Shown here one piece after another: positions 1 to 64,000 of a stretch of DNA of 64,000 nucleotides. How positions within the stretch are numbered: the first letter of the stretch is position 1; every line of letters begins with the position of its first letter. A program made the position numbers and the translations under genes. A model generated the notes under the pieces. It saw only the letters and a program-made list of their open reading frames with translations, was not told where the DNA came from and did no database searches. The DNA is from an uncultured Gammaproteobacteria bacterium (GTDB lineage Bacteria; Cyanobacteriota; Vampirovibrionia; LMEP-6097; CAYGPN01), in assembly GCA_964352085.1 (NCBI GenBank), contig CAYGPN010000009.1:44539-108538 (forward strand). The letters run 5' to 3'.

Positions 1-1430
1 TTCAGCTCTTTATTAGCAGCGCCCAAATCAAGCGCTACTTTAGCTTTCTCTTCAAGTTCCGTTTTTGCTTTTTCTAAATCAGCTTCAATAGCTTTTACTC
101 TTTTTTCAGAATCTGCTTTGAGTGTATTAAGATCTTGCAGCGCAGTAGCTACCTGCTTTTCGTATTTAGCCTTAATAGACTCTAAAGCTTTTTGGGCTTC
201 TTGAGCTTTAGTTTGCAGTTGTAGTTTCTGGCTATCAGTGCCTTTTTTTGCTGCTTGCTCAGCAAGAAGCAAAGTTTCTTCAGCTGCATCAACTTTCTCT
301 TTAGCCTCTTTTTCAGCAGCAGAAAGTTTTCCTTGAGCTTCAGCCAATCTTTCTACTATCTCTTGTTCTTGATTTTCTAAACCTACTATTTCTTCAAGCT
401 TAGAGCTTAAATCCTCTGTAGCTTTAGATAAAGCTGTTTTCTTTGCTCTAAGCTCTTTTTCTGCAATCTGGTTTGCAGACTGCAAAATTTCAGATCTTTT
501 AGTAGCTTCTGTAACTGTTCTAGAGAGCTTATCTAGAGTTTCTTTCTTCTCTACTAATTTTGCATCTAAGACTTCAGCTAGATTAGCTCCTGTAATTTTT
601 GCTGCTTTTGGAGAAAGAACATTTAGTGATTTTTGTAAATTCTTTAAGAAAGCACTTAATTTTTTAAAATGATCTGCTTCACGAGCTAAAGCTGCATTTA
701 GCTTTAATTCTTTGCGGCTGCCTGCCTGCAGAAAGAATGGCTCTATTTTTTCAAGATAAATTAAGGCATCAGAGACTAAAGCCTGCAGATTAGATCTATC
801 TCCCTCTTGATTGTTTAATCTGCTGACAGTGGAGTTTATCTTTTGCTTATCATTAACAGAGTGGCTTTCTGCTCTTAGTGTAAAGATTTTATCTAATATC
901 GTAAAAAGTCCAGCTAAAGCTTTTCTATGAACATCTTCATTTGCATTTACAAAAACCTGATCGCTAAGCCAAGATTTAGGGTCAAAATTTATTTTATCTA
1001 TTTCAGGAAATAGTGTCTGATAGTAGTCACTAAGCTTTTGACCGCCAAGCTCACGAATATCATTAACTCTTGCTTGAGTTTCATTAGCAATTTGCTGAGC
1101 CACTTGATCAAAAACACTTGTAGATTGTGGTAAAAATCCAGGTACAAAAGGGTCTTGTGTCTTTGGACTTTGTTTTGTCTTAACAGGCGCGCCCACCATT
1201 GCTAAAAGCGAACCCACAAAACCTTTCTTCTTAGCTTTTGGCTTCTTAGCGCTAGCGCCTTTAACTACAAAAACTTTTTGAACTATCTGTGATTGTTTAC
1301 GCTTCTCCCTAGCTTCTAAAAGCTCCTCTGGGCTTTGCCAATCCTCTTTTAATTCCTGCCATGCATCACGCTTAGCAGCATAATCTCTTGCACTTATCTT
1401 TGTATAACCTTGACCAAAACTAGAAACCAT
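1..1430 (-). CDS. Coiled-coil protein, 3' end truncated by the window edge (at least 476 aa). It is Lys/Glu/Ala-rich with an N-terminus MVSSFGQGYTKISARDYAAKRD.
   Basis: The reverse-strand ORF stays open from the ATG at 1430 down to position 1. A GGGAGGA RBS lies 5 nt upstream (1435-1441). It is absent from the ORF track because no stop codon falls inside the window. I checked the translated frame by hand at both ends. Confidence 0.55.
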   Translation of the reverse strand, partial: MVSSFGQGYTKISARDYAAKRDAWQELKEDWQSPEELLEAREKRKQSQIVQKVFVVKGASAKKPKAKKKGFVGSLLAMVGAPVKTKQSPKTQDPFVPGFLPQSTSVFDQVAQQIANETQARVNDIRELGGQKLSDYYQTLFPEIDKINFDPKSWLSDQVFVNANEDVHRKALAGLFTILDKIFTLRAESHSVNDKQKINSTVSRLNNQEGDRSNLQALVSDALIYLEKIEPFFLQAGSRKELKLNAALAREADHFKKLSAFLKNLQKSLNVLSPKAAKITGANLAEVLDAKLVEKKETLDKLSRTVTEATKRSEILQSANQIAEKELRAKKTALSKATEDLSSKLEEIVGLENQEQEIVERLAEAQGKLSAAEKEAKEKVDAAEETLLLAEQAAKKGTDSQKLQLQTKAQEAQKALESIKAKYEKQVATALQDLNTLKADSEKRVKAIEADLEKAKTELEEKAKVALDLGAANKEL

Positions 1431-1557
1431 CAATCCTCCCTAAAATCCACGCTCCTGTGCGCAAACACAACTAGATACTATAGTAATTTCAAAGTATTGG
1501 TAACTATCAAATACCCGTTTTTATAATCCTTTAAATAACAAGCTTTTCTTAGCTTTT

Positions 1558-2916
1558 CTAATCTTCTGTCTTTGAGCTCTCTGCATCATAGCCAAGCTCA
1601 GGTGGAAGAATCCTTACTGTTCGAACTCTTTGCTTATCATGCTTCTCTACATAAAGAGTATAGCCTTCATAATCAAGCTTATCACCACGTTTAGGATGTG
1701 GTCCCACTAAACCAAAAACAAAACCGCCTACAGTATCATAATGTTCGGATTCAAAATTTGAACCCACTTCATCATTAACATCTTCAAGAGTAACTAAACC
1801 ATCAATTATGAATTGTCCATTACTTAGTTCTATAACTGGTTCTAGCGAAGGTTCGTTTTCATCTTGAATCTCGCCGAAGATCTCCTCAACAATATCTTCA
1901 ATAGTTACTAAACCACTAGTCCCGCCAAATTCATCAATAAGAATCGCCATCTGCTTTTTCTTACGTTGAAGCTCTTTCATAAGATGAATACAAAGAGTAC
2001 CATCAGGAACAGTTATAGCTGTTTTAGCAAGTGTTTTAATTTTTAGACTATTTTTTCCTTCAGAGAAAGCAGCGAAAAGATCTTTGATAATTATATAGCC
2101 AGTTATATTATCAAGGCGCTCCTTATAAATCGGGTATCTAGAATAGCCAGCCTCGTGAACCTTGGGAATCGCTTGCTCTACAGTTAGAGTTTCATCAAGA
2201 CAGTACATATCAGTACGAGGCGTCATGATCTCTCTAGCAACAGTGTCATTAAACTCAAAGATGCTTTGAATCATCTCCTCTTCGTCCTGTTCTAGAATTC
2301 CTTCTTCTTGAGAAGTGCTCAATATACGTTTAATTTCATCTTCAGAGTGAGCCACTTCACCAATCACTGGATCTATTTTCACCATTTTCAAAATATTATT
2401 AGAAGTCTGATTTAAAAGCCAAACTGGAAACTGTAAAACACTCTGGATAGGGGAAATAAAATAAGCAAAACCTAAACTCACATCCTCAGGTTTAGCAAGA
2501 GCCATAGACTTAGGAACCACCTCGCCTAGAACCACATGCAGGCAAGTGATTAAGGATAAAGCAATAGTAATAGCAACTACATGAGGGTCAACCGGTAATG
2601 GTAAATGCTCCATCACAGGCTCAAGTAATAAAACAAATTTTGCTTCAGCGTAAGCACCCAAAATTAAACTAGCTACTGTAATTCCAATCTGACAAGTAGA
2701 AATGTAATCATTAATATGATCAAGCATTTTTCTTACTTGCTTTGCTTGAATAACGCTAATGCCATGATATTCAGGATCTTTGCCTTCAGCAATATCTTCA
2801 ATCTTAGTTTTTCTAACTCTAGCTAAAGCAAATTCAGTTGCAACAAAAGCGCCGTTGAGAACTATAAGAAAAGTTACAACTAATATAGGGACTAATACGG
2901 GACCAATGTCTTCCAT
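1558..2916 (-). CDS. CNNM/CorC-HlyC family membrane protein with a DUF21 TM region, a CBS pair and a CorC_HlyC C-terminal domain. Such proteins are usually annotated as hemolysin-family or Mg2+/Co2+ efflux proteins.
   Basis: N-terminal TM helices, a central CBS-like pair and a C-terminal transporter-associated domain; the architecture is typical of TlyC/CorC. Confidence 0.65.
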   Translation of the reverse strand: MEDIGPVLVPILVVTFLIVLNGAFVATEFALARVRKTKIEDIAEGKDPEYHGISVIQAKQVRKMLDHINDYISTCQIGITVASLILGAYAEAKFVLLLEPVMEHLPLPVDPHVVAITIALSLITCLHVVLGEVVPKSMALAKPEDVSLGFAYFISPIQSVLQFPVWLLNQTSNNILKMVKIDPVIGEVAHSEDEIKRILSTSQEEGILEQDEEEMIQSIFEFNDTVAREIMTPRTDMYCLDETLTVEQAIPKVHEAGYSRYPIYKERLDNITGYIIIKDLFAAFSEGKNSLKIKTLAKTAITVPDGTLCIHLMKELQRKKKQMAILIDEFGGTSGLVTIEDIVEEIFGEIQDENEPSLEPVIELSNGQFIIDGLVTLEDVNDEVGSNFESEHYDTVGGFVFGLVGPHPKRGDKLDYEGYTLYVEKHDKQRVRTVRILPPELGYDAESSKTED

Positions 2917-3101
2917 TTCTCTTTTAGAACATCAATATACCACGCTTTAGGCGTTTTCCACTAAACTAAAGAGCTCAAATCACTGGATATAACTAGAATA
3001 TTAGCCGATATACAAATTAAAGGCGCTTTCTGAGAGGCTAATAGCCTAAAAACATTAGTGATCTGAAAAAGCCTGAGGGCAAAACCTTCTAAGTAAGTCT
3101 C

Positions 3102-4085
3102 ATGAATAAAACACAGACTAAATCTCAAAGCCTAATAAGCAAAAATTTTCTAATTGCTTTAATTAGCATCGTCGCAATTTTTCTAATGCTTAAACTTGCT
3201 CTACCATCAGCTGCAGCTGATGGATCAGCAGAAGCTACATTAAACTCTGAGCTTTTATCAGCAGGTGCTGTGCATTCAGAAGGATTTTATCTACCGCGCG
3301 GACTTGAAATAAACGCTGAGTTAAGAACACCAATTGATACTCGCATTTCTCAAGTAGGCGATTTAATAACAGTTCAGACAATGACCGATCTTTTCCTTGG
3401 CGACTACAACGTTATACCAGCAAATAGTTTTCTACACGGACACATAAGTCGAATCAAAAAACCAGGCAAAATGTTTAAAAACTCAGATGCCGAAGTTAGT
3501 TTTGATCGTATTTCTATTAAAGGCGATGGCGTTAATCCATCTCGCAATGTTTTTATTAACGGCAAACTAAGTGTTAAAGAGTTTGGGTCAAAAAGCCACA
3601 ATGTAAACGATGGGCAGCTTTATAAATCTCGTGCTATGAAAGCTGCTGGAGCAGGGGCGCTTGTAGGCGGCGGAACTACTGGAGCTATTGCTGGCTTGAC
3701 TCATCTTTATGAAGGTTTTGGTACGTCTGGCATGATGGTTGCTAGAGCAGCGACTCTTTTTGGTGCTGGGCTTGGTGCTTTTGCAGGTGCTAGTTTAATT
3801 CAAAAAGATGATAAGCGACTGGATCCAGGCACTGAAGTACTTATAACTTTAGACGAGCCTAGTTTAGACGTTGGGGAAAATAGAAATTATGAAAATCACT
3901 ATTCAGTAGGTGCGCCTCTTAGAGCAGAGGGTGGCAAAACGACAGATAAAGTAATTGCAGCAAATGCTAATAGTGCTGAGGATATAGATAAAATTACAGC
4001 TGAAGTGATTAATGAATTAGAAGAAATTGATATTGGTGTAGCTTACGATAGATTTGGCGGTAAGCTACATGCTGAATCACTATAA
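3102..4085 (+). CDS. Hypothetical membrane-anchored protein with a glycine-zipper-like Gly/Ala-rich segment.
   Basis: An N-terminal TM/signal segment (FLIALISIVAIFLMLKLALPSAAA) and a glycine-zipper-like GAGALVGGGTTGAIAGL...GAGLGAFAGA region. No recognisable catalytic motif. Confidence 0.45.
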   Translation: MNKTQTKSQSLISKNFLIALISIVAIFLMLKLALPSAAADGSAEATLNSELLSAGAVHSEGFYLPRGLEINAELRTPIDTRISQVGDLITVQTMTDLFLGDYNVIPANSFLHGHISRIKKPGKMFKNSDAEVSFDRISIKGDGVNPSRNVFINGKLSVKEFGSKSHNVNDGQLYKSRAMKAAGAGALVGGGTTGAIAGLTHLYEGFGTSGMMVARAATLFGAGLGAFAGASLIQKDDKRLDPGTEVLITLDEPSLDVGENRNYENHYSVGAPLRAEGGKTTDKVIAANANSAEDIDKITAEVINELEEIDIGVAYDRFGGKLHAESL

Positions 4086-5333
4086 CCCATGGGGTCTGAC
4101 CCCATTTTGACCGCGGTAGCGATTATCAACTATGATATTCTTGTCTTCTCTATGGCGTTCTGTGTCTACATAATCAAAATGACCAGCGTCCATATTATAG
4201 AACCAGAGGTTAGGATACTGCACGCGATCAGGATCCTTCTCATTAATTTCCTTACTTAGATTATCTACCAAGTCTTTAGCATAATCATAAGAAGGAACGA
4301 AACCATCTTTACGTGCGCCAAAAAGAAAGAGCCCTGTACTAGGATCTTTATCCGCTTTTACCATTTCTAAAAGCCCAGAAAGATTTTTAGAATTTGCAAT
4401 ATCTCTTTCCTCACCTTCAAAAGCTTTTTCTATAATCCCACCAAAACGCCCTAGAACTCTTGTGCTCACAGGACCTAACATTTCTTTAAAGACATAATGT
4501 TCTTTAGGATTTTTAAGATCATCTATTAAATGTTTAATTGATCTAAGTGGTGTTGCTAGTTTTATAGAATGAAATTTTAGATCTTTAAACTTATCTTTGA
4601 TATCCAAAAGCGCTTGAGGACCAAAAAGTGTGCCTAAAGAACCTAAGAAAAGCTCTAAGTCACTGGTATCTTTGTACTGATTAATTAAATGGTACAAAGC
4701 AGCACTAATATCAGTAACTATAGTGCTAACACTAAGCTCTCGTCTGCCGCTCACATCATTATGCTCTTTACCTGGCGTTATAAATGCTACCCTCTTGCCT
4801 TCTTCAATAGCCATAGCTATTTTAGGCAAGTAACCCGTTGCGTTGAAACCACCACCTGGAACTATAATTTCAGTTCTTGGATTTTTCTTAAACTTAGTTT
4901 GATCCTTGGGCTCAAAAATAGCTATAGAAAGCCCTACTGATTTTTTGCCATCTGGAAAACCGTCATATTTATGCGAAAACTGCGCGCCATCTATCACTTT
5001 TACATTTGCAATATTTACAATCTTTGGTGATAAGACCACATCTTTGATTTTGAAGCGTTCAGAATTACCGTAGCCAACGTAATAGAGCAAACTATCAAGC
5101 GCACTTGCAAACCAATACTTTGGAGTGCGAATGATTTTTCTTAGACCATCAAATAAAATTCTTTGTCTAGCAGCTAATTTTGCTGTAGCTGGATCAAGAG
5201 GCTTCTGAACTTGAGTAGAGGATTGAGAGCTTGCTTGAAGCCCCTTAAAAACACGGTCTATATGTGGATGGCTATAGCCCTGCTGAAGACTAGCAGTGCC
5301 TCTTGCATTTAATGCTAGAGATCCTAAGGCCAT
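4080..5333 (-). CDS. Hypothetical protein, possibly an alpha/beta-hydrolase-like enzyme.
   Basis: A 417-aa ORF with good coding periodicity and a C-terminal DAGHFDY His-containing segment. No confident family assignment. Its 3' end overlaps the convergent upstream ORF by 6 bp. Confidence 0.4.
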   Translation of the reverse strand: MALGSLALNARGTASLQQGYSHPHIDRVFKGLQASSQSSTQVQKPLDPATAKLAARQRILFDGLRKIIRTPKYWFASALDSLLYYVGYGNSERFKIKDVVLSPKIVNIANVKVIDGAQFSHKYDGFPDGKKSVGLSIAIFEPKDQTKFKKNPRTEIIVPGGGFNATGYLPKIAMAIEEGKRVAFITPGKEHNDVSGRRELSVSTIVTDISAALYHLINQYKDTSDLELFLGSLGTLFGPQALLDIKDKFKDLKFHSIKLATPLRSIKHLIDDLKNPKEHYVFKEMLGPVSTRVLGRFGGIIEKAFEGEERDIANSKNLSGLLEMVKADKDPSTGLFLFGARKDGFVPSYDYAKDLVDNLSKEINEKDPDRVQYPNLWFYNMDAGHFDYVDTERHREDKNIIVDNRYRGQNGVRPHGL

Positions 5334-5415
5334 ATTTTTTAGTTAATCAAGGAATACAAGATCCCTCACAAGCTAAGTTCATTATACTATGGCGCTATCG
5401 CCAGGCCTAGGGTGC

Positions 5416-5456
5416 AAAAAAAAGACCAGGGCTAATAACCTTGGTCTTTTAATTTT
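5416..5456. terminator. Bidirectional hairpin terminator (agaccaggg-ctaataa-ccttggtct) flanked by an A-run and a T-run.
   Basis: 9-bp stem with A8 upstream and T-rich sequence downstream, lying between the FKBP gene end and the upstream gene's start. Confidence 0.5.
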
Positions 5457-5471
5457 AATTTAGAGAATTAA

Positions 5472-6113
5472 CTAGTTAATTCTTTGAGAAGAGTCTGGCT
5501 GTTTTTTAATTCCAGGGATAGGAGCTTTTCCTTCCTTGACAGCTTTAGCTTGAGCTCTAATTTTCTCTACTTCTTCTTTAGGTTGAATCTTAAGAACAGT
5601 TACATCATAAAGAAGATCTTTACCAGCTAAAGGGTGATTGTAATCAAGAGTAATTTCTTTATCTGTTACTTTAACTACTTTTACAGGAAGAGTAACAGGT
5701 TTGCCGTTAGCATCTCTCTGATTAGCTGTAATAAACTGACCAGGCTCTACATTTAGCTTGGTGAATCTCTCATCTTTAGGCACAGTAACTACTTTAGTCT
5801 CATCAACTTCACCATAAGCATCTTTAGCTTTCAGGCTAATTTTCTTTTTAGCGCCTTCAGCCATACCAGTGATTTTCTTTTCGAAAGCCGGCAAAATTTG
5901 ATTTGCACCAACTACGATATTTAAAGGATTTTTACCAACGTTAGAATCAAATGTCTCTTTAGAATCTTGATAAATTCCTGTGTATTCAAGAGAAACTAAA
6001 GCGCCTTCGCTAACTTTAGGACCCTTAGCGCAAGAAGCTAAAAAGATCGAAACAAGACAAAATGTACTAACCAACTTAATAATATTTTTCATCATAATAA
6101 TAATATTACCCAA
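5472..6113 (-). CDS. FKBP-type peptidyl-prolyl cis-trans isomerase, lipoprotein.
   Basis: Lipobox LASC, and an FKBP domain signature FDSNVGKNPL...ILPAFEKKITGMAEGAKKKISL...AYG. The true start is probably the internal MKNIIKL. Confidence 0.7.
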   Translation of the reverse strand: MGNIIIMMKNIIKLVSTFCLVSIFLASCAKGPKVSEGALVSLEYTGIYQDSKETFDSNVGKNPLNIVVGANQILPAFEKKITGMAEGAKKKISLKAKDAYGEVDETKVVTVPKDERFTKLNVEPGQFITANQRDANGKPVTLPVKVVKVTDKEITLDYNHPLAGKDLLYDVTVLKIQPKEEVEKIRAQAKAVKEGKAPIPGIKKQPDSSQRIN

Positions 6114-6179
6114 TTTTTTCTAGCTTTGCACATTATGCAAATCTAAATAAAGAGAAAGAATGAGTATAGCGAAATATTA

Positions 6180-7421
6180 TTAAATATTACCTTGCAAGCC
6201 AAAGCCAATGGTCCAGTTGCTATCAAGTGCGTTGCCTTGAGATGATGGTTTCGGCTGATCTACGTTGAAATCAAGATGAGCCACTGATGCTAAGTACTCG
6301 TTAAATCTATGCTTCCAAGTAGCAGAGATAAGGTTTCTTAAAATATGATCAGTATTATTACCAGCTTCAAAGAAAGAATCAAACATAGTCCAATGCGCGC
6401 CAATCATGTCTTTTCTACCAAGCATATAGAATGCACCAGCTGAAACAGTATTAATTGTAAATTCAGCTGTTTGGAAACTAGAGTTAAAAGTACCCCATCT
6501 AGCATAAGGAATAAAGTTTTTGTATTTTTGGATTAATGAACCATACCAAAGGTAACCATTACCATTATCATCAACCTGAAAAGCTTTAGCTCCACCAACT
6601 ATATAGCCAAAAACAATTTGACCAGGATTTTTATGACCCCAATTTTTCTTTAATTCATTAGAAAAAGACAGTGTCTGAGAGAAGCTTTCTAGCTTATGCG
6701 TGCTAATTGCACCTGTATAAGAAAATCTATCAAAGATAGTTTCGCCATCATTATCCTTTAAGCCAAAAGCAAAACCATAGCTTCCTGTATCAGTAGCACC
6801 AGGTCTATCAAAACCACGAGCTGCGTTCATGACATTAATAATAGGGTTTGTGTTAACAATAGAGCCCATATGAATCGCATCACCAATATCTAAAAAAGAA
6901 CTAGTATGAAATCTCTCACCAATATCAAAATTATCAGGTGTTATCTCATCTTTATCTAAAAAACGACGATTTGCAAATTTACCAAAAACAGCAAAGGCTT
7001 CATTATCTTTTGGAAGCTTCACATCATGTCTATAGAAAAGTTCTGGAAGATCTATAAGACCATCTTTGAAGACATTAACGTCCTCATCTAATATAGAAAA
7101 GCCTTCTACACGAGTGAGCAAGCGACCTTGGTTCTCGTAGTTTTTCCCTTCTCTATTTCTTACAATTCCGGTGTATAGCTGCGCTCGATAATCACCAGTT
7201 AATTTATACTCATCATCACCAGGTCTATTATTAAACCAAGTATTATAAAGCGCTCCATCAGCACGAAAATTGAAAACATCACTTAAATTATTCAATCGAA
7301 TACTACCATCATCTTGAATAATTGGTTCAACGCTTTCTTGTGTTCTGTCGATATTACCAATAGCGAATGCAGGCGCGCTAACGCTAAAAGCTAAAGCTGT
7401 AGATAAAAGGAAACGTTTCAA
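6180..7421 (-). CDS. Secreted hypothetical protein, possibly an outer-membrane protein.
   Basis: Signal peptide MKRFLLSTALAFSVSAPAFA. Rich in aromatic/Gly/Asn beta-strand-like segments, but the C-terminus (…QGNI) lacks the canonical terminal aromatic residue of OM beta-barrels. Confidence 0.4.
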   Translation of the reverse strand: MKRFLLSTALAFSVSAPAFAIGNIDRTQESVEPIIQDDGSIRLNNLSDVFNFRADGALYNTWFNNRPGDDEYKLTGDYRAQLYTGIVRNREGKNYENQGRLLTRVEGFSILDEDVNVFKDGLIDLPELFYRHDVKLPKDNEAFAVFGKFANRRFLDKDEITPDNFDIGERFHTSSFLDIGDAIHMGSIVNTNPIINVMNAARGFDRPGATDTGSYGFAFGLKDNDGETIFDRFSYTGAISTHKLESFSQTLSFSNELKKNWGHKNPGQIVFGYIVGGAKAFQVDDNGNGYLWYGSLIQKYKNFIPYARWGTFNSSFQTAEFTINTVSAGAFYMLGRKDMIGAHWTMFDSFFEAGNNTDHILRNLISATWKHRFNEYLASVAHLDFNVDQPKPSSQGNALDSNWTIGFGLQGNI

Positions 7422-7477
7422 AAAATAAGTACTCCAAAGTACATAATAACCTATATAAAGAATAAGCCTGATTGAAA

Positions 7478-8134
7478 TTAACCAATTGTATCTACTGGCT
7501 TATAACCACTTCTTTTAAGATAATCTTTTAGAATATGCTGCACGTAACTGCGCGTTTCTCCAAAAGGTGGAATGCCGCCATATTTTTGTACATTACGTGG
7601 TCCAGCATTATAAGCAGCTAATGCTTTGGGGATATTACCACCAAACATTTTGATCATTTTAGAAATATACTTAGCGCCACCTTTTATGTTCTGGTAAGGG
7701 TTCGCTGGATTAAAAACACCAAGCTCTTTAGCGGTCGCTGGCATAAGTTGCATTAAACCTACAGCGCCTCTATGACTTCTAGCACTAGGGTTAAATTTAG
7801 ATTCCTGTTTAATAATGCTTCGAAGCAAATCAGTGTCTACGCCTTCTTCTTTAGCAACTGTATCTATATATGCGCCAAAATCTTTAGGCAACTTACTCAA
7901 ATCATCTTGAACTTTATCAGTCGCTTTTGCTTGCTGAGTGGATTTGATTATATTTGAAGAAACAGTTTTAAAAACATTTGAAAACCCTGTTTGACCAGGC
8001 TGGCTAGCTGGTCGACTTGTTTTACTAGCACCATGAATCTTACTATCAAGACCATCTAGATAGTTATCTAGATATGCCATTCTCAAATTTACAGATGAAA
8101 AAGTCATCTTGCCCCCTGAAAAAGCTCCCCCCAT
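7478..8134 (-). CDS. Lytic transglycosylase with an SLT domain.
   Basis: SLT catalytic region IIKQESKFNPSARSHRGAVGLMQLMPATAKELG...AYNAGP. Confidence 0.65.
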   Translation of the reverse strand: MGGAFSGGKMTFSSVNLRMAYLDNYLDGLDSKIHGASKTSRPASQPGQTGFSNVFKTVSSNIIKSTQQAKATDKVQDDLSKLPKDFGAYIDTVAKEEGVDTDLLRSIIKQESKFNPSARSHRGAVGLMQLMPATAKELGVFNPANPYQNIKGGAKYISKMIKMFGGNIPKALAAYNAGPRNVQKYGGIPPFGETRSYVQHILKDYLKRSGYKPVDTIG

Positions 8135-8315
8135 TTGACTTGTTAGGTATTAGAGGAGCACCCACTTAATGTAAACTCACCAAAAGGTGCCGTTCTCTAG
8201 CTTTTATCCCAAAATCTATACTGTAATTACTAGTACAAACGCTGTATCTCTCTTATAGCCTGTATTTAAGGCTTTTTCTGGGCTTTTTTATAAGTAAATA
8301 TAGTAGAATTAAGGC

Positions 8316-8513
8316 ATGCTTCCATTTGGACTAGGAATTCCTGAAATTATAGTGATCTTAGTGATCGCACTTCTTATATTTGGACCTAAAAAGCTCCCTG
8401 AGCTTGGAAAAAGCCTAGGCAAAGGGCTTAATAGCTTTAAAAAAGGGCTTTCTGAAGCTGGAGATGAGCTTAAAACTGAGCTGAATAACGATTCTGAAAG
8501 TCCTAAAAACTAA
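8316..8513 (+). CDS. tatA: Twin-arginine translocase subunit TatA/E.
   Basis: [32 protein letters not shown] is the canonical TatA TM-hinge-amphipathic helix; 65 aa. Confidence 0.75.
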
Positions 8514-8565
8514 AACTGAGTCTTTTCATCTAGATCTTTTAAATTAGCTATCAAAACTTATTATC

Positions 8566-9240
8566 TTGAGCACTTATAAGTGCATACACGCAGGCTATAA
8601 AGCGGGGGAGCTTAAAATGACATCAATAAATAACGCTGCTGGCAGCGCTGATACGAACACGCCAAAAACACAAGTAGTAGATCCAGCAGAGGCACAAAGA
8701 CAAGCTGAAAATCAAAAAAAGCAAGAGGCTGCAAAAAAATTAATTAAACTAATTAAGACTGGACAATTAGGTTTCGAGGGCGCTGACCCACTTGGCTCAA
8801 GTTCAGTAAAACTTTTAATAGAAACTGATAACGACAATCTACTTAAATTTCAAAATATTCAAATTGATGCTGACCTTAGTGGCTCAAATATAGTTGAAGC
8901 TAATTTTAAGGGCGCAAATCTTGAAGATGCAAATTTAGAAGAAGTTAATGCAAATAATGCTGATTTTAGTGGCGCCAATCTTCAGGGCACTAATCTAGAT
9001 GAGGCTAAAGTGGCAGGAGCTAAATTTATAGGCGCAAATTTAAAAAACATTGATGCTGCCAATATCGAAATTCCAGGGGCTGATTTTAGTGATTGCGAAC
9101 TTGATGATTCAAACTTAAATGGAAGCAATCTCTCAAAAAGCTCATTTAGATTTGCTAGAGGAAGAAATATCAGACTCAATGATGCTAATTTATCAAATTC
9201 AGATTTAACAGGTATTGATCTTAAGTGGTCCAGGATCTAG
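8566..9240 (+). CDS. Pentapeptide-repeat protein, N-terminal fragment; the frame is disrupted at about 9225-9240.
   Basis: Long run of A(D/N)LxxxNLxxA pentapeptide repeats; terminates at 9240 while the repeat pattern continues in the +1 frame. Confidence 0.5.
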   Translation: MSTYKCIHAGYKAGELKMTSINNAAGSADTNTPKTQVVDPAEAQRQAENQKKQEAAKKLIKLIKTGQLGFEGADPLGSSSVKLLIETDNDNLLKFQNIQIDADLSGSNIVEANFKGANLEDANLEEVNANNADFSGANLQGTNLDEAKVAGAKFIGANLKNIDAANIEIPGADFSDCELDDSNLNGSNLSKSSFRFARGRNIRLNDANLSNSDLTGIDLKWSRI

Positions 9241-10444
9241 TTTACAACGCACAGATCTAAACAAATCAAAACTTAATGGAGCTAACTTTAAAGAAGCTGA
9301 TTTATCAAACACAGAGCTAAGTCATGTTGAAGCAAAAAGGTCAGACTTTAATAAAGCTAAGCTCAATAATGTAAATGCAGCAAAGATAGACTTAACTGAA
9401 GCTGAGCTAAATGAGGCTAGTTTAAAAAAGGCTAAATTAACTGATGCAAACCTAAGTAGAGCTGAGTTTAACAATGCAAATCTAAGTGAAGCCAGTCTAT
9501 ATAAAGCAAAGGCTCTAGCTGCAGAGTTTAATGGCGCAAATCTATTTAAAGCAAACTTAAATGACACAGATTTATCAGAAGCTGAATTTAAAGATGCTAA
9601 TATGCAAAATTCAAGCTTGAACAACAGCATTGTTGAAAATAGTGATTTTAGTGGCGCTAATCTTAGCAAGTCTCAACTATATAATTTGCAAAGTAAAAAA
9701 CCTGTGACTTTCAAAAGAGCAGGCTTATTCAATACTGAGATCGCTGTTAGTGAGACTTCTAAAGAAAGTGTCTTTGATATGAGAGGAGCTAATTTGGCAG
9801 GAGCAACTATTAACTTGGGTCCTAATAATCAAAGAATACACCTAGCCAAACTTGATGGTGCTTCACTTATAAACACTAACTTTGTACACAGACCATTAAA
9901 AGTTTCTCTCAATGGAGCTTACTTAAGAGCCAATAAAGCAAGCAAAGATGCATTAAGATCTCTAATCTCTATTGCTAAAGCAAATAAATCTTTAAGAGCT
10001 ACTCGCATAGTAGTAAAAGATCTAAATGATCCTGTTGCTTCAAGTACTGTAAATCTACCAAACGGTTTTAGCTTTAGTGAAACAGGCGCTATCCCTGTTT
10101 TAGAAACTGACTGGTCAGAGCTTAATCTTATGGGCACAGACTTTAGTGCAGCTGATAATGACGAGTTGATTTATCCACTCAATAACGCAATCGTTAAAGA
10201 CTCACTTTTAAGAAACGCTATTTTCAAAGGTATAAATTTAGCTGAAGCTTTAGACTTATCAAAAATGAGCTTTGCTCCAGATAGCTGGCAAGGAGCTGAT
10301 ATGCGCGGGGCTATCAATGTGCCAGAACAGTTTTTAGAACTTGGGATTATTCATGATGAAAGCACTAAATGGCGAAGGCAGGGTGGTAGCGACAGAGATC
10401 GCAGGCTTCGTGAGCGCGAAGGACATTCTGGTACCTTCCGCTAA
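9215..10444 (+). CDS. Pentapeptide-repeat protein, C-terminal part; probably the same gene as 8566-9240 after a frameshift.
   Basis: The track ORF begins at a TTG inside the end of the previous ORF. The pentapeptide repeat periodicity resumes immediately (TDLNKSKLNGANFKEADLSNTELS…). The C-terminal ~230 aa are non-repetitive. Confidence 0.5.
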   Translation: MILSGPGSSLQRTDLNKSKLNGANFKEADLSNTELSHVEAKRSDFNKAKLNNVNAAKIDLTEAELNEASLKKAKLTDANLSRAEFNNANLSEASLYKAKALAAEFNGANLFKANLNDTDLSEAEFKDANMQNSSLNNSIVENSDFSGANLSKSQLYNLQSKKPVTFKRAGLFNTEIAVSETSKESVFDMRGANLAGATINLGPNNQRIHLAKLDGASLINTNFVHRPLKVSLNGAYLRANKASKDALRSLISIAKANKSLRATRIVVKDLNDPVASSTVNLPNGFSFSETGAIPVLETDWSELNLMGTDFSAADNDELIYPLNNAIVKDSLLRNAIFKGINLAEALDLSKMSFAPDSWQGADMRGAINVPEQFLELGIIHDESTKWRRQGGSDRDRRLREREGHSGTFR

Positions 10445-10490
10445 TGGGGTCAGATCCGGACATCGGACATTTTAAGGAAAAACACTTAAA

Positions 10491-11252
10491 CTACTTTAAA
10501 GCCAAGGCCGCTTCATGCGCGTCATTCTCAAAGCTATCATCTAGCTCAGGAAGCTTTTTATAATCTGGGTACTTGCGTTCCATGGCTCTTAAAATTAGTT
10601 CGTCAGCTAAATGTGGGTTTTTAGGAAGCAAGCTTCCATGCAAATAAGTACCAATCACATTTTTATAAACAGCACCTTCTGTCTCGTCTAGATCATTATT
10701 ACCAAAGCCTTTATTGATAATTGCTAGAGCTGAAATATCTCTGCGTGCCGGCATGGTAAAGAGCGTGCGCCCTGAATGATTTTCAAAACCCACTAAAGTT
10801 TTTCCTTGGAGTCTATCTAATAAACATTCGGCAACTACATTACCAATAAGCCTAGGCTCTTCATCTTTAGGAGCCTTAGTATGCACATCAAGTATTCCTA
10901 AGCCAGGAATGTTTTTTCCTTCGCCAGTCTGATAAAACTCACCAAGCATTTGATAACCACCACAAATCGCAAGTAGCACAGCATTATCTTCAACTACAGC
11001 TTTTAATTCTTCTTTGCGTTTTTTTAAATCTTCAGCAACGCGCTCTTGCTGGGCATCTTGCCCGCCACCTATAAAAAAGATATCGCAGTCAGCAAATTTC
11101 TTATTTGGCTCATCAAGGTCAATATGATCTATCTGAAGATCAATATCACGCCACTCACAACGGCGACTAAGTGTAAGCACATTGCCCTGATCTCCATAAA
11201 TATTTAGGAGCTTTGGATAAAGGTATGCAAGTTTTAGTGAATAATCGCTCAC
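10491..11252 (-). CDS. gatD: GatD-type glutamine amidotransferase (CobB/CobQ-like GATase domain), the glutaminase partner of lipid II isoglutaminyl synthase MurT.
   Basis: Conserved blocks match staphylococcal GatD: CDIFFIGGGQD, ICGGYQMLG, GLGILD, GFENHSGRT, GNNDLDETEGAVYKNVIGTYLHGSLLPKN. Confidence 0.7.
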   Translation of the reverse strand: MSDYSLKLAYLYPKLLNIYGDQGNVLTLSRRCEWRDIDLQIDHIDLDEPNKKFADCDIFFIGGGQDAQQERVAEDLKKRKEELKAVVEDNAVLLAICGGYQMLGEFYQTGEGKNIPGLGILDVHTKAPKDEEPRLIGNVVAECLLDRLQGKTLVGFENHSGRTLFTMPARRDISALAIINKGFGNNDLDETEGAVYKNVIGTYLHGSLLPKNPHLADELILRAMERKYPDYKKLPELDDSFENDAHEAALALK

Positions 11253-11282
11253 TAAAGATAGTATAACCTTTCAAGCTCCCAT

Positions 11283-11618
11283 CTATTCCATGAAAAGATT
11301 TTTAAAAGTATCGTAGTTAGCATCAACTATATCTTCAGTTGCATAAAGTTCATTAAGATCCTTGCCTTCTTTATGAAGATCTCTAAGAGTGCTCACTAGA
11401 TTCTCTCTAATATCAGGAGAATTTTCTATAGTATCAAGCACATTTTCAAACTGAGCCTGCATTTCACCAAAACTCATATCAGCGTAGCTAGATAAAACGC
11501 TGTCATCTTTATCAGCTTCACTAATAAATTTCCTAGCTTTTTTGATTTTGCGTTTTTTAATTAAACTAGCAACAAAGCTATAAGCAAGAAGCTTATTTGC
11601 ATCTTCATGTGATCCCAT
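11283..11618 (-). CDS. Hypothetical 111-aa protein.
   Basis: ORF with coding periodicity, followed downstream by a hairpin terminator at 11742-11766. No motif recognised. Confidence 0.35.
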   Translation of the reverse strand: MGSHEDANKLLAYSFVASLIKKRKIKKARKFISEADKDDSVLSSYADMSFGEMQAQFENVLDTIENSPDIRENLVSTLRDLHKEGKDLNELYATEDIVDANYDTFKNLFME

Positions 11619-11741
11619 TTTTTACCCCACCTGAGTCTCAAACCCTGATATTAAAGTTATCGGTGACTTTCCCTATTAACTAGAGCTAATGTCTCTAGAT
11701 TTAATCTTTCCTTAGATCCCACTCAAATAAAGCAAAAGAAA

Positions 11742-11766
11742 AGCCAAGGACAATGTCCTTGGCTTA
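11742..11766. terminator. Hairpin terminator (aagccaaggaca-atg-tccttggctt).
   Basis: 11-bp near-perfect stem immediately downstream (minus-strand sense) of the FKBP gene at 11796-12314. Confidence 0.5.
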
Positions 11767-11795
11767 ATTAAATAGGTGTTTTCAGCTAATTTTGC

Positions 11796-12314
11796 TTAGT
11801 TTTTAGCTTTAACTTTTTTTGCTTTTTCGATCTTAACAAGCTCAATATCAAAGATCAAATCTTTGCCAGCAAGCATATGGTTAGCATCGATAAAAACTGA
11901 TTTTTCAGTAACTTTAACCACTTTAACTACAACAGCACCACCAGCAGTTTGCATAGTTAGCTTAGAGCCAAGTTCAGCTTCAACTCCTGCAGGAAGCTGA
12001 GTCTTAGGTATTTCAAAAACTTTTGTTTGATCGATTAGTCCATAAGCTTCAGCTGAAGGGATAGTTATAGTCTTTTTCTCTTTTTTAACCATGCCAATTA
12101 TTCCAGCATCAAAACCTTTTATCATTTGACCAGCACCAGCTGTAAAAGTAAGTGGGTCTTTGCCAACGTTAGAATCAAAAACTCTTCCATCTGCTAGTCT
12201 TCCAGTGTAAATAACTGAAACAGAATCGCCGCTCTCAACCAACTTTTTTGCCATAACAGGGGCAAGAGTAGTTAGCATTAGAGCAAGAACTAATAATTTT
12301 GTAATTTTATTCAT
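11796..12314 (-). CDS. FKBP-type peptidyl-prolyl cis-trans isomerase, secreted.
   Basis: Signal peptide, and an FKBP signature FDSNVGKDPLTFTAGAGQMIKGFDAGIIGM...AYG. Second FKBP paralog in the window. Confidence 0.7.
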   Translation of the reverse strand: MNKITKLLVLALMLTTLAPVMAKKLVESGDSVSVIYTGRLADGRVFDSNVGKDPLTFTAGAGQMIKGFDAGIIGMVKKEKKTITIPSAEAYGLIDQTKVFEIPKTQLPAGVEAELGSKLTMQTAGGAVVVKVVKVTEKSVFIDANHMLAGKDLIFDIELVKIEKAKKVKAKN

Positions 12315-12354
12315 AGCTAGTATTGTAGCAATAAATATACGGATTAACTATGAA

Positions 12355-14181
12355 TTAACGAATAACGCCAGCAATATCTGCAACGAATTCTCTAGATATA
12401 GAATCAAAACCAGTAGTATTAATGTATTCAACATTTACTGAATTGGTAGCTTGATTAAGAGTAAGTCTTAAATTAGCTTTTGTAATATCAACCGCCGCGC
12501 CATCAACTAGTGGTGTAGGAGCGCCTATACCAAAATCAACAGTATTGTTTACTAGATTAACTTTAAGCGGGCATGGAGCAAAGTTATTAAACTTAAGTTC
12601 TCTAGCATCTGCGCCAAAAGCAATAGTATGAACTCTGTTTGCTTGAACTGCATCATTCGGATCAATTGTAAACTTATCAGTATTTAAAAGACCTTGATTA
12701 AGAATCACTGAGCCATTAGTACCCATTGCTGTTAACTCGCCGTTATTGTTTGTGATGTTTATATTATTAGGAGGGTTATTTCCACTTGTATCAGAAATTG
12801 TAACGTTGTTAGTAGTCACGTTATTTCCAACTGGAGTAATAGGCTGACCATTAACAATTAGTGTTCCAGGAATAACAACTGTAGGTGCTGGTGGATTACC
12901 GTTTTGACCATCACTACCAAGAACAATTTGATTGTCAGCTGTCGTAGTAGCGCCTGCTCCAATCGCTGTAGAGTTGTCATTCGATGCCGTAGCGCCTGCT
13001 CCAACTGCTGTTGAGCCCGTGCCTGATGCTGTAGCTGCTGAGCCTAGTGCTGTAGAGTTAGTGCCTGACGCTGTTGCACCATTGCCACCTAAAAGAGTAC
13101 TTGTTAAACCAGTACCAGCTCCAACATTAACGCCAGCAACCGACAAAGTTGTTGCCACTGTTGCAGCGCCTGTTGTATCTAAAGTAGTTACTGTTGCAGC
13201 AGCTGGGTTAGTTCCACCAATAACGGTGTTATCGATAGTACCGCCATCAATGTCTGCTGTAGTTGCTGTAAGGCTTGCTGTATTGCTTGATGTTGATGTC
13301 AAAGCACCAGCATTAGTTGTAGTAGCTGTAAGTGTTGTGAAGCTAGCATTAGCTGGAGTGTTTGCACCAATTACAGAATTATCAATACTAACGCCAGTTA
13401 AAGAACCACCTGTGATTGCAACATTAGATGAAGAAATTCCACCAGTAAAAGATGCGCCTGTAATTGCGCCTGTTACAGCAAGGTTACCGCTTGCATTTAA
13501 AGTTTCAGCAACTATTAAAGAACCGTTTACTGTAGTTGTGTTTCCAGCTGTTCCAATTGAGTTTAAATTATCTGCTGTTGTGATGTTTGGCTGAAGAGCA
13601 GCTACAGAAAGGTCTGGAGTCGTTGTACCATTAGTTACTGTAATAGAAGCGTCAGCTGAAGCTACAGAAGTGACTGAACCTCCTCCTCCACCGCCGCCAG
13701 CGTTAGCTTGAAAACTAGGAGCACTAACACCATTAGAAGTAAGAATCTGACCAGCTGTTCCGGGACCCACTAAAACAGGAGCGCCAGTATTATCAAAAGC
13801 AATTATTTGACCAGCTTGAAGAATATTAGTAGCAAAGTCAACTGCTTCAATATTAGTTAAAGCGTTACCAGTACCATTTGCGTCAAATGAAATATTAGTT
13901 AAAGGACCTTGGAAAAGAAAAGGATTACCTTCAAAAGTAAGAACACCATTAGCAGTATCAATAGTACCTAAACCATCAGCAATTGCTGCATCAGGTAATT
14001 GAAATGCTGTAGCCGAAAAACCATCTGGCGCATTTGAATTATCAAGCGTTGTTCCACCTGGTCCAGCAATGTTTTGCTGAAGCGTTGCATTGGCTGGCGC
14101 TGATACTAAAGTCAGTGACAGTATTGTTGACAGCAGAAAGCCACCAAATTTCTTATTTTGATTCTTTTTCATAATATTCAT
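12355..14181 (-). CDS. Secreted fibre/adhesin-like protein with phage tail-fibre-type repeats (GGxIDNxxIG…FTTL) and YadA-head-like NSTAxG repeats.
   Basis: Likely start is MNIMKKNQNKK at 14181 (GGGGAAAGGA RBS), with a signal peptide ending …VSAPANA. The track ORF extends further upstream to 14304. Gly7 run; repeats ITGGSLTGVSIDNSVIGANTPANASFTTL and IDGGTIDNTVIGGTNPAAATVTTL; NSTALGSAATASGTGSTAVGAGATASNDNSTAIGAGA. Confidence 0.55.
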   Translation of the reverse strand: MNIMKKNQNKKFGGFLLSTILSLTLVSAPANATLQQNIAGPGGTTLDNSNAPDGFSATAFQLPDAAIADGLGTIDTANGVLTFEGNPFLFQGPLTNISFDANGTGNALTNIEAVDFATNILQAGQIIAFDNTGAPVLVGPGTAGQILTSNGVSAPSFQANAGGGGGGGSVTSVASADASITVTNGTTTPDLSVAALQPNITTADNLNSIGTAGNTTTVNGSLIVAETLNASGNLAVTGAITGASFTGGISSSNVAITGGSLTGVSIDNSVIGANTPANASFTTLTATTTNAGALTSTSSNTASLTATTADIDGGTIDNTVIGGTNPAAATVTTLDTTGAATVATTLSVAGVNVGAGTGLTSTLLGGNGATASGTNSTALGSAATASGTGSTAVGAGATASNDNSTAIGAGATTTADNQIVLGSDGQNGNPPAPTVVIPGTLIVNGQPITPVGNNVTTNNVTISDTSGNNPPNNINITNNNGELTAMGTNGSVILNQGLLNTDKFTIDPNDAVQANRVHTIAFGADARELKFNNFAPCPLKVNLVNNTVDFGIGAPTPLVDGAAVDITKANLRLTLNQATNSVNVEYINTTGFDSISREFVADIAGVIR

Positions 14182-14230
14182 TTTCCTTTCCCCGTTATTC
14201 ATTCGATTTCTCCCCCTCACATTTAACTGT

Positions 14231-15652
14231 CTATTGAAGGACCTCCGTGCTGTAAACAGCAACTGGTGATTGTGGTGTAAACACTCCTGGGAATGATTCA
14301 ACATTAACTAAATTAAGAACACCATTTGCTATAAAAACTCTAAGAAGCATATCTTGAACTAAAAGTGATGTTCCAAGAGATGTTGGAGCTGTATTTAAGT
14401 TTGTTACTTGAGCTGTTAGAGGCAATTTAACATTAACCGGATTTCCGTTAGTATCTAATCCAATGATTAATTGCTCGTTGTTTAAAAGAACACCATTAGT
14501 AATAGTGATTCTTCTAGCAATTGCATTTGCACCATTGATGTTATTCAATGGAGTATTGAAAGCAACTGGATTAGTGTTAAGTGCTAAAGATTGTGTTTCG
14601 TTGTTTGTAACTGGATTATTATTTCCACCACCAGCAATTACACAATCACCAACATCTAAAGTACCGTTCCCATTCTGATCAGTAATTCCAGGAGCATCAA
14701 AACAATTTGCACCAGCTGCACCAGGAGCGCCTGTACCACCACTAGGACCAGCAGGACCAGGAGTTCCAGCACCACCAGAACCGCCGCCGCCTGTTACTAA
14801 AAGTGTTAAAGCTGCTTCAGAATTACTAGTGTTACCAAAAACTTGATTTGTGTCTGTTGCAAAGTAAATTGTTCCAGGAGCTACAGTCGCCGGTCTTTGT
14901 GCTGCTGTACCTGAAAGGAAATTTGTGCCACCTGTTGGATTAACTATTTCATTTTGAACGTTAATTACTCTACCTCTTAGCTTACTTGTTGTATTTTTAC
15001 CAGTAGCCTTAAAGTGAATATCAAATCTAGATCCTTCATCAGTCATTCTTGGAACAACACCATTAAATTTTGAAGGCACCATAGCCATCATCAAATGGTT
15101 AGGAAGTTTTCTAGCTATCTCGATGATCTGCTCATCGTTAAAATTATTTGTAAGTGCTGGACCACTAACATCAGAAACTGAAAGGTTACCATCTGGGAAA
15201 AATGTACCTGTAAAGCGTTCAACTGTTTTTCCGTTTTCACCAAGTAGAGTGAATTCATATTGGTTGCCAGACTGTCTTAGCCCCTTGAGAAGACCTCTAA
15301 CAACAATGTTATTTTTCTTAGAAGCTTTTACTGAAAAATCACCAACATTAATTTTAGAACCGTCATCCAAAATTTCTTTTACTTCAACAACAGGAACACT
15401 ATTTTCTGGAAGTCTAAGATTTTTTGCTCTTCTGATAACAAACTTTACTTGAGCTTCATCAGTACCATTAGCCTTTACAATGTTGTCTCTACCAACAAAT
15501 TGAAGTAAAACTCTTTGATCGTCCGGCACGCCGTTATTAGTTTGTAAGCCTTGAATACCTAGATCGATTACTCTTCTTGCAGAAGCTGGGCTAATTGCTA
15601 GGCCTGCGATGAGCGTGAAACTTAGAATTATAGATTGGAACTTTTTAAACAT
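14231..15652 (-). CDS. Secreted protein with a collagen-like Gly-X-Y segment and one Cys-bracketed DxNGNG calcium-binding-like motif.
   Basis: Signal peptide MFKKFQSIILSFTLIAGLAISPASA; GGGGSGGAGTPGPAGPSGGTGAPGAAGA followed by CFDAPGITDQNGNGTLDVGDC. Confidence 0.55.
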   Translation of the reverse strand: MFKKFQSIILSFTLIAGLAISPASARRVIDLGIQGLQTNNGVPDDQRVLLQFVGRDNIVKANGTDEAQVKFVIRRAKNLRLPENSVPVVEVKEILDDGSKINVGDFSVKASKKNNIVVRGLLKGLRQSGNQYEFTLLGENGKTVERFTGTFFPDGNLSVSDVSGPALTNNFNDEQIIEIARKLPNHLMMAMVPSKFNGVVPRMTDEGSRFDIHFKATGKNTTSKLRGRVINVQNEIVNPTGGTNFLSGTAAQRPATVAPGTIYFATDTNQVFGNTSNSEAALTLLVTGGGGSGGAGTPGPAGPSGGTGAPGAAGANCFDAPGITDQNGNGTLDVGDCVIAGGGNNNPVTNNETQSLALNTNPVAFNTPLNNINGANAIARRITITNGVLLNNEQLIIGLDTNGNPVNVKLPLTAQVTNLNTAPTSLGTSLLVQDMLLRVFIANGVLNLVNVESFPGVFTPQSPVAVYSTEVLQ

Positions 15653-15862
15653 TTTTTAGTCATCTCCTGTTTTGTTGGCCAGAATTAATTATATGAAATC
15701 CTTATATACATTCTGTCCAAATAAGAATGATTCTCAATAGCCAATCCTAGCTTTTTCACGTATTACGTGTCAACTGTCTAAAGAGACTATCTTTTCAAAG
15801 CTAATAGCAGCCTATAGACTTGCTATAGACTTTTATATTTTATTCAAGATTAAAAGGCTTCT

Positions 15863-16912
15863 TTATTTACCAAAGACATCCCAACTAAAAGTTAGCGGTC
15901 CTGCAAAAACAGGGCTATATCCAGGCTGATTATCAGCCAATCTTTGTAAAACAAATCTATACTGACCGCCACCTAAATCTTCAACACCATAAAGAATATT
16001 TCCATTAGTGTTCGGTACTACTCCTAAAGTTGTTGTTGGGTCACCACCCGTAGCATTTTGGAAGCCAACATTTATAGATTTATTTGGGAAGTTAAACCTA
16101 AACTGCGGAGAGGTATTATCTGAGACAGCATACTCTAAAGTTTTACCTGCAAGCGCGCCAGCTGGAAACGACAAAGCTGTTGTAGTATTCACTTCTCTTA
16201 AAACTGGGTTGGTTGGGTCTGCTTCAGCTGGCATCACAAGCTCAACTGTTGCTATGTAGCGAGAACCAACTTGATCAAATGTAGCTGCTTCACCAGAGGC
16301 AGTTGCATCTCCAAGACCAGTAAGCTTATTAGAACCCATAACAATATTACCGCCCATAGTAAGTCCTGTTAAAGTACCCACGCTAGTTATATTTGGCTGA
16401 GCTGCTGTTTGAACAGTACCTGTTAAATCACCAATAAAGCTTGTTGCTGTAGCTGTGCCAGTCGTTACAAAATTTCCATCTGAATTAATTGCTCCTATAT
16501 TTAATTCACCAGCAGGTCCCCTTTGAGGAACAGTATTTGGTTGATTGGCAAATACACCAGTAGCTACAGCATTACCATTTACACTTAAAACACCAGATGT
16601 TGTGATATTTAAATTTGTTGTATTAATGTCTAAATTACCAGCAGCATTCTTAGAGAATGTAATAGGGTTTGCGCTATCTTCACCAATTTGTAAAAGTGGT
16701 TCAATCGGCACAATTGCATTTGGGTTACCAACTAAAACAAATCTTTTACCTGTTGAAACATCAGTGGTATCTTGCTCACCTGCTTTATAGAACTGAATGA
16801 AAGTAGCATGAGCTGGCATTGCAGTCATAAAGATTGCAAAAACAAATAATAAAGAAGCTAGAGCTCTAGCGAGTCCTTTTTTCATATTTAGTTTTTCTTC
16901 TCTTCTTATCAT
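15863..16912 (-). CDS. Secreted phage tail-fibre-like protein.
   Basis: Signal peptide …MPAHA. Motif GSNKLTGLGDATASGEAATFDQV matches the conserved tail-fibre collar motif (SNKxTxLxxGTxxxDAVNxxQL type). Thr/Gly/Asn-rich beta-rich sequence. Confidence 0.55.
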   Translation of the reverse strand: MIRREEKLNMKKGLARALASLLFVFAIFMTAMPAHATFIQFYKAGEQDTTDVSTGKRFVLVGNPNAIVPIEPLLQIGEDSANPITFSKNAAGNLDINTTNLNITTSGVLSVNGNAVATGVFANQPNTVPQRGPAGELNIGAINSDGNFVTTGTATATSFIGDLTGTVQTAAQPNITSVGTLTGLTMGGNIVMGSNKLTGLGDATASGEAATFDQVGSRYIATVELVMPAEADPTNPVLREVNTTTALSFPAGALAGKTLEYAVSDNTSPQFRFNFPNKSINVGFQNATGGDPTTTLGVVPNTNGNILYGVEDLGGGQYRFVLQRLADNQPGYSPVFAGPLTFSWDVFGK

Positions 16913-16922
16913 CCATTCAACC

Positions 16923-19025
16923 TTATGGTAAGTAACTTAAATTCAGGACATGTATGTAGAAACCTAAGCCTAAATCTAATCCTCTAAAGACAATCACATC
17001 TGAGCCTGTATCCTTATAGAAAGCCAAGCCCATATTAGTAAAGTTTGGCGCTGCAGAGCTTGCGTTACCAGCTGCAAAGACTGGCGAGCCTGTGTACTGG
17101 AAGCCTGTAATATCGCCTGTTCCATTAAAGAATATAGTCAAGTTTTGGAATGGCACAGTATTATCATTTATAACAACTCTTGTAACATTCACAGCGGCTA
17201 TCATCGGTGCTAGCGCTAATGTAGCTGGAGTATTTGCTCCTGTTGCAGGTATATTAACAATCTCAGTAGTTAAAGTAGTGTTTGATTCATTATTATCTGT
17301 TGGTCCTGAACAACCTGGATCTAATAAATCAACTAAAGTATCACCATCATTATCTAAAAGATCACTACACTGAGGACTAGACTCTGATGGGTCAGTAGGT
17401 CCACTACATCCCGGATCTACTAAATCAATAGCGCCATTACCATCATTATCAGCTCCATCCTGACACTGTTTAAATTCATTATCATTAGCATTTGCGCAGC
17501 CAGTATCAGCAGGGAAATCAACTAAACCATCAGCGTCATTATCAATACCATCCTGACATTGGTTTACAACATTAAATTCATTATTATCTGATGGTCCCGT
17601 GCAACCCGGATCAGCAGTATCTATTAAACCATCTCCATCATTATCTATTCCATCACTACATGCGGGATTCGGTGGCTCAAACTCAGAGTTGTCATTAGCA
17701 CTTGTACAACCATTATCAGCAGGAAAATCTATCAAACCATCTCCATCATTATCAGCACTATCGCTACATTCAGGCAGTGGATTAAACTCATCATTATCTG
17801 TAGCACTTGAGCATCCTGTATCAAGAGGAAAATCAATTAGGCCATCTCCATCATTATCAACAGTATCTTGGCAAGCAGGAAGAACAGAAGTACCAGGATC
17901 ACCTGCTGGTCCTGCTGGTCCTGCTGGTCCAGAAGCGCCACCTTGGCTCATTAACACATGCTCCCAAGAACCATCTGCTTCTAGTTTTCTACTAAAATAA
18001 ACATCGGTGTCTTGCCCTTGAGCGAAAATTGCAGCACTTAGAGCGCTAGTTCCTGTTAAAGAACTTGAACTTAAACTTGTGATCAATGGATCATCAAAAT
18101 TATCTGGACTTCCACCTCTACTAACAACAGTAATAAAACCATTACCTTCAGCAGTTGTTCTATAAATATCACGATCAAGTGGAGTACCAACTCCAAGTAT
18201 GCTTGTACCTTGAATTATTGTGCTGCCCTCTCCAGTGTTAACTACAAGCTTTCCTTTTTTCAAAGACTTGATTAACCTTTTTTTATTTGGAATGTCAAAG
18301 AAAACACCATCAGGATTTCTTGGGTTAATAGAAACACCAGGAGTCTTTGAAGTTCTCAGCATTAAGTTTGGATCGCGCCATAAACTATCTCTAAACTTTC
18401 TAAAAAGAGTGCTTTCTTCTGTCGTCATATCAGCAACAGTTGGCGGCAACTCAAGTTCACTAATCATTGGAACACTATCCTCTATTACTCTTTTTGCAGC
18501 CATAGCAGGGAGCTCAAATTTAAATTTCTCTCCTCTCTCTCCAATCAAATAAAGATTCATAGCTTCTTCTTGTTGATCGTAAGGAATCGGGATACGGAAA
18601 GTAACTCTTTTTGCAACAGGTCCATTTTTACCTTTATCTGCTTTTCTAATTGGAATCGGGAAAGTGACTTTAAATCTAAATTCTTCTTTTATCGAACCAT
18701 CAATTTGTGGCACAGGCTCGTAGCCCATCGCATTCACATAAGTTCTTGTCGTTGCATTTTCTGGACCTACTAAACCATTAAGGTCTACTTGAAGAGGGAC
18801 TACTGCTACATTGGTTGAACTAACAAAAGTTCTTTCAACATCTTTGCGTCGTAACTTAACTCGAGGCTGCGACAAAGAGCCAGTGTCATCACCATCAGAA
18901 GATTGAATGGTGACGAACCTCGAGGCCTTTGTTGCCGCAAAAACTTCTTCGCCAGTGAAAAAATTCACTAGACATATAATGATTAGTGCTGCAAGTATGC
19001 GGTGCACAAGTTTAGACATTGTCAC
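16923..19025 (-). CDS. Secreted 700-aa protein with a collagen-like GPAGPAGPAGDPG segment followed by seven Cys-bracketed CxDxxDNDGDGLIDFPxDxGC repeats resembling thrombospondin type-3 calcium-binding repeats.
   Basis: Signal/TM N-terminus. Repeats ACQDTVDNDGDGLIDFPLDTGC, ECSDSADNDGDGLIDFPADNGC, ACSDGIDNDGDGLIDTADPGC, QCQDGIDNDADGLVDFPADTGC, QCQDGADNDGNGAIDLVDPGC, QCSDLLDNDGDTLVDLLDPGC and more. First gene of the minus-strand cluster. Confidence 0.55.
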   Translation of the reverse strand: MTMSKLVHRILAALIIICLVNFFTGEEVFAATKASRFVTIQSSDGDDTGSLSQPRVKLRRKDVERTFVSSTNVAVVPLQVDLNGLVGPENATTRTYVNAMGYEPVPQIDGSIKEEFRFKVTFPIPIRKADKGKNGPVAKRVTFRIPIPYDQQEEAMNLYLIGERGEKFKFELPAMAAKRVIEDSVPMISELELPPTVADMTTEESTLFRKFRDSLWRDPNLMLRTSKTPGVSINPRNPDGVFFDIPNKKRLIKSLKKGKLVVNTGEGSTIIQGTSILGVGTPLDRDIYRTTAEGNGFITVVSRGGSPDNFDDPLITSLSSSSLTGTSALSAAIFAQGQDTDVYFSRKLEADGSWEHVLMSQGGASGPAGPAGPAGDPGTSVLPACQDTVDNDGDGLIDFPLDTGCSSATDNDEFNPLPECSDSADNDGDGLIDFPADNGCTSANDNSEFEPPNPACSDGIDNDGDGLIDTADPGCTGPSDNNEFNVVNQCQDGIDNDADGLVDFPADTGCANANDNEFKQCQDGADNDGNGAIDLVDPGCSGPTDPSESSPQCSDLLDNDGDTLVDLLDPGCSGPTDNNESNTTLTTEIVNIPATGANTPATLALAPMIAAVNVTRVVINDNTVPFQNLTIFFNGTGDITGFQYTGSPVFAAGNASSAAPNFTNMGLAFYKDTGSDVIVFRGLDLGLGFYIHVLNLSYLP

Positions 19026-19202
19026 TCCCCAATGTAGTTTTGCATATAGCTCCCTGCTAGTGCAAAATATTTATGCTAAAAGTATTTAACCTTTTACTTT
19101 TGACATAATGTATCACAATATTGTTAACTTAGAGTAATTAAATCAAAAAATAATTCATTTCTGATTAATCTATGAAATAATTACCCTGAGTATATTATTC
19201 CC

Positions 19203-19646
19203 ATGAATACTAGAAAGTTTAGCCTTTATATAGCCGGATTAATCTGGGCGCTTGTCGGCGTGAGAATAGGCATGAGGGCTGTAAACTGGCTCACACCCTA
19301 CTTCGATCCACCTAGCTGGCAGTTAATTTTCATCGTTTTATCAGTAATTGTAGGTATATTCAAGGCCAAGAAAGTACTTAGCAAGTCGGTCAAAAGAGGC
19401 ATAGAAAATTCAGATAGTCTAGATGATAGACCTCTCAACTATTTGATTGGCTGGCTTAAGCTCTATGGCCTACGTGGTGTAATTATAGTTTTATTGATGA
19501 TTGGGCTAGGATTTTTCTTGCGGGCCCTAAGATCTATGGGCTTTGATACTTACAATATCTTTGGATTTTTATATCTAGCGGTATCTTTTGGGTTAATAAT
19601 GGCATCAACCTTTTACTTCAAAGCAGCCGCTGAGCTTAAAGACTAG
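19203..19646 (+). CDS. Small hypothetical inner-membrane protein with 3-4 TM helices.
   Basis: Hydrophobic helices IAGLIWALVGVRIGM, LIFIVLSVIVGIF, VIIVLLMIGLGFFL, LYLAVSFGLIMA. Confidence 0.4.
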   Translation: MNTRKFSLYIAGLIWALVGVRIGMRAVNWLTPYFDPPSWQLIFIVLSVIVGIFKAKKVLSKSVKRGIENSDSLDDRPLNYLIGWLKLYGLRGVIIVLLMIGLGFFLRALRSMGFDTYNIFGFLYLAVSFGLIMASTFYFKAAAELKD

Positions 19647-19696
19647 AGAATAAGCTAGAATTATTTGCATACAACGTTACTACTACGGAGAAAACA

Positions 19697-20944
19697 ATGA
19701 ATAAATTTGATCACTACGATGAACTAATACTAGAAAGAAAAGAAAATACGCCCGAAGCTAAACAGATATCGAAGGGGATACTTATAGCAAAAAATTCAAG
19801 AGGGCTATATATAGATTTAAACAAAACTTTTGAAGGCTTTATATCAGCAAACGAATTGGGCAAGAAAAAACTGGACGAATACCAAATTGGTGAAAAATTT
19901 GATGTCTTTATTTGCGCAAACCAAAATCAGGATGGTGTATTCAGGCTCTCAATTAAAGAAATAGAGAAGCAAGCAAGCTGGGGTAAATTAGAAACACTAG
20001 AAGGGCAGAACTTAGAACTTAAGATAACTAAGATTGTTAAAAGCGGTGTTGAAGCGGAAATTATAATCACTGGACAAACAGGTTTTCTTCCTGGAAGATA
20101 CATAGATTCAAATCAAGAAGTTCTTCGCGGGAAGACTCAAAACGAATGGGTGGGAATAAATATTCCGGGAAGAATTCACGAGCTTGATAAAGAAAAAAGC
20201 AAAATAATTTTAAACAACAGAGTTATTTCTGAAGAGCAGCGCAGCGCACACGCAGAAGAAACTCTTAAAACTTTGACTGTTGGTCAAAGCATTGAAGGTG
20301 ATGTTGTTAGATGCACAGACTTTGGTGTCTTTGTTGATATCGGTGGTATTGATGCTCTTATACCAGCTTCAGAGCTTTCTTGGAGAAGGTTCAAAAAACC
20401 ATCAGATATTTTAAAACCTGGTGATAGAACTAAAGCTAAGATTTTTAGAGTTGATATTGAAAACAAAAAAGTTGGTTTGAGTATTAAGCAAGAAGAGCCT
20501 GATCCTTGGACTGCCCTTCCAGAAGAAGCTAAGATCGGAACTGAAATTACTGGAACAGTGGTGACTCACGCTGAGTTCGGCGCTTTCCTAGAAGTCTTTC
20601 CTGGTGTAGAAGCTTTGCTTCATAAATCTAATATTCCAGATGGAGTTCTTCCAGCAATTGGATCTGAGGTTAAAGCAGAAATTACAAACATTGAGCCTGC
20701 TAAAAAACGTATGGGAATTGCTTTAACAGTTACTGGAACTAAGCCAGAAGCAGTCACAGAAGAGGCTAAAGCAGTAGAAGTCAAGGAAGAAAACAGCTTA
20801 GCTGAAACTAAGCCGGAGACAGTTGAAACAAGCGCAACTGTTGAAGCAAAAGAAGAAATTAAAACAAAAGAAGCTCCAACTGAGAACAAAGGTGCTGAAG
20901 GAAATCCTGAATCTGAAACAAAGGAACTAGAACATGCAAAATAA
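19697..20944 (+). CDS. S1 RNA-binding-domain protein, resembling a shortened ribosomal protein S1 with four S1 domains and an acidic C-terminal tail.
   Basis: Repeated S1 signatures, e.g. GDVVRCTDFGVFVDIGGIDALIPASELSWRR and GTVVTHAEFGAFLEVFPGVEALLHKSNI. Confidence 0.6.
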   Translation: MNKFDHYDELILERKENTPEAKQISKGILIAKNSRGLYIDLNKTFEGFISANELGKKKLDEYQIGEKFDVFICANQNQDGVFRLSIKEIEKQASWGKLETLEGQNLELKITKIVKSGVEAEIIITGQTGFLPGRYIDSNQEVLRGKTQNEWVGINIPGRIHELDKEKSKIILNNRVISEEQRSAHAEETLKTLTVGQSIEGDVVRCTDFGVFVDIGGIDALIPASELSWRRFKKPSDILKPGDRTKAKIFRVDIENKKVGLSIKQEEPDPWTALPEEAKIGTEITGTVVTHAEFGAFLEVFPGVEALLHKSNIPDGVLPAIGSEVKAEITNIEPAKKRMGIALTVTGTKPEAVTEEAKAVEVKEENSLAETKPETVETSATVEAKEEIKTKEAPTENKGAEGNPESETKELEHAK

Positions 20945-21527
20945 AGAAAGTTTAGTTAAAGAAACTAAGAGCTTATTACAAACAGCTCAAAAAGAAGTTA
21001 CTAGAGAAATGAACTCTCAAAAAAGTTTTTTCTCAAAGCTTTTTAGTGGTAATGCTTTAGAAGCTCTTAAAACCGCTCAATCCAATATCGCTAAAGCTTT
21101 AAACAACCTAGAGTCTTTCAATGAAAGCGGCACTCAAGCTGAGCGCAAACTTCAAGCTAATCTTGGAGAAAGAGACACTAAGATTAAAAGCTTAGAAGAA
21201 GAGTTGACTGCAGCTAGAAACGACGCTAGTACTTTATCAGATAGAATTAAATTCCTAGAAAATCAGCAAGCTAAGCTTGAAGCTGAAAAAATAGAGCTCA
21301 AGGAAGAGGATCAGACTCCTTCTGCTCCTCTTCCTGAACAAGCCCCTGTTATTTCTAATGAAGAAGTTAAAAAACTAGAAGAAGAAAAAGAAAAACTTCA
21401 ATTTGAGAGAGCTGAAATAAATGATAAATATCAAAGCACTAAAAAAGACCTTAAAGATGCTCAAAACCTAGCTATTGAATTTAATAAAAGATTAGCTAGA
21501 TTAAAAACTGAAATTCTTGTTTCTTAA
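20934..21527 (+). CDS. Hypothetical coiled-coil protein.
   Basis: Heptad-rich Lys/Glu/Leu sequence. Overlaps the S1 gene end by 11 bp and abuts folB, which suggests an operon. Confidence 0.4.
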   Translation: MQNKESLVKETKSLLQTAQKEVTREMNSQKSFFSKLFSGNALEALKTAQSNIAKALNNLESFNESGTQAERKLQANLGERDTKIKSLEEELTAARNDASTLSDRIKFLENQQAKLEAEKIELKEEDQTPSAPLPEQAPVISNEEVKKLEEEKEKLQFERAEINDKYQSTKKDLKDAQNLAIEFNKRLARLKTEILVS

Positions 21528-21901
21528 TGCAGAAATCAGACACTATACATTTAAAAAACATCGAGTCTTTTTGCAGGCTCGGTGTTTTTGATATAGAAAG
21601 AGAAAAAGGTCAGATAATTAAAGTTGATTTAGATGTTGATCTGGATCTTAAAGCATCGGGTGATAGTGATGACTTAAAAGACACCGTGAACTATGCTGAT
21701 TTTTCTTTCAAGGTTCAAGAGATTGCAAAAGCAAAAGAATATTTCTTAGTAGAACATTTGGCTGAAGAAATCATTAAAGCCTTATTTTTATGTTCTGAAT
21801 TAATCAAAGCAATTAAAATTAAAGTACATAAACCAACAATAATCACAGAGGGCTTTTCAGGCGATGTCGCTATCACACTACATAGAAGCAGAGAAAACTA
21901 A
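21527..21901 (+). CDS. folB: Dihydroneopterin aldolase.
   Basis: 124 aa. The pattern matches FolB (GVFDIEREKGQ…SDDLKDTVNYADF…LVEHLAEEI…IKVHKPT). Confidence 0.65.
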   Translation: MQKSDTIHLKNIESFCRLGVFDIEREKGQIIKVDLDVDLDLKASGDSDDLKDTVNYADFSFKVQEIAKAKEYFLVEHLAEEIIKALFLCSELIKAIKIKVHKPTIITEGFSGDVAITLHRSREN

Positions 21902-23081
21902 AGACCTCTCAATCTTAAAAGAAATACTAGGAGCTGAAGATAGTTTCTTCTTTGAAACTATAAATGAAAATAGCAGTGAGATTAAAATCATAACCGCAGC
22001 CAAACCTATTCAGAAATTCAGATCTCTAGATGAGCTAGATGGTTTCATTAAAAACCATGGGGATAAATATAAAAACACCGATGCTGGGATGGCTGGATAT
22101 ATAAACTACGAGGGGGCTTTAGAATTTGCTTTTTATGAAAAAATTCATGAGCTAAATTTAAAACAAGAAGATCTCAAAAGCTTATTGATGCCTTATCAAG
22201 ACAAGGAAACAAAGTATAAAATAATCACTCCAGATAGTGATGAGTTTATTAACAATGTCAAAAAGGCACAAGAGTATATAAGTGAGGGGGATATTTATCA
22301 AGCTAATATAACTCGCAAGTTTTTAATTGAAAATCAAAAAGAACCTTTTCTAAACAAGCAAGCTAAAGCTAATTTCAAATCACAAAAAATAGGCTTGAAT
22401 ATTTACTCAAAGCTCCGCAAAGCTAATCCTGCACCTTATTGTGGCTATTTAAATTTTGAAGACTACGAAATTATTAGCAGCTCGCCAGAATCATTTTTAA
22501 AAATCTATTCAGAAGGATCTAAATTAAAAATATCAAGCTCACCAATTAAAGGTACCGCTGATTTAGAAAATAGAAACTTTCTTATCAATTCAAAAAAAGA
22601 TAAAGCTGAGCATATTATGATAGTTGATCTTGTTCGCAATGATCTGGGGCGCATTTGCAAAACTGGAAGCATTGAAGTGGGTGAAATGCTCGGTATTTAT
22701 CAATTCAAAAATCTTTTTCACTACATCTCAACAGTTTCTGGTGACTTAAAAGACAAGCTTAGTTTTAAAGAAATCTTTGAAGCTTGTTTTCCTGGTGGTT
22801 CTATAACCGGCGCACCAAAGATCCGAGCAATGGAAATCATAAAAGAATTAGAGCCAGTAGAGCGCGGTCCTTACACCGGCTCTATGGGTTATATGAAATA
22901 TAATGGCGAGCACTTAAAAGCTGAGTTTAATATCTTAATTCGAACTATTGTAATAAATAAAAAAAAGAACGAGGCTTCTTTTCACAGCGGTGGTGGTATC
23001 ACTGCATATTCTGACCCTAAACTTGAGCTTGAAGAGAGCAATTTAAAAGCAGAAAAGCTAATTGACGCTTTAAACACTTAG
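21864..23081 (+). CDS. pabB: Aminodeoxychorismate synthase component I / chorismate-binding enzyme.
   Basis: Chorismate-binding C-terminal signature …CFPGGSITGAPKIRAMEIIKELEPVERGPYTGSMGY…. Overlaps folB by 38 bp and sits in the folate context. Confidence 0.6.
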   Translation: MSLSHYIEAEKTKDLSILKEILGAEDSFFFETINENSSEIKIITAAKPIQKFRSLDELDGFIKNHGDKYKNTDAGMAGYINYEGALEFAFYEKIHELNLKQEDLKSLLMPYQDKETKYKIITPDSDEFINNVKKAQEYISEGDIYQANITRKFLIENQKEPFLNKQAKANFKSQKIGLNIYSKLRKANPAPYCGYLNFEDYEIISSSPESFLKIYSEGSKLKISSSPIKGTADLENRNFLINSKKDKAEHIMIVDLVRNDLGRICKTGSIEVGEMLGIYQFKNLFHYISTVSGDLKDKLSFKEIFEACFPGGSITGAPKIRAMEIIKELEPVERGPYTGSMGYMKYNGEHLKAEFNILIRTIVINKKKNEASFHSGGGITAYSDPKLELEESNLKAEKLIDALNT

Positions 23082-23120
23082 GTATTTACTTAAGTAGGCT
23101 GAAAATGATAAGCTCATTAA

Positions 23121-23741
23121 GTGCCAATGACAGATAGCAAAATTAAAAAAACAGCGCCTTTTATAAGCGACGACTTGTCTAAATCAAGGCCCTCTGAAGA
23201 AGAGCTAAAGGCTGCTATTAAAACAATCATTAAAGGCATCGGTGATGACCCCAACCGTGAAGGAGTGCTTGAAACTCCAGATAGAGTTCTTAGATCATAT
23301 AAAGAACTTTTTGCTGGCTACGAGCAAAATCCTAAAGAAATTTTATCTAAGACTTTTGAAAATGATGGTGGCTCACGAATGGTACTTTTAAAAGATATTG
23401 AGTTTTACTCAAGTTGCGAGCATCACATGATCCCTTTTACAGGCAAAGTGCATATTGGTTATTTCCCAACAAACAAAATAGTAGGGCTTTCTAAATTAGC
23501 TCGCTTAGTAGAATGCTTTGCTAGACGCCTGCAGGTGCAAGAGCGCCTCGTTAGTCAGATTGCTGATGCTATAGAAACTGAATTAAATGCTGAAGGTGTA
23601 GCGGTAGTAATTGAAGCTAAGCATTTTTGCATGTGCTCAAGAGGCGTTAACAAGCAAGATTCAGTGATGATCACATCAGCTATGCGCGGACACTTCCTTA
23701 AAGCTGAGCCTCGTAACGAGTTTTTGACGCTTATAAAATAA
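23121..23741 (+). CDS. folE: GTP cyclohydrolase I.
   Basis: Catalytic motif SSCEHHMIPFTGKVHIGYFP and the C-terminal segment typical of FolE. Confidence 0.8.
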   Translation: MPMTDSKIKKTAPFISDDLSKSRPSEEELKAAIKTIIKGIGDDPNREGVLETPDRVLRSYKELFAGYEQNPKEILSKTFENDGGSRMVLLKDIEFYSSCEHHMIPFTGKVHIGYFPTNKIVGLSKLARLVECFARRLQVQERLVSQIADAIETELNAEGVAVVIEAKHFCMCSRGVNKQDSVMITSAMRGHFLKAEPRNEFLTLIK

Positions 23742-23819
23742 ATTATTTTCTCTGCAAATACTTAATCAATCCAGCAAGCATTATAAAGCCAAATAAAAAG
23801 CCTTTAAATAAAGAAGCTA

Positions 23820-24503
23820 TCATTGATGCAAGCACACCTTAGTTGAAACCTCTCTGCCTAAATTTGGATGGATCAAACGATAGCCGTACTCATACTTAGC
23901 TTCATCAGCTGTGTAATTTAAAAGATTGAAGCTAGCTATTTTACCAAGAGGCGATTTATATTTATCAATATTATCAACGTTATTAGTTTTCTTTCTTACC
24001 TTCTCTAAAAGCTTTTCAGGGAAAGCATCTGGAGAAAGGTAAATCACACCGGTGCATCTACCATGAACATTTGACATCAAATCATCCATGCGAGGTATTT
24101 CTTCCTGCGCGCCAGGATGCAAGATGCGAGCTTTAACGAACTTATCTGTTGATGAATCTTTTAGATAAATATCAGTGATTGCATAATTATCTTTTTTAAC
24201 CCAGAAAGGATTTTTAATAGTTTTAATTTCTATTTTTTTTGTTCTTGCAATTGTAGACCACATTTCTTTTTGTAAATTATAAAGTCCATTTTGGTGAACT
24301 AGATAGAAAAAATCTCTAACTAAAAAAACTACAGTCGCGCGAACTAAATTATCAATTTCAGCATCACCTGCTTGAAAATCAATATTCATGCAAACCTGTT
24401 TAAGATCTTCTGGTTTCCAAGAGCGCGGCTCAAACAAAACATCTTCCATGCCCTGCAATTCTTCTATACGTTTTGATACTGTTATAGTCACTTCTTTCCT
24501 CAT
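23820..24503 (-). CDS. Hypothetical protein.
   Basis: 227-aa ORF with no recognisable motif. Confidence 0.35.
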   Translation of the reverse strand: MRKEVTITVSKRIEELQGMEDVLFEPRSWKPEDLKQVCMNIDFQAGDAEIDNLVRATVVFLVRDFFYLVHQNGLYNLQKEMWSTIARTKKIEIKTIKNPFWVKKDNYAITDIYLKDSSTDKFVKARILHPGAQEEIPRMDDLMSNVHGRCTGVIYLSPDAFPEKLLEKVRKKTNNVDNIDKYKSPLGKIASFNLLNYTADEAKYEYGYRLIHPNLGREVSTKVCLHQ

Positions 24504-24529
24504 ATCCTTAAGTGGATACCACCATTATA

Positions 24530-25363
24530 CTAGGCATTTACAGATCCCCAAAGGAATTTATCCCTTAAGATATTGTAGAAGCTAAGCTTCTTACCTTTAA
24601 GTCCAGCAAGTTTAAGTTTATAAGGTGACTTTTGCACAATAATTTTAGAGCCTGGTTTTAGTTCTATAAGTTCTTGACCATCAGCTTGCATAAAAAACTT
24701 AATCTCGTCGCGGCTATGAATAACTATTGTTTGATCATTAGAAATTACATGCGGGCGACTTGTTAAAGAGTGTGGTGCAATAGGTACTATTTGAAAAGCT
24801 TGAATGCCTGGATCCATAACTGCTCCTCCAGCACTAAGCGCGTAGGCTGTTGATCCTGTTGGCGTGCAAACTATAAGCCCATCAGATCTAAAACTAGAAA
24901 GAAGATCTTCGCCTACATAAAGATCTGTGTAAAGAAGATTTGCTAAGTGCGAGCGGTTAATAACTATATCGTTCAATGCATGAAACGATATATCTAGCTC
25001 AGGCAGATAACCCTGGAGCATATCACGATCTTCAATAATTATATTTTCGTGATTAATATATTCAGCTAATTCTTCAAGATCAATATCAGCAGATTCTGAC
25101 AGGAAGCCCAAATGTCCATGATTAATTCCCAGAATTGGGATCTCATACTTGCAAACATTTCTTGCTGTATTTAAAAAAGTACCATCCCCGCCAAAAACAA
25201 TAATTAAATCAGAATCACTATCTATAGGCTCCCAATCTTTTTCTTCTTTCCCGGTAGTTTGGATCCAAACTTTATATTTATCTTTAATAAGATCAGCAAG
25301 CTCATCGGCTCTTTCTTTGAGCTTCTCTTTGATTGGGTTATAAAGTATACCGATCTTTTTCAT
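24530..25363 (-). CDS. nadK: NAD+ kinase.
   Basis: GGDGTFL and NHGHLGFL motifs in the usual spacing. Confidence 0.7.
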   Translation of the reverse strand: MKKIGILYNPIKEKLKERADELADLIKDKYKVWIQTTGKEEKDWEPIDSDSDLIIVFGGDGTFLNTARNVCKYEIPILGINHGHLGFLSESADIDLEELAEYINHENIIIEDRDMLQGYLPELDISFHALNDIVINRSHLANLLYTDLYVGEDLLSSFRSDGLIVCTPTGSTAYALSAGGAVMDPGIQAFQIVPIAPHSLTSRPHVISNDQTIVIHSRDEIKFFMQADGQELIELKPGSKIIVQKSPYKLKLAGLKGKKLSFYNILRDKFLWGSVNA

Positions 25364-25375
25364 GCGCTTAGTTAA

Positions 25376-26533
25376 TTATAAAACAGTAGCTAGCCTAGAC
25401 CAATGGCTAGTTTGAACATTATCAGAAATTTGAAAGGCTTCTTCCTTATTACAAAGCAAATAAGCTTTGGAATCTGGCTTAAGCTTCACAAAAGCCTCTA
25501 AAGATTTTCCATATTCTTTTTTTGGTGTTGCTGTGAGTTTCACTTCTGTTGCTATCACTTGCCCTTTATACTCAATTATAAAATCAACCTCTAAACCATT
25601 ATTGTCTCTAAAAAAATATATGCTTGGTTTTTTTCCTTGATGGTTAAAGAACTTAACAAGCTCACTTAAAACCAATCCCTCAAAAAGAGCTCCAGACATT
25701 GGTCCTTTTTGTATTTGCTCTTCACTTGCGTGCCCTGTAAGATGGCTTACTATTCCTGGATCCAAGAAATATAATTTTTGAGATTTCACTATACGCTTAC
25801 CTAAATTATTATGGTATGGAGGCACCAGATAAATTAATTGGCTTTTTTCTAATAAGGCAATCCAAGACTGAACTGTTAATTTGCTTACACCAAGCTCTTT
25901 TGATAGAGAAGCAAAATTCAATTCCTGAGAACTTCTTAGAGCTATTAATTTTATAAACTGGTCATAAACTTTTATATGCTCTTTTTTTATATTTGCTCTT
26001 ATATCCTTATTTAAAATTGTGTCAATGTAAGAATCAAACCATAATGTTCTATCCATTTCTTTAATATTAGGTTCTGGATACAATCCTTTAAGTACGATTT
26101 TAGACCAAAGTGGCACTTCTTTTGAATACAATTCTTGAACAGAGAAAGGATTTAAAGATAGAACAGCCATGCGCCCAGCAAGGCTTTCATGAACATCAGC
26201 CATTAGGTTAAATTGCTGCGATCCAGTAAGAACAAAAGCTCCTTCTTTTTGCTCATTATCAACTTTCTTTTTTATATATGAAAGTAAGTCAGGGGCGTTT
26301 TGAATTTCATCTATAATAAGCGGGCATTCATTATATTTTAAAAACAAGTCGGGGTCTTCATTTGCTTGCCTGCGTGTTTCTATATCATCCAAGCTCACAT
26401 AGTTATATTCTGGCAATATCGCTTTTAAAAGCGTAGATTTGCCAGACTGCCTAGCACCAGTTAATAAAATCACTTTAAACTGAGCGATTGCTTTTTTGAG
26501 AATATTTGAAAGATCTCTCTTAAAATATGGCAC
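25376..26533 (-). CDS. AAA+ ATPase of the COG1373/DUF4143 type with a C-terminal PD-(D/E)xK-like segment (paralog 1).
   Basis: Walker A TGARQSGKST, Walker B LIIDEIQ, and C-terminal …GLEVDFIIEYKGQVIATEVK. Confidence 0.6.
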   Translation of the reverse strand: MPYFKRDLSNILKKAIAQFKVILLTGARQSGKSTLLKAILPEYNYVSLDDIETRRQANEDPDLFLKYNECPLIIDEIQNAPDLLSYIKKKVDNEQKEGAFVLTGSQQFNLMADVHESLAGRMAVLSLNPFSVQELYSKEVPLWSKIVLKGLYPEPNIKEMDRTLWFDSYIDTILNKDIRANIKKEHIKVYDQFIKLIALRSSQELNFASLSKELGVSKLTVQSWIALLEKSQLIYLVPPYHNNLGKRIVKSQKLYFLDPGIVSHLTGHASEEQIQKGPMSGALFEGLVLSELVKFFNHQGKKPSIYFFRDNNGLEVDFIIEYKGQVIATEVKLTATPKKEYGKSLEAFVKLKPDSKAYLLCNKEEAFQISDNVQTSHWSRLATVL

Positions 26534-26563
26534 AAATATATTATACCAAAGTTAAGTGCTACT

Positions 26564-26641
26564 TAACATACGTATGAATTTTAGCTATTTTTATGCCATA
26601 TTTCATACAAAAAGCAAGTCATGCTTAACATATGTATAAAT
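26564..26641 (-). promoter_or_regulatory. Two direct copies, about 60 bp apart, of TGCTTAACATAYGTATRAAT containing palindromic cores (CATACGTATG; ACATATGT), in the promoter region of AAA-ATPase paralog 1.
   Basis: gtgctacttaacatacgtatgaatt (26557-26581) and gtcatgcttaacatatgtataaatc (26619-26643). They lie between the tlyA stop codon and the AAA-ATPase gene start at 26533. Confidence 0.4.
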
Positions 26642-27417
26642 CAGTCTAGCCTAAAGTGAGCTAAAAACTCCACATTACCTTTAGCGCCTTTAATTGGTGA
26701 TTCTGTTAAAGCTAGCTTTTTATAACCCTGCTCTTCTATCTGGCTAATTACTCTTTCCACTATTTCATTACGAATCGTTTCGTCAGTGATCACACCTTTA
26801 AATTTATCAGCTATTTTTTTACCTGCTTCAAATTGAGGTTTAATCAGAAAAACGATATCTGTTTTATCATCAGCTAAAACAATCTTTAAATTTTCCAAGA
26901 TCTTTGTAATAGAAATAAAAGAAAGATCTGCAACAACCATATCAACTTGCTCATTATCAGGGAGCTTAAGCTCTTCTCTTTTTAAATCTTTTACATTTTT
27001 CCCTTCGATATTTAAAATGCGTTTATCATCTCTAATTTTATAAGCAAGCTGCCCTTTGCCTACATCTATTGCTATCACTCTTTTAGCGCCATTTTGAAGT
27101 GAGTAGTCAGTGAAGCCACCAGTCGATGCGCCCAAATCCAAAATCACTTTATCTTTAAAATCTAATTTAAAATCCTGATGAGCTTTTTCAAGCTTGTAAG
27201 CGCCTCTACTAACGTAAGGCATAGACTTATCCTGAACTTCTATTAGATTAGGGTTCTCTTCGAGTTTTTTTATACTCACTTGAGTGCCAGCTTTATTCTG
27301 CACTTGACCAGCTACTTTTACGTAATTAGACATAATTGCAGTGCGCGCCTTTTCGCGGCTATCATAATAGCCTTGCTCAAGAAGTATTTGATCTAGTCGT
27401 TTTTTAGACAAATTCAT
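26641..27417 (-). CDS. tlyA: TlyA family rRNA 2'-O-methyltransferase (hemolysin A-like) with an S4 domain.
   Basis: N-terminal S4-like KRLDQILLEQGYYDSREKARTAIM and an FtsJ-like SAM motif ILDLGASTGGFTDY. Confidence 0.7.
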   Translation of the reverse strand: MNLSKKRLDQILLEQGYYDSREKARTAIMSNYVKVAGQVQNKAGTQVSIKKLEENPNLIEVQDKSMPYVSRGAYKLEKAHQDFKLDFKDKVILDLGASTGGFTDYSLQNGAKRVIAIDVGKGQLAYKIRDDKRILNIEGKNVKDLKREELKLPDNEQVDMVVADLSFISITKILENLKIVLADDKTDIVFLIKPQFEAGKKIADKFKGVITDETIRNEIVERVISQIEEQGYKKLALTESPIKGAKGNVEFLAHFRLD

Positions 27418-27481
27418 TAAAAGTATAATGGAAATCCGCTATGATTAGCGAAGTGCGGCAAGAAAGCACGCGATTACAAGG

Positions 27482-28039
27482 ATGAGCCAAACTGCAGTGA
27501 AAAAATATACTTTAAATAAAGGCCTAAGTCTCTGGCTCACTGGATTATCAGGTTCTGGTAAATCTACTATAGCTTATGCTCTTTATAAAAAATTATCAGG
27601 ATCTATCTCACGTATTGAAGTGCTTGATGGAGATGCTATGCGCGAGCATATTAACAAGGGTCTAGGCTTTACTAAAGAAGACAGGCTCATTAACATCGAA
27701 CGTAACGCTTATATAGCCGGACTTTTATCAAAACATGGAATTTTAGTAATAGTTCCAGTAATAGCTCCTTACAAAGAAGCTAGAGCTAAAGCTCGTTCTC
27801 TGAGTGAAAATTTTGTTGAGGTTTTTGTAAAAGCTGATATAGAGACTGTTAAAGAAAGAGATGTTAAAGGTCTTTATAAAAAAGCTATAGCTGGTGAGAT
27901 AGAAAATTTCACTGGAATATCTGATCCTTATGAAGAACCAGAAAATCCTGAGATACTAATTAATACGGATAAATTATCTATTGAAGATTCTGTTCAAAAT
28001 ATTATTGATTATTTAATTGAAAATGACTATATAAGTTAG
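27482..28039 (+). CDS. cysC: Adenylyl-sulfate (APS) kinase.
   Basis: P-loop LWLTGLSGSGKSTIA and overall APS-kinase length and pattern. Confidence 0.7.
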   Translation: MSQTAVKKYTLNKGLSLWLTGLSGSGKSTIAYALYKKLSGSISRIEVLDGDAMREHINKGLGFTKEDRLINIERNAYIAGLLSKHGILVIVPVIAPYKEARAKARSLSENFVEVFVKADIETVKERDVKGLYKKAIAGEIENFTGISDPYEEPENPEILINTDKLSIEDSVQNIIDYLIENDYIS

Positions 28040-28078
28040 TCTATAAATTTCTAATTTAGCCTATTATATTTTTTTGAC

Positions 28079-28420
28079 AGTTTATCTACAGATAGATTGC
28101 TTCGCTTCACTCGCAATGACGGTTTCTAGCCTTTATATTCAAATAGTTGCGTCATTACCAATAATAAAAGCCTTAAGAATACTGTAGAAAACTGTTTATA
28201 ACTTGTAGAAAAGTCTACAGAGAAAGTAGATAAAAATAGGCTCTTTTTCTATTAAAAATCGAAACTGTTCATAACTTTAAAACTGTAGAAAGTTTTCTAC
28301 ATCAATTCTCTAATACAGAAGCCCTCTTTGGGACTTATCTACAAAAACTTATTAGCCTACTACTACTTTTAATATATATAATCTATTGTTCTAATAGTAA
28401 GTATAAATATAAAAATCTCA
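28079..28420. promoter_or_regulatory. Cluster of DnaA-box-like 9-mers (TTATCTACA / TTTTCTACA, both orientations) followed by an AT-rich stretch, lying upstream of dnaN. Candidate oriC.
   Basis: TTATCTACA at 28082 and 28337. TGTAGAAAA (the reverse complement of TTTTCTACA) at about 28185 and 28205. TTTTCTACA at about 28295. CTTTCTACA as a reverse complement at about 28284. AT-rich aatatatataatctattgttctaatagtaagtataaatataaaaat at 28370-28420. Confidence 0.45.
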
Positions 28421-28508
28421 CAATTGGAGATTGTGTAGAATAGAGAGTGTTAAGGAGATGGGTGTTTAAATAAACACTATCCACCTGCACTAAAGAAAGA
28501 GACGGTTT

Positions 28509-29627
28509 ATGAAATTAAAAGTTCCCAAGTCAACATTAGATAAAGCATTAAAAGCTGTATGTCGAGCTGTACCAAATAAGGGGATTCAGCCGATTCTAAA
28601 TAATATTCTTTTAGAAAACAGTAACGGTCATTTGCTTTTAAATGCAACAGATTTGGATTTTTACATTGAAGCTAAAATCCCATCAACAAATATTGATCCT
28701 GGACGTATTACTCTTTCAGCTAAAAAATTAGAAGAAATAGTGGCTAAGCTTGATGACGATGATGTATCTATTGACGTGAATATTGGTACCAATGAAGCAA
28801 AGCTAGAGTGTAATAGCGCTCATTTTGATTTGCTTGGTATTTCTGCTGAAGATTTTCCTGAATTCAAAAAACCAACATCAGAAAACTTTTTTTCAGTTGA
28901 AGCTAGTAAACTGGCTAGAGCTCTTAATCTTGTAAGTTTTTCAGCATCTAGATTTGATATCAATAATATCTTAGGTGGTGTTTATATGTGCATCACTGAC
29001 GGGGTTTTAGAGCTTGCAGCAACTGATGGTAATAGACTTTCTAGTTATGAGTTAAAGCTTGAAAATGCGCCTACTGAGCTTGAAGGTAAAGAAGTTGTTG
29101 TGCCTGTTAAAGTGATTGACGAGGTTAATAAAATTATCGAAAGCAGCGTGGATGAAAATGTAGAAATTGCATTTTTAAACTCACAGATTGTAATCAAGAC
29201 AGAAGATAGGTTTGTGGTTTCTAGACTCCTTGATGGCGTTTATCCTAAATACAAACAACTTATACCGAAAGAGAGTGATAAGATCGCTCAACTTGATCGT
29301 AAGGCTTTTTATAGCTCACTTGAAAGAGTTGCTGTGATGGCAAATGAAAGAACTAATTTAGTTAAACTTAGCTTTAATGAAAATCTACTTGATATTCAAT
29401 CTAGTAATTTAGATCTTGGTGGCGCTGAGGATAATATGGAAGTTGAGTATATGGGAGAGCCAATAGATATCTTCTTTAACGTTAAATATATGCTTGAGGC
29501 TATTAAAAATATAAATTCTGAGAAGATACAAATCGCTATGACTAAATCATTAAGCCCAGCAATTATTAAGCCAATTTCTGAAGATAAGTTTATTTACCTC
29601 ATAATGCCTGTTAAATCAAAGGCTTAG
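28509..29627 (+). CDS. dnaN: DNA polymerase III beta sliding clamp.
   Basis: 372 aa. N-terminus MKLKVPKSTLDKALKAVCRAVPNKGIQPILNNILLE, a three-domain length, and C-terminus …PAIIKPI…YLIMPVK, all typical of DnaN. Confidence 0.75.
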   Translation: MKLKVPKSTLDKALKAVCRAVPNKGIQPILNNILLENSNGHLLLNATDLDFYIEAKIPSTNIDPGRITLSAKKLEEIVAKLDDDDVSIDVNIGTNEAKLECNSAHFDLLGISAEDFPEFKKPTSENFFSVEASKLARALNLVSFSASRFDINNILGGVYMCITDGVLELAATDGNRLSSYELKLENAPTELEGKEVVVPVKVIDEVNKIIESSVDENVEIAFLNSQIVIKTEDRFVVSRLLDGVYPKYKQLIPKESDKIAQLDRKAFYSSLERVAVMANERTNLVKLSFNENLLDIQSSNLDLGGAEDNMEVEYMGEPIDIFFNVKYMLEAIKNINSEKIQIAMTKSLSPAIIKPISEDKFIYLIMPVKSKA

Positions 29628-29628
29628 G

Positions 29629-29766
29629 GTCATTACGAGCAATTTTATGTCATTGCGAGTAAAGCGAAGCAATCCCATGGATCACCACGTCGCCTTTGGC
29701 TCCTCGTGATGACATGCTAGCTGAACTCCTCGTGATGACATGCTAGCTGCGCTCCTCGCAATGACG
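29629..29766. repeat. Intergenic palindromic repeat element cluster, with modules gtcattgcgag / gcgaagcaatcc / atggatcaccacg / ctcgtgatgac.
   Basis: Directly visible; shares modules with the loci at 40280, 41526, 49419, 61240 and 63569. Confidence 0.8.
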
Positions 29767-29917
29767 AGTTAGAATATATATATTGTGGCTGAAGACATAG
29801 ATATCAAGATAAAAAAAATACTTGATGAGCTTTTTGCAGGATCAATAAGCGAGGAGACTAAGGATCTTCTTGTTCAAATAGTTAGTGATGAGGTCACGAA
29901 CTGATAACGGTAGCTAA

Positions 29918-31354
29918 ATGGTATTAAGTACTGTAGATATCAAAAAAGGAATAATAGATGTAGTAATCGATTTTCAGAGCAAAATCGATTACTACCAAGG
30001 CGAGTATGATGTCAAAAATAAAGAAGCCATTGAAATTTTAAGTGTAGCTAAAGAGATTAATAAGATCATAGATGCTCTTGATAGTGCTTCTTTAGCAGAT
30101 CTGGGGATTAAAGAGCCAAAGATTAATTCAAGTGAGTACGGAAAGTTAAAGCGTGTTTTAGACCTTAGTTTTAGGTATAAGACTGATTTAAATGCCATAG
30201 CAATGGATATAGGTGAGAAGCTTTCTTATTCAAATCAACTTTTGCATATAGGTGTTGATTATATCTACCAGAACTTAAGTGGTAAAAGATTTGAGAAAAT
30301 AGCAGTTGAGGAATTTAATAAAAGAGCCTCTGGTAAGAAAGAAGAGGACGTAGCTAGAAGACCTAAAAAACCAGTTGCACAAAGGGCTCAAAAGAAAAAG
30401 ACAGGTGGTTTTGCCAGGTTACTTTTCTTTTTTCTTTTAATTGGTGGTGGTTATTACGTTTATGACGCGATCTTTAATAATCATGCTACTCGCGTTAGTT
30501 CTTTAGTTAGAGAATATAGATCTGATAAAAAACTATCTGAAGTAGAGAGACCGGTTATAACTAAGACTTTAAAAATATCTGGCTCTCCATCGCTAGTAGG
30601 CTCGGTTTCTAAATGGCAAAGTAACTTTTTAGCTACTTATAAAGATCTGTCTGTTGAAACAAGTGTTATTGATAGTGGTTTAGCTATAGCAGAGCTTTTA
30701 GATGGCGATATTAATATTGCTGCAGCTTCAAGAATTCCTAATTTAGAAGAAAGAAGGAAATCACAAAAACTAGGAAGGTTACTTGCTGATCATAAAGTTG
30801 CCATGGATGCTGTTGCTGTCTTTGTTCACCCAAATAACCCTATTAATGAACTTTCTGTAGAAGATTTGAAAGAAATATTTACAGAGGGTGATAATGATTT
30901 TTGGAAAGATTTTGGCGGAGGTCTTAATTTAGTTAAAAAATACTCTCCATCACCGCAAAGTGGTACTTATGCTTTCTTTGGTGATAGAGTGATGTTTCAT
31001 GAAGAGTATGATGATGATGTTATTAAAATGATTGACGCTAATCAAATAATAGATCAGGTTGCTAAGGATCCTAATGCTATTGGTTTTGCTAGTGTTAGTA
31101 ACTCTATTGGTAAGAATGTAAAAATACTTGCTATAACAACATTTTTAAATGAAGATAGAGGGGTTTCTCCAGCAACTAAAGACGCTGATATTAATAGATC
31201 TGTAATTAAAAATGGCGAGTACCCACTTACTAGATATCTTTATCTGATTACTGCAGGTGAGCTTGATGATGCTTCAGCTAAGTTTATTGATTACTTTAGA
31301 AGCGCAGAGGGTCAAAGAGCTCTTGGTGATGTGGGTTTAGTTAGTATCTATTAA
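29918..31354 (+). CDS. Membrane-anchored protein with a C-terminal PstS-like (PBP type 2) phosphate-binding-protein domain.
   Basis: N-terminal cytoplasmic segment, TM helix LLFFFLLIGGGYYVY, then the PBP signature …VIDSGLAIAELLDGDINIAAASRIP… and …YSPSPQSGTYAFF…. Confidence 0.5.
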   Translation: MVLSTVDIKKGIIDVVIDFQSKIDYYQGEYDVKNKEAIEILSVAKEINKIIDALDSASLADLGIKEPKINSSEYGKLKRVLDLSFRYKTDLNAIAMDIGEKLSYSNQLLHIGVDYIYQNLSGKRFEKIAVEEFNKRASGKKEEDVARRPKKPVAQRAQKKKTGGFARLLFFFLLIGGGYYVYDAIFNNHATRVSSLVREYRSDKKLSEVERPVITKTLKISGSPSLVGSVSKWQSNFLATYKDLSVETSVIDSGLAIAELLDGDINIAAASRIPNLEERRKSQKLGRLLADHKVAMDAVAVFVHPNNPINELSVEDLKEIFTEGDNDFWKDFGGGLNLVKKYSPSPQSGTYAFFGDRVMFHEEYDDDVIKMIDANQIIDQVAKDPNAIGFASVSNSIGKNVKILAITTFLNEDRGVSPATKDADINRSVIKNGEYPLTRYLYLITAGELDDASAKFIDYFRSAEGQRALGDVGLVSIY

Positions 31355-31552
31355 TTTAACAGTAGCTAAAAGCATGGTCAATATAACTGCTTGAGAGCTG
31401 TGGACGACCAAGCTATGTAATTCTCTTATTAGTCTTTCAGAAATAGTGTTTTTTTATCTTTTTCTATTAAGTCGTATAGAAAATCCAAAGCTTCTTTAAG
31501 TGTGAGAGTATTGCCTTCTATGGCATTAGAGTTATCGTACCTCTTAAAGAAG

Positions 31553-32455
31553 TTACAACCCTTCTTTCCTAGCTTCCCTGAGCTCTTTTCTTGTTATGCC
31601 AGTTTGACTAAGATCTGGTGTGCCTTTTGCTCCCATTTTTATTAATCTAAGAATCAAGCCTCTAGGACCATAGGAATCTTCTATATTAAATTTACGAATG
31701 AGTTCAGGTCTAAAAAATCTGAATCTCCTCATGTTTGTTCTAAAATCACTAAGATCTAAGCCTTTTAATGAAAATTTCTTATCACTATTTATAACTTCCT
31801 TATAAACATCTTCTAAGTTTATCCCTAAGGAATCTAAATCAACACCTCGGCTTTTTAAGAACAATAGAACATGAAGATGTTCATTGTCTGCAGCAAATAT
31901 AGCTGCAAGATTATCATCTGCAGAGAAATCAACACCCGGCTTGCCATCAAGAAACTCAAGAACATGAAGTTGCCCATAGAATGCAGTAAATATAGCTGTT
32001 TGATTATCACGTGCAGAAAAATCAACACCCGGCTTGCCATCAAGGAACTTAAGAACATTAAGATGTCCACTCGGAGCCGCCAATCTAATTGCTTCATTAT
32101 CATTTGCAGCAGGGTCTGCACCAGCAGAAAAAGCAAGTTTTACTTCTTCAAGATTTCCTCTTTTTGAATGTTCTATAAGAGCATTATCCTTATCTTCCTG
32201 GCTCATATTAATATATGGATTCTCTAATTTTCTAGAAGTCTTATTAGTATTAGAATCATCAGGAGGATCACTAGGTGGTGGATTGGCAGATCCTGTTGCA
32301 GAATTGGGTATATGGTGATGCAGTTCTTTTTTATTTATCTCATTTGGTTCTTTGGAAGAATCTGAAAAATGCTTTATACCTCCACCTGAATTTGCTGCAC
32401 TTATTGGTGGCGCGAATCTTTGTTCTATTTGGGCTTGGTATACCTCTAGACCCAT
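31553..32455 (-). CDS. Ankyrin-repeat protein with a Pro-rich N-terminus.
   Basis: Tandem ~33-aa repeats …GADPAANDNEAIRLAAPSGHLNVLKFLDGKPGVDFSARDNQTAIFTAFYGQLHVLEFLDGKPGVDFSADDNLAAIFAADNEHLHVLLFL… matching the ankyrin consensus (xxGxxxLHxAAxxGHxxVVxxLLxxGA). Confidence 0.6.
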   Translation of the reverse strand: MGLEVYQAQIEQRFAPPISAANSGGGIKHFSDSSKEPNEINKKELHHHIPNSATGSANPPPSDPPDDSNTNKTSRKLENPYINMSQEDKDNALIEHSKRGNLEEVKLAFSAGADPAANDNEAIRLAAPSGHLNVLKFLDGKPGVDFSARDNQTAIFTAFYGQLHVLEFLDGKPGVDFSADDNLAAIFAADNEHLHVLLFLKSRGVDLDSLGINLEDVYKEVINSDKKFSLKGLDLSDFRTNMRRFRFFRPELIRKFNIEDSYGPRGLILRLIKMGAKGTPDLSQTGITRKELREARKEGL

Positions 32456-32582
32456 GGTTTAAGTATATACTGATCTTAAAGGCTTTATCTATAGCTGAAA
32501 ACCCTTATTTTAAAGATGATAGTCTCCTAATTAGCATGAATTTAGAGAATCTAATCTCCAAATTAAGGGTAAAATAGAGAAT

Positions 32583-33713
32583 ATGCATATAAACCGGGCT
32601 CTTAAAGTAGAGATAATCAGCAAGCTTAAAGATAGTAATAAAATAATCATCTTATATGGCCCCAGACAGATTGGTAAGACCACCCTGGCTAACAGGGTCA
32701 TTGAGGATCTTGGTTTTAGAACCTTAAGCATTAATGCTGATGAGCTTAAATATAATGAGATTCTTTCCAGTCGCGATTTAACTAAGCTCAAATCTTTAGT
32801 AAGCGGTTATGAATTGCTTTTTATAGATGAGGCACAAAGAATAAAAGATATAGGCATTAACCTAAAAATCCTTAAGGATAATTTAGCTGATTTGAAAATT
32901 ATAGTCACAGGTTCCTCAACTTTAGATTTAGCAAATGAACTAAAAGAACCTTTAACAGGAAGAACCTGGACCTATAATCTTTATCCAATATCTTTCCTTG
33001 AGTTGAAAGAGCATTTTAATGACTTTGAACTAAAAGAACAGCTAGAAGAGAAAATGATCTTCGGTCTTTACCCTGAGCTTTTTAGTATCGAAAACAGAGA
33101 AGAAAAAATTCAATATCTTGAAGAAATCAGCAGGTCTTATTTATATAAAGATGTCTTGGAGATTTCAAATATTAAGCATTCTTATAAGCTTAGAGATCTT
33201 CTTAAGTTGCTAGCTTTTCAGATAGGCTCAGAAGTCTCTCTCAATGAGCTTGGCAGACAATTAGATATGTCTAAAGAAACAGTAGCTAATTACATTAATC
33301 TTCTTGAGAAATCTTTTGTACTTTATAGATTGAGTGGTTTGAGCCGTAATCTTAGAAAAGAAGTCTCTAAAATGGATAAGATTTATTTTTATGATCTTGG
33401 TATAAGAAACATTCTTATAGATAATATGAAAGATCTTAAAGATAGAGATGATAAAGGAAAGCTTTTTGAGAATTTCTTAGTTATAGAACGTTTAAAACGA
33501 AATAAATACACAGCAAATTACTGTTCAGAGTATTTCTGGAGAATATATACTGGCGCTGAATTGGATTATGTAGAAGATAAAGATGGCAAATTTTCTGCTT
33601 ATGAATTTAAGTTTGCTAAAGAAAAAGCTAAAGTACCACAATCATGGCAAGAGGCTTATTCGGGTTCTTTTGAGCTTATTAATAAGGATAACTTCTTAGA
33701 ATTTATTCGCTAA
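32583..33713 (+). CDS. AAA+ ATPase of the COG1373/DUF4143 type with a C-terminal PD-(D/E)xK-like segment (paralog 2).
   Basis: Walker A YGPRQIGKTT, Walker B LLFIDEAQ, and C-terminal GAELDYVEDKDGKFSAYEFK. Confidence 0.6.
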   Translation: MHINRALKVEIISKLKDSNKIIILYGPRQIGKTTLANRVIEDLGFRTLSINADELKYNEILSSRDLTKLKSLVSGYELLFIDEAQRIKDIGINLKILKDNLADLKIIVTGSSTLDLANELKEPLTGRTWTYNLYPISFLELKEHFNDFELKEQLEEKMIFGLYPELFSIENREEKIQYLEEISRSYLYKDVLEISNIKHSYKLRDLLKLLAFQIGSEVSLNELGRQLDMSKETVANYINLLEKSFVLYRLSGLSRNLRKEVSKMDKIYFYDLGIRNILIDNMKDLKDRDDKGKLFENFLVIERLKRNKYTANYCSEYFWRIYTGAELDYVEDKDGKFSAYEFKFAKEKAKVPQSWQEAYSGSFELINKDNFLEFIR

Positions 33714-33726
33714 GGTGTCCAGAAAG

Positions 33727-34893
33727 CTACAAAAGACTTTCTATAGCCCATTTAGCTGTTTCTCTTAAAACTTTGTCTTCGTGATTAATATACTTTTCTA
33801 TAAGCGGCTTAGATTTTTCTGATCCTGAGTTAGCAGCAGTAATTATCGCGTTGCGTATCATACCCTTGCGCTTAGGTCTTGATAATGGTGTGCGGCAGAA
33901 TTTTTTATGAAAAATATCATCAGCTTCTTTTTCACTCAGTTTTCCGTGAATATGATCCATTTCTAAAATTTCAGGTAGGTAAAGCCAGTGTCCTAATCCA
34001 CTCTCAGGCTTAAATTCTTCCCATATATTACTCTCAGATTGTTTTTTATTATAGGGACAAATAGTCTGACATAAATCACAACCAAAGACCCACTCACCCA
34101 TATTTGGCATAAGATCTTTATCTATTAAAGATTTAGTTTCGATGTTTAAATAACTAATACATTTAGTGGCATCTATCTGGTGATCACCTACAAGTGCGTT
34201 AGTCGGGCAAATATCTTGGCAGCGAATGCAAGCCCCGCAAGTACCGCTTGCAGAGTATGATTCGCTTTCATCTGTATCAAAATCTATATCGGTAACTATT
34301 TCAGCAATAAAATTAAAACTACCTGTTTCTCTTGATATTAAAAGAGTGTTTTTGCCTTTAAAACCAAGACCAGCTTTTTTAGCATAAGATTTTTCCATTA
34401 AAGGTACTGAGTCAGTGAATACACGCGAGTTTTGAAATATATTAAATATCTCGTCTGGTTTTTCTAGATTTAACTCTTCACATTTTTTACTTATAAAATC
34501 TATATCGTTTAGCTTTTTAATGAGCTCTTTAAGTTTCTTTTTAATGACTTTATGATAATCAAGGCCAACAGCATAATTAGCTACCTTCCCGTGATCATTA
34601 GAGGGTCTAGGAGGAGCTTCACTATAATAACTAACAGTAAAGATGATGATAGTTTTAGCGCCCTCAAAGAGCTCATTAGCTCTAGCATTTATAGGCTCAT
34701 CTCTAAGCAGATAGCTCATCTCACCTGCATATCCCTTTTCTCTCCATTCTAGATATTTTTTTTCAGAATCAGGGAGTGGCTTAGCTCTAGTGATACGCAC
34801 ATCATTAAAACCCATATCAAGGGCAGCTTTTTTTAATAGAGATTTAGCTAGAGTTTTATTCAATCTAATCGAACATGCCAGAAACAGAACCAT
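33727..34893 (-). CDS. queG: Epoxyqueuosine reductase.
   Basis: Two 4Fe-4S ferredoxin motifs ([16 protein letters not shown]; [11 protein letters not shown]) and an overall QueG-like length. Confidence 0.7.
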
Positions 34894-35893
34894 CAGAATA
34901 AATTCTGCGAATCGCTTCAGCCAGGAATGGTGCTACTGATACTTGTTTAATTTTTTTAGATTGAACCCACATAGGAGCTAGTGGAATAGAGTTGGTAACA
35001 ATTAATTCCTTAATAGGAGAAGCTTCGATTCTATCGTAAGCAGGTCCAGAAAGTACTGGGTGAGTTGCAGCAGCAAAAACTTCTGTAGCCCCTTCTTTTA
35101 TAAGGAGTTCAGCTCCTTTGCACATAGTTCCTGCTGTATCGATGATGTCATCGATAAGGATTGCTGTCTTACCTTCAATATCACCAATAACATTCATAAC
35201 TTCTACAACATTTTGCTCACTGTGAACACGACGTTTATCTATGATTGCTATAGGTGCGTCTAATTTTTTAGCGTAAGCTCTAGCTCTAGCAACACCACCA
35301 ACATCAGGCGATACTACTACTAAATTTTCCATATTAATAAATCTTTTTATATAGTCAATTAAAACTGGAGCAGCATAAAGGTGATCAACTAAAATATCAA
35401 AAAATCCAACGATCTGTGCCGCGTGAAGATCAAGACAAACCACACGATCAGCGCCGGCATTTTCTAGCATTTTAGCAACAAGTTTACTTGTAATAGGCTC
35501 TCTGCCTGCGGCTTTTCTGTCTTGCCTAGCGTAGCCATAATAAGGAATAACAACATTAATTGTTTTAGCTGATGCGCGTTTTAAAGCATCTATGATAATC
35601 ATAGTTTCCATTAAATTTTCATTAACGGGCGCGTTAGTTGATTGCACTAAAAATATATCGTGTCCTCTAACACTCTCCTGGATTTGAACATAGAGTTCAC
35701 CATCAGAAAAAGGTTTGATCTTAATTTTGCCAACTTCCATTCCTAAACAAGTAGCAATTTCATTTGTCAGCATAGGATTAGATCTGCCTGTAAAAATTTT
35801 GACTTTTTTTCCAGAGTCACATTCTATGGGTTTTATATTCTCAGGTAGTCCGAGGGTTTCCACTTTTAATGCTTCCAATACTTGCTTATCCAT
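34865..35893 (-). CDS. prs: Ribose-phosphate pyrophosphokinase (PRPP synthetase).
   Basis: KIFTGRSNP…[10 protein letters not shown]…[10 protein letters not shown]-terminal domain and the PRPP-binding loop [12 protein letters not shown]. The track start may be too far upstream. Confidence 0.8.
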
Positions 35894-35996
35894 AATTAGT
35901 ATTGCATTATATCATTTAAGAGCTTTAAATTTTTAAGTTTTTCTAAAAAGCCTGATATAGCTTTATTGTGGAGCTTATTTGGCTATTCATTGATGC

Positions 35997-36872
35997 TTAA
36001 TCATTCGGTAAATTCCGAAATTTTGCTGGGCAGTCTTTTCTAAATTTTCCATTTAATGAAAGGTTTAAGAATAGTAGATCTCTATTAGTTTCATCTGCTT
36101 GCTTGCAGAGTTTTTTTCTTTTCTTTCCTTTTCTAAACTTCTTTTTATACTCAGCTTGAAAGACAGCCTTATTTTGCACAATAAAAGGATCTAGCAAATC
36201 ACATTCATTAAATTGCTCGCATTGCTCGTTAACGGCAAAATTAAAATCATCTACTAAATCAGGGATAAGCTCCAGAGCGTTTTTAAGCGCCACACTTAAA
36301 CCCCTGTTATGTGCTTCATTAGCAATCATTTTATTAAAGACTATTTGATCATCAGCCGTTAGAGGAAAACCTGAATTGTTTTGGTAAGCATCCACATTAT
36401 CAGGCTCAACAGCATTACAACCTTTGCTAACAGCAAGATCTAGTCTAGATTTGACATGATCTAGTGTACGGACATCTCTGATGTCTAACCAAAACTCATC
36501 TTTAAAACCAATTAAAGGGTTGCCTTGAATATCTTTAGGTATTTGATCAAAGTCTGCTCTAAAACTTTCAGCAGTCCCAGCACTAAAATAACAAAGGATA
36601 ATTTTATCTTCGCTTTGCAAAGATTGAAAAGTTTCAACATTATTATCTATAAGATCTATATCATAGACTTTTACGTTTTTATTTTTAAGCTTTCCTTTTA
36701 ATTGCCAGAGCCACGAAGTTCCAGGCACTATATTTAATTCTTTGCCTGGCTCAGTATCAAAGCCCCCGATCTTTTCTAGTTTGATTTTTGCCGAGCTTGG
36801 TGTGATTAATCCAGCAATTAAAACAGCTAGAAAAAGATTTTTAAACTCTACTAAGTTTAAGTTCATCACCAT
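35997..36872 (-). CDS. Putative glycoside hydrolase family 114 enzyme (PelA/Ega3-like endo-alpha-1,4-polygalactosaminidase, TIM barrel), secreted.
   Basis: Signal peptide, and GH114-like blocks VYDIDLIDN…IILCYFSAGTAESFRADF…FWLDIRD…SKGCNAVEPDNVDAY. Confidence 0.45.
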   Translation of the reverse strand: MVMNLNLVEFKNLFLAVLIAGLITPSSAKIKLEKIGGFDTEPGKELNIVPGTSWLWQLKGKLKNKNVKVYDIDLIDNNVETFQSLQSEDKIILCYFSAGTAESFRADFDQIPKDIQGNPLIGFKDEFWLDIRDVRTLDHVKSRLDLAVSKGCNAVEPDNVDAYQNNSGFPLTADDQIVFNKMIANEAHNRGLSVALKNALELIPDLVDDFNFAVNEQCEQFNECDLLDPFIVQNKAVFQAEYKKKFRKGKKRKKLCKQADETNRDLLFLNLSLNGKFRKDCPAKFRNLPND

Positions 36873-36897
36873 TATTATATTCCTTAAAAGTTAAGTC

Positions 36898-37110
36898 TTG
36901 ATAAAAGCCTTTATGGATAAGCTTTTTGAGGTTAGAATAATAGGCATGTGCCCTAATTGTATTAGCCAAGGTACCTGGATCTGGATCGGACCAATTTTAA
37001 TTTGTGTTGCCTTTGCTGCCTACGCTGGCTATTTCTTTTTTAAAGGAAAACAATCTGGCGAGTTCTCTGGTGATGAAGAAGAAGCGAAGTTTAGCGTTTT
37101 TGATGATTAA
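36898..37110 (+). CDS. Small hypothetical membrane protein with a CPNC-like Cys pair.
   Basis: 70 aa, MCPNCISQGTW then the TM helix IGPILICVAFAAYAGYFFF. Could be a spurious ORF. Confidence 0.3.
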   Translation: MIKAFMDKLFEVRIIGMCPNCISQGTWIWIGPILICVAFAAYAGYFFFKGKQSGEFSGDEEEAKFSVFDD

Positions 37111-37874
37111 CTAGAACTTCTTAAAACAACTATCCCGCTAGCATTTTTGCTTAGACTTAAAAGCTCTTCATCAATTACTTTCATATAGTTTTCTTTGGAA
37201 GAAGCGTTTCTTATGTAAGTTTTGCCATGTTTTTTAATAGCAATGCCCACATGAGAAACATCAAGCCCTGGCTTGCTTGTAAATAAGCCTATAAAATCTC
37301 CGCTTTGGATTCTAGAGAGAAGTTCTTTATTAATATCTTTACTTGGAATAAACCAGATCTTTCTTTTTTTGGCTTTTAAGCCTTTTATTAGACTTTGGTT
37401 TTTATTAAGCTCCTTAGTCCAGTACCTGCTTTTAGAGCCTCCAACTTCAATGCTGACATCTTTTATATAGCTTGTATTATTCTCTATCCAGTCAGTGAAA
37501 AAATGATTTCTGCTTTTAAACTTTACTTTGCCATCTTTATATCTTATGTTTTTAAGTGCATCTTTAAAGCCTTGGCTTTTACTAAGCTCTTCTTTCTCTA
37601 GATTTAAGCCAGCAATTTTTTCTGCTAGAACATAGTCTATAAAGGTATAACAATCCATTTCGTTTAGATTAATAAGCAGCTTCTCTTTTTTATCTCTAGA
37701 GCCAATTAAAGTATGAGCGTTATAAGGGCTGCCGATATATTTTTTAGAAAGCTCAGCTATTGAGTTTGCCTCAACTTCAAGGGTGCTTAAACTGAAAATG
37801 AAAGCTAAAAGAAGTGCTACTAAAAACCTTTTAGTTTTGAACTTTAAAGAGTTTCGCTGATGGCTTAAAATCAT
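37107..37874 (-). CDS. Secreted hypothetical protein, possibly a papain-fold Cys/His hydrolase (DUF1460-like).
   Basis: Signal peptide; candidate nucleophile context NEMDCYTFIDYVLA and downstream DVSHVGIAI. The family assignment is tentative. Confidence 0.35.
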   Translation of the reverse strand: MILSHQRNSLKFKTKRFLVALLLAFIFSLSTLEVEANSIAELSKKYIGSPYNAHTLIGSRDKKEKLLINLNEMDCYTFIDYVLAEKIAGLNLEKEELSKSQGFKDALKNIRYKDGKVKFKSRNHFFTDWIENNTSYIKDVSIEVGGSKSRYWTKELNKNQSLIKGLKAKKRKIWFIPSKDINKELLSRIQSGDFIGLFTSKPGLDVSHVGIAIKKHGKTYIRNASSKENYMKVIDEELLSLSKNASGIVVLRSSS

Positions 37875-37913
37875 TACTTTAAAGATAACAACTATTTAAT
37901 TAATCGCAAGTAT

Positions 37914-38879
37914 CTAAGAAAGATCAAGCAACATTGAAAGGTCTATATTGCTTGGCTTATTAGTTAAAGAGCCCACGGAAATTAAATCCACGCCAGCTTT
38001 AGCATAAGACTCGATACTATCAAGCGTGATGCCACCACTCGCCTCTATCTTTATATTTTTATTAATGCCGTACTTTTCTATTAGAATTTTAACTTCGCTA
38101 ATCGCCTTTTTGCAATCTTCAGGAGAGAAGTTATCAAGCATGATTACATCGACAGCTGCTTTAACAACAGGTTCTAGTTGCTCAAATTTTTCTACTTCAC
38201 ACTCTATCTTTGTATCTTTAGAAATTTCAGAAGAGAGAAGCTTCTCTCTAGTTTTGTTTATAAATGTTTCTAGGCAGAGCTTGTCGTCTTTCAGATTTTC
38301 TTTAGCTGCAAAAATAAGATGATTTTCTTTTATTAAAACCATATCGCTAAGGTTATAACGGTGATTAGAACCTCCCCCCTGAATCACTGCCTGTTTACCA
38401 AGCTCTCGCATGCCTGGCATAGTCTTTCTAGTATCTAGTAGTTTGACGGGGTAATCTTTTATTTTTTCTATAAATTTGCTTGTGTAAGTAGCTACTCCAG
38501 AAAGTCTTTGGAGAAAATTTAAAACAGTACGCTCAGCGCTTAGAAGAACATGAGCTGCGCCTTCAAGCTCAGCAATTGTATCTCCAGCTTTAAAAGCTTC
38601 ACCATCTTTATATAAAAACTGAATGCTCGATTTTTTAAAATTGAAGCGAGGTTCAATCTCTCTAGATAGAATCTCAGTGCATTCATCAAGGATTTCTTGA
38701 GCTAGCTTCGAGCAAGCCAATATCCCATCTTCTTTAGCGATGATCTTGCCTTTAGCCATAGTTTCAGGGTCTATTGAGAATCTGCAGGTGATATCACCAT
38801 TTGGTTCAAGGTCATTAAGAAGAGAGATCCTTATTAGCTCTTTGTTGCGGCTTATTGTTTTTGTGGGGTTTTTTAGCAT
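37914..38879 (-). CDS. nadC: Nicotinate-nucleotide pyrophosphorylase (quinolinate phosphoribosyltransferase) / ModD family.
   Basis: GGGSNHRYNLSDMVLIKENH and C-terminal EASGGITLDSI…GVDLISVGSLT motifs. Confidence 0.65.
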   Translation of the reverse strand: MLKNPTKTISRNKELIRISLLNDLEPNGDITCRFSIDPETMAKGKIIAKEDGILACSKLAQEILDECTEILSREIEPRFNFKKSSIQFLYKDGEAFKAGDTIAELEGAAHVLLSAERTVLNFLQRLSGVATYTSKFIEKIKDYPVKLLDTRKTMPGMRELGKQAVIQGGGSNHRYNLSDMVLIKENHLIFAAKENLKDDKLCLETFINKTREKLLSSEISKDTKIECEVEKFEQLEPVVKAAVDVIMLDNFSPEDCKKAISEVKILIEKYGINKNIKIEASGGITLDSIESYAKAGVDLISVGSLTNKPSNIDLSMLLDLS

Positions 38880-39017
38880 CAGAGTTAAGTAACACAGATT
38901 ATAGCTTATACTGATTAGTTTTTGCCTGCGCTTGCTAGTTCAAATCAAAGATTTTCAGGATATCCTTAAATAACTATTATGAACCTGTATTGCGAATATA
39001 TATTTCAGTTTCGCCCT

Positions 39018-39026
39018 TGCTATAAT
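39018..39026 (+). promoter_or_regulatory. Extended -10 element (TGcTATAAT) upstream of rplK.
   Basis: tgctataat lies 34 nt upstream of the rplK ATG. Confidence 0.3.
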
Positions 39027-39060
39027 ACCTATTCGTCTCCACAAGGGGCAGGTAATAAAA

Positions 39061-39495
39061 ATGGCAGCAAACGGAAAAAAAATATCAGGGTTCATTAATC
39101 TTCAGCTAGAAGCAGGAAAGGCCTCACCAGCGCCCCCAGTAGGCCCGGCACTTGGTCAACATGGTGTTAACATCATGGATTTTTGTAAAGCATACAATGA
39201 TGCGACAAAAGATAAAGCCGGATATATTATTCCAGTTGTAATCACCGTATATGAAGATCGTTCATTTACTTTTATTACAAAAGAGCCGCCAGCAGCTATT
39301 CTTATCAAAAAGAAAATCAAATTGGCTAAAGGTTCAGCAGTTCCTCATAAAGATAAAGTTGGAAACATTACTGACAAACAACTTGCTGAAGTTGCTGAAG
39401 CAAAAATGCCTGACTTAAATGCTAATGATATTGATGCAGCGAAAAAAATTATTGCTGGATCAGCGCGTAGCATGGGAGTTACAACTGTAGGCTAG
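39061..39495 (+). CDS. rplK: 50S ribosomal protein L11.
   Basis: [40 protein letters not shown] is the canonical bacterial L11 N-terminus. Confidence 0.85.
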
Positions 39496-39566
39496 TGCCA
39501 AGAGCACTTTTTATAATGGTTTGAAAATCAGATAAAGCACAAAATTATTTAACTAGGAAAAAAACA

Positions 39567-40274
39567 ATGGCGAAAGAAACTAAAAGACAAAAAGCAATTA
39601 AAGAACTAGCAACAGCTAATCAGGGCTCAAGTCCTGCTGAAGCAATTAAGACGCTAAAAGAATTTTGCAAAGGTCAAAAATTTGACCACACAATTGAGCT
39701 AGCTGTTCAACTTGGTATCGATACTAAAATGAGTGACCAGCAAGTTCGTTCATCTATTCCACTTCCGGCTGGAACTGGTAAAAAAGTTAGTATCGCTGTT
39801 ATCGCTAAAGGTGAGAAAGTTGCTGAAGCGAAAGAAGCTGGCGCTGAGTTTGTTGGTTTCGAAGATCTTATTAAGAAAATTGAAGGCGGATGGATGGACT
39901 TTGATGTTCTAGTTGTAACTCCTGATGCTATGGCTCAGGTTGGTAAACTTGGTAGAACTCTTGGACCTCGTGGTCTTATGCCTAACCCTAAAGATGGCAC
40001 AGTTACTATGGATATTAAAAAAGCTGTAACTGAGCTTCAAGCAGGTAAAGCGCAGGTTCGTGCTGAGAAAACAGGCTCTGTAGTTCATGTTCCTATCGGT
40101 AAAGCAAGCTTCTCTGAAGAAGACCTAGCTAAGAATTACTCTGCCGTTATGTCTGAAATCCAGAAGAATAAGCCAGCTTCAGCTAAAGGCACTTACCTGA
40201 AATCAGTAGCTCTTAGCAGCACTCATGGACCTGGGATTTCAATAGCTTCTGATAAAGCACTAGTTACCGCTTAA
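39567..40274 (+). CDS. rplA: 50S ribosomal protein L1.
   Basis: 235 aa, follows rplK. …VDVLVVTPDAMAQVGKLGRTLGPRGLMPNPKDGTVT… is the L1 signature. Confidence 0.85.
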   Translation: MAKETKRQKAIKELATANQGSSPAEAIKTLKEFCKGQKFDHTIELAVQLGIDTKMSDQQVRSSIPLPAGTGKKVSIAVIAKGEKVAEAKEAGAEFVGFEDLIKKIEGGWMDFDVLVVTPDAMAQVGKLGRTLGPRGLMPNPKDGTVTMDIKKAVTELQAGKAQVRAEKTGSVVHVPIGKASFSEEDLAKNYSAVMSEIQKNKPASAKGTYLKSVALSSTHGPGISIASDKALVTA

Positions 40275-40279
40275 TTCCC

Positions 40280-40340
40280 GTCATTGCGAGCCCGAAGGGT
40301 GAAGCAATCCATAGATCACCACGCTTCGCTCGTGATGACA
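40280..40340. repeat. Single copy of the ~60-bp palindromic repeat element (reverse orientation) between rplA and the phosphatase-like gene.
   Basis: gtcattgcgagcccgaagggtgaagcaatccatagatcaccacgcttcgctcgtgatgaca is the reverse complement of the unit at 41526-41736. Confidence 0.8.
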
Positions 40341-40456
40341 ATTATTTAATCCTTCTTATCTTGACTAAAATACCAAGTGTATTGCTATAATTCTTCGTGA
40401 AAGGCTGATTTAGCTCTTGAAAAAGCAAGTCAATACAATCTTGTCCTTCAAAAATA

Positions 40457-41524
40457 ATGGCAATTGGTGTAGCAAGTCAAATAAAACCCACGCCTCAAGT
40501 AATGGGGATGCAAGAGCTTCTTGCAAATCCTAACTTTGATTTTTCAAAAATTGATCCTGAGATTTTAAAATCTCTGCCTCCTTTAGATCCTGCGCAGCTT
40601 CATCAGTTTTCAAATTTAGATTTATCAGAAGCCTCATCATCAATTTCAAACACGGACTTAACAGGGAGGACAAAGTCTGAAGCTCTTAAAGATATAAATA
40701 TTGCACCTAAATCTCAGATACCGAAAGGGTCTGAGATTATTACTTTTGATTTAGATGAAACTCTTATCTCATGTAACAAACTTACTAACGCTATGAAGAA
40801 AGCCGGTCAGAAGCTCGGCTATAAACTTTATAAATCTAAAGAAGGTAGTGAGTTTTTTGTAAGACCTGGTGCTGAAGAGCTTCTTAAATGGATTAAAGAT
40901 CAAGGTTTTAAGATAGTAGTTTCAAGTCGTAATTTTGAAAAGTATGAAGATGATATTTTAGCAAGTTGTGGTTTGGGTCAGTATGTGGACTACACTACTG
41001 GACATATGGATTTAGTTGAGTCAGCTAAAGCTGCTGACAAAAAGAAATTTCCTAATCATCCTAATAATAAATTAGGAATACTTACTTGGTCAGGAAGAGT
41101 TACCCACTCTGTCTTTAAAGGAATTTTTAAAGATACTTTGTGGCGTGGTTTTAAGCACTATGTTTTAAGAGACCAAAATATCAAACCATATTTCCCTGTT
41201 GCAGCTTGGCGTAATAATAAATATCCACCGTATCTAAGCGGGTCTAGAGTTTTGATAGATAATCTTTATGAAGAAACTCTTATTAACAGTAAAGCTTCAG
41301 AAGATTGGGTTGCACTTAACCCTGGTGAATTCTATGGTGATAAAGAAGAGCCTAAGAATAAAGATGGCGAATATACTTGGGTGGCTAATATTAAAAAAGG
41401 TCTGAATATTCAGAAGAACCAAGGCTGGAAAGCCCTGTATGAACGTGAGTATCATAAAAAACCAATAGATGATAAGGTTCCACTTGCTGAGCAAGCTAAA
41501 GCCGAGCCTAAGATTAAAGTTTAA
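40457..41524 (+). CDS. HAD-superfamily phosphatase of the FCP1/NIF (NLI-interacting factor, CTD-phosphatase-like) type, with an N-terminal extension.
   Basis: Motif I ITFDLDETLIS (DxDxT with Leu-Asp-Glu-Thr-Leu as in FCP1-homology domains), then FFVRPGAEELLKWIKDQGFKIVVSSRN (motif II Ser/Thr region) and later Lys/Asp-containing segments. This domain type is mainly eukaryotic. Confidence 0.5.
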   Translation: MAIGVASQIKPTPQVMGMQELLANPNFDFSKIDPEILKSLPPLDPAQLHQFSNLDLSEASSSISNTDLTGRTKSEALKDINIAPKSQIPKGSEIITFDLDETLISCNKLTNAMKKAGQKLGYKLYKSKEGSEFFVRPGAEELLKWIKDQGFKIVVSSRNFEKYEDDILASCGLGQYVDYTTGHMDLVESAKAADKKKFPNHPNNKLGILTWSGRVTHSVFKGIFKDTLWRGFKHYVLRDQNIKPYFPVAAWRNNKYPPYLSGSRVLIDNLYEETLINSKASEDWVALNPGEFYGDKEEPKNKDGEYTWVANIKKGLNIQKNQGWKALYEREYHKKPIDDKVPLAEQAKAEPKIKV

Positions 41525-41525
41525 A

Positions 41526-41736
41526 GCCATCACGAGTGAAGCGTGGTGATCTATGGATTGCTTCACCCTTCGGGCTCGCAATGACAACCCGTCATCACGA
41601 GCGAAGCGTGGTGATCCATGGATTGCTTCACCCTTCGGGCTCGCAATGACAACCCGTCATCACGAGTGAAGCGTGGTGATCTATGGATTGCTTCACCCTT
41701 CGGGCTTGCAATGACGGGGCTATGCTCGCAATGACA
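41526..41736. repeat. Three tandem copies of the ~60-bp palindromic repeat unit (gtcatcacgagYgaagcgtggtgatcYatggattgcttcacccttcgggctYgcaatgac) separated by aacc.
   Basis: Directly visible. Each unit is an imperfect palindrome (gtcatcacgagcgaagcg … cgcttcgctcgtgatgac in the reverse-complement sense). Confidence 0.85.
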
Positions 41737-41737
41737 C

Positions 41738-43312
41738 TTAAAAAACTTCTAAAATAATCTGACTATCTATAAAACCACTATCAGTGTCTGTTGCAGTCAC
41801 AGTGATTTGAGCTCCTTCAGTTAAAAAGTCAGGAAATTCATCAAGGAAATCACTAAGAGGCGCAAATGTGGCAGTAATTTTTTTATATAATTTACGTTTG
41901 CCTATTTTAAAACTCTCTTTATTAAAGCTAATTAAATCCGGAGAGCTTGAGCTAAGACTTAGTCTCACTGTTTTCTTTTTAAATGGTTTAATTTTAGTAA
42001 ATTTAATTTTAGAAGTCACTTCATCAAAATCACCAACTAGAGTTGAGTTATTTACTGCTTTGCCGCTAGCTTTAAAACTTCTTTTAATTGCATCAGGGTC
42101 AGTACCTGGCATCCCACCATTAGTAGCACCACCCAAGTTAATAGTTGTTAGTTGTCCAGCATTAATAGTTATTTGCTGAGCGTTATTAAGAGCGTCTTCT
42201 AAGCTGACATCTAAAAGAGCCTCACCTGTTCCATTAAAAAATCCAGTAGTAAAAGAACTAGGATTTTTAGGTGGAGCTACAGGACCTACTGAAGATGCAC
42301 CTGTAAATTCGCTAAAGATTGGCTCAACTTTTAAAATATAGTTGCCAGGAGGCAAGCCTGGGATTATAAATTCAGCGTTTCCAGTTGTAAAGAGATCTAC
42401 AACGCTAGAAACAGCCAGAGCAGTGTTATCTACATTAAAAGCAATTACATTACCGCCAGTTAAAGCATTACTGTTAGAATCTCTAGCTTCGCCTCTAAGT
42501 GTTCCAAACTCTGTCATAAAATCAGTTTCGGCGTAAGCAGCTGGGGAAGAAACAGAAACAACATCATCTAGAAGTAGAGTGAAACCTGGATTTGCAAGAA
42601 TGGGAAACATGATTGGTATGTTTGATAAGTTCGAGGGTTGACCATTACGTCTTTTTAAAAACTCCTCTAAGAAAACTTGAGTGTGGTCTAAGCCAATTGC
42701 ATGTCCAAATTCGTGAAGAACAGTTGATTTAAAATTATTTGTATTTGTAACAGAAGTCTCACCAAAAAGATTAGATAAGGTAAAAAGAAAACCATTAAAA
42801 GCTGCTTGTGACTCGACTATTATTTCTGAACTTGGTGATATGAAAGTCGGTCCAGCAAAGCCAAGCACACTTGCCTTAGACCCTTGACCAAAGAAGCTTT
42901 CGAAGATCTCCCCATCATCATCAAAAACTATAGGTGTAAAACCTAAAGTACCATTAGGTGAAAGAATGGACTGGAAATTAGTTTCATTAATATCAGAGCT
43001 CAAAGTACCTTGATTTAGAAAATTGATTTTAGAAGTTTCCACATTATTCCAAGTAGCTAGAATATCGTTTGTAAGCATTTGCGGGTTGACAAGGTCGCCT
43101 AAAGGACCTTGATCGTTTCTATAAAGTACATTAACAACTGTGCCGCTGCTTGGGAAAGTGGGATAGAACTTTTGAGAGTCTGAACAATTTGAACCTCCAT
43201 TTGGGCAGGCTGCTAAAAGTCCAGCAGCTTTTGCTTCGCTCACAAAATTAGCAAAGGACAAAACAAATATAAGGAAAGCTAAAAATCTTAGCGATAAGGG
43301 CTTGAGGAGCAT
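41738..43312 (-). CDS. Secreted zinc metalloprotease of the metzincin type (HExxHxxGxxH plus Met-turn).
   Basis: Signal peptide; HEFGHAIGLDHTQ and a downstream IMFPIL Met-turn. Paralogous to 43322-44533. Confidence 0.6.
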   Translation of the reverse strand: MLLKPLSLRFLAFLIFVLSFANFVSEAKAAGLLAACPNGGSNCSDSQKFYPTFPSSGTVVNVLYRNDQGPLGDLVNPQMLTNDILATWNNVETSKINFLNQGTLSSDINETNFQSILSPNGTLGFTPIVFDDDGEIFESFFGQGSKASVLGFAGPTFISPSSEIIVESQAAFNGFLFTLSNLFGETSVTNTNNFKSTVLHEFGHAIGLDHTQVFLEEFLKRRNGQPSNLSNIPIMFPILANPGFTLLLDDVVSVSSPAAYAETDFMTEFGTLRGEARDSNSNALTGGNVIAFNVDNTALAVSSVVDLFTTGNAEFIIPGLPPGNYILKVEPIFSEFTGASSVGPVAPPKNPSSFTTGFFNGTGEALLDVSLEDALNNAQQITINAGQLTTINLGGATNGGMPGTDPDAIKRSFKASGKAVNNSTLVGDFDEVTSKIKFTKIKPFKKKTVRLSLSSSSPDLISFNKESFKIGKRKLYKKITATFAPLSDFLDEFPDFLTEGAQITVTATDTDSGFIDSQIILEVF

Positions 43313-43321
43313 AGTTATATT

Positions 43322-44533
43322 TTAGTTTAATGAGGAGAGGTCTAGGGTCCCAACTTTGGTTTTTTTACCAGCCGTTACTGTTATTAATCCACTTTCGCTG
43401 ATCTGATTAACAGCGCTGGTAACTAGAGTGCTAGCTGCTAGGAAAGGACTCCCTGAACCAGCAAAATAACCACCTTGAAGACTAGTATTTGGTGAGTAAA
43501 TCCCAACAGAAGAAGCTCCAGTGAAAGTTGAACCAATTGGTTGAAATCTTAATATAACTTGAGTTGATCCATTAACAGGGAAAGGTATGCTAAATGATCC
43601 AGTGCCTTTACCTTTAGTGTCAGATGGTACAGAGACGGTTTTGTTTGTTGGATCGTTAATATCATACGCAGTAACTACAAAGCCAGTAACTGCTTTGCCT
43701 GCATTTTGAATCTTTCCAACAATTTTTCCGTAGCCAGCTTTAAAAGCGGTTTTATTTTTATAGGCATCAGAAACAGCAGCTTTGTCATCTTCTTTAAGGC
43801 TAGGGCTTTGATTTAGAAAGCTAAATAGCGTAGGGAACATTACAGAGACATTTCCAGGGTTACTGCCTTCCTCACCAGTTTTAAAGTTTCCATCAAAGTT
43901 CTGGGTATGATCTATACCAAAAGAATGACCAACTTCATGAGTAATAGTTAGATCTGCTCCATTTTTGATAGTCTGCAGGCTAGAACCTGGGTTATTAGCT
44001 GTTGTAAAGAAATTACCATTAACAATTAATCTAGAGTTATTAATTTTTTTAGAGCTAGGTATAACAAAAAGAGGACCACCAAGACCAAGTACAGTATTTT
44101 CACCACCTTGACCAAAAATTGAGTTTATCGCGTCACCCGAATTATCTATGATTGCAACACTGCCACTTTTAGTTTTATTAAAAGTATTAAGAACATCATT
44201 TAAATTATCAAACTGAAGTGCTGAGCTTGAGAGCGTTAATTTAAATTTTGATCCAGGCACATTTGCCCACCTGCTAAATGCGTTTTGTACTAACTGTCTT
44301 GCACCAGCAATATCACCAATGCTATCAGCTCCACCTTGAAATATACCAAGCTTGTATGTGGTCTTAGGTTTTTTGCCTTTGTATTTAAAGAATAGGTTTT
44401 TTTTAGGTACGCAATTAGATGAACCATCTTTGCATCTGCCTATTAAACTTGCGCTATAAGCTGCATTATCGAGAAGCAGTGCAAAAATAACTGCTAATGA
44501 AAGTGTTAGTAAAGCTGATTTTCTAAGTTTCAT
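43322..44533 (-). CDS. Secreted zinc metalloprotease of the metzincin type; tandem paralog.
   Basis: Signal peptide; HEVGHSFGIDHTQ and VMFPTL. Shares the blocks VLGLGGPLF, NGNFFT and TFTGASSVG with its neighbour. Confidence 0.6.
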   Translation of the reverse strand: MKLRKSALLTLSLAVIFALLLDNAAYSASLIGRCKDGSSNCVPKKNLFFKYKGKKPKTTYKLGIFQGGADSIGDIAGARQLVQNAFSRWANVPGSKFKLTLSSSALQFDNLNDVLNTFNKTKSGSVAIIDNSGDAINSIFGQGGENTVLGLGGPLFVIPSSKKINNSRLIVNGNFFTTANNPGSSLQTIKNGADLTITHEVGHSFGIDHTQNFDGNFKTGEEGSNPGNVSVMFPTLFSFLNQSPSLKEDDKAAVSDAYKNKTAFKAGYGKIVGKIQNAGKAVTGFVVTAYDINDPTNKTVSVPSDTKGKGTGSFSIPFPVNGSTQVILRFQPIGSTFTGASSVGIYSPNTSLQGGYFAGSGSPFLAASTLVTSAVNQISESGLITVTAGKKTKVGTLDLSSLN

Positions 44534-45032
44534 TATTTGTTTCTTGAATTTTTTTTGGAATTAATCTGGATTTGGCATTGCCATAGCTCATCCTTAATAT
44601 ATATTCCCTTCCTGTAATAGAGTCTTGGATTTCTATATGCCTTCCAAAGCCTAGCTTAATGTCTTTGATGATAAGCCTTTCAGTGAGTTTGTCGCCTTTG
44701 TTATAGGCTACAGGGATGATAAACATATCGCCAGCTCTTAGGCTGTTTGATCTAGCTATAGCTGCTTTAACTGTGCCTTGTGATCTGAAAATAGATTTTA
44801 CGTAAAATTCTGTTTCTTCGGGCATTATGCTCTTATCTACTAAAGTGTAATAAACAGGTTTTGTATTTGTAGTTTCTTCTTCGATTTTTTCTTCACTAGC
44901 TTTTTTCTCTTCAACTTGTTTTTCTTCAAGTTTTTGAGCAGCTTCTTCTTTTATTTCTTCTGCAAAAGCAAAAGTGCTCGCATTAAATACGATTAAAAAA
45001 CTTATTAAAAGAAGTGCTGATTTCTTCATCAC
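44523..45032 (-). CDS. Small secreted Glu/Lys-rich protein, co-oriented immediately upstream of the protease pair.
   Basis: Signal peptide MMKKSALLLISFLIVFNASTFAFA, an acidic linker and a C-terminal ~90-aa domain. Overlaps the next gene by 11 bp. Confidence 0.4.
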   Translation of the reverse strand: MMKKSALLLISFLIVFNASTFAFAEEIKEEAAQKLEEKQVEEKKASEEKIEEETTNTKPVYYTLVDKSIMPEETEFYVKSIFRSQGTVKAAIARSNSLRAGDMFIIPVAYNKGDKLTERLIIKDIKLGFGRHIEIQDSITGREYILRMSYGNAKSRLIPKKIQETNNET

Positions 45033-45063
45033 CAGATTCAGTATAGCAAGCTCTCACTTTTGC

Positions 45064-46890
45064 CTAACAAAGCCAAATTTGAGCGCTATTTTCTAAATCT
45101 CTATCTCCTTGGTTTAAAGGTAGTGTAAAGAAGAATTTACTACCTTTTCCTTCTTCGCTTTCACACCAAATTTGACCGCCATGAGCATTAAGGATCTCTT
45201 TGCAGATAGAAAGCCCTAAACCTGTGCCGCCTATACTTCTGGTGTCACTATTATCTATTCTGAAGAATCTATCAAAAATAGAATTTTGCATATTTTCTGG
45301 AATACCAATACCTTCATCAGCAACACAAATAAAGATGTCATTGCGATTTGCTTCAATGGAGCAACGTATCGTAGTACCCTCTTCTGAATACTTAATAGCG
45401 TTACTAAATAAATTGCTGAATACTCTATTTAAAGCTTCAGGATCAGCGAAGCTTGGAGGAAGTTCTTTAGATTTAATCCATTTAATTTCATGCTTTTGTT
45501 TTTGGCTACCTAGCTGCGCCCAAGCATTTTCAGCAATCCAATCAATTTCAATTTCTTCAAACTGTCCAAGAGGAATTTTACCTGTAGCCTCAATTCTAGA
45601 TAAGTCTAAGAAATCTTGGATAAGGTTGGACAGTCTATGAGAGGCTGTGTGGATTTCTTGAATATAAGTTTGGCTTGTTTCTTTAGCGTAATCTCTATGT
45701 AAAAGTAATTCACTAAAACCAAGAATATTTGCCATTGGTGTTCTTAGCTCATGAGAAACTGTGCTCATTAACTGAGACTTCAGTCTATCTAGTTCTAAAA
45801 GTTTTTCATTACTTTGCTTAAGATCGTTTATTAATTGTGCTTGGCTTATGCAAATAGAAACCTGGTCTCTAATTATTTCTAGAAGCTTGATATCGTCTTT
45901 GCTCCAAATACGGTGATAGTCTTTCTGGCTAAGACCAAGCATCCCACAGACTTTGCCCTTCATTTTAATAGGTAGGTAGATAAAGCTTTTTACATCTAGT
46001 TTTTTGTAGACTTGGTAAAGCTCTTCAGATTTAGGTTTGAGCTCTTTTTCAATATCATTAATAATGATGTAACCTTCACTTAATGATCTCTCAATTACAT
46101 CAAGACCAAGATCTAGTGGTCCTGTTAGCCCTAAAACCTTTTTTAAGCCAGGGGCTGTATACTCGGCTTGAATGATCCAGCTCTCTCTAGCGATACCAGC
46201 AAAGAAAGACCTGCTGCAGTTCATGATCTTCCCAAGCTTTTTAACAACAGTAGTAATGATAGTGTCTATGTCTTGAGTTTTATTTATCTCATAGAAAAGT
46301 TTGTTTACTTGCAGGCTTTTTTCTGCGTTAGATTTAACTTGGTAAAATCTTTCTGAGTTTTCAATAGCGTTAGCTAGTTGTTTGGTGATTTCTTCGATTG
46401 CTGTTTTAGCAGCATCTACACCATCAAGACTTTTAACCCCAATGTTTAAAGTGCCTAAAGTATTTTTAGTATTTGTGCTAATAATTGGAAAGATTACTCG
46501 ATGGCCAATTCCTTGCTCTAATAAAAGTGCTGATTCCTTGTAATCCATTTGAGAAAGATCATCTGTGATTATTGCTTTGTTTTTGATACATTTGCTATAA
46601 GCAGTATTTTCATAAGAAGAATTTACAAATTCTTGGTAGTGAGATTTAAATTCCTCTAATTTTTTATCTTTAGTTTTATCGTTATTTGTTGAGTGGCTTG
46701 AAAAAGCTTTTAGGTTTATTGTTTTTCTTTTTTCTTGGTCAGAAAGAACTATGCTAACGATTATGACGTCTTCGTCGAAGAAATCTATTATCGTGTCACA
46801 AGCAATCTGAAGGATCTCGTCTATATTGAGAGTCGCTGAGATAGGTTGTAATAACCCATTTACTTTTTGTTTTTCGGGAGCAGTCACCAT
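45064..46890 (-). CDS. Cytoplasmic sensor histidine kinase with GAF domains.
   Basis: H-box STVSHELRTPMANILGFSELL and the HATPase G-boxes DEGIGIP…GGTGLGLSICKEIL. No TM segments, and no adjacent response regulator. Confidence 0.7.
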   Translation of the reverse strand: MVTAPEKQKVNGLLQPISATLNIDEILQIACDTIIDFFDEDVIIVSIVLSDQEKRKTINLKAFSSHSTNNDKTKDKKLEEFKSHYQEFVNSSYENTAYSKCIKNKAIITDDLSQMDYKESALLLEQGIGHRVIFPIISTNTKNTLGTLNIGVKSLDGVDAAKTAIEEITKQLANAIENSERFYQVKSNAEKSLQVNKLFYEINKTQDIDTIITTVVKKLGKIMNCSRSFFAGIARESWIIQAEYTAPGLKKVLGLTGPLDLGLDVIERSLSEGYIIINDIEKELKPKSEELYQVYKKLDVKSFIYLPIKMKGKVCGMLGLSQKDYHRIWSKDDIKLLEIIRDQVSICISQAQLINDLKQSNEKLLELDRLKSQLMSTVSHELRTPMANILGFSELLLHRDYAKETSQTYIQEIHTASHRLSNLIQDFLDLSRIEATGKIPLGQFEEIEIDWIAENAWAQLGSQKQKHEIKWIKSKELPPSFADPEALNRVFSNLFSNAIKYSEEGTTIRCSIEANRNDIFICVADEGIGIPENMQNSIFDRFFRIDNSDTRSIGGTGLGLSICKEILNAHGGQIWCESEEGKGSKFFFTLPLNQGDRDLENSAQIWLC

Positions 46891-46973
46891 TTATTTTATT
46901 CCACTTTTATTTTGGCGTCTTTACGCATTTGCGCTTGCCGTGGACCTTCCTATATCTTACAATTACTAAAGTT

Positions 46974-48518
46974 ATGGGTATACCTGATATTTCAATTATT
47001 TCGCAAGTTTTATTGCCTGAGTTTTTTATAGTGCTCGGAATTTTGTTGGCTCTTCTTTTTAGTGCTATTGGCAAACACAAATATGTTTGGCTAAGTTCAA
47101 TGCTGGCATTAGCATTTGCGCTCTTGCAACTCGTAACAGTTCAACTGCCAGCTACTTTTAGTCATGCTCAAGAAGCAACAGGCCCTATAAACATTATTTT
47201 TGATAGTTTTGTTTTTGATACGCTATCAGTTTTCTTTAGAATACTTATTTATGCTGTTACTTTGCTAATTTGCTTAGCTTCATCTAAATACATGTCAACA
47301 GTAGAAAGCCCGGGTGAGTACTATAGTATTCTTCTAACAGCAGCGCTTGGCGGTTCTTTTTTAACTGGTGCTAATGATTTTCTAGTATTGTTTGTTGCAA
47401 TTGAAACTCTTGGTTTAAGTTCTATTCTTTTAGCTTCTTACGCTAGAAAGAGTAATAATTCTAATGAAGCAGGTATTAAATATCTCTTTACTTCAGCTGT
47501 GGCAACTTCGATGCTTTTGCTAGCAATCTCATTTGTATATGGCTTAACTGGTGCAACAAACTTTGTTGAAGCAAATAGTACTTTATCTAGTTTAAGTTCA
47601 GCAGGTTTTATTTCTAATCCTTTGATTGCTTTAATTTCTGTTTTATTTATTGGTGCTGTGGGTTTCAAGCTTTCAGCAGCTCCTTTTCACAACTGGGCTC
47701 CAGATGTTTATAGCGGAGCGCCAACTACAACCACACTATTCTTATCTGTTGTTTCTAAGGTAGCGGCTTTTGGTTTAGCTATTAGATTATTTACTTCAGT
47801 ATTCCAATCTGACATCTTCTCAGCTTTAATAGCAGCAGCGGCAGTGATTTCTATTGTTGTTGGAAATTATATCGGTGTGGTGCAGATTTTAAATAGAGCA
47901 TCAGTGAAAAGACTTTTAGCTTATTCTTCTATTGCGCAAGCTGGTTATCTAATGATTGGCTTAGCTGTTGCTAGTGAGCAGAGTCTTAGTGCTCTAGTCT
48001 TTTATCTAACTGTTTATGCTGTAATGAATACAGGCGCTTTTCTTGCGATGATTTATTTTGAGCAAGAAGCTCAAACAGATGAGATTTATGAGCTTTCTGG
48101 TCTTGTTCAGAAAAAACCATTAACAACAGCAGTCTTCTCTCTATGCTTGATTAATCTAGCTGGCTTACCTTTTATACCAGCTGGTTTTATAGGTAAGTTT
48201 TTCTTATTCTCCTCAGCTTACAGTTCAAGCCTTTGGTTTGGTAAATGGATCGCCGTTATAGGTTTGCTTGGTTCAGTGGTTGCTCTTTTCTTCTACTTAT
48301 ATCTAGTAAAAATTATGATTGTAGATTCTCCTTCAACATCAGTTAGAGCTTTAACTTCAACTACTGCTGATAACCGTAGTTTTGTTGCGGTTCTAGAAGA
48401 CAATGCGATTCAAACAGCTATTATTCTTAGCTTTGCTGCTTTGATTTATATTGGCGTTTTTAACACTGACTTTTTTACAAGAATGGCAGCGTCTGTAGTT
48501 AGTGGAATCGGCGTTTAA
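46974..48518 (+). CDS. NuoN/MrpD/NuoM-family proton-translocating antiporter-like membrane subunit. It stands alone.
   Basis: About 14 TM helices and an NDH/Mrp antiporter-type sequence (…AAPFHNWAPDVYSGAPT…). I placed the start at ATG 46974; the track ORF begins at an upstream TTG (46929). Confidence 0.6.
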   Translation: MGIPDISIISQVLLPEFFIVLGILLALLFSAIGKHKYVWLSSMLALAFALLQLVTVQLPATFSHAQEATGPINIIFDSFVFDTLSVFFRILIYAVTLLICLASSKYMSTVESPGEYYSILLTAALGGSFLTGANDFLVLFVAIETLGLSSILLASYARKSNNSNEAGIKYLFTSAVATSMLLLAISFVYGLTGATNFVEANSTLSSLSSAGFISNPLIALISVLFIGAVGFKLSAAPFHNWAPDVYSGAPTTTTLFLSVVSKVAAFGLAIRLFTSVFQSDIFSALIAAAAVISIVVGNYIGVVQILNRASVKRLLAYSSIAQAGYLMIGLAVASEQSLSALVFYLTVYAVMNTGAFLAMIYFEQEAQTDEIYELSGLVQKKPLTTAVFSLCLINLAGLPFIPAGFIGKFFLFSSAYSSSLWFGKWIAVIGLLGSVVALFFYLYLVKIMIVDSPSTSVRALTSTTADNRSFVAVLEDNAIQTAIILSFAALIYIGVFNTDFFTRMAASVVSGIGV

Positions 48519-48543
48519 TTCTTAAAGGACAAGTAAATTATTT

Positions 48544-49416
48544 ATGCACTTAGAATTACCAAAAGAAAAAGTATCTTCTAAGGTGCAGACTATTATTAAA
48601 GTGATTCTAGGATTTAATATCCTGGTTTTTCTAATGAAACTTTATATTGGAATAACAGCCCAATCACTTAGTATTCTTGGTGATGCTGCTCATTCCGGTG
48701 TTGATAGTTTAAATAATGTTTTGGGTTTAGCTATGGTCTATATAGCATCGCAGCCTCCTGATAGAGAACATCCTTATGGTCATGAGAAATTTGAGACACT
48801 GGGTGCTATAGCAATTGTTGCTTTTTTAGGTGTTGCATCTTTTGAGTTGATTGAAAAATCAATTATGAGATTTTTGCATCCAGCGGAGCTTCCTATTATT
48901 GATAAAACGACTATCATCTTTTTATTAATTACTTTAGTTATTAATATCTTTGTTTGGCTTTATGAGAAAAATGCTGGGCATAAATATAACTCAGAGTTTT
49001 TAAAGGCAGATGCTGAGCATACTTTTTCTGATATTTTAATTACACTTTCTATTCTTGCAAGTACTTACTTTATTCTTAAAGGCTATTATTTTTTAGATCC
49101 TCTTCTTGGGATATTAATTGCATTTATCATTTTAAGAAGCGCTTTTGAGATTGCTCAAAGAACAGTGCCAATTTTAGTGGATGAGTTTTGGATTGATCCT
49201 GAAGAGCTTGAAAAGATAGCGATGTCCGTTAACAAGGTGGCTGAATGTGAGGATATTAAATCTAGAAAAAGTCATTTAGATGGTTTTATAGAAATGACAG
49301 TGAAGTTCAGGACTGATTCTTTGGTTGAAGCTCATAAGCTTAGTCATGAAATAGAACATAAAATCCATGAGAAACACGGTGATTGTCTGGTTACTATTCA
49401 TATAGAGCCTGTTTAG
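48544..49416 (+). CDS. Cation diffusion facilitator family transporter.
   Basis: HSGVDSLNN…PPDREHPYGHEKFE signature, six TM helices and a C-terminal cytoplasmic domain. Confidence 0.7.
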   Translation: MHLELPKEKVSSKVQTIIKVILGFNILVFLMKLYIGITAQSLSILGDAAHSGVDSLNNVLGLAMVYIASQPPDREHPYGHEKFETLGAIAIVAFLGVASFELIEKSIMRFLHPAELPIIDKTTIIFLLITLVINIFVWLYEKNAGHKYNSEFLKADAEHTFSDILITLSILASTYFILKGYYFLDPLLGILIAFIILRSAFEIAQRTVPILVDEFWIDPEELEKIAMSVNKVAECEDIKSRKSHLDGFIEMTVKFRTDSLVEAHKLSHEIEHKIHEKHGDCLVTIHIEPV

Positions 49417-49418
49417 TT

Positions 49419-49540
49419 GTCATTGCGAGCACGGAATTGTCATTGCGAGCAGAGCGAAGCAATCCATGGATCACCACGTCGCCTTTGGCTTCTCGTGATG
49501 ACAATGCGTCATTGCGAGCAGAGCGAAGCAATCCAGCGAG
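49419..49540. repeat. Two copies of a palindromic repeat element variant (gtcattgcgagcagagcgaagcaatcc…).
   Basis: Directly visible; same modules as the other loci. The ORF-track ORF at 49383-49586 is a translation artefact of this repeat. Confidence 0.8.
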
Positions 49541-49664
49541 GGTATTTACCCATTTGTTAAGGAGAATGTTCAAAATTCTTTTATAATTGGTAATACGGGT
49601 ATTGCTAAAATTTTATATGAAAGCTTAGTCTAGAAAAGCCTTTTAGCTAAGCGGGGAAAGAAAA

Positions 49665-51161
49665 TTGATAATAAGAAATAACAGATTAGCACCATTTTTA
49701 CTAGCGCCAGTTTTAGCAGCGGGCTGCGTCTCGCCAGCTGAAAGAATAAAAGAGCGTGACAAAATAGCGGCTGTTGAAGGTCACAGTGCTTTAGATAAAT
49801 TTAGAGACTCTTATTATAAAGCAGCTGATGAATTCTATGACGAAGTTGTAAAAACTTACGTGCTTCTTTTGCAAGACAATACAGAGAAAGCAGAAAAATT
49901 TAGAGAAATTTATCGATTAGATGATTTAAATAAATTAGATATTCCTGAGACTAAAAAGATAAGAGAGTACTTTCAAAAGAAAGGAGATACAACTTTCATC
50001 ACTAAGTTGATTCTTTCAGCAAGAGCAACAGTGCCTCTAATAGATGCTGAATATAATGTTGCGATTAATAGTGATTCAAGTACTAGTAGACTAAGAGAAC
50101 TTAAAAGAGACTGGTACGATGCTTCAGCTAATTTTCTTCTTCTCTTGCAGAGCAAGTTTAAGCGTATAGCTTTTGATAATAAGGAAGTAGATGAAGCTGG
50201 GAGATTTGGTGGATATACTGCTAAAAAGAAAATTGATATTGGTGTTTTTGGTGATGTGATTGGCACTAAAGGTTACGCAAGAAATGAAATGCAAAAAGCC
50301 ATAAAGACTTTGGAAGATAATGGTTTTCCTAGAAATGAGAATAGAGCTTTAAAATCTATAGTGCATAGTCTTCAAGGTTTAACAGCAAGTAGTTATTTAA
50401 GTGAAAAAGGATTATTAAATGTCATTCAAGGACTTAAACAAGCTTTTCCTAATGTGTTTCTAAGTGCGGCTAAATTATTTGCGACTGGTCCTTCAAAAGC
50501 GAAAGTTAAAGGTCCTAGTCTTGCAGACTTGAAAAGAAAGTCAGGTGAAGAGGCAGCGAAAAGAGCTGAGGCAGCAGATGCAGCGAAAAGTGCAGAGCCA
50601 AAGAAGGGTGCTGCTAAGGCAAAGAAAGCTACAAGAGCAGAAGGCTTGCCAGTAGCGAGAGTTTCTAGTGGTAAAAAAGTTAATGAAGCTAATAGTGAGC
50701 CGAAGCCAGTGATTAAAAAAGAACCTGTGCCTCTAAAACCAGAACTTGTAGCAAAACCGAAGTCCGAAGCTAAAGAAGCAGTTGCAGTAATCAAAGCAGA
50801 AAAGCCAAAACCTTACTTGAGAGAAATAAAAGGCGTGAAGGAGTTTACTGCTGAGCAGATTGCTGGCTATAGGGAAACTAAACCAGGAGCTTATAACTAC
50901 TACACTAAGCTTGCTGAGAGGATTAACGAAGAAGCTACTCCTCTAAAAATAATATTTAAAGATAGCAAGCATGAGCATGATGTCATAATCTCAGAAACTG
51001 ACCTTAAAGCGCTTAAGCAAAAAGCAGATGGCTTTTATAATGGCCCTAAAAAACTTATGAATCTTCGTGTGTTAGTGGGCAATGACGGAAGTGTTTATTC
51101 AATTCCCACAGCTCAAATTCAGAAATTAATCTCAGGGGGAGAAAATAATGACAGTAACTAA
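49665..51161 (+). CDS. Putative lipoprotein with a histone-H1-like Ala/Lys-rich C-terminal region.
   Basis: Lipobox LAAGC; AKRAEAADAAKSAEPKKGAAKAKKATRAEG segment. No enzymatic motif. Confidence 0.45.
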   Translation: MIIRNNRLAPFLLAPVLAAGCVSPAERIKERDKIAAVEGHSALDKFRDSYYKAADEFYDEVVKTYVLLLQDNTEKAEKFREIYRLDDLNKLDIPETKKIREYFQKKGDTTFITKLILSARATVPLIDAEYNVAINSDSSTSRLRELKRDWYDASANFLLLLQSKFKRIAFDNKEVDEAGRFGGYTAKKKIDIGVFGDVIGTKGYARNEMQKAIKTLEDNGFPRNENRALKSIVHSLQGLTASSYLSEKGLLNVIQGLKQAFPNVFLSAAKLFATGPSKAKVKGPSLADLKRKSGEEAAKRAEAADAAKSAEPKKGAAKAKKATRAEGLPVARVSSGKKVNEANSEPKPVIKKEPVPLKPELVAKPKSEAKEAVAVIKAEKPKPYLREIKGVKEFTAEQIAGYRETKPGAYNYYTKLAERINEEATPLKIIFKDSKHEHDVIISETDLKALKQKADGFYNGPKKLMNLRVLVGNDGSVYSIPTAQIQKLISGGENNDSN

Positions 51162-54100
51162 TAATAGTGGACTTAATCTAGGCGTAGGTTTGAGCGGGCA
51201 AGCTGGTGGAAATCAGCATAGCCCTAAGGATAAATTATTAGCTTTTATTGATAGTAATCTTCCTGGTGGTGAGCTTGCTAAGGCAAGAACAGAGAAACTT
51301 ATAGAAGCTATTCAAGCTAGAGACCCAGATGTAAAAATTCCTATTGCTAAAAAACATATAGAAGCCTTTCTTAATAGCAATATTAAGACTTTATACCTTG
51401 ATGGAATAAAGGGGCAGGTTGCTGGCGCAGATGCATCTGCAATAAAAGAAGAAAATATGGAGCAAGTTGAAGCTGGCGTGAATAAAATCTGGGAGAATTT
51501 TATAAGCACTAATTTTCCTTTTGTAAATGAGCCTGCTTCAGCTGTGGTTGAACCAGTAGAGCAAACTGCAGTTAAGCCAGAGCCTCTAGCTCCAGCTCAA
51601 GAAGCTGCAACTCAAAGAGAAGCTAGTGAGCCTGCTAGGCAAGTAGCTGAGACTTTTAATATGGCTTTAGCAACTGACGAAGAAAAGATTAATCATTTTG
51701 CAAAGAAAATTCAAATATTTTTGATTAAAAAGCACTTTACTTTTATCCAAAAGGAAAGCACAAGTGATGAAGATTTTACAAATAACTTGCCTGAAATGGT
51801 TGCAGAAGCTGTAAAAGCTAATATGGGTAGAATTGTCCCTGTCATGAAAGCTCTAAAGATTCCGGAAGAAGATATTGCAGCACTTGAGGTTAGGTTAGAG
51901 CATTATTTTACAACTGCTTATACTGCACTTGCAAAGACTGATCCTGAAGCTAGAAGGCTATTACTAGAAAATAAGAATTTTATCTATGAAGTCTTAGGTA
52001 CTTTAGAGTTATTAGAAAGTTTCGAGACGAAGCTTCCTGAAATTCTTGCTTATGATCCTGCAAGTATTGAAGAAGTTTTAGCTGAAGCTGAAGTTTCTAA
52101 TCCTTCGTTTGGCACATATGAGCCTTTAGTTTTAATGGATGACACTAGCGTATTAAATGAGCCAGAAGATAGCGATCTTCAAGCTCAAGCAGATGCAACA
52201 GCAGCAGTTGCTGAATTAGTTTCGCTTGAAGAAAGTCCTGTTGCTGAGCCAGAGTTTCCAGCAGCGCCTGTTGCACCTGCCCAAAGTACTCATTCTTGGC
52301 TTGATAATATAACCTCTACAGCTGTATCTAGAAACTCTAGAAGTAATCCAGCTACTGATCTTGAAGAACCTCAAAGTTTACCTTTCCCTTTAGCTAGAAA
52401 TCCTGAGTTTGATCCTGAGCCGTCACAAGTAGCTCCACGTATAAGTGTAGACACCTTTTATGAACCTGTTCCTAATAATATTCATGAAGCTGCTCCAGGA
52501 AGTGGAAGGCATCGTATTCCAGTTCTAGATGTTTCTGTTGAAGACGAAAAGACCCCTAAATCTCCTAGTGACACTGATCTAGCTATTAAAGTTCCAAGTG
52601 ATGATGAAATTGCTGCTGTTGCTACTGAAGAAGAGATTCCTCTTGAAGATTATGAAGCAGGTTTTGATGATCCAGAAGATGGATCAGAATTGAATATTTT
52701 CAATGCAGAAGGCAACCCTTCAGAAAGTATAACTAGATCTTCTATAAAAATAGAAAATCCTCATGCAATTCCATTAGCACCACTTCCTAGCCCTCAAGCA
52801 CTACCACCACTGCCGCCAATGCCTAGTTTTGCAGTTCCAAGTGTTGTTGAAGAACCTACATCACCACCATTAGCTAGCCCTGCGGCAATTCCAGTGGCAC
52901 CTACTGCTCAAAGTCCTCTTATTGAAGAGCCGTCTCAGCCAGTTAATCCAATTGCTGCTATCCATGCGGCTAGACCTTCACTAGCTATTGATTTTGATGA
53001 TCCAGTTGAAGCTAATACCACTCCTGTTTTTAATGATGATGATGCGCCTATTAAGCCACTTAAAAAAAGACGAGCTGGTCTTTGGTTAACAGGACTTGGT
53101 TTAACGGGTGCTGGAATCGCAGCTACCGTTTTCGGTCTCAGCGAAAGAGCTAAAACTAAAAAAGAAGGACCTAAAAAACTATTAAATAACGGTTCTGATA
53201 CTGATCCTAAAAAAGGAATGCATGTATCTGTAAAAGATCCTAAGGCTAAAAATCCTGTGGGTCTAGAGACAACTGATTTTCCAGAGACAAAACCGAAAGT
53301 TGACGTGATTAAGCCTAAAACTGATAAACCTGATTTTAATCCAGATGAGTTTGAAGCGGAGCTTGAAAGCAAAAAGCTCACGAAAGAAGAGTTAAAGAAA
53401 TTAAACCCTATTTTAGGAAATTTAAAAAAGCTGATTCCAATTCTAGGTGGACTTTATAAGGCTCATCCAGAACATTTCTCAAACTTTGATATAGATGTAG
53501 CTAATAATGCTGCTAAAGCTTATGAAGCTCTAGAGAAATCCGTAGAGTCTGGCAAAAAAGCTGGGCAGCTTGATGAAGCTAACAAGCTCGAGCAAGCTAT
53601 GGGTGCTGTAATACTTAGTGTTAGACGAAAAGTTGTTGCTGCACAAGAGAAAGCTACACGTGATGCAAAAATTAAAGCTGCTCAAAAATCTAGAGAAGCT
53701 CAAATTGAAAAAGTTCAACGAGAAGCTGAAGCAGCGAAGTCTGCAGAAAAAACTGCTAAAGGTCCAGATAAAGCTAAAGCAAAAGCGAAGACTAGAGCAT
53801 CTTTAACTAGGCTTGACTTTATTAAGAAGATTAATGAAGCTTTGAAGAATGAAGAAGCTCAACGTGGGTCTGCTTCTTTTAAAGCTATTGAAAAGATATA
53901 TATCCCTGATGCAAGTGTTTTTGAGGGTTTGAGAGCTTTAGATGATGGTAAAGATCCAAGAATAACACTTATTACTACGACTGACTCTGCAAGAGAGAAA
54001 ATCTTAGTTGCTGGTGTTGTGACTATGAAGTTAGGCAAGGCTAATTTTAAAGATACTAAGACAGCAGCAGACAATCCTTATAATGATAAGGTTGGAGGCT

Positions 54101-54648
54101 TTCTTTCAATACCACAAAGTGAGATTAAAAAATTAGGTTATGTAGAGAAAAGTGAATTTAAAGGATTTTTGAAGAACCCAGAAAACTTTGTTCAGGCATT
54201 GTTTGGTGTTAGAGCTGAGAAAAGTGCTGATGCTGCAGTTCCTGAGCGCAGAACTGAAAAAGCAGGTCCTGGTGATATCAAACCTAGTAAAAAAGCAGAT
54301 TTAACTAGCTATGCTGCATCTAATCCAAGCATTGCTTTTAAAACTGTATTTGAAGAAGATCTTAGTCTTGAAGATATCTTTGATGGTGGCGCTAAAGTTA
54401 GGATGACTTTCACTTCTGATAAGCAAACACCAAAGGTTATAAGAGCTAAGAGTTATGATCTTGTGATTCAAAATGATCTAAGCTTTAGTAATTCTAGAGG
54501 TGAGTTCTTTATTGATGGCGAAGATGCTGTAGGTATTCAAGGTGATTATTTCTTTGCTTATGATCCTAAAACTAAGCAAGTTTATAAGCTGAAGATGATT
54601 AACGTGAAGAACACTGAGACACTTCAAGAGTCAGTAAGAGTTAAATAA
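51148..54648 (+). CDS. Giant (1166-aa) single-pass membrane protein. The N-terminal half is acidic and Pro-rich (PLPSPQALPPLPPMPS); the C-terminal half is Lys-rich coiled coil followed by a globular part.
   Basis: One central TM helix GLWLTGLGLTGAGIAATVFGL; the start overlaps the preceding gene by 14 bp. No known domain recognised. Confidence 0.5.
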   Translation: MTVTNNSGLNLGVGLSGQAGGNQHSPKDKLLAFIDSNLPGGELAKARTEKLIEAIQARDPDVKIPIAKKHIEAFLNSNIKTLYLDGIKGQVAGADASAIKEENMEQVEAGVNKIWENFISTNFPFVNEPASAVVEPVEQTAVKPEPLAPAQEAATQREASEPARQVAETFNMALATDEEKINHFAKKIQIFLIKKHFTFIQKESTSDEDFTNNLPEMVAEAVKANMGRIVPVMKALKIPEEDIAALEVRLEHYFTTAYTALAKTDPEARRLLLENKNFIYEVLGTLELLESFETKLPEILAYDPASIEEVLAEAEVSNPSFGTYEPLVLMDDTSVLNEPEDSDLQAQADATAAVAELVSLEESPVAEPEFPAAPVAPAQSTHSWLDNITSTAVSRNSRSNPATDLEEPQSLPFPLARNPEFDPEPSQVAPRISVDTFYEPVPNNIHEAAPGSGRHRIPVLDVSVEDEKTPKSPSDTDLAIKVPSDDEIAAVATEEEIPLEDYEAGFDDPEDGSELNIFNAEGNPSESITRSSIKIENPHAIPLAPLPSPQALPPLPPMPSFAVPSVVEEPTSPPLASPAAIPVAPTAQSPLIEEPSQPVNPIAAIHAARPSLAIDFDDPVEANTTPVFNDDDAPIKPLKKRRAGLWLTGLGLTGAGIAATVFGLSERAKTKKEGPKKLLNNGSDTDPKKGMHVSVKDPKAKNPVGLETTDFPETKPKVDVIKPKTDKPDFNPDEFEAELESKKLTKEELKKLNPILGNLKKLIPILGGLYKAHPEHFSNFDIDVANNAAKAYEALEKSVESGKKAGQLDEANKLEQAMGAVILSVRRKVVAAQEKATRDAKIKAAQKSREAQIEKVQREAEAAKSAEKTAKGPDKAKAKAKTRASLTRLDFIKKINEALKNEEAQRGSASFKAIEKIYIPDASVFEGLRALDDGKDPRITLITTTDSAREKILVAGVVTMKLGKANFKDTKTAADNPYNDKVGGFLSIPQSEIKKLGYVEKSEFKGFLKNPENFVQALFGVRAEKSADAAVPERRTEKAGPGDIKPSKKADLTSYAASNPSIAFKTVFEEDLSLEDIFDGGAKVRMTFTSDKQTPKVIRAKSYDLVIQNDLSFSNSRGEFFIDGEDAVGIQGDYFFAYDPKTKQVYKLKMINVKNTETLQESVRVK

Positions 54649-54750
54649 GAGCTTAAGATATAGCTGAAAACCCTCGGTTTTAAGGGGTTTTTGACTATTT
54701 TTATCAAATTATATATAGCCCTTTCTTTTTATTAAAGGAGAGAGGGATAA

Positions 54751-56502
54751 ATGATTATTGCAGCTATAAAACAGCCTATAAATTTAGATAAATTGCTTAA
54801 AACAAAAGCAGCAGATAAGGCCGAGAAAAAAGATAATTGCCCTTTAGGTGAAGATACTTTTTTATGTCAGGATATTGATCCAGCTAGACCTACTCCAGTT
54901 AAAAAACAAACTATTACTAATCCTGGATCTAAAAATCCTGGACTTTATTTTCTTTATAAAAAGAAAGCTGGTGGTGGCGTAGATATAGTTCCAGTTCAGA
55001 AAATTGCTGATGGCACGTCTACACAAACTTATTATAGAGAACTTGGTTCAAATAAACTTAAGTGTGAAGCTTTTGATTCAAAAATAAAGGTCTTTGATAT
55101 AGCAAATTTCCCTGGAGTTTTAGGCATTAGGTTTAAAGATGGAAGCTACAAAGAGTTTAAGCCAGGTGATATTAAAGCTAAGGGAGCAGATTATGAGCTG
55201 ACCTTAAGAGAATCAGGAAGTACTTTTAAGCATAAATTATCTGATATTAAAACCATAAAGAAAGTTTTTTATGGTTATAAAGTCTTTCAGGAAAGATATC
55301 TAAAGCTAGCTACTGTTAATGGTGATATGAAAGCTAAGAAGCTTTATTCATTAAGAATGAAAGATGGTTCTATAGTTATTGCTAAATCAGAAAAGGTTAA
55401 TAATAAGCTTGTTGGATTAAAAGATATTACAAATAATAATGTAATAGAGACAGGGAAAATTAATTTCTATAAAGATATCTGGTTCCCTAGTACAGGAGAG
55501 CAATTAAACGTTACTAGAAAAACAGATGGCAAAGTTTTTACAGGCTTAGTATCTAATAAAAGTGCTGCTAAAGTAGCAAGTATTTATGTAAATGACACTA
55601 AGGGTACTATCACTACTATTCCTTATGATCAAATTACTAAGATAGAGCGCGCTGATAAACCTAAAGATGAAGCTAAAAAAGAACTTCCTAAAGCTAAAGC
55701 TTTAGCTTTAGGGCTTCTTAAACTTAAACATGGTCAAGTGTATACAGGCTTATTTAGAGAATATAAAGGCACAGTTTATCTTGCTGCTCATGAGACTATG
55801 AAAGTTTGGACTACTTCTAAAGCGAATTCTAATGACCTAACGGCTTTGAAAGTTGATGAGGCTTATACAGTTGATGAAAAAACTTATAATGAGCTAAAAG
55901 CCAAGCTTGATAATCACATTAATATGGAGACTGCTAAAGAAAAAGCTGCAGAGAAAAAAGCTAACTTAGTGAGAATTGAAAAGATAAAACAAGCTGTAAG
56001 TTTAGAAAGAGCAAAAGGTTTTAGCCTTTATAAAAAAGGCGACAAGCTGGTAGCAGGAAGATATATCGTCAAAAGAATTACTAAAGATGGGGAATTAGCT
56101 AAAGCTTATGAAGTAGTTAGTAATGATGGTAAATTAACTAAGAAATACGAAGTTACTGCTAGTGGCTCTAAGAGAGCAAGTGGCAGATTCTCTATGATTA
56201 CTCGCACAGGTAATACTTTCCTTTATAAAGAAGTCGATCCTAAGACTGCATCTTTAGGATTAGCTAAAAGAAAAGAGCTAAAAGCATTTCTTGCTAAGGG
56301 CTTTAAAAGATATTCTAAAACTATGACTTTTGTAAATGGTCAGAAATACACAGTTAAACTTTTCTCTTCCAGGGGAGAGAATGATATTGTAACTATTGCT
56401 GAAGCTGGAGTTTTAAAATATCTAAATTCTAAAACTAAGAAGCTGCATGTTCTAAAGATGGAGCGCCCGTCTCAGTTGATCCTGATCAAAAAATCACCTT
56501 AA
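54751..56502 (+). CDS. Hypothetical 583-aa protein with internally repeated ~60-aa modules.
   Basis: Repeated GxKxxxGxYxVxxxTxDGxxxKxYEV-like modules; no signal peptide. Confidence 0.45.
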   Translation: MIIAAIKQPINLDKLLKTKAADKAEKKDNCPLGEDTFLCQDIDPARPTPVKKQTITNPGSKNPGLYFLYKKKAGGGVDIVPVQKIADGTSTQTYYRELGSNKLKCEAFDSKIKVFDIANFPGVLGIRFKDGSYKEFKPGDIKAKGADYELTLRESGSTFKHKLSDIKTIKKVFYGYKVFQERYLKLATVNGDMKAKKLYSLRMKDGSIVIAKSEKVNNKLVGLKDITNNNVIETGKINFYKDIWFPSTGEQLNVTRKTDGKVFTGLVSNKSAAKVASIYVNDTKGTITTIPYDQITKIERADKPKDEAKKELPKAKALALGLLKLKHGQVYTGLFREYKGTVYLAAHETMKVWTTSKANSNDLTALKVDEAYTVDEKTYNELKAKLDNHINMETAKEKAAEKKANLVRIEKIKQAVSLERAKGFSLYKKGDKLVAGRYIVKRITKDGELAKAYEVVSNDGKLTKKYEVTASGSKRASGRFSMITRTGNTFLYKEVDPKTASLGLAKRKELKAFLAKGFKRYSKTMTFVNGQKYTVKLFSSRGENDIVTIAEAGVLKYLNSKTKKLHVLKMERPSQLILIKKSP

Positions 56503-56526
56503 TCTCTATATGATATTATTAGCCTT

Positions 56527-57075
56527 ATGCAAATCAAGGCAAAAATACTCCCTATAGCCAGTTCCAACATAGATACAGACCAAATAATTCCAGCTAGATA
56601 CCTTACTGGGATCTCTAAAGAAGGTTTGGGGCAGTATCTTTTAGAAGATGTGCCTAATAGCCCTATTAATGATGAGAAGTATAAAGGCGCTAAAGCGATA
56701 GTAACTTTAGAGAATTTTGGATGTGGTTCATCTAGAGAGCATGCTGTTTGGGCGATTATGGATCGTGGTTTTCAGGCTGTAATAGCTGTGAGTTTTGCTC
56801 GTATCTTTGAAGAGAATTGCTATAACAACGGTCTTGTGCCAGTGAAGTTAGAGGCGAAATATGTAGAAGAAATTTTAAAAGACGTTCAGGGAGAAGCTGA
56901 ACTAGAGATTGATGTAATTAATCAAACGCTTAAATACCAAGCTGGCAAAGATATTCGTGAGCTTAAATTTGATCTTGATCCACTTAAAAAAGAATTTATT
57001 TTAAAGGGTGGCTTTATGAAGTTTCTAGAAGCTAAAGTGCCTGATATTAAAAAATGGGAAGCTACTGCTAAGTAG
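56527..57075 (+). CDS. leuD: 3-isopropylmalate / homoaconitate-type dehydratase small subunit (archaeal-type short LeuD).
   Basis: 182 aa; GCGSSREHA and IIARSFARIF-like blocks of the aconitase swivel domain. Confidence 0.65.
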   Translation: MQIKAKILPIASSNIDTDQIIPARYLTGISKEGLGQYLLEDVPNSPINDEKYKGAKAIVTLENFGCGSSREHAVWAIMDRGFQAVIAVSFARIFEENCYNNGLVPVKLEAKYVEEILKDVQGEAELEIDVINQTLKYQAGKDIRELKFDLDPLKKEFILKGGFMKFLEAKVPDIKKWEATAK

Positions 57076-57077
57076 TT

Positions 57078-58517
57078 TTAGTTTTTAAGCGAATTTAAAA
57101 TCTCAAAGAAATTAGGGAAGGAAGTCTTCACAAATTCTGTTTTATGAATTTCTATAGGCTTAGTAGAATGTAAAGCTGCTATCGCTGCGCTCATAGCTAT
57201 TCTATGATCTCCATGACTATCGAAGATGATCTTTTCATCAGTCACTTTAGCCATATCATTTTCGTAGCCAGAGTTTGGCTCAAAAGGCTTTCCATTTCTG
57301 CCTTCTATAATCATCCCGTCAGGTTTCTCTTCTACATTAACTCCAAGAGCTAGAAGAAGATTAACAGTGGTTTTGATGCGATCTGATTCTTTTACTCGCA
57401 GTTCTTCAGCATCTTTAATAATAGTAGTGCCATCAGCTTGCGCAGCTAAAACCGCGATGATAGGAATCTCATCAATAAGACTAGGGATAAGCTCTTTACT
57501 AATAGTAGTAGCTTTAATTTCTGAATCTTTAGCAACTATGTCAGCCACTGGCTCGCCAGCTTCTACTCTTTTATTACCAAGGCGATACCTGACTTGCATT
57601 TTGTCAAAGACTTTTAGAATTCCAGTGCGCGTTGGGTTAATCCCAGTTTCTATAAGAGTTAATTCGGCTTTAGGTAAGATCGCTGCAGCTACCATAAAAA
57701 ATGCGGCACTAGAAATGTCACTAGGAACTCTAAAGTTCTGCCCTTTAAGCTCTTCTTTAAGTGTTTTAATGGATACGCAAAATCTGCTTCCTTCTTTGTA
57801 GACACTAAGATCAGCGCCAAAGGCTTTAAGCATAAGCTCGCTATGATTTCTTGATAGCTCAGGCTCAGTAACAGTTGTTGTGCCTTCAGCGTTTAGCCCT
57901 GCTAGCATAAGGCAGGATTTTACTTGGGCTGAGGCGATTGAAGAGTCATAGTTAAAGCCAGCGAGCTTTAATTCTCTATTAGTAAAATTACTGAGATTTC
58001 CATTCTCGCCTTTATTAATTATTAAAGGAGCAAAATTATCTTCTCTAGCTTCTATATTTGCGCCCATTTTTTTAAGTGGCTCAACCACTCTTTTCATAGG
58101 TCTTTGACTTAAATACTCATCACCAGTTAGCACTGTCTCAAAAGGCAAGCCCGCAAATAATCCAGATAAAAGTCTAATTGATGTGCCGGAGTTTCCCAGA
58201 TAAATTTCTTTATCAGGTTTTTTCAGTGCGCTAAAACCTTCACCATGAATAATAAGCTGCTTAGGTCTTTGGTCTTTACTAAGGTTTGCGTAGCTAGGAG
58301 GAAGATTTTCTATTTCTTTTTCTTCGGTCTTTACTCCCATCGCCTCAAAAGCAGCTTTAGTGCAGAGGCAATCTTCAGATGCTAAATAGTTATTCACTAC
58401 TGTCTTGCCTTTAGCAATTGAGCCAAAGATAATAGATCTATGCGTTATAGATTTATCGCCAGGGACTTTAATCTCTTTGCGAACTTCCTTGCTGATTGCT
58501 CCTACAGTTTCTTTCAT
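57078..58517 (-). CDS. aroA: 3-phosphoshikimate 1-carboxyvinyltransferase (EPSP synthase).
   Basis: KVPGDKSITHRS…LGNSGTSIRLL and C-terminal …DHRIAMS… motifs. Confidence 0.8.
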   Translation of the reverse strand: MKETVGAISKEVRKEIKVPGDKSITHRSIIFGSIAKGKTVVNNYLASEDCLCTKAAFEAMGVKTEEKEIENLPPSYANLSKDQRPKQLIIHGEGFSALKKPDKEIYLGNSGTSIRLLSGLFAGLPFETVLTGDEYLSQRPMKRVVEPLKKMGANIEAREDNFAPLIINKGENGNLSNFTNRELKLAGFNYDSSIASAQVKSCLMLAGLNAEGTTTVTEPELSRNHSELMLKAFGADLSVYKEGSRFCVSIKTLKEELKGQNFRVPSDISSAAFFMVAAAILPKAELTLIETGINPTRTGILKVFDKMQVRYRLGNKRVEAGEPVADIVAKDSEIKATTISKELIPSLIDEIPIIAVLAAQADGTTIIKDAEELRVKESDRIKTTVNLLLALGVNVEEKPDGMIIEGRNGKPFEPNSGYENDMAKVTDEKIIFDSHGDHRIAMSAAIAALHSTKPIEIHKTEFVKTSFPNFFEILNSLKN

Positions 58518-58611
58518 GTTTTAAGTTATTCTAGTTAATACTATATCAAGCCAGCCCTCTTAAAAGAGAGCCAAAAATAAGGGTTTTTTGTGTATAAAAA
58601 GCAAAATATCA

Positions 58612-58651
58612 GATAATATGATGTTTTTGGCATCATATTATCGGGTATAAT
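58612..58651 (+). promoter_or_regulatory. Perfect 12-bp inverted repeat (gataatatgatg-N7-catcatattatc) overlapping a TATAAT -10 box upstream of AAA-ATPase paralog 3. Candidate operator.
   Basis: Directly visible at 58612-58642; tataat at 58646-58651; gene start at 58663. Confidence 0.45.
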
Positions 58652-58662
58652 GATTTTAGGCT

Positions 58663-59877
58663 ATGAAATCAATAAAAAGAGAAATTAACCAAGATATTTT
58701 AAAATATCTTGGAAACGATCAAATACTGCTTTTAATTGGTGCAAGGCAGGTAGGTAAGACTACAATTCTGAGGCAGATCAAGACTCATCTAGAAGTTCAA
58801 AGCTTGCAGACTCATTTTATTAATTTAGAAGATCCAGAGTACTTAGCATTAATAAATGAATCACCTAAAAATCTTTTTAAAATATTGTCTATAAATCTAG
58901 AAAGTAAATCTTATATTTTTATAGACGAGATTCAGTATCTAGATAATCCTAGTAATTTTTTGAAATATTTTTATGATGAATACGGCGAGAAAATGAAGCT
59001 TATAGTTTCAGGTTCTTCTGCCTTTTATATAGACTCAAAATTTCAAGATTCGTTAGCTGGAAGAAAAAAGATCTTTTATGTGCGCAACTTGTCATTTAGT
59101 GAATTTCTATTATTTAAAGACCAAGAAGCATTATCTAAAAAAAGCTATATCTCTTTAAGTCTTAAAGAGAAAGACATAGTGCAGCGTGCTTTTGAGGAGT
59201 ATCTTGTCTATGGAGGCTATCCTAGAGTGGCTCTAAGCTCTGATCTTGAAGAGAAAAAAGAGATTTTAAGAGAGCTTGCTTACTCATATATTAAAAAAGA
59301 TATTTTTGAATCAAAAATTAAAGATGATAAGTCTTTTTATGCTTTGATGAGAATTCTGGCTGACCAAGTAGGCTCACTAGTTAATTCAAATGAACTGGCG
59401 TCTACCCTAGCTATTTCCAAGTCTAGTGTTGATAACTATCTAAATATCTTGCAGAAATCTTTTCATATATTTTTAGTGAAACCTTTTAGTAAAAACATAC
59501 GTAAAGAGCTTACTAAAATGCCTAAAGTCTATTTTGCTGATATGGGCTTGAGGAATTTTCTGGTGCGCGACTTTGAGCCATATGCTCTTAGAAGTGATAA
59601 AGGAGAGCTTTTAGAGAATATAGTTTTTAGGAAACTTTTAGATACTAATCATCATGAGGATATTATGTTTTGGAGAACTGCTGAAAAGCAAGAGCTAGAC
59701 TTTGTCTTGCAGGATAAAGCTGCAATTGAAGTTAAGGCTAATCCAGAAAAGTTTAATGTCAAAAAATACCAAAAATTTATAGAAGTTTATCCGGAAAAAG
59801 AGCTTAGTTTGGTTTCTTATGATTACAAAGGCTCTGCAGACTTTCCGGTTAAATATAAAGATGTTTTAGAGCTTTAA
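58663..59877 (+). CDS. AAA+ ATPase of the COG1373/DUF4143 type with a C-terminal PD-(D/E)xK-like segment (paralog 3).
   Basis: Walker A IGARQVGKTT, Walker B IFIDEIQ, and C-terminal QELDFVLQDKAAIEVK. Confidence 0.6.
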   Translation: MKSIKREINQDILKYLGNDQILLLIGARQVGKTTILRQIKTHLEVQSLQTHFINLEDPEYLALINESPKNLFKILSINLESKSYIFIDEIQYLDNPSNFLKYFYDEYGEKMKLIVSGSSAFYIDSKFQDSLAGRKKIFYVRNLSFSEFLLFKDQEALSKKSYISLSLKEKDIVQRAFEEYLVYGGYPRVALSSDLEEKKEILRELAYSYIKKDIFESKIKDDKSFYALMRILADQVGSLVNSNELASTLAISKSSVDNYLNILQKSFHIFLVKPFSKNIRKELTKMPKVYFADMGLRNFLVRDFEPYALRSDKGELLENIVFRKLLDTNHHEDIMFWRTAEKQELDFVLQDKAAIEVKANPEKFNVKKYQKFIEVYPEKELSLVSYDYKGSADFPVKYKDVLEL

Positions 59878-61214
59878 AGACTATTAGCGCTAGTAATCTT
59901 GCCTTTAATCGCTGAAGCAGCTACAGTAGCTGGGCTTGCTAAATGAGCTCTAGATCCTGTACCCATACGTCCAGGGAAATTGCGGTTTGTTGATGACACG
60001 CATCTGTTTTTAGGAGCAACTACTCCCATGCTCATTCCTAGGCATGGCCCGCAACTAGCATGCGTCCAAAGCGCGCCAGCATCTTGGAAAATATCATGCA
60101 AACCTTCTTTCTCTGCTTGCCTTTTAACAGCCTGAGAGCCTGGAGTTATGATAGTTGGCACAGCTACTTTCTTTCCTTTTAAAATATCAGCAGCAATTCT
60201 CAAATCAGAAATTCGAGCGTTTGTGCAGCTACCTATAAAAGCTTGGTCAATTTCTAAATCACCAACTTTATCACCAATTTTAAGTCCCATATAATCTAGA
60301 GATTTGTTTTCAGCATCTTTAGGAATAGTGCCTGTCGTAGAGACAGTCTCACCAGGATTTGTGCCCCAAGTAATTTGAGGCTCGAGTTTAGAAATATCTA
60401 GTTCAACAACCTCATCATAACTAGCATCAGCATCGGCTTTAAACTGTGACCATTTTTCTTTTAATTTTTCAAACTCAGCAGGGTCTTTTGGAAGCATCTC
60501 TTTACCTTTAAGGTATTCAAAAGTCACTTCGTCAGCTTCTATCATCCCGCTTGTAGCGCCAGCTTCAATAGCCATATTACAGATAGTCATGCGCTCTTCC
60601 ATATCAAGATCTTTAATAGCATCACCAGTGTATTCAAGCACGCAGCCAGTCCCACCTTTAAAAGTTACTTTATTAATGATCGCTAGAATGATATCTTTAG
60701 CGTAAACACCAGGCTTTCTTTTACCAGTAACATTGATTTTCATTACCTTAGGTTTTTTAAGAAGCAAGCACTGAGATAACATCGCACCAGCATTAGCAGT
60801 AGTTCCAATTCCTAAAGCAAAACATGCAAAGGCACCATTAGTGCAAGTATGACTATCACCGCAACAAAGAGTCATGCCTGGCTGCACGTAACCGCGTTCA
60901 GGAGCAACGATATGACAAATACCATTTTCACCAATATCAAAATGTCTAATGCCATGTTTTTTAGACCACTTTCTTAAAAGCTCTGCTTGAATAGCTGTAG
61001 CGGTATCTTTAGCTGGAGCCACGTGATCATTAATAGCTAGTATGCGATCTGGCTCGTAAATCTTACCGCCAAACTCTTCATCAATTTGAATAGCGCCTTG
61101 TGGAGTTGTGATTTCATGAGCCACGATGCGATCCATGAAAATTAAATAGTTGCCGCCCTCAAGCTCTTCAACTACATGTGCGTTCCATACTTTTTCAAAT
61201 AATGACTGTCCCAT
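59874..61214 (-). CDS. leuC: 3-isopropylmalate / homoaconitate-type dehydratase large subunit (archaeal-type LeuC, aconitase family).
   Basis: Aconitase-family Fe-S ligands GSCTNARISDL and ASCGPCLG; about 420-450 aa, the archaeal-type size. Confidence 0.7.
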   Translation of the reverse strand: MGQSLFEKVWNAHVVEELEGGNYLIFMDRIVAHEITTPQGAIQIDEEFGGKIYEPDRILAINDHVAPAKDTATAIQAELLRKWSKKHGIRHFDIGENGICHIVAPERGYVQPGMTLCCGDSHTCTNGAFACFALGIGTTANAGAMLSQCLLLKKPKVMKINVTGKRKPGVYAKDIILAIINKVTFKGGTGCVLEYTGDAIKDLDMEERMTICNMAIEAGATSGMIEADEVTFEYLKGKEMLPKDPAEFEKLKEKWSQFKADADASYDEVVELDISKLEPQITWGTNPGETVSTTGTIPKDAENKSLDYMGLKIGDKVGDLEIDQAFIGSCTNARISDLRIAADILKGKKVAVPTIITPGSQAVKRQAEKEGLHDIFQDAGALWTHASCGPCLGMSMGVVAPKNRCVSSTNRNFPGRMGTGSRAHLASPATVAASAIKGKITSANSL

Positions 61215-61239
61215 ATCTGTTCTATATTAGCATTTAGCT

Positions 61240-61267
61240 GGATTGCTTCGCTTTACTCGCAATGACA
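61240..61267. repeat. Partial copy of the palindromic repeat element (ggattgcttcgctttactcgcaatgaca).
   Basis: Matches the 3' half of the unit; lies between leuC and the chaperonin gene. Confidence 0.7.
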
Positions 61268-61270
61268 GGC

Positions 61271-62851
61271 TTAAACATTTCTAGCTTGCAGCACTGTATT
61301 AATTTTTAAGATTTGACAAGCAATCTCTGAAGCGATTTTAAAAGCATTAATCTTTACCTCTAAAGGATCTAATATCCCAGCTTCAAGTAAATTTATAATT
61401 CCGCCAGTCTCTAGGTCATAGCCAGCCACTGATTTATTAGCTTTTAGACTGATGTTTTGTCCATTTAAAATAGTTTCGAGCATTAGCTCTGAATCAAAAC
61501 CAGCGTTCTCTACTATCTGATTGAACAAAGCAGCAAGGCTGTGTTTCACAATTTCCATTCCAGCTATTACGTCTTCTTGGTATAACTTTTCTTTATTAGA
61601 TTTCGCTATTAATTTATCTAATGGTCTGATTGCATTAAGCTCAGCAATGCCTTCACCCAGCACAAAACCAGATCTGTAAGCAGCTTGCATAGCTTTCGCT
61701 GCGTCAATAGCTATGCGTTCTTTTTCATTAGCTAAAACAGATGTTTCTGCTGAAATTAAAACTGTTGGTAGGTAAAATTTATCGCCCTCTATGCTAATTC
61801 CACCAAGCTCAGCTTCTAGATTTAATTTTTTAATTTTACCGCTTAGTTTTTTTACTGCTTCAGCTGATGTTATATTAAAAAGATTTTGCCTAGTTAGCAT
61901 TTTAGTCCCTGAGCATAGTGCTATAGCTTTTAAATCTTGTTTTTGTATTTGAGTTAAAACAAAAATGCCTTCTTTTACAAAATACTCTTCGATATTTTGG
62001 TACATAGAAGCATCTACAAAAACCGCTTTGACTCCAGCTTTAGCAATAGTCTTAGCTGTTTCTCTTATTACTTGAATGTTGTTTGAAAATTTCTTAACGC
62101 CCTCATCAGTTGTTACTGACTCCGGTGGAACTGCTTCAGGCTCAAAAGCACCCTCAATTACCAAAACAGAAATATCTTTAAAGGTTTTATAGTCATAATT
62201 AAAATGACTTTTCTTTTTAACGAATAATCCATCTATGATTTTAGTTTCATGACCCGGGTAAGCTTTAATCAAAGTAGAAAAATCAAAACTTTTATCTATA
62301 AAAAAGTCTTCACCGTGTTTTTTGTTTTTCTTTAATAGCTTGGATGCTGCATTGATGACAGTTTCAGCTATCTTTTTTTCATTCCTTGCTGAAATAAGAG
62401 TGAGTGCTAGAAGATTTTCATCATCTATGCCCTCTATTTTTTGTGCTTGTTTTTTCAAATCATCTAAAACGCTTTTAAGCCCAAGTTCAATACCTCTAAT
62501 GAGTCTAGTAGCTGAAATCCCTGATCTAATTCTGTAAAGTGCTTCAGTTAATAATGCATCAGTTAGAATCGTTGCTGTAGTAGTGCCATCACCTACTTTA
62601 GATTCTTGAGCCTTCGCTACTTCTATAGCTAATTTAGCAGCAGGGTGACTAAGTTCTATTTTAGAAAGAATCTCAACACCATCATTTGTGCAAGAATAAT
62701 CGCCGTATTGATCAACTAGCATAACGTCTAAACCCTTAGGACCAACAGTTCCGCGAATTGTTGCAGCTAAAGATTGAATTGCAGCGATATTAGAACTAAG
62801 AATTTCTATATAGCTATTTTGGATATTTTCGCTTCTTTTGTTATTTTCCAT
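61271..62851 (-). CDS. Group II chaperonin (thermosome/CCT-like Cpn60), not GroEL.
   Basis: [13 protein letters not shown] (compare thermosome TLGPKGMDKMLVD), …[44 protein letters not shown]… (compare …[43 protein letters not shown]…). Confidence 0.75.
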   Translation of the reverse strand: [526 protein letters not shown]

Positions 62852-63013
62852 CTTTTATATATAAGTATAAAACTTGGCTGGCTTTTCTTGCCGCTTATCT
62901 ATTATTTACACAGTTTTAGGGCTTTTTAAGCATTTTTGATTTTTTTAAAGGTCTTAACTAGAGCTTAACCATGCCTTGATATAAAACATTAGACGGTAAA
63001 ACGGAGAAAAATC

Positions 63014-63508
63014 ATGGGAAGAAGCATAACAGCAAGTCAGAGTCAATTAACCAAGCTAAAAAGTCTTGAGCAATCAGCCCAAGAGAAGATAGATTCTTTA
63101 GGTGCTGGAGTTCAAAGCGCGGCAGATAAGCAGGCCTTAAATATAGAACTAGGTAGATTATCTCAAATTCGTGGTCAAATCTCGTCAGTAAATGCTGAAA
63201 TCAGATCAACTGAAGGTACTGATACTGATAAAAAAGACGCTAAAAAGCAGTCTGAAATTAAAGACGATGTAAAAGCTGAAGATAGTAAGCATGTTTCAAA
63301 AACTGAAAGTTCATCAAAGAGTGGTGGTTCTAAAGGTCTAAGCTATTTAGATCCAGCACCAGAAGCTAAAGACACCAAGAACATCGGTGCTTATGGTCAG
63401 TCTAATACTCAAAGCTCGCCAGCAGCTGATACTAAAAATGCTGATGCAGCTAAAAGTGATTCTGCGAAAGGTAAAACAGATACTTCTAATAAGAGCAAAA
63501 ATAAGTAA
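63014..63508 (+). CDS. Hypothetical Ser/Lys/Asp-rich low-complexity protein.
   Basis: 164-aa ORF followed by a strong rho-independent terminator. Confidence 0.4.
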   Translation: MGRSITASQSQLTKLKSLEQSAQEKIDSLGAGVQSAADKQALNIELGRLSQIRGQISSVNAEIRSTEGTDTDKKDAKKQSEIKDDVKAEDSKHVSKTESSSKSGGSKGLSYLDPAPEAKDTKNIGAYGQSNTQSSPAADTKNADAAKSDSAKGKTDTSNKSKNK

Positions 63509-63534
63509 ACAAGTATAGGAAAGTGAGGTTCATA

Positions 63535-63563
63535 AAGATCGGGTGAAAACCCGATCTTTTTTT
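63535..63563 (+). terminator. Rho-independent terminator (aaagatcggg-tgaaaa-cccgatcttt plus a T7 run).
   Basis: Perfect 10-bp stem, 6-nt loop and a T-run, directly after the stop of the 63014-63508 ORF. Confidence 0.7.
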
Positions 63564-63568
63564 GCGTT

Positions 63569-63753
63569 GTCATCACGAGCGAAGTGTGTTGTCATCACGA
63601 GCGAAGCGTGTTGTCATCACGAGCGAAGCGTGTCGTCATCACGAGCGAAGCGTGTCGTCATCACGAGCGAAGCGTGGTGATCCCATGGATTGCTTCGCCA
63701 GTAGGCTCGCAATGACAGCTAGGCTCGCAATGACAGCTAGGCCCGCAATGACA
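63569..63753. repeat. Tandem array of five 22-bp units (tYgtcatcacgagcgaagYgtg), one palindromic core, then three units of ctaggcYcgcaatgaca. It is a repeat-element variant with no spacers.
   Basis: Directly visible. The unit is half of the palindromic element found elsewhere. Confidence 0.85.
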
Positions 63754-63799
63754 TTTTCTTAACTTCGGCTTAACCAAGGCTTTGTAAACTAGCTAAGTA

Positions 63800-64000
63800 A
63801 TGAGTTCAACATCGGCTGGAGGAAATAATGCAAGCACAAGCGCACAAATGCGCCAAGCGATGCTGCGTAATACCCAGATTAAGCAGGCCGCAACAGAAGA
63901 AAAACCGGCTCAGAAAAAAGTAGATAAGAAAAAGTCTTTAAAAGCTGAAAAGCAAGAAATAATAAAACAAAATTCAATAGCAAGAGAAGGCGTGGATCGT
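63800..64000 (+). CDS. Start of a Lys-rich hypothetical protein, truncated by the window end.
   Basis: ATG at 63800 (MSSTSAGGNNASTSAQMRQAMLRNTQIKQAATEEKPAQKK…) stays open to the window end. An alternative ATG lies at 63828. Confidence 0.3.
   Translation, partial: MSSTSAGGNNASTSAQMRQAMLRNTQIKQAATEEKPAQKKVDKKKSLKAEKQEIIKQNSIAREGVDR

Follow-up and report, generated by a model that had tools for sequence, protein, structure and literature searches.

What kind of chaperonin is encoded by a bacterial gene whose product looks like a thermosome, and what does its setting say about where it came from and how it is used? The gene that raises this question is an uninterrupted open reading frame (ORF) of 526 aa on the minus strand (61271..62851) of the stretch of DNA analyzed here, 64 kb in length, which we refer to as the window. 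A preliminary description of this DNA had called the product an archaeal-type group II chaperonin. Part of that description stands: the protein is thermosome/CCT-like, it carries a built-in lid, and it belongs to a bacterial genome. The assignment to Group II does not stand. Judged from its sequence and predicted fold, the chaperonin is instead a divergent member of the already described bacterial Group III family. The phenomenon as such is therefore known, because Group III genes have been described since 2010; the original definition of the group is reportedly that of Techtmann and Robb (2010), for which we rely on An 2017 and Conway de Macario 2017.

That the surroundings are bacterial, as had been claimed, is borne out by three markers in the window, each above the curated cutoff of its bacterial model, i.e., L11 (L11_bact, 200.7 versus a cutoff of 141.85), L1 (rplA_bact, 295.7 versus 216.3), and DnaN (dnaN, 294.6 versus 137.65). 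The named homologues of L1 all belong to the Melainabacteria, Caenarcaniphilales, Gastranaerophilales, or Cyanobacteriota, and by this ribosomal protein the host is a melainabacterium, a member of the nonphotosynthetic sister lineage of the cyanobacteria. The contigs of the nearest relatives are labeled “uncultured Gammaproteobacteria”; the L1 and LeuC evidence contradicts these labels, and we do not follow them. Rfam and tRNA scans of the window were empty.

Curated profiles describe the protein only up to a point. Pfam Cpn60_TCP1 spans residues 28-524 of the ORF (E 1.1e-81, 275 bits versus a cutoff of 34). Among NCBIfam families, the thermosome models score highest, matching in one full-length stretch at 206-208 bits, and yet they stay below cutoff (thermosome_alpha, 208 versus 450; thermosome_arch, 207 versus 671). 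All models of CCT subunits fall far short of cutoff, and the GroEL models match in two separate pieces, the better of them being the N-terminal equatorial part, at 147-164 bits versus cutoffs of 352-582. No NCBIfam chaperonin model reaches its cutoff on this ORF. The claim that the protein is thermosome-like and not a GroEL thus finds support in the contrast between a full-length match and a match in pieces, and best matches to GroEL, which the preliminary description had named as the finding that would speak against its reading, did not appear.

Which known proteins, then, does the chaperonin resemble most? In a phmmer search of the PDB, the top matches are 9RWQ (4.9e-92, 312 bits), which is the resurrected Group III ancestor ACIII (PMC12696368), and 5X9U (1.6e-75, 258 bits), which together with 5X9V represents Ch-CPN, the Group III prototype from Carboxydothermus hydrogenoformans (An et al. 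2017, PMC5635000). ACII, the Group II ancestor, follows at 2.9e-53 (185 bits), thermosomes reach 8.7e-48 at best (at most 167 bits), and CCT reaches about 1e-31 (about 112 bits). When a profile of the melainabacterial clade was searched against 1.84 billion representatives, every full-length match (440-600 aa) from 711 down to 283 bits carried the Group III indel signature, except P0182 (300 bits), an intermediate outlier; matches from 274 bits down show the Group II or an intermediate state, except P0192 (264 bits), a partial sequence with a truncated lid. The PDB search and the profile ranking together place the sequence closest to Group III, with Groups I and II farther away. The AF2 model points the same way: it has a full-length three-domain fold (pLDDT 89.5, pTM 0.85), and its first Foldseek matches in the PDB are 5X9V (E 2.3e-39) and 5X9U (E 5.4e-35), with TM scores of 0.77-0.83, the best Group II structure (8.9e-31) lying behind both.

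The residues on which nucleotide handling depends in Ch-CPN have counterparts here. The GDGTT phosphate-binding loop (residues 87-91; 62579..62593, minus strand) aligns with Ch-CPN residues 86-90, and Asp383 (61703..61705, minus strand) aligns with Asp373 of Ch-CPN, which is catalytic (PMC5635000). Both belong to the 39 invariant columns of an alignment of 27 relatives from the clade (A1; identity down to 37%), as do GPxG, NDG, and Arg156. In a 69-sequence alignment, Arg156 (62384..62386, minus strand) is the equivalent of Ch-CPN Arg155, which contacts the gamma-phosphate in a group that has no nucleotide-sensing loop (PMC5635000); every one of 19 clade members, 22 canonical Group III proteins, and 6 proteins from Gloeobacterales has Arg at this position. 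The residue sits in a short loop without the six-residue, Lys-bearing insertion of Group II, and the segment measures 16 residues in the window protein versus 22 in Group II. GroEL also lacks this insertion in the 69-sequence alignment, and the shared indel states could therefore be ancestral rather than derived.

The built-in lid, or helical protrusion of the apical domain, covers residues 232-272 (62036..62158, minus strand; Ch-CPN 223-263), and the AF2 model renders it as a strand (225-233) followed by a long helix (249-271). The lid region has 56 residues versus 60 in archaeal thermosomes in the 69-sequence alignment, and the lid has 38 versus 42 in a 191-sequence set; that is, it is four residues shorter than in Group II, as in Group III, where the difference lies ahead of helix alpha-11. 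The longer lid of Group II includes a segment that forms an intersubunit beta-strand, and this segment is absent from the window protein. Given the missing nucleotide-sensing loop, the missing longer lid, scores far under the thermosome cutoffs, and best matches to 9RWQ, 5X9U, and 5X9V, the Group II identity has to be given up. The tip of the lid is where the clade departs from the prototype. Residues L237, F243, Y246, and F253 of Ch-CPN have been described as “strictly conserved” in Group III, whereas the window protein has V246, V252, F255, and I262, all of them hydrophobic, and the F243 position is Val in 16/19 members of the melainabacterial clade. These altered tip residues are a new observation. 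Conservation is not strict among the 22 canonical Group III proteins sampled either, where the L, F, Y, and F states are found in 18, 18, 13, and 18, respectively. In the proteins from Gloeobacterales, three of these positions have retained the canonical residues (L/F/(Y,F)), and the fourth is Leu in 4/6.

The preliminary description had called for a phylogeny. In a neighbor-joining (NJ) tree of 191 sequences, all 81 sequences with the Group III signature separate from Group II plus GroEL at 78-79% bootstrap, which is moderate support from a distance tree with one GroEL outgroup; the alternative grouping of the clade with Group II receives 0-4%, and the melainabacterial clade itself receives 98%. 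By these trees, there is a new, melainabacterial subclade within Group III, which has strong support and is highly divergent (about 30% identity to canonical members). The accessible text of the supplements to the 2017 and 2025 Group III papers names no cyanobacterial or melainabacterial genera. A grouping of the clade with Gloeobacterales, which vertical cyanobacterial inheritance predicts, was seen in only 2-5% of NJ bootstraps and was not retained.

Could the clade instead be a deep lid-bearing lineage of its own, a sister of Group II or else a fourth branch independent of the other groups, with its likeness to Group III consisting of retained ancestral states? We consider this decidedly unlikely, but there is something to be said for it. 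At a mean identity of 29.6%, the clade is no nearer to canonical Group III than canonical Group III is to archaeal thermosomes (29.8%), the absence of the six-residue insertion may be ancestral as noted above, and gene context and lid-tip residues both differ. Moreover, a sparse NJ tree of 69 sequences, rooted on E. coli GroEL, joined Archaea and the clade in 54-61% of bootstraps and all bacterial sequences in 28-29%. Dense sampling, with the intermediates P0148, P0154, and P0169 in the tree, reversed this result, and we take the grouping with Archaea to be an artifact of long branches and sparse sampling. Mean identity of the clade to Archaea is 25.8%, lower than that to Group III, and it is Group III that comes first in the profile ranking, among PDB sequences, and among PDB folds. 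Were the protein a true Group II thermosome of recent archaeal origin, it would share the thermosome-like architecture, and the rank of the thermosome models as the top curated families would be explained. This reading is effectively refuted, and we leave it hardly any probability: identity to archaeal thermosomes is only 26-28%, both the loop and the longer lid of Group II are lacking, and scores are far from the thermosome cutoffs. Nor do base composition and synteny across relatives give any sign of recent transfer of the gene, which has an unremarkable GC content of 0.38 (window range, 0.33-0.40) in a gene order that is kept among relatives of the same bacterial lineage at 34-60% identity. 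Ancient horizontal transfer is another matter. For the origin of the entire group, the literature offers two hypotheses, namely, a relic of the GroEL/thermosome ancestor and an early transfer from an archaeon to Firmicutes (PMC5635000 against PMC12696368), and ancient transfer is the second of these.

Two further readings concern the nature of the protein itself. Is it a degenerate or repurposed chaperonin-like protein that has no ATP-driven folding chamber, comparable to the MKKS/BBS-type relatives of CCT in eukaryotes? The long branch, the altered lid tip, the small surface insertions (residues 179-182, 420-423, and 462-468), and the lost heat-shock operon context could be read in this way. 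However, the nucleotide-binding and catalytic motifs do not vary within the clade, the AF2 model gives all three domains over the full length at high confidence, the lid-tip positions are still hydrophobic, and the insertions fall in low-pLDDT surface loops, all of which makes degeneration very improbable. The idea of a chaperonin borne by a phage or mobile element, or of a divergent GroEL paralogue, draws on the thermosome-like chaperonins carried by marine viruses (PMC5649160), on a match to the PHROG family “chaperonin groEL” (E 2e-48), and on an AAA_14/DUF4143 ATPase gene inserted nearby. Against a viral source, viral relatives are 24-28% identical over full-length matches and the genes around the chaperonin are housekeeping genes; against a paralogue, the GroEL match is in two pieces below cutoff, no groES lies nearby, and in the NJ trees no sequence is more distant than E. 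coli GroEL. This reading, too, is effectively refuted, and its probability is next to negligible. GroEL, like the window protein, has a bacterial host, and the equatorial ATPase domains of the two are homologous (31% identity across some 157 residues), but GroEL forms seven-fold rings, has no built-in lid, and needs GroES, whereas the lid is present here.

In total, these observations make it very probable that the product of the gene is a working chaperonin of Group III, the bacterial thermosome-like family, in a melainabacterium. We infer its oligomeric state, ATPase activity, and refolding activity by analogy with characterized members of the group, which are homo-hexadecamers (two rings of eight) whose refolding of proteins depends on ATP, with a Hill coefficient of about 1 (PMC5635000, PMC12696368). 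With Ch-CPN and ACIII, the protein has in common a three-domain subunit, a built-in lid that is shorter by four residues, a bacterial host, the lack of a nucleotide-sensing loop, the Arg that corresponds to the gamma-phosphate contact, the catalytic Asp, and GDGTT. Identity to Ch-CPN is about 32%, and the host of Ch-CPN is a thermophilic Firmicute, whereas the window belongs to a low-GC melainabacterium. Group II proteins (thermosome structures 1Q3R, 1A6D, and 3KFB; CCT/TRiC) share the fold and the built-in helical lid and have what would be expected here too, i.e., independence from GroES and, in the solved relatives, eight-fold rings; their hosts are archaeal or eukaryotic. By homology with Ch-CPN, we posit that the subunit assembles with copies of itself into a double ring (8 + 8). 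In this model, the open ring would bind an unfolded client, the equatorial GDGTT site would take up ATP, and the apical built-in lids would shut the chamber with no need of GroES; contact with the gamma-phosphate would fall to Arg156 and catalysis of hydrolysis to Asp383. Since the protein does not have the nucleotide-sensing loop of Group II, we would expect the ring to close when ATP binds and to show little cooperativity, which is the behavior of Ch-CPN. Taken singly, the window gene holds no surprise in the type of protein that it encodes or in the mechanism predicted for it.

The gene neighborhood is less expected. Downstream of the chaperonin stop lies a spacer of 56 bp (61215..61270) with no terminator-like site and then leuC, which encodes the large subunit of 3-isopropylmalate dehydratase (59874..61214, minus strand). 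This LeuC had been called archaeal-type, which the models do not support: the protein scores best, and above cutoff, on PRK05478 (537 versus 510), reaches 530.2 on PRK12466 (cutoff, 531), and stays under the cutoff of the archaeal model IPMI_arch (373.7 versus 410). PRK05478 and PRK12466 we take to be the common bacterial type of LeuC. The chaperonin gene and leuC are adjacent in 11 related loci (L003, L005, L006, L015, L016, L017, L027, L037, L082, L084, and L085), and the spacer is 10-74 bp in 9/12 loci of the subclade, the window included. The third member of the conserved order is aroA (EPSP synthase; 57078..58517, minus strand; identified by Pfam EPSP_synthase on an identical contig and by synteny), which is usual, not constant, in the subclade; in the window, the AAA_14/DUF4143 gene (58663-59877, plus strand) is inserted between aroA and leuC. 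We infer that the chaperonin gene and leuC are probably cotranscribed.

This tight chaperonin-leuC(-aroA) tandem stands in place of the grpE-dnaK-dnaJ operon typical of Group III, and the replacement is new. Location in the hsp70 operon, to which the authors of the family give emphasis, is typical for Group III, “with one exception,” and is not an absolute criterion (PMC5635000, PMC5220055). The arrangement of chaperonin, grpE, dnaK, and dnaJ is present in loci from Paenibacillus, Syntrophomonas, and Limnochordia, and in Armatimonadota loci the chaperonin is followed by grpE. In contrast, none of dnaK, dnaJ, and grpE was found in the 64-kb window or beside any member of the melainabacterial clade or Gloeobacterales, and neither groEL nor groES was found in the window or, at the loci examined, at distances of up to about 8-10 kb from the gene. 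In Firmicutes, Group III chaperonins are accessory to a canonical GroEL/GroES of the same genome. A search of the window for the CIRCE/HrcA operator, with up to 3 mismatches, was likewise empty. The departure from the operon, the leuC tandem, and the absence of CIRCE from the window together suggest housekeeping expression rather than HrcA-controlled heat-shock expression. The Group III-type chaperonins of Gloeobacterales, which are basal cyanobacteria (L018, L031, L040, L044, L058, and L075), share with the window protein the broad Cyanobacteriota/Melainabacteria host group, the indel signature, and a location outside the dnaK operon; they differ in having no leuC partner, and identity is about 30-32%.

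What might such an arrangement mean? Operon context is the main basis of the proposal that Group III chaperonins partner with DnaK, and the melainabacterial clade shows that this context is not universal. We speculate that the clade could be a distinct lid-bearing subgroup uncoupled from DnaK and from heat-shock control, either tied to the Fe-S enzyme LeuC as a dedicated or preferred client or left as a remnant of a Group III chaperonin in the ancestor of Cyanobacteria and Melainabacteria; this is unlikely as a whole. In its extreme version, some melainabacterial genomes would have no groESL and would rely on the Group III chaperonin alone. If the ancestral remnant were real, it would favor an old, vertical bacterial origin of Group III over a single transfer from an archaeon to Firmicutes. 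The divergent melainabacterial clade and the Gloeobacterales and Armatimonadota members are, in any case, non-Firmicutes lineages that any scenario for the origin of Group III must explain.

Upstream, the chaperonin gene shares an intergenic region of 162 bp (62852..63013) with a divergent low-complexity ORF (63014-63508, plus strand). A weak sigma-70-like match in this region (62929-62901, minus strand) is only a candidate promoter, because promoter-like sites occur at chance level; the same holds for terminators in a scan around the gene, from which the usable point is the terminator-free spacer before leuC. L084 and L085 have ORFs of like composition in the corresponding position, but the divergent ORF shows no significant similarity to them (E 0.8-8.5), and we do not count it as part of the chaperonin system. 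On the practical side, melainabacterial Group III proteins are missed by NCBI's curated models, and one relative of the window protein carries the annotation “hypothetical protein.”

The 61271..62851 region of the minus strand holds, exactly, an uninterrupted open reading frame of 526 codons, and it is a real chaperonin gene given that Pfam Cpn60_TCP1 covers residues 28-524 of its product (CPN) with an E value of 1.1e-81. The NCBIfam thermosome models align to CPN over its full length in a single stretch (206-208 bits), and the GroEL models match two stretches (147-164 bits), with the N-terminal equatorial part scoring highest; the likeness to thermosome rather than GroEL put forward in the preliminary description thus stands. 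These scores are far under the curated cutoffs (450 and 671 for thermosome, 352-582 for GroEL), and CPN is therefore a standard member of neither family. A member of the melainabacterial clade to which CPN belongs (P0125, NQY80231.1, from a Candidatus Caenarcaniphilales MAG) carries the GenBank annotation “hypothetical protein,” which fits the below-cutoff scores of CPN on all NCBIfam chaperonin models; the clade is probably systematically under-annotated.

The accompanying assignment to Group II (i.e., archaeal thermosome and eukaryotic CCT) is the wrong label, as signatures and structure matches make CPN a divergent member of the known Group III. In a phmmer search against all PDB chains, 9RWQ ranks top (4.9e-92, 312 bits) and 5X9U second (1.6e-75, 258 bits); below these come 9RWP, the Group II ancestor (185 bits), archaeal thermosomes (at most 167 bits), and CCT subunits (~112 bits). 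5X9U and 5X9V represent the Group III prototype, Ch-CPN of Carboxydothermus hydrogenoformans (PMC5635000). The molecule name in the 9RWQ entry is “Ancestral Group II Chaperonin (ACII),” but the paper gives 9RWQ as the resurrected Group III ancestor, ACIII (PMC12696368), and the similarity pattern of CPN sides with the paper. An AlphaFold2 model of CPN built with 27 relatives as input has high confidence (pLDDT 89.5, pTM 0.85), and its top structural matches are 5X9V (E 2e-39) and 5X9U (E 5e-35), with TM scores of 0.77-0.83, and all thermosome and CCT chains rank behind them (E ≥9e-31). As described by An et al. in 2017, Group III differs from Group II in that the nucleotide-sensing loop is absent, leaving the segment six residues shorter; Arg155 of Ch-CPN stands where Group II has Lys, the catalytic residue is Asp373 (Ch-CPN numbering), and the lid is shortened, with a tip crowded with hydrophobic residues (PMC5635000). 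With Ch-CPN numbering rebuilt from the phmmer alignment and signature residues read in a 69-sequence alignment, neither CPN nor any member of its clade has the six-residue insertion; they carry the Arg (R156), keep the ATP-site residues D383 and GDGTT, and have a built-in lid region of 56 residues versus 60 in archaeal thermosomes. The lid tip of CPN has V246, V252, F255, and I262 where Ch-CPN has L, F, Y, and F, all still hydrophobic though not identical, and the F243 position is Val in 16 of 19 clade members.

Homologue searches returned ~37 close relatives (38-60% identity, 476-511 amino acids), nearly all unnamed metagenomic proteins, then Firmicutes-type Group III at ~33% and archaeal thermosomes at ~28% identity. 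Among species-representative genomes, the nearest relatives are MAGs of Melainabacteria, Vampirovibrionia, and Caenarcanales, along with some labelled Gammaproteobacteria; Gloeobacterales, many Paenibacillus, Syntrophomonadaceae, Limnochordia, and Armatimonadota are more distant. Mean identities of 29.6% between the clade and canonical Group III, 25.8% between the clade and Archaea, and 29.8% between canonical Group III and Archaea mark the clade as a long branch. A neighbor-joining tree of 69 sequences, rooted on E. coli GroEL, recovered the clade (99.5-100%) and archaeal thermosomes (100% bootstrap), with the clade beside Archaea in 54-61% of replicates, versus only 28-29% for the clade with other bacterial sequences. 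We suspected long-branch attraction and therefore sampled more densely, using a clade profile against 1.84 billion representatives (23,962 matches at E ≤0.001). Indel states were assigned to the full-length sequences (440-600 amino acids) among the best 150 of these matches: between 711 and 283 bits, all but the intermediate P0182 (300 bits) show the Group III state, and at or below 274 bits, all but P0192 (264 bits), which is partial with a truncated lid, show a Group II or intermediate state. In the resulting distance-based trees of 191 sequences, which had one GroEL sequence as outgroup and included no CCT, the split holding all 81 Group III-signature sequences, the clade among them, received 78-79% bootstrap under two distance corrections, and the clade with Group II fell to 0-4%. 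Three orphan intermediates (P0148, P0154, and P0169) join at the clade base. This neighbor-joining support for a place of the clade within Group III is moderate, not final.

The neighboring genes are bacterial, as had been described: L11_bact, rplA_bact, and dnaN exceed their curated cutoffs. The top model for NuoN is NAD(P)H-quinone oxidoreductase subunit N, presumably NdhB of the cyanobacterial type. The remainder of the window holds housekeeping genes (SLT transglycosylase, S1, NAD kinase, PRPP synthetase, QueG, and amidase) and pentapeptide-repeat proteins, and GC near the chaperonin gene is 0.38, within the window range of 0.33-0.40. Among the best 120 homologues of L1, all named ones are Candidatus Melainabacteria, Caenarcaniphilales, Gastranaerophilales, or “Cyanobacteriota,” with taxonomy confirmed. 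Identity to the nearest of them does not rise above 73%, which makes the host a melainabacterium with no near relative sequenced. Several related loci are labelled “uncultured Gammaproteobacteria” (L003, L004, L015, L016, L037, L053, and L082), “Proteobacteria” (L008), or “Betaproteobacteria” (L046). On most of these nine, LeuC is 81-84% identical to that of the window, and LeuC and L1 similarity contradict the Gammaproteobacteria labels of the nearest-relative MAGs. L046 groups with an Aneurinibacillus sequence at 100% bootstrap. The labels clash with gene content, and these nine MAGs are probably mislabelled or misbinned. L085 (GCA_013565675.1, JACCDV011210003.1) is a 198-kb melainabacterial-type contig in an assembly whose contig numbers exceed 1.2 million, which suggests a bacterial associate or contaminant in a large, possibly eukaryotic, genome assembly.

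The adjacent leuC (aconitase family; 59874..61214, minus strand) had been called archaeal type. It passes PRK05478 (537 versus a cutoff of 510), which we take to be the common bacterial LeuC type, and fails the archaeal model IPMI_arch (374 versus 410), so that description is not supported. leuD lies at 56527..57075 (plus strand) and aroA at 57078..58517 (minus strand). Neighborhoods were compared by tblastn of E. coli DnaK, DnaJ, GrpE, GroEL, and GroES and the window LeuC and AroA against all fetched loci. The order CPN-grpE-dnaK-dnaJ, a published Group III hallmark “with one exception” (PMC5635000, PMC5220055), occurs in Paenibacillus, Syntrophomonas, Limnochordia, and relatives, and grpE immediately follows the chaperonin in Armatimonadota. 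The window chaperonin lies outside this hsp70-operon location: tblastn found no groEL, groES, dnaK, dnaJ, or grpE within the window, and no CIRCE operator was found there. Instead, same-strand CPN-leuC, mostly followed by aroA, occurs in the window and 11 related loci, with a spacer of 10-74 bp in 9 of the 12. The 56-bp spacer of the window contains no terminator-like site. This tandem holds across chaperonin identities of 60% to 34%, with LeuC steady at 81-84%. Neither arrangement was found in the fetched loci of a second melainabacterial subclade (L007-L014) or of Gloeobacterales. Since the authors themselves admit an exception and Gloeobacterales members lack it, the dnaK-operon context is a typical association and not a strict definition.

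Knowledge of bacterial thermosome-like chaperonins dates back to 2010, with crystal structures following in 2017 (PMC5635000) and ancestral reconstructions in 2025 (PMC12696368), and so the phenomenon first remarked upon was already explained. Judged from its homologues Ch-CPN (PMC5635000) and ACIII (PMC12696368), CPN would form a homo-hexadecameric double ring whose rings close upon ATP binding, the built-in lid sealing the chamber in an ATP-driven manner without GroES; cooperativity is predicted to be low because the nucleotide-sensing loop is missing. We speculate that the chaperonin and leuC are co-transcribed, that chaperonin expression is constitutive and not heat-shock, and that LeuC is a client. 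The searched open-access full-text literature contains no mention of Melainabacteria together with thermosome; apparently new are the existence of the melainabacterial clade, how far it has diverged (altered lid tip included), and the consistent location of its genes outside the dnaK operon.

A pair of paralogous ATPase genes of the AAA_14 + DUF4143 type lies at 25376-26533 (minus strand) and 58663-59877 (plus strand). The latter separates leuC from aroA, which are neighbors in most relatives, and L084 has a copy at the same place, a hint that the gene is mobile or was inserted more than once. An open reading frame at 32583-33713 (plus strand) has only a weak RuvB-like AAA match. Beside the chaperonin, a divergently transcribed frame at 63014-63508 (plus strand) encodes a 164-residue product with a coiled-coil-like N terminus, a Lys/Ser/Asp-rich tail, and a weak FlxA-like match (E 0.004), with no significant sequence similarity to compositionally similar frames at the same position in L084 and L085. 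Runs of large reading frames without a Pfam family occupy 49665-56502 (plus strand; 498, 1166, and 583 amino acids), with positional counterparts in L084 (536 and 1256 amino acids, no Pfam match), and 14231-19025 (minus strand; 473, 349, and 700 amino acids). Directly upstream of the L053 chaperonin, four tandem, near-identical frames of ~298 amino acids with flagellin-like N termini span 2939-7652 (minus strand) of that locus.

Four proteins of double length from the clade-profile search (P0167, 1057 amino acids; P0180, 1047; P0218, 1081; P0222, 1078) contain two to four chaperonin-matching stretches and resemble two thermosome-like chaperonin subunits fused in tandem within one polypeptide. 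In P0182, P0188, and P0215, the nucleotide-sensing segment is 19 residues and the lid segment 40 or 32, versus 16/38 in Group III and 22/42 in Group II; these intermediate states could inform how Group II and Group III diverged.
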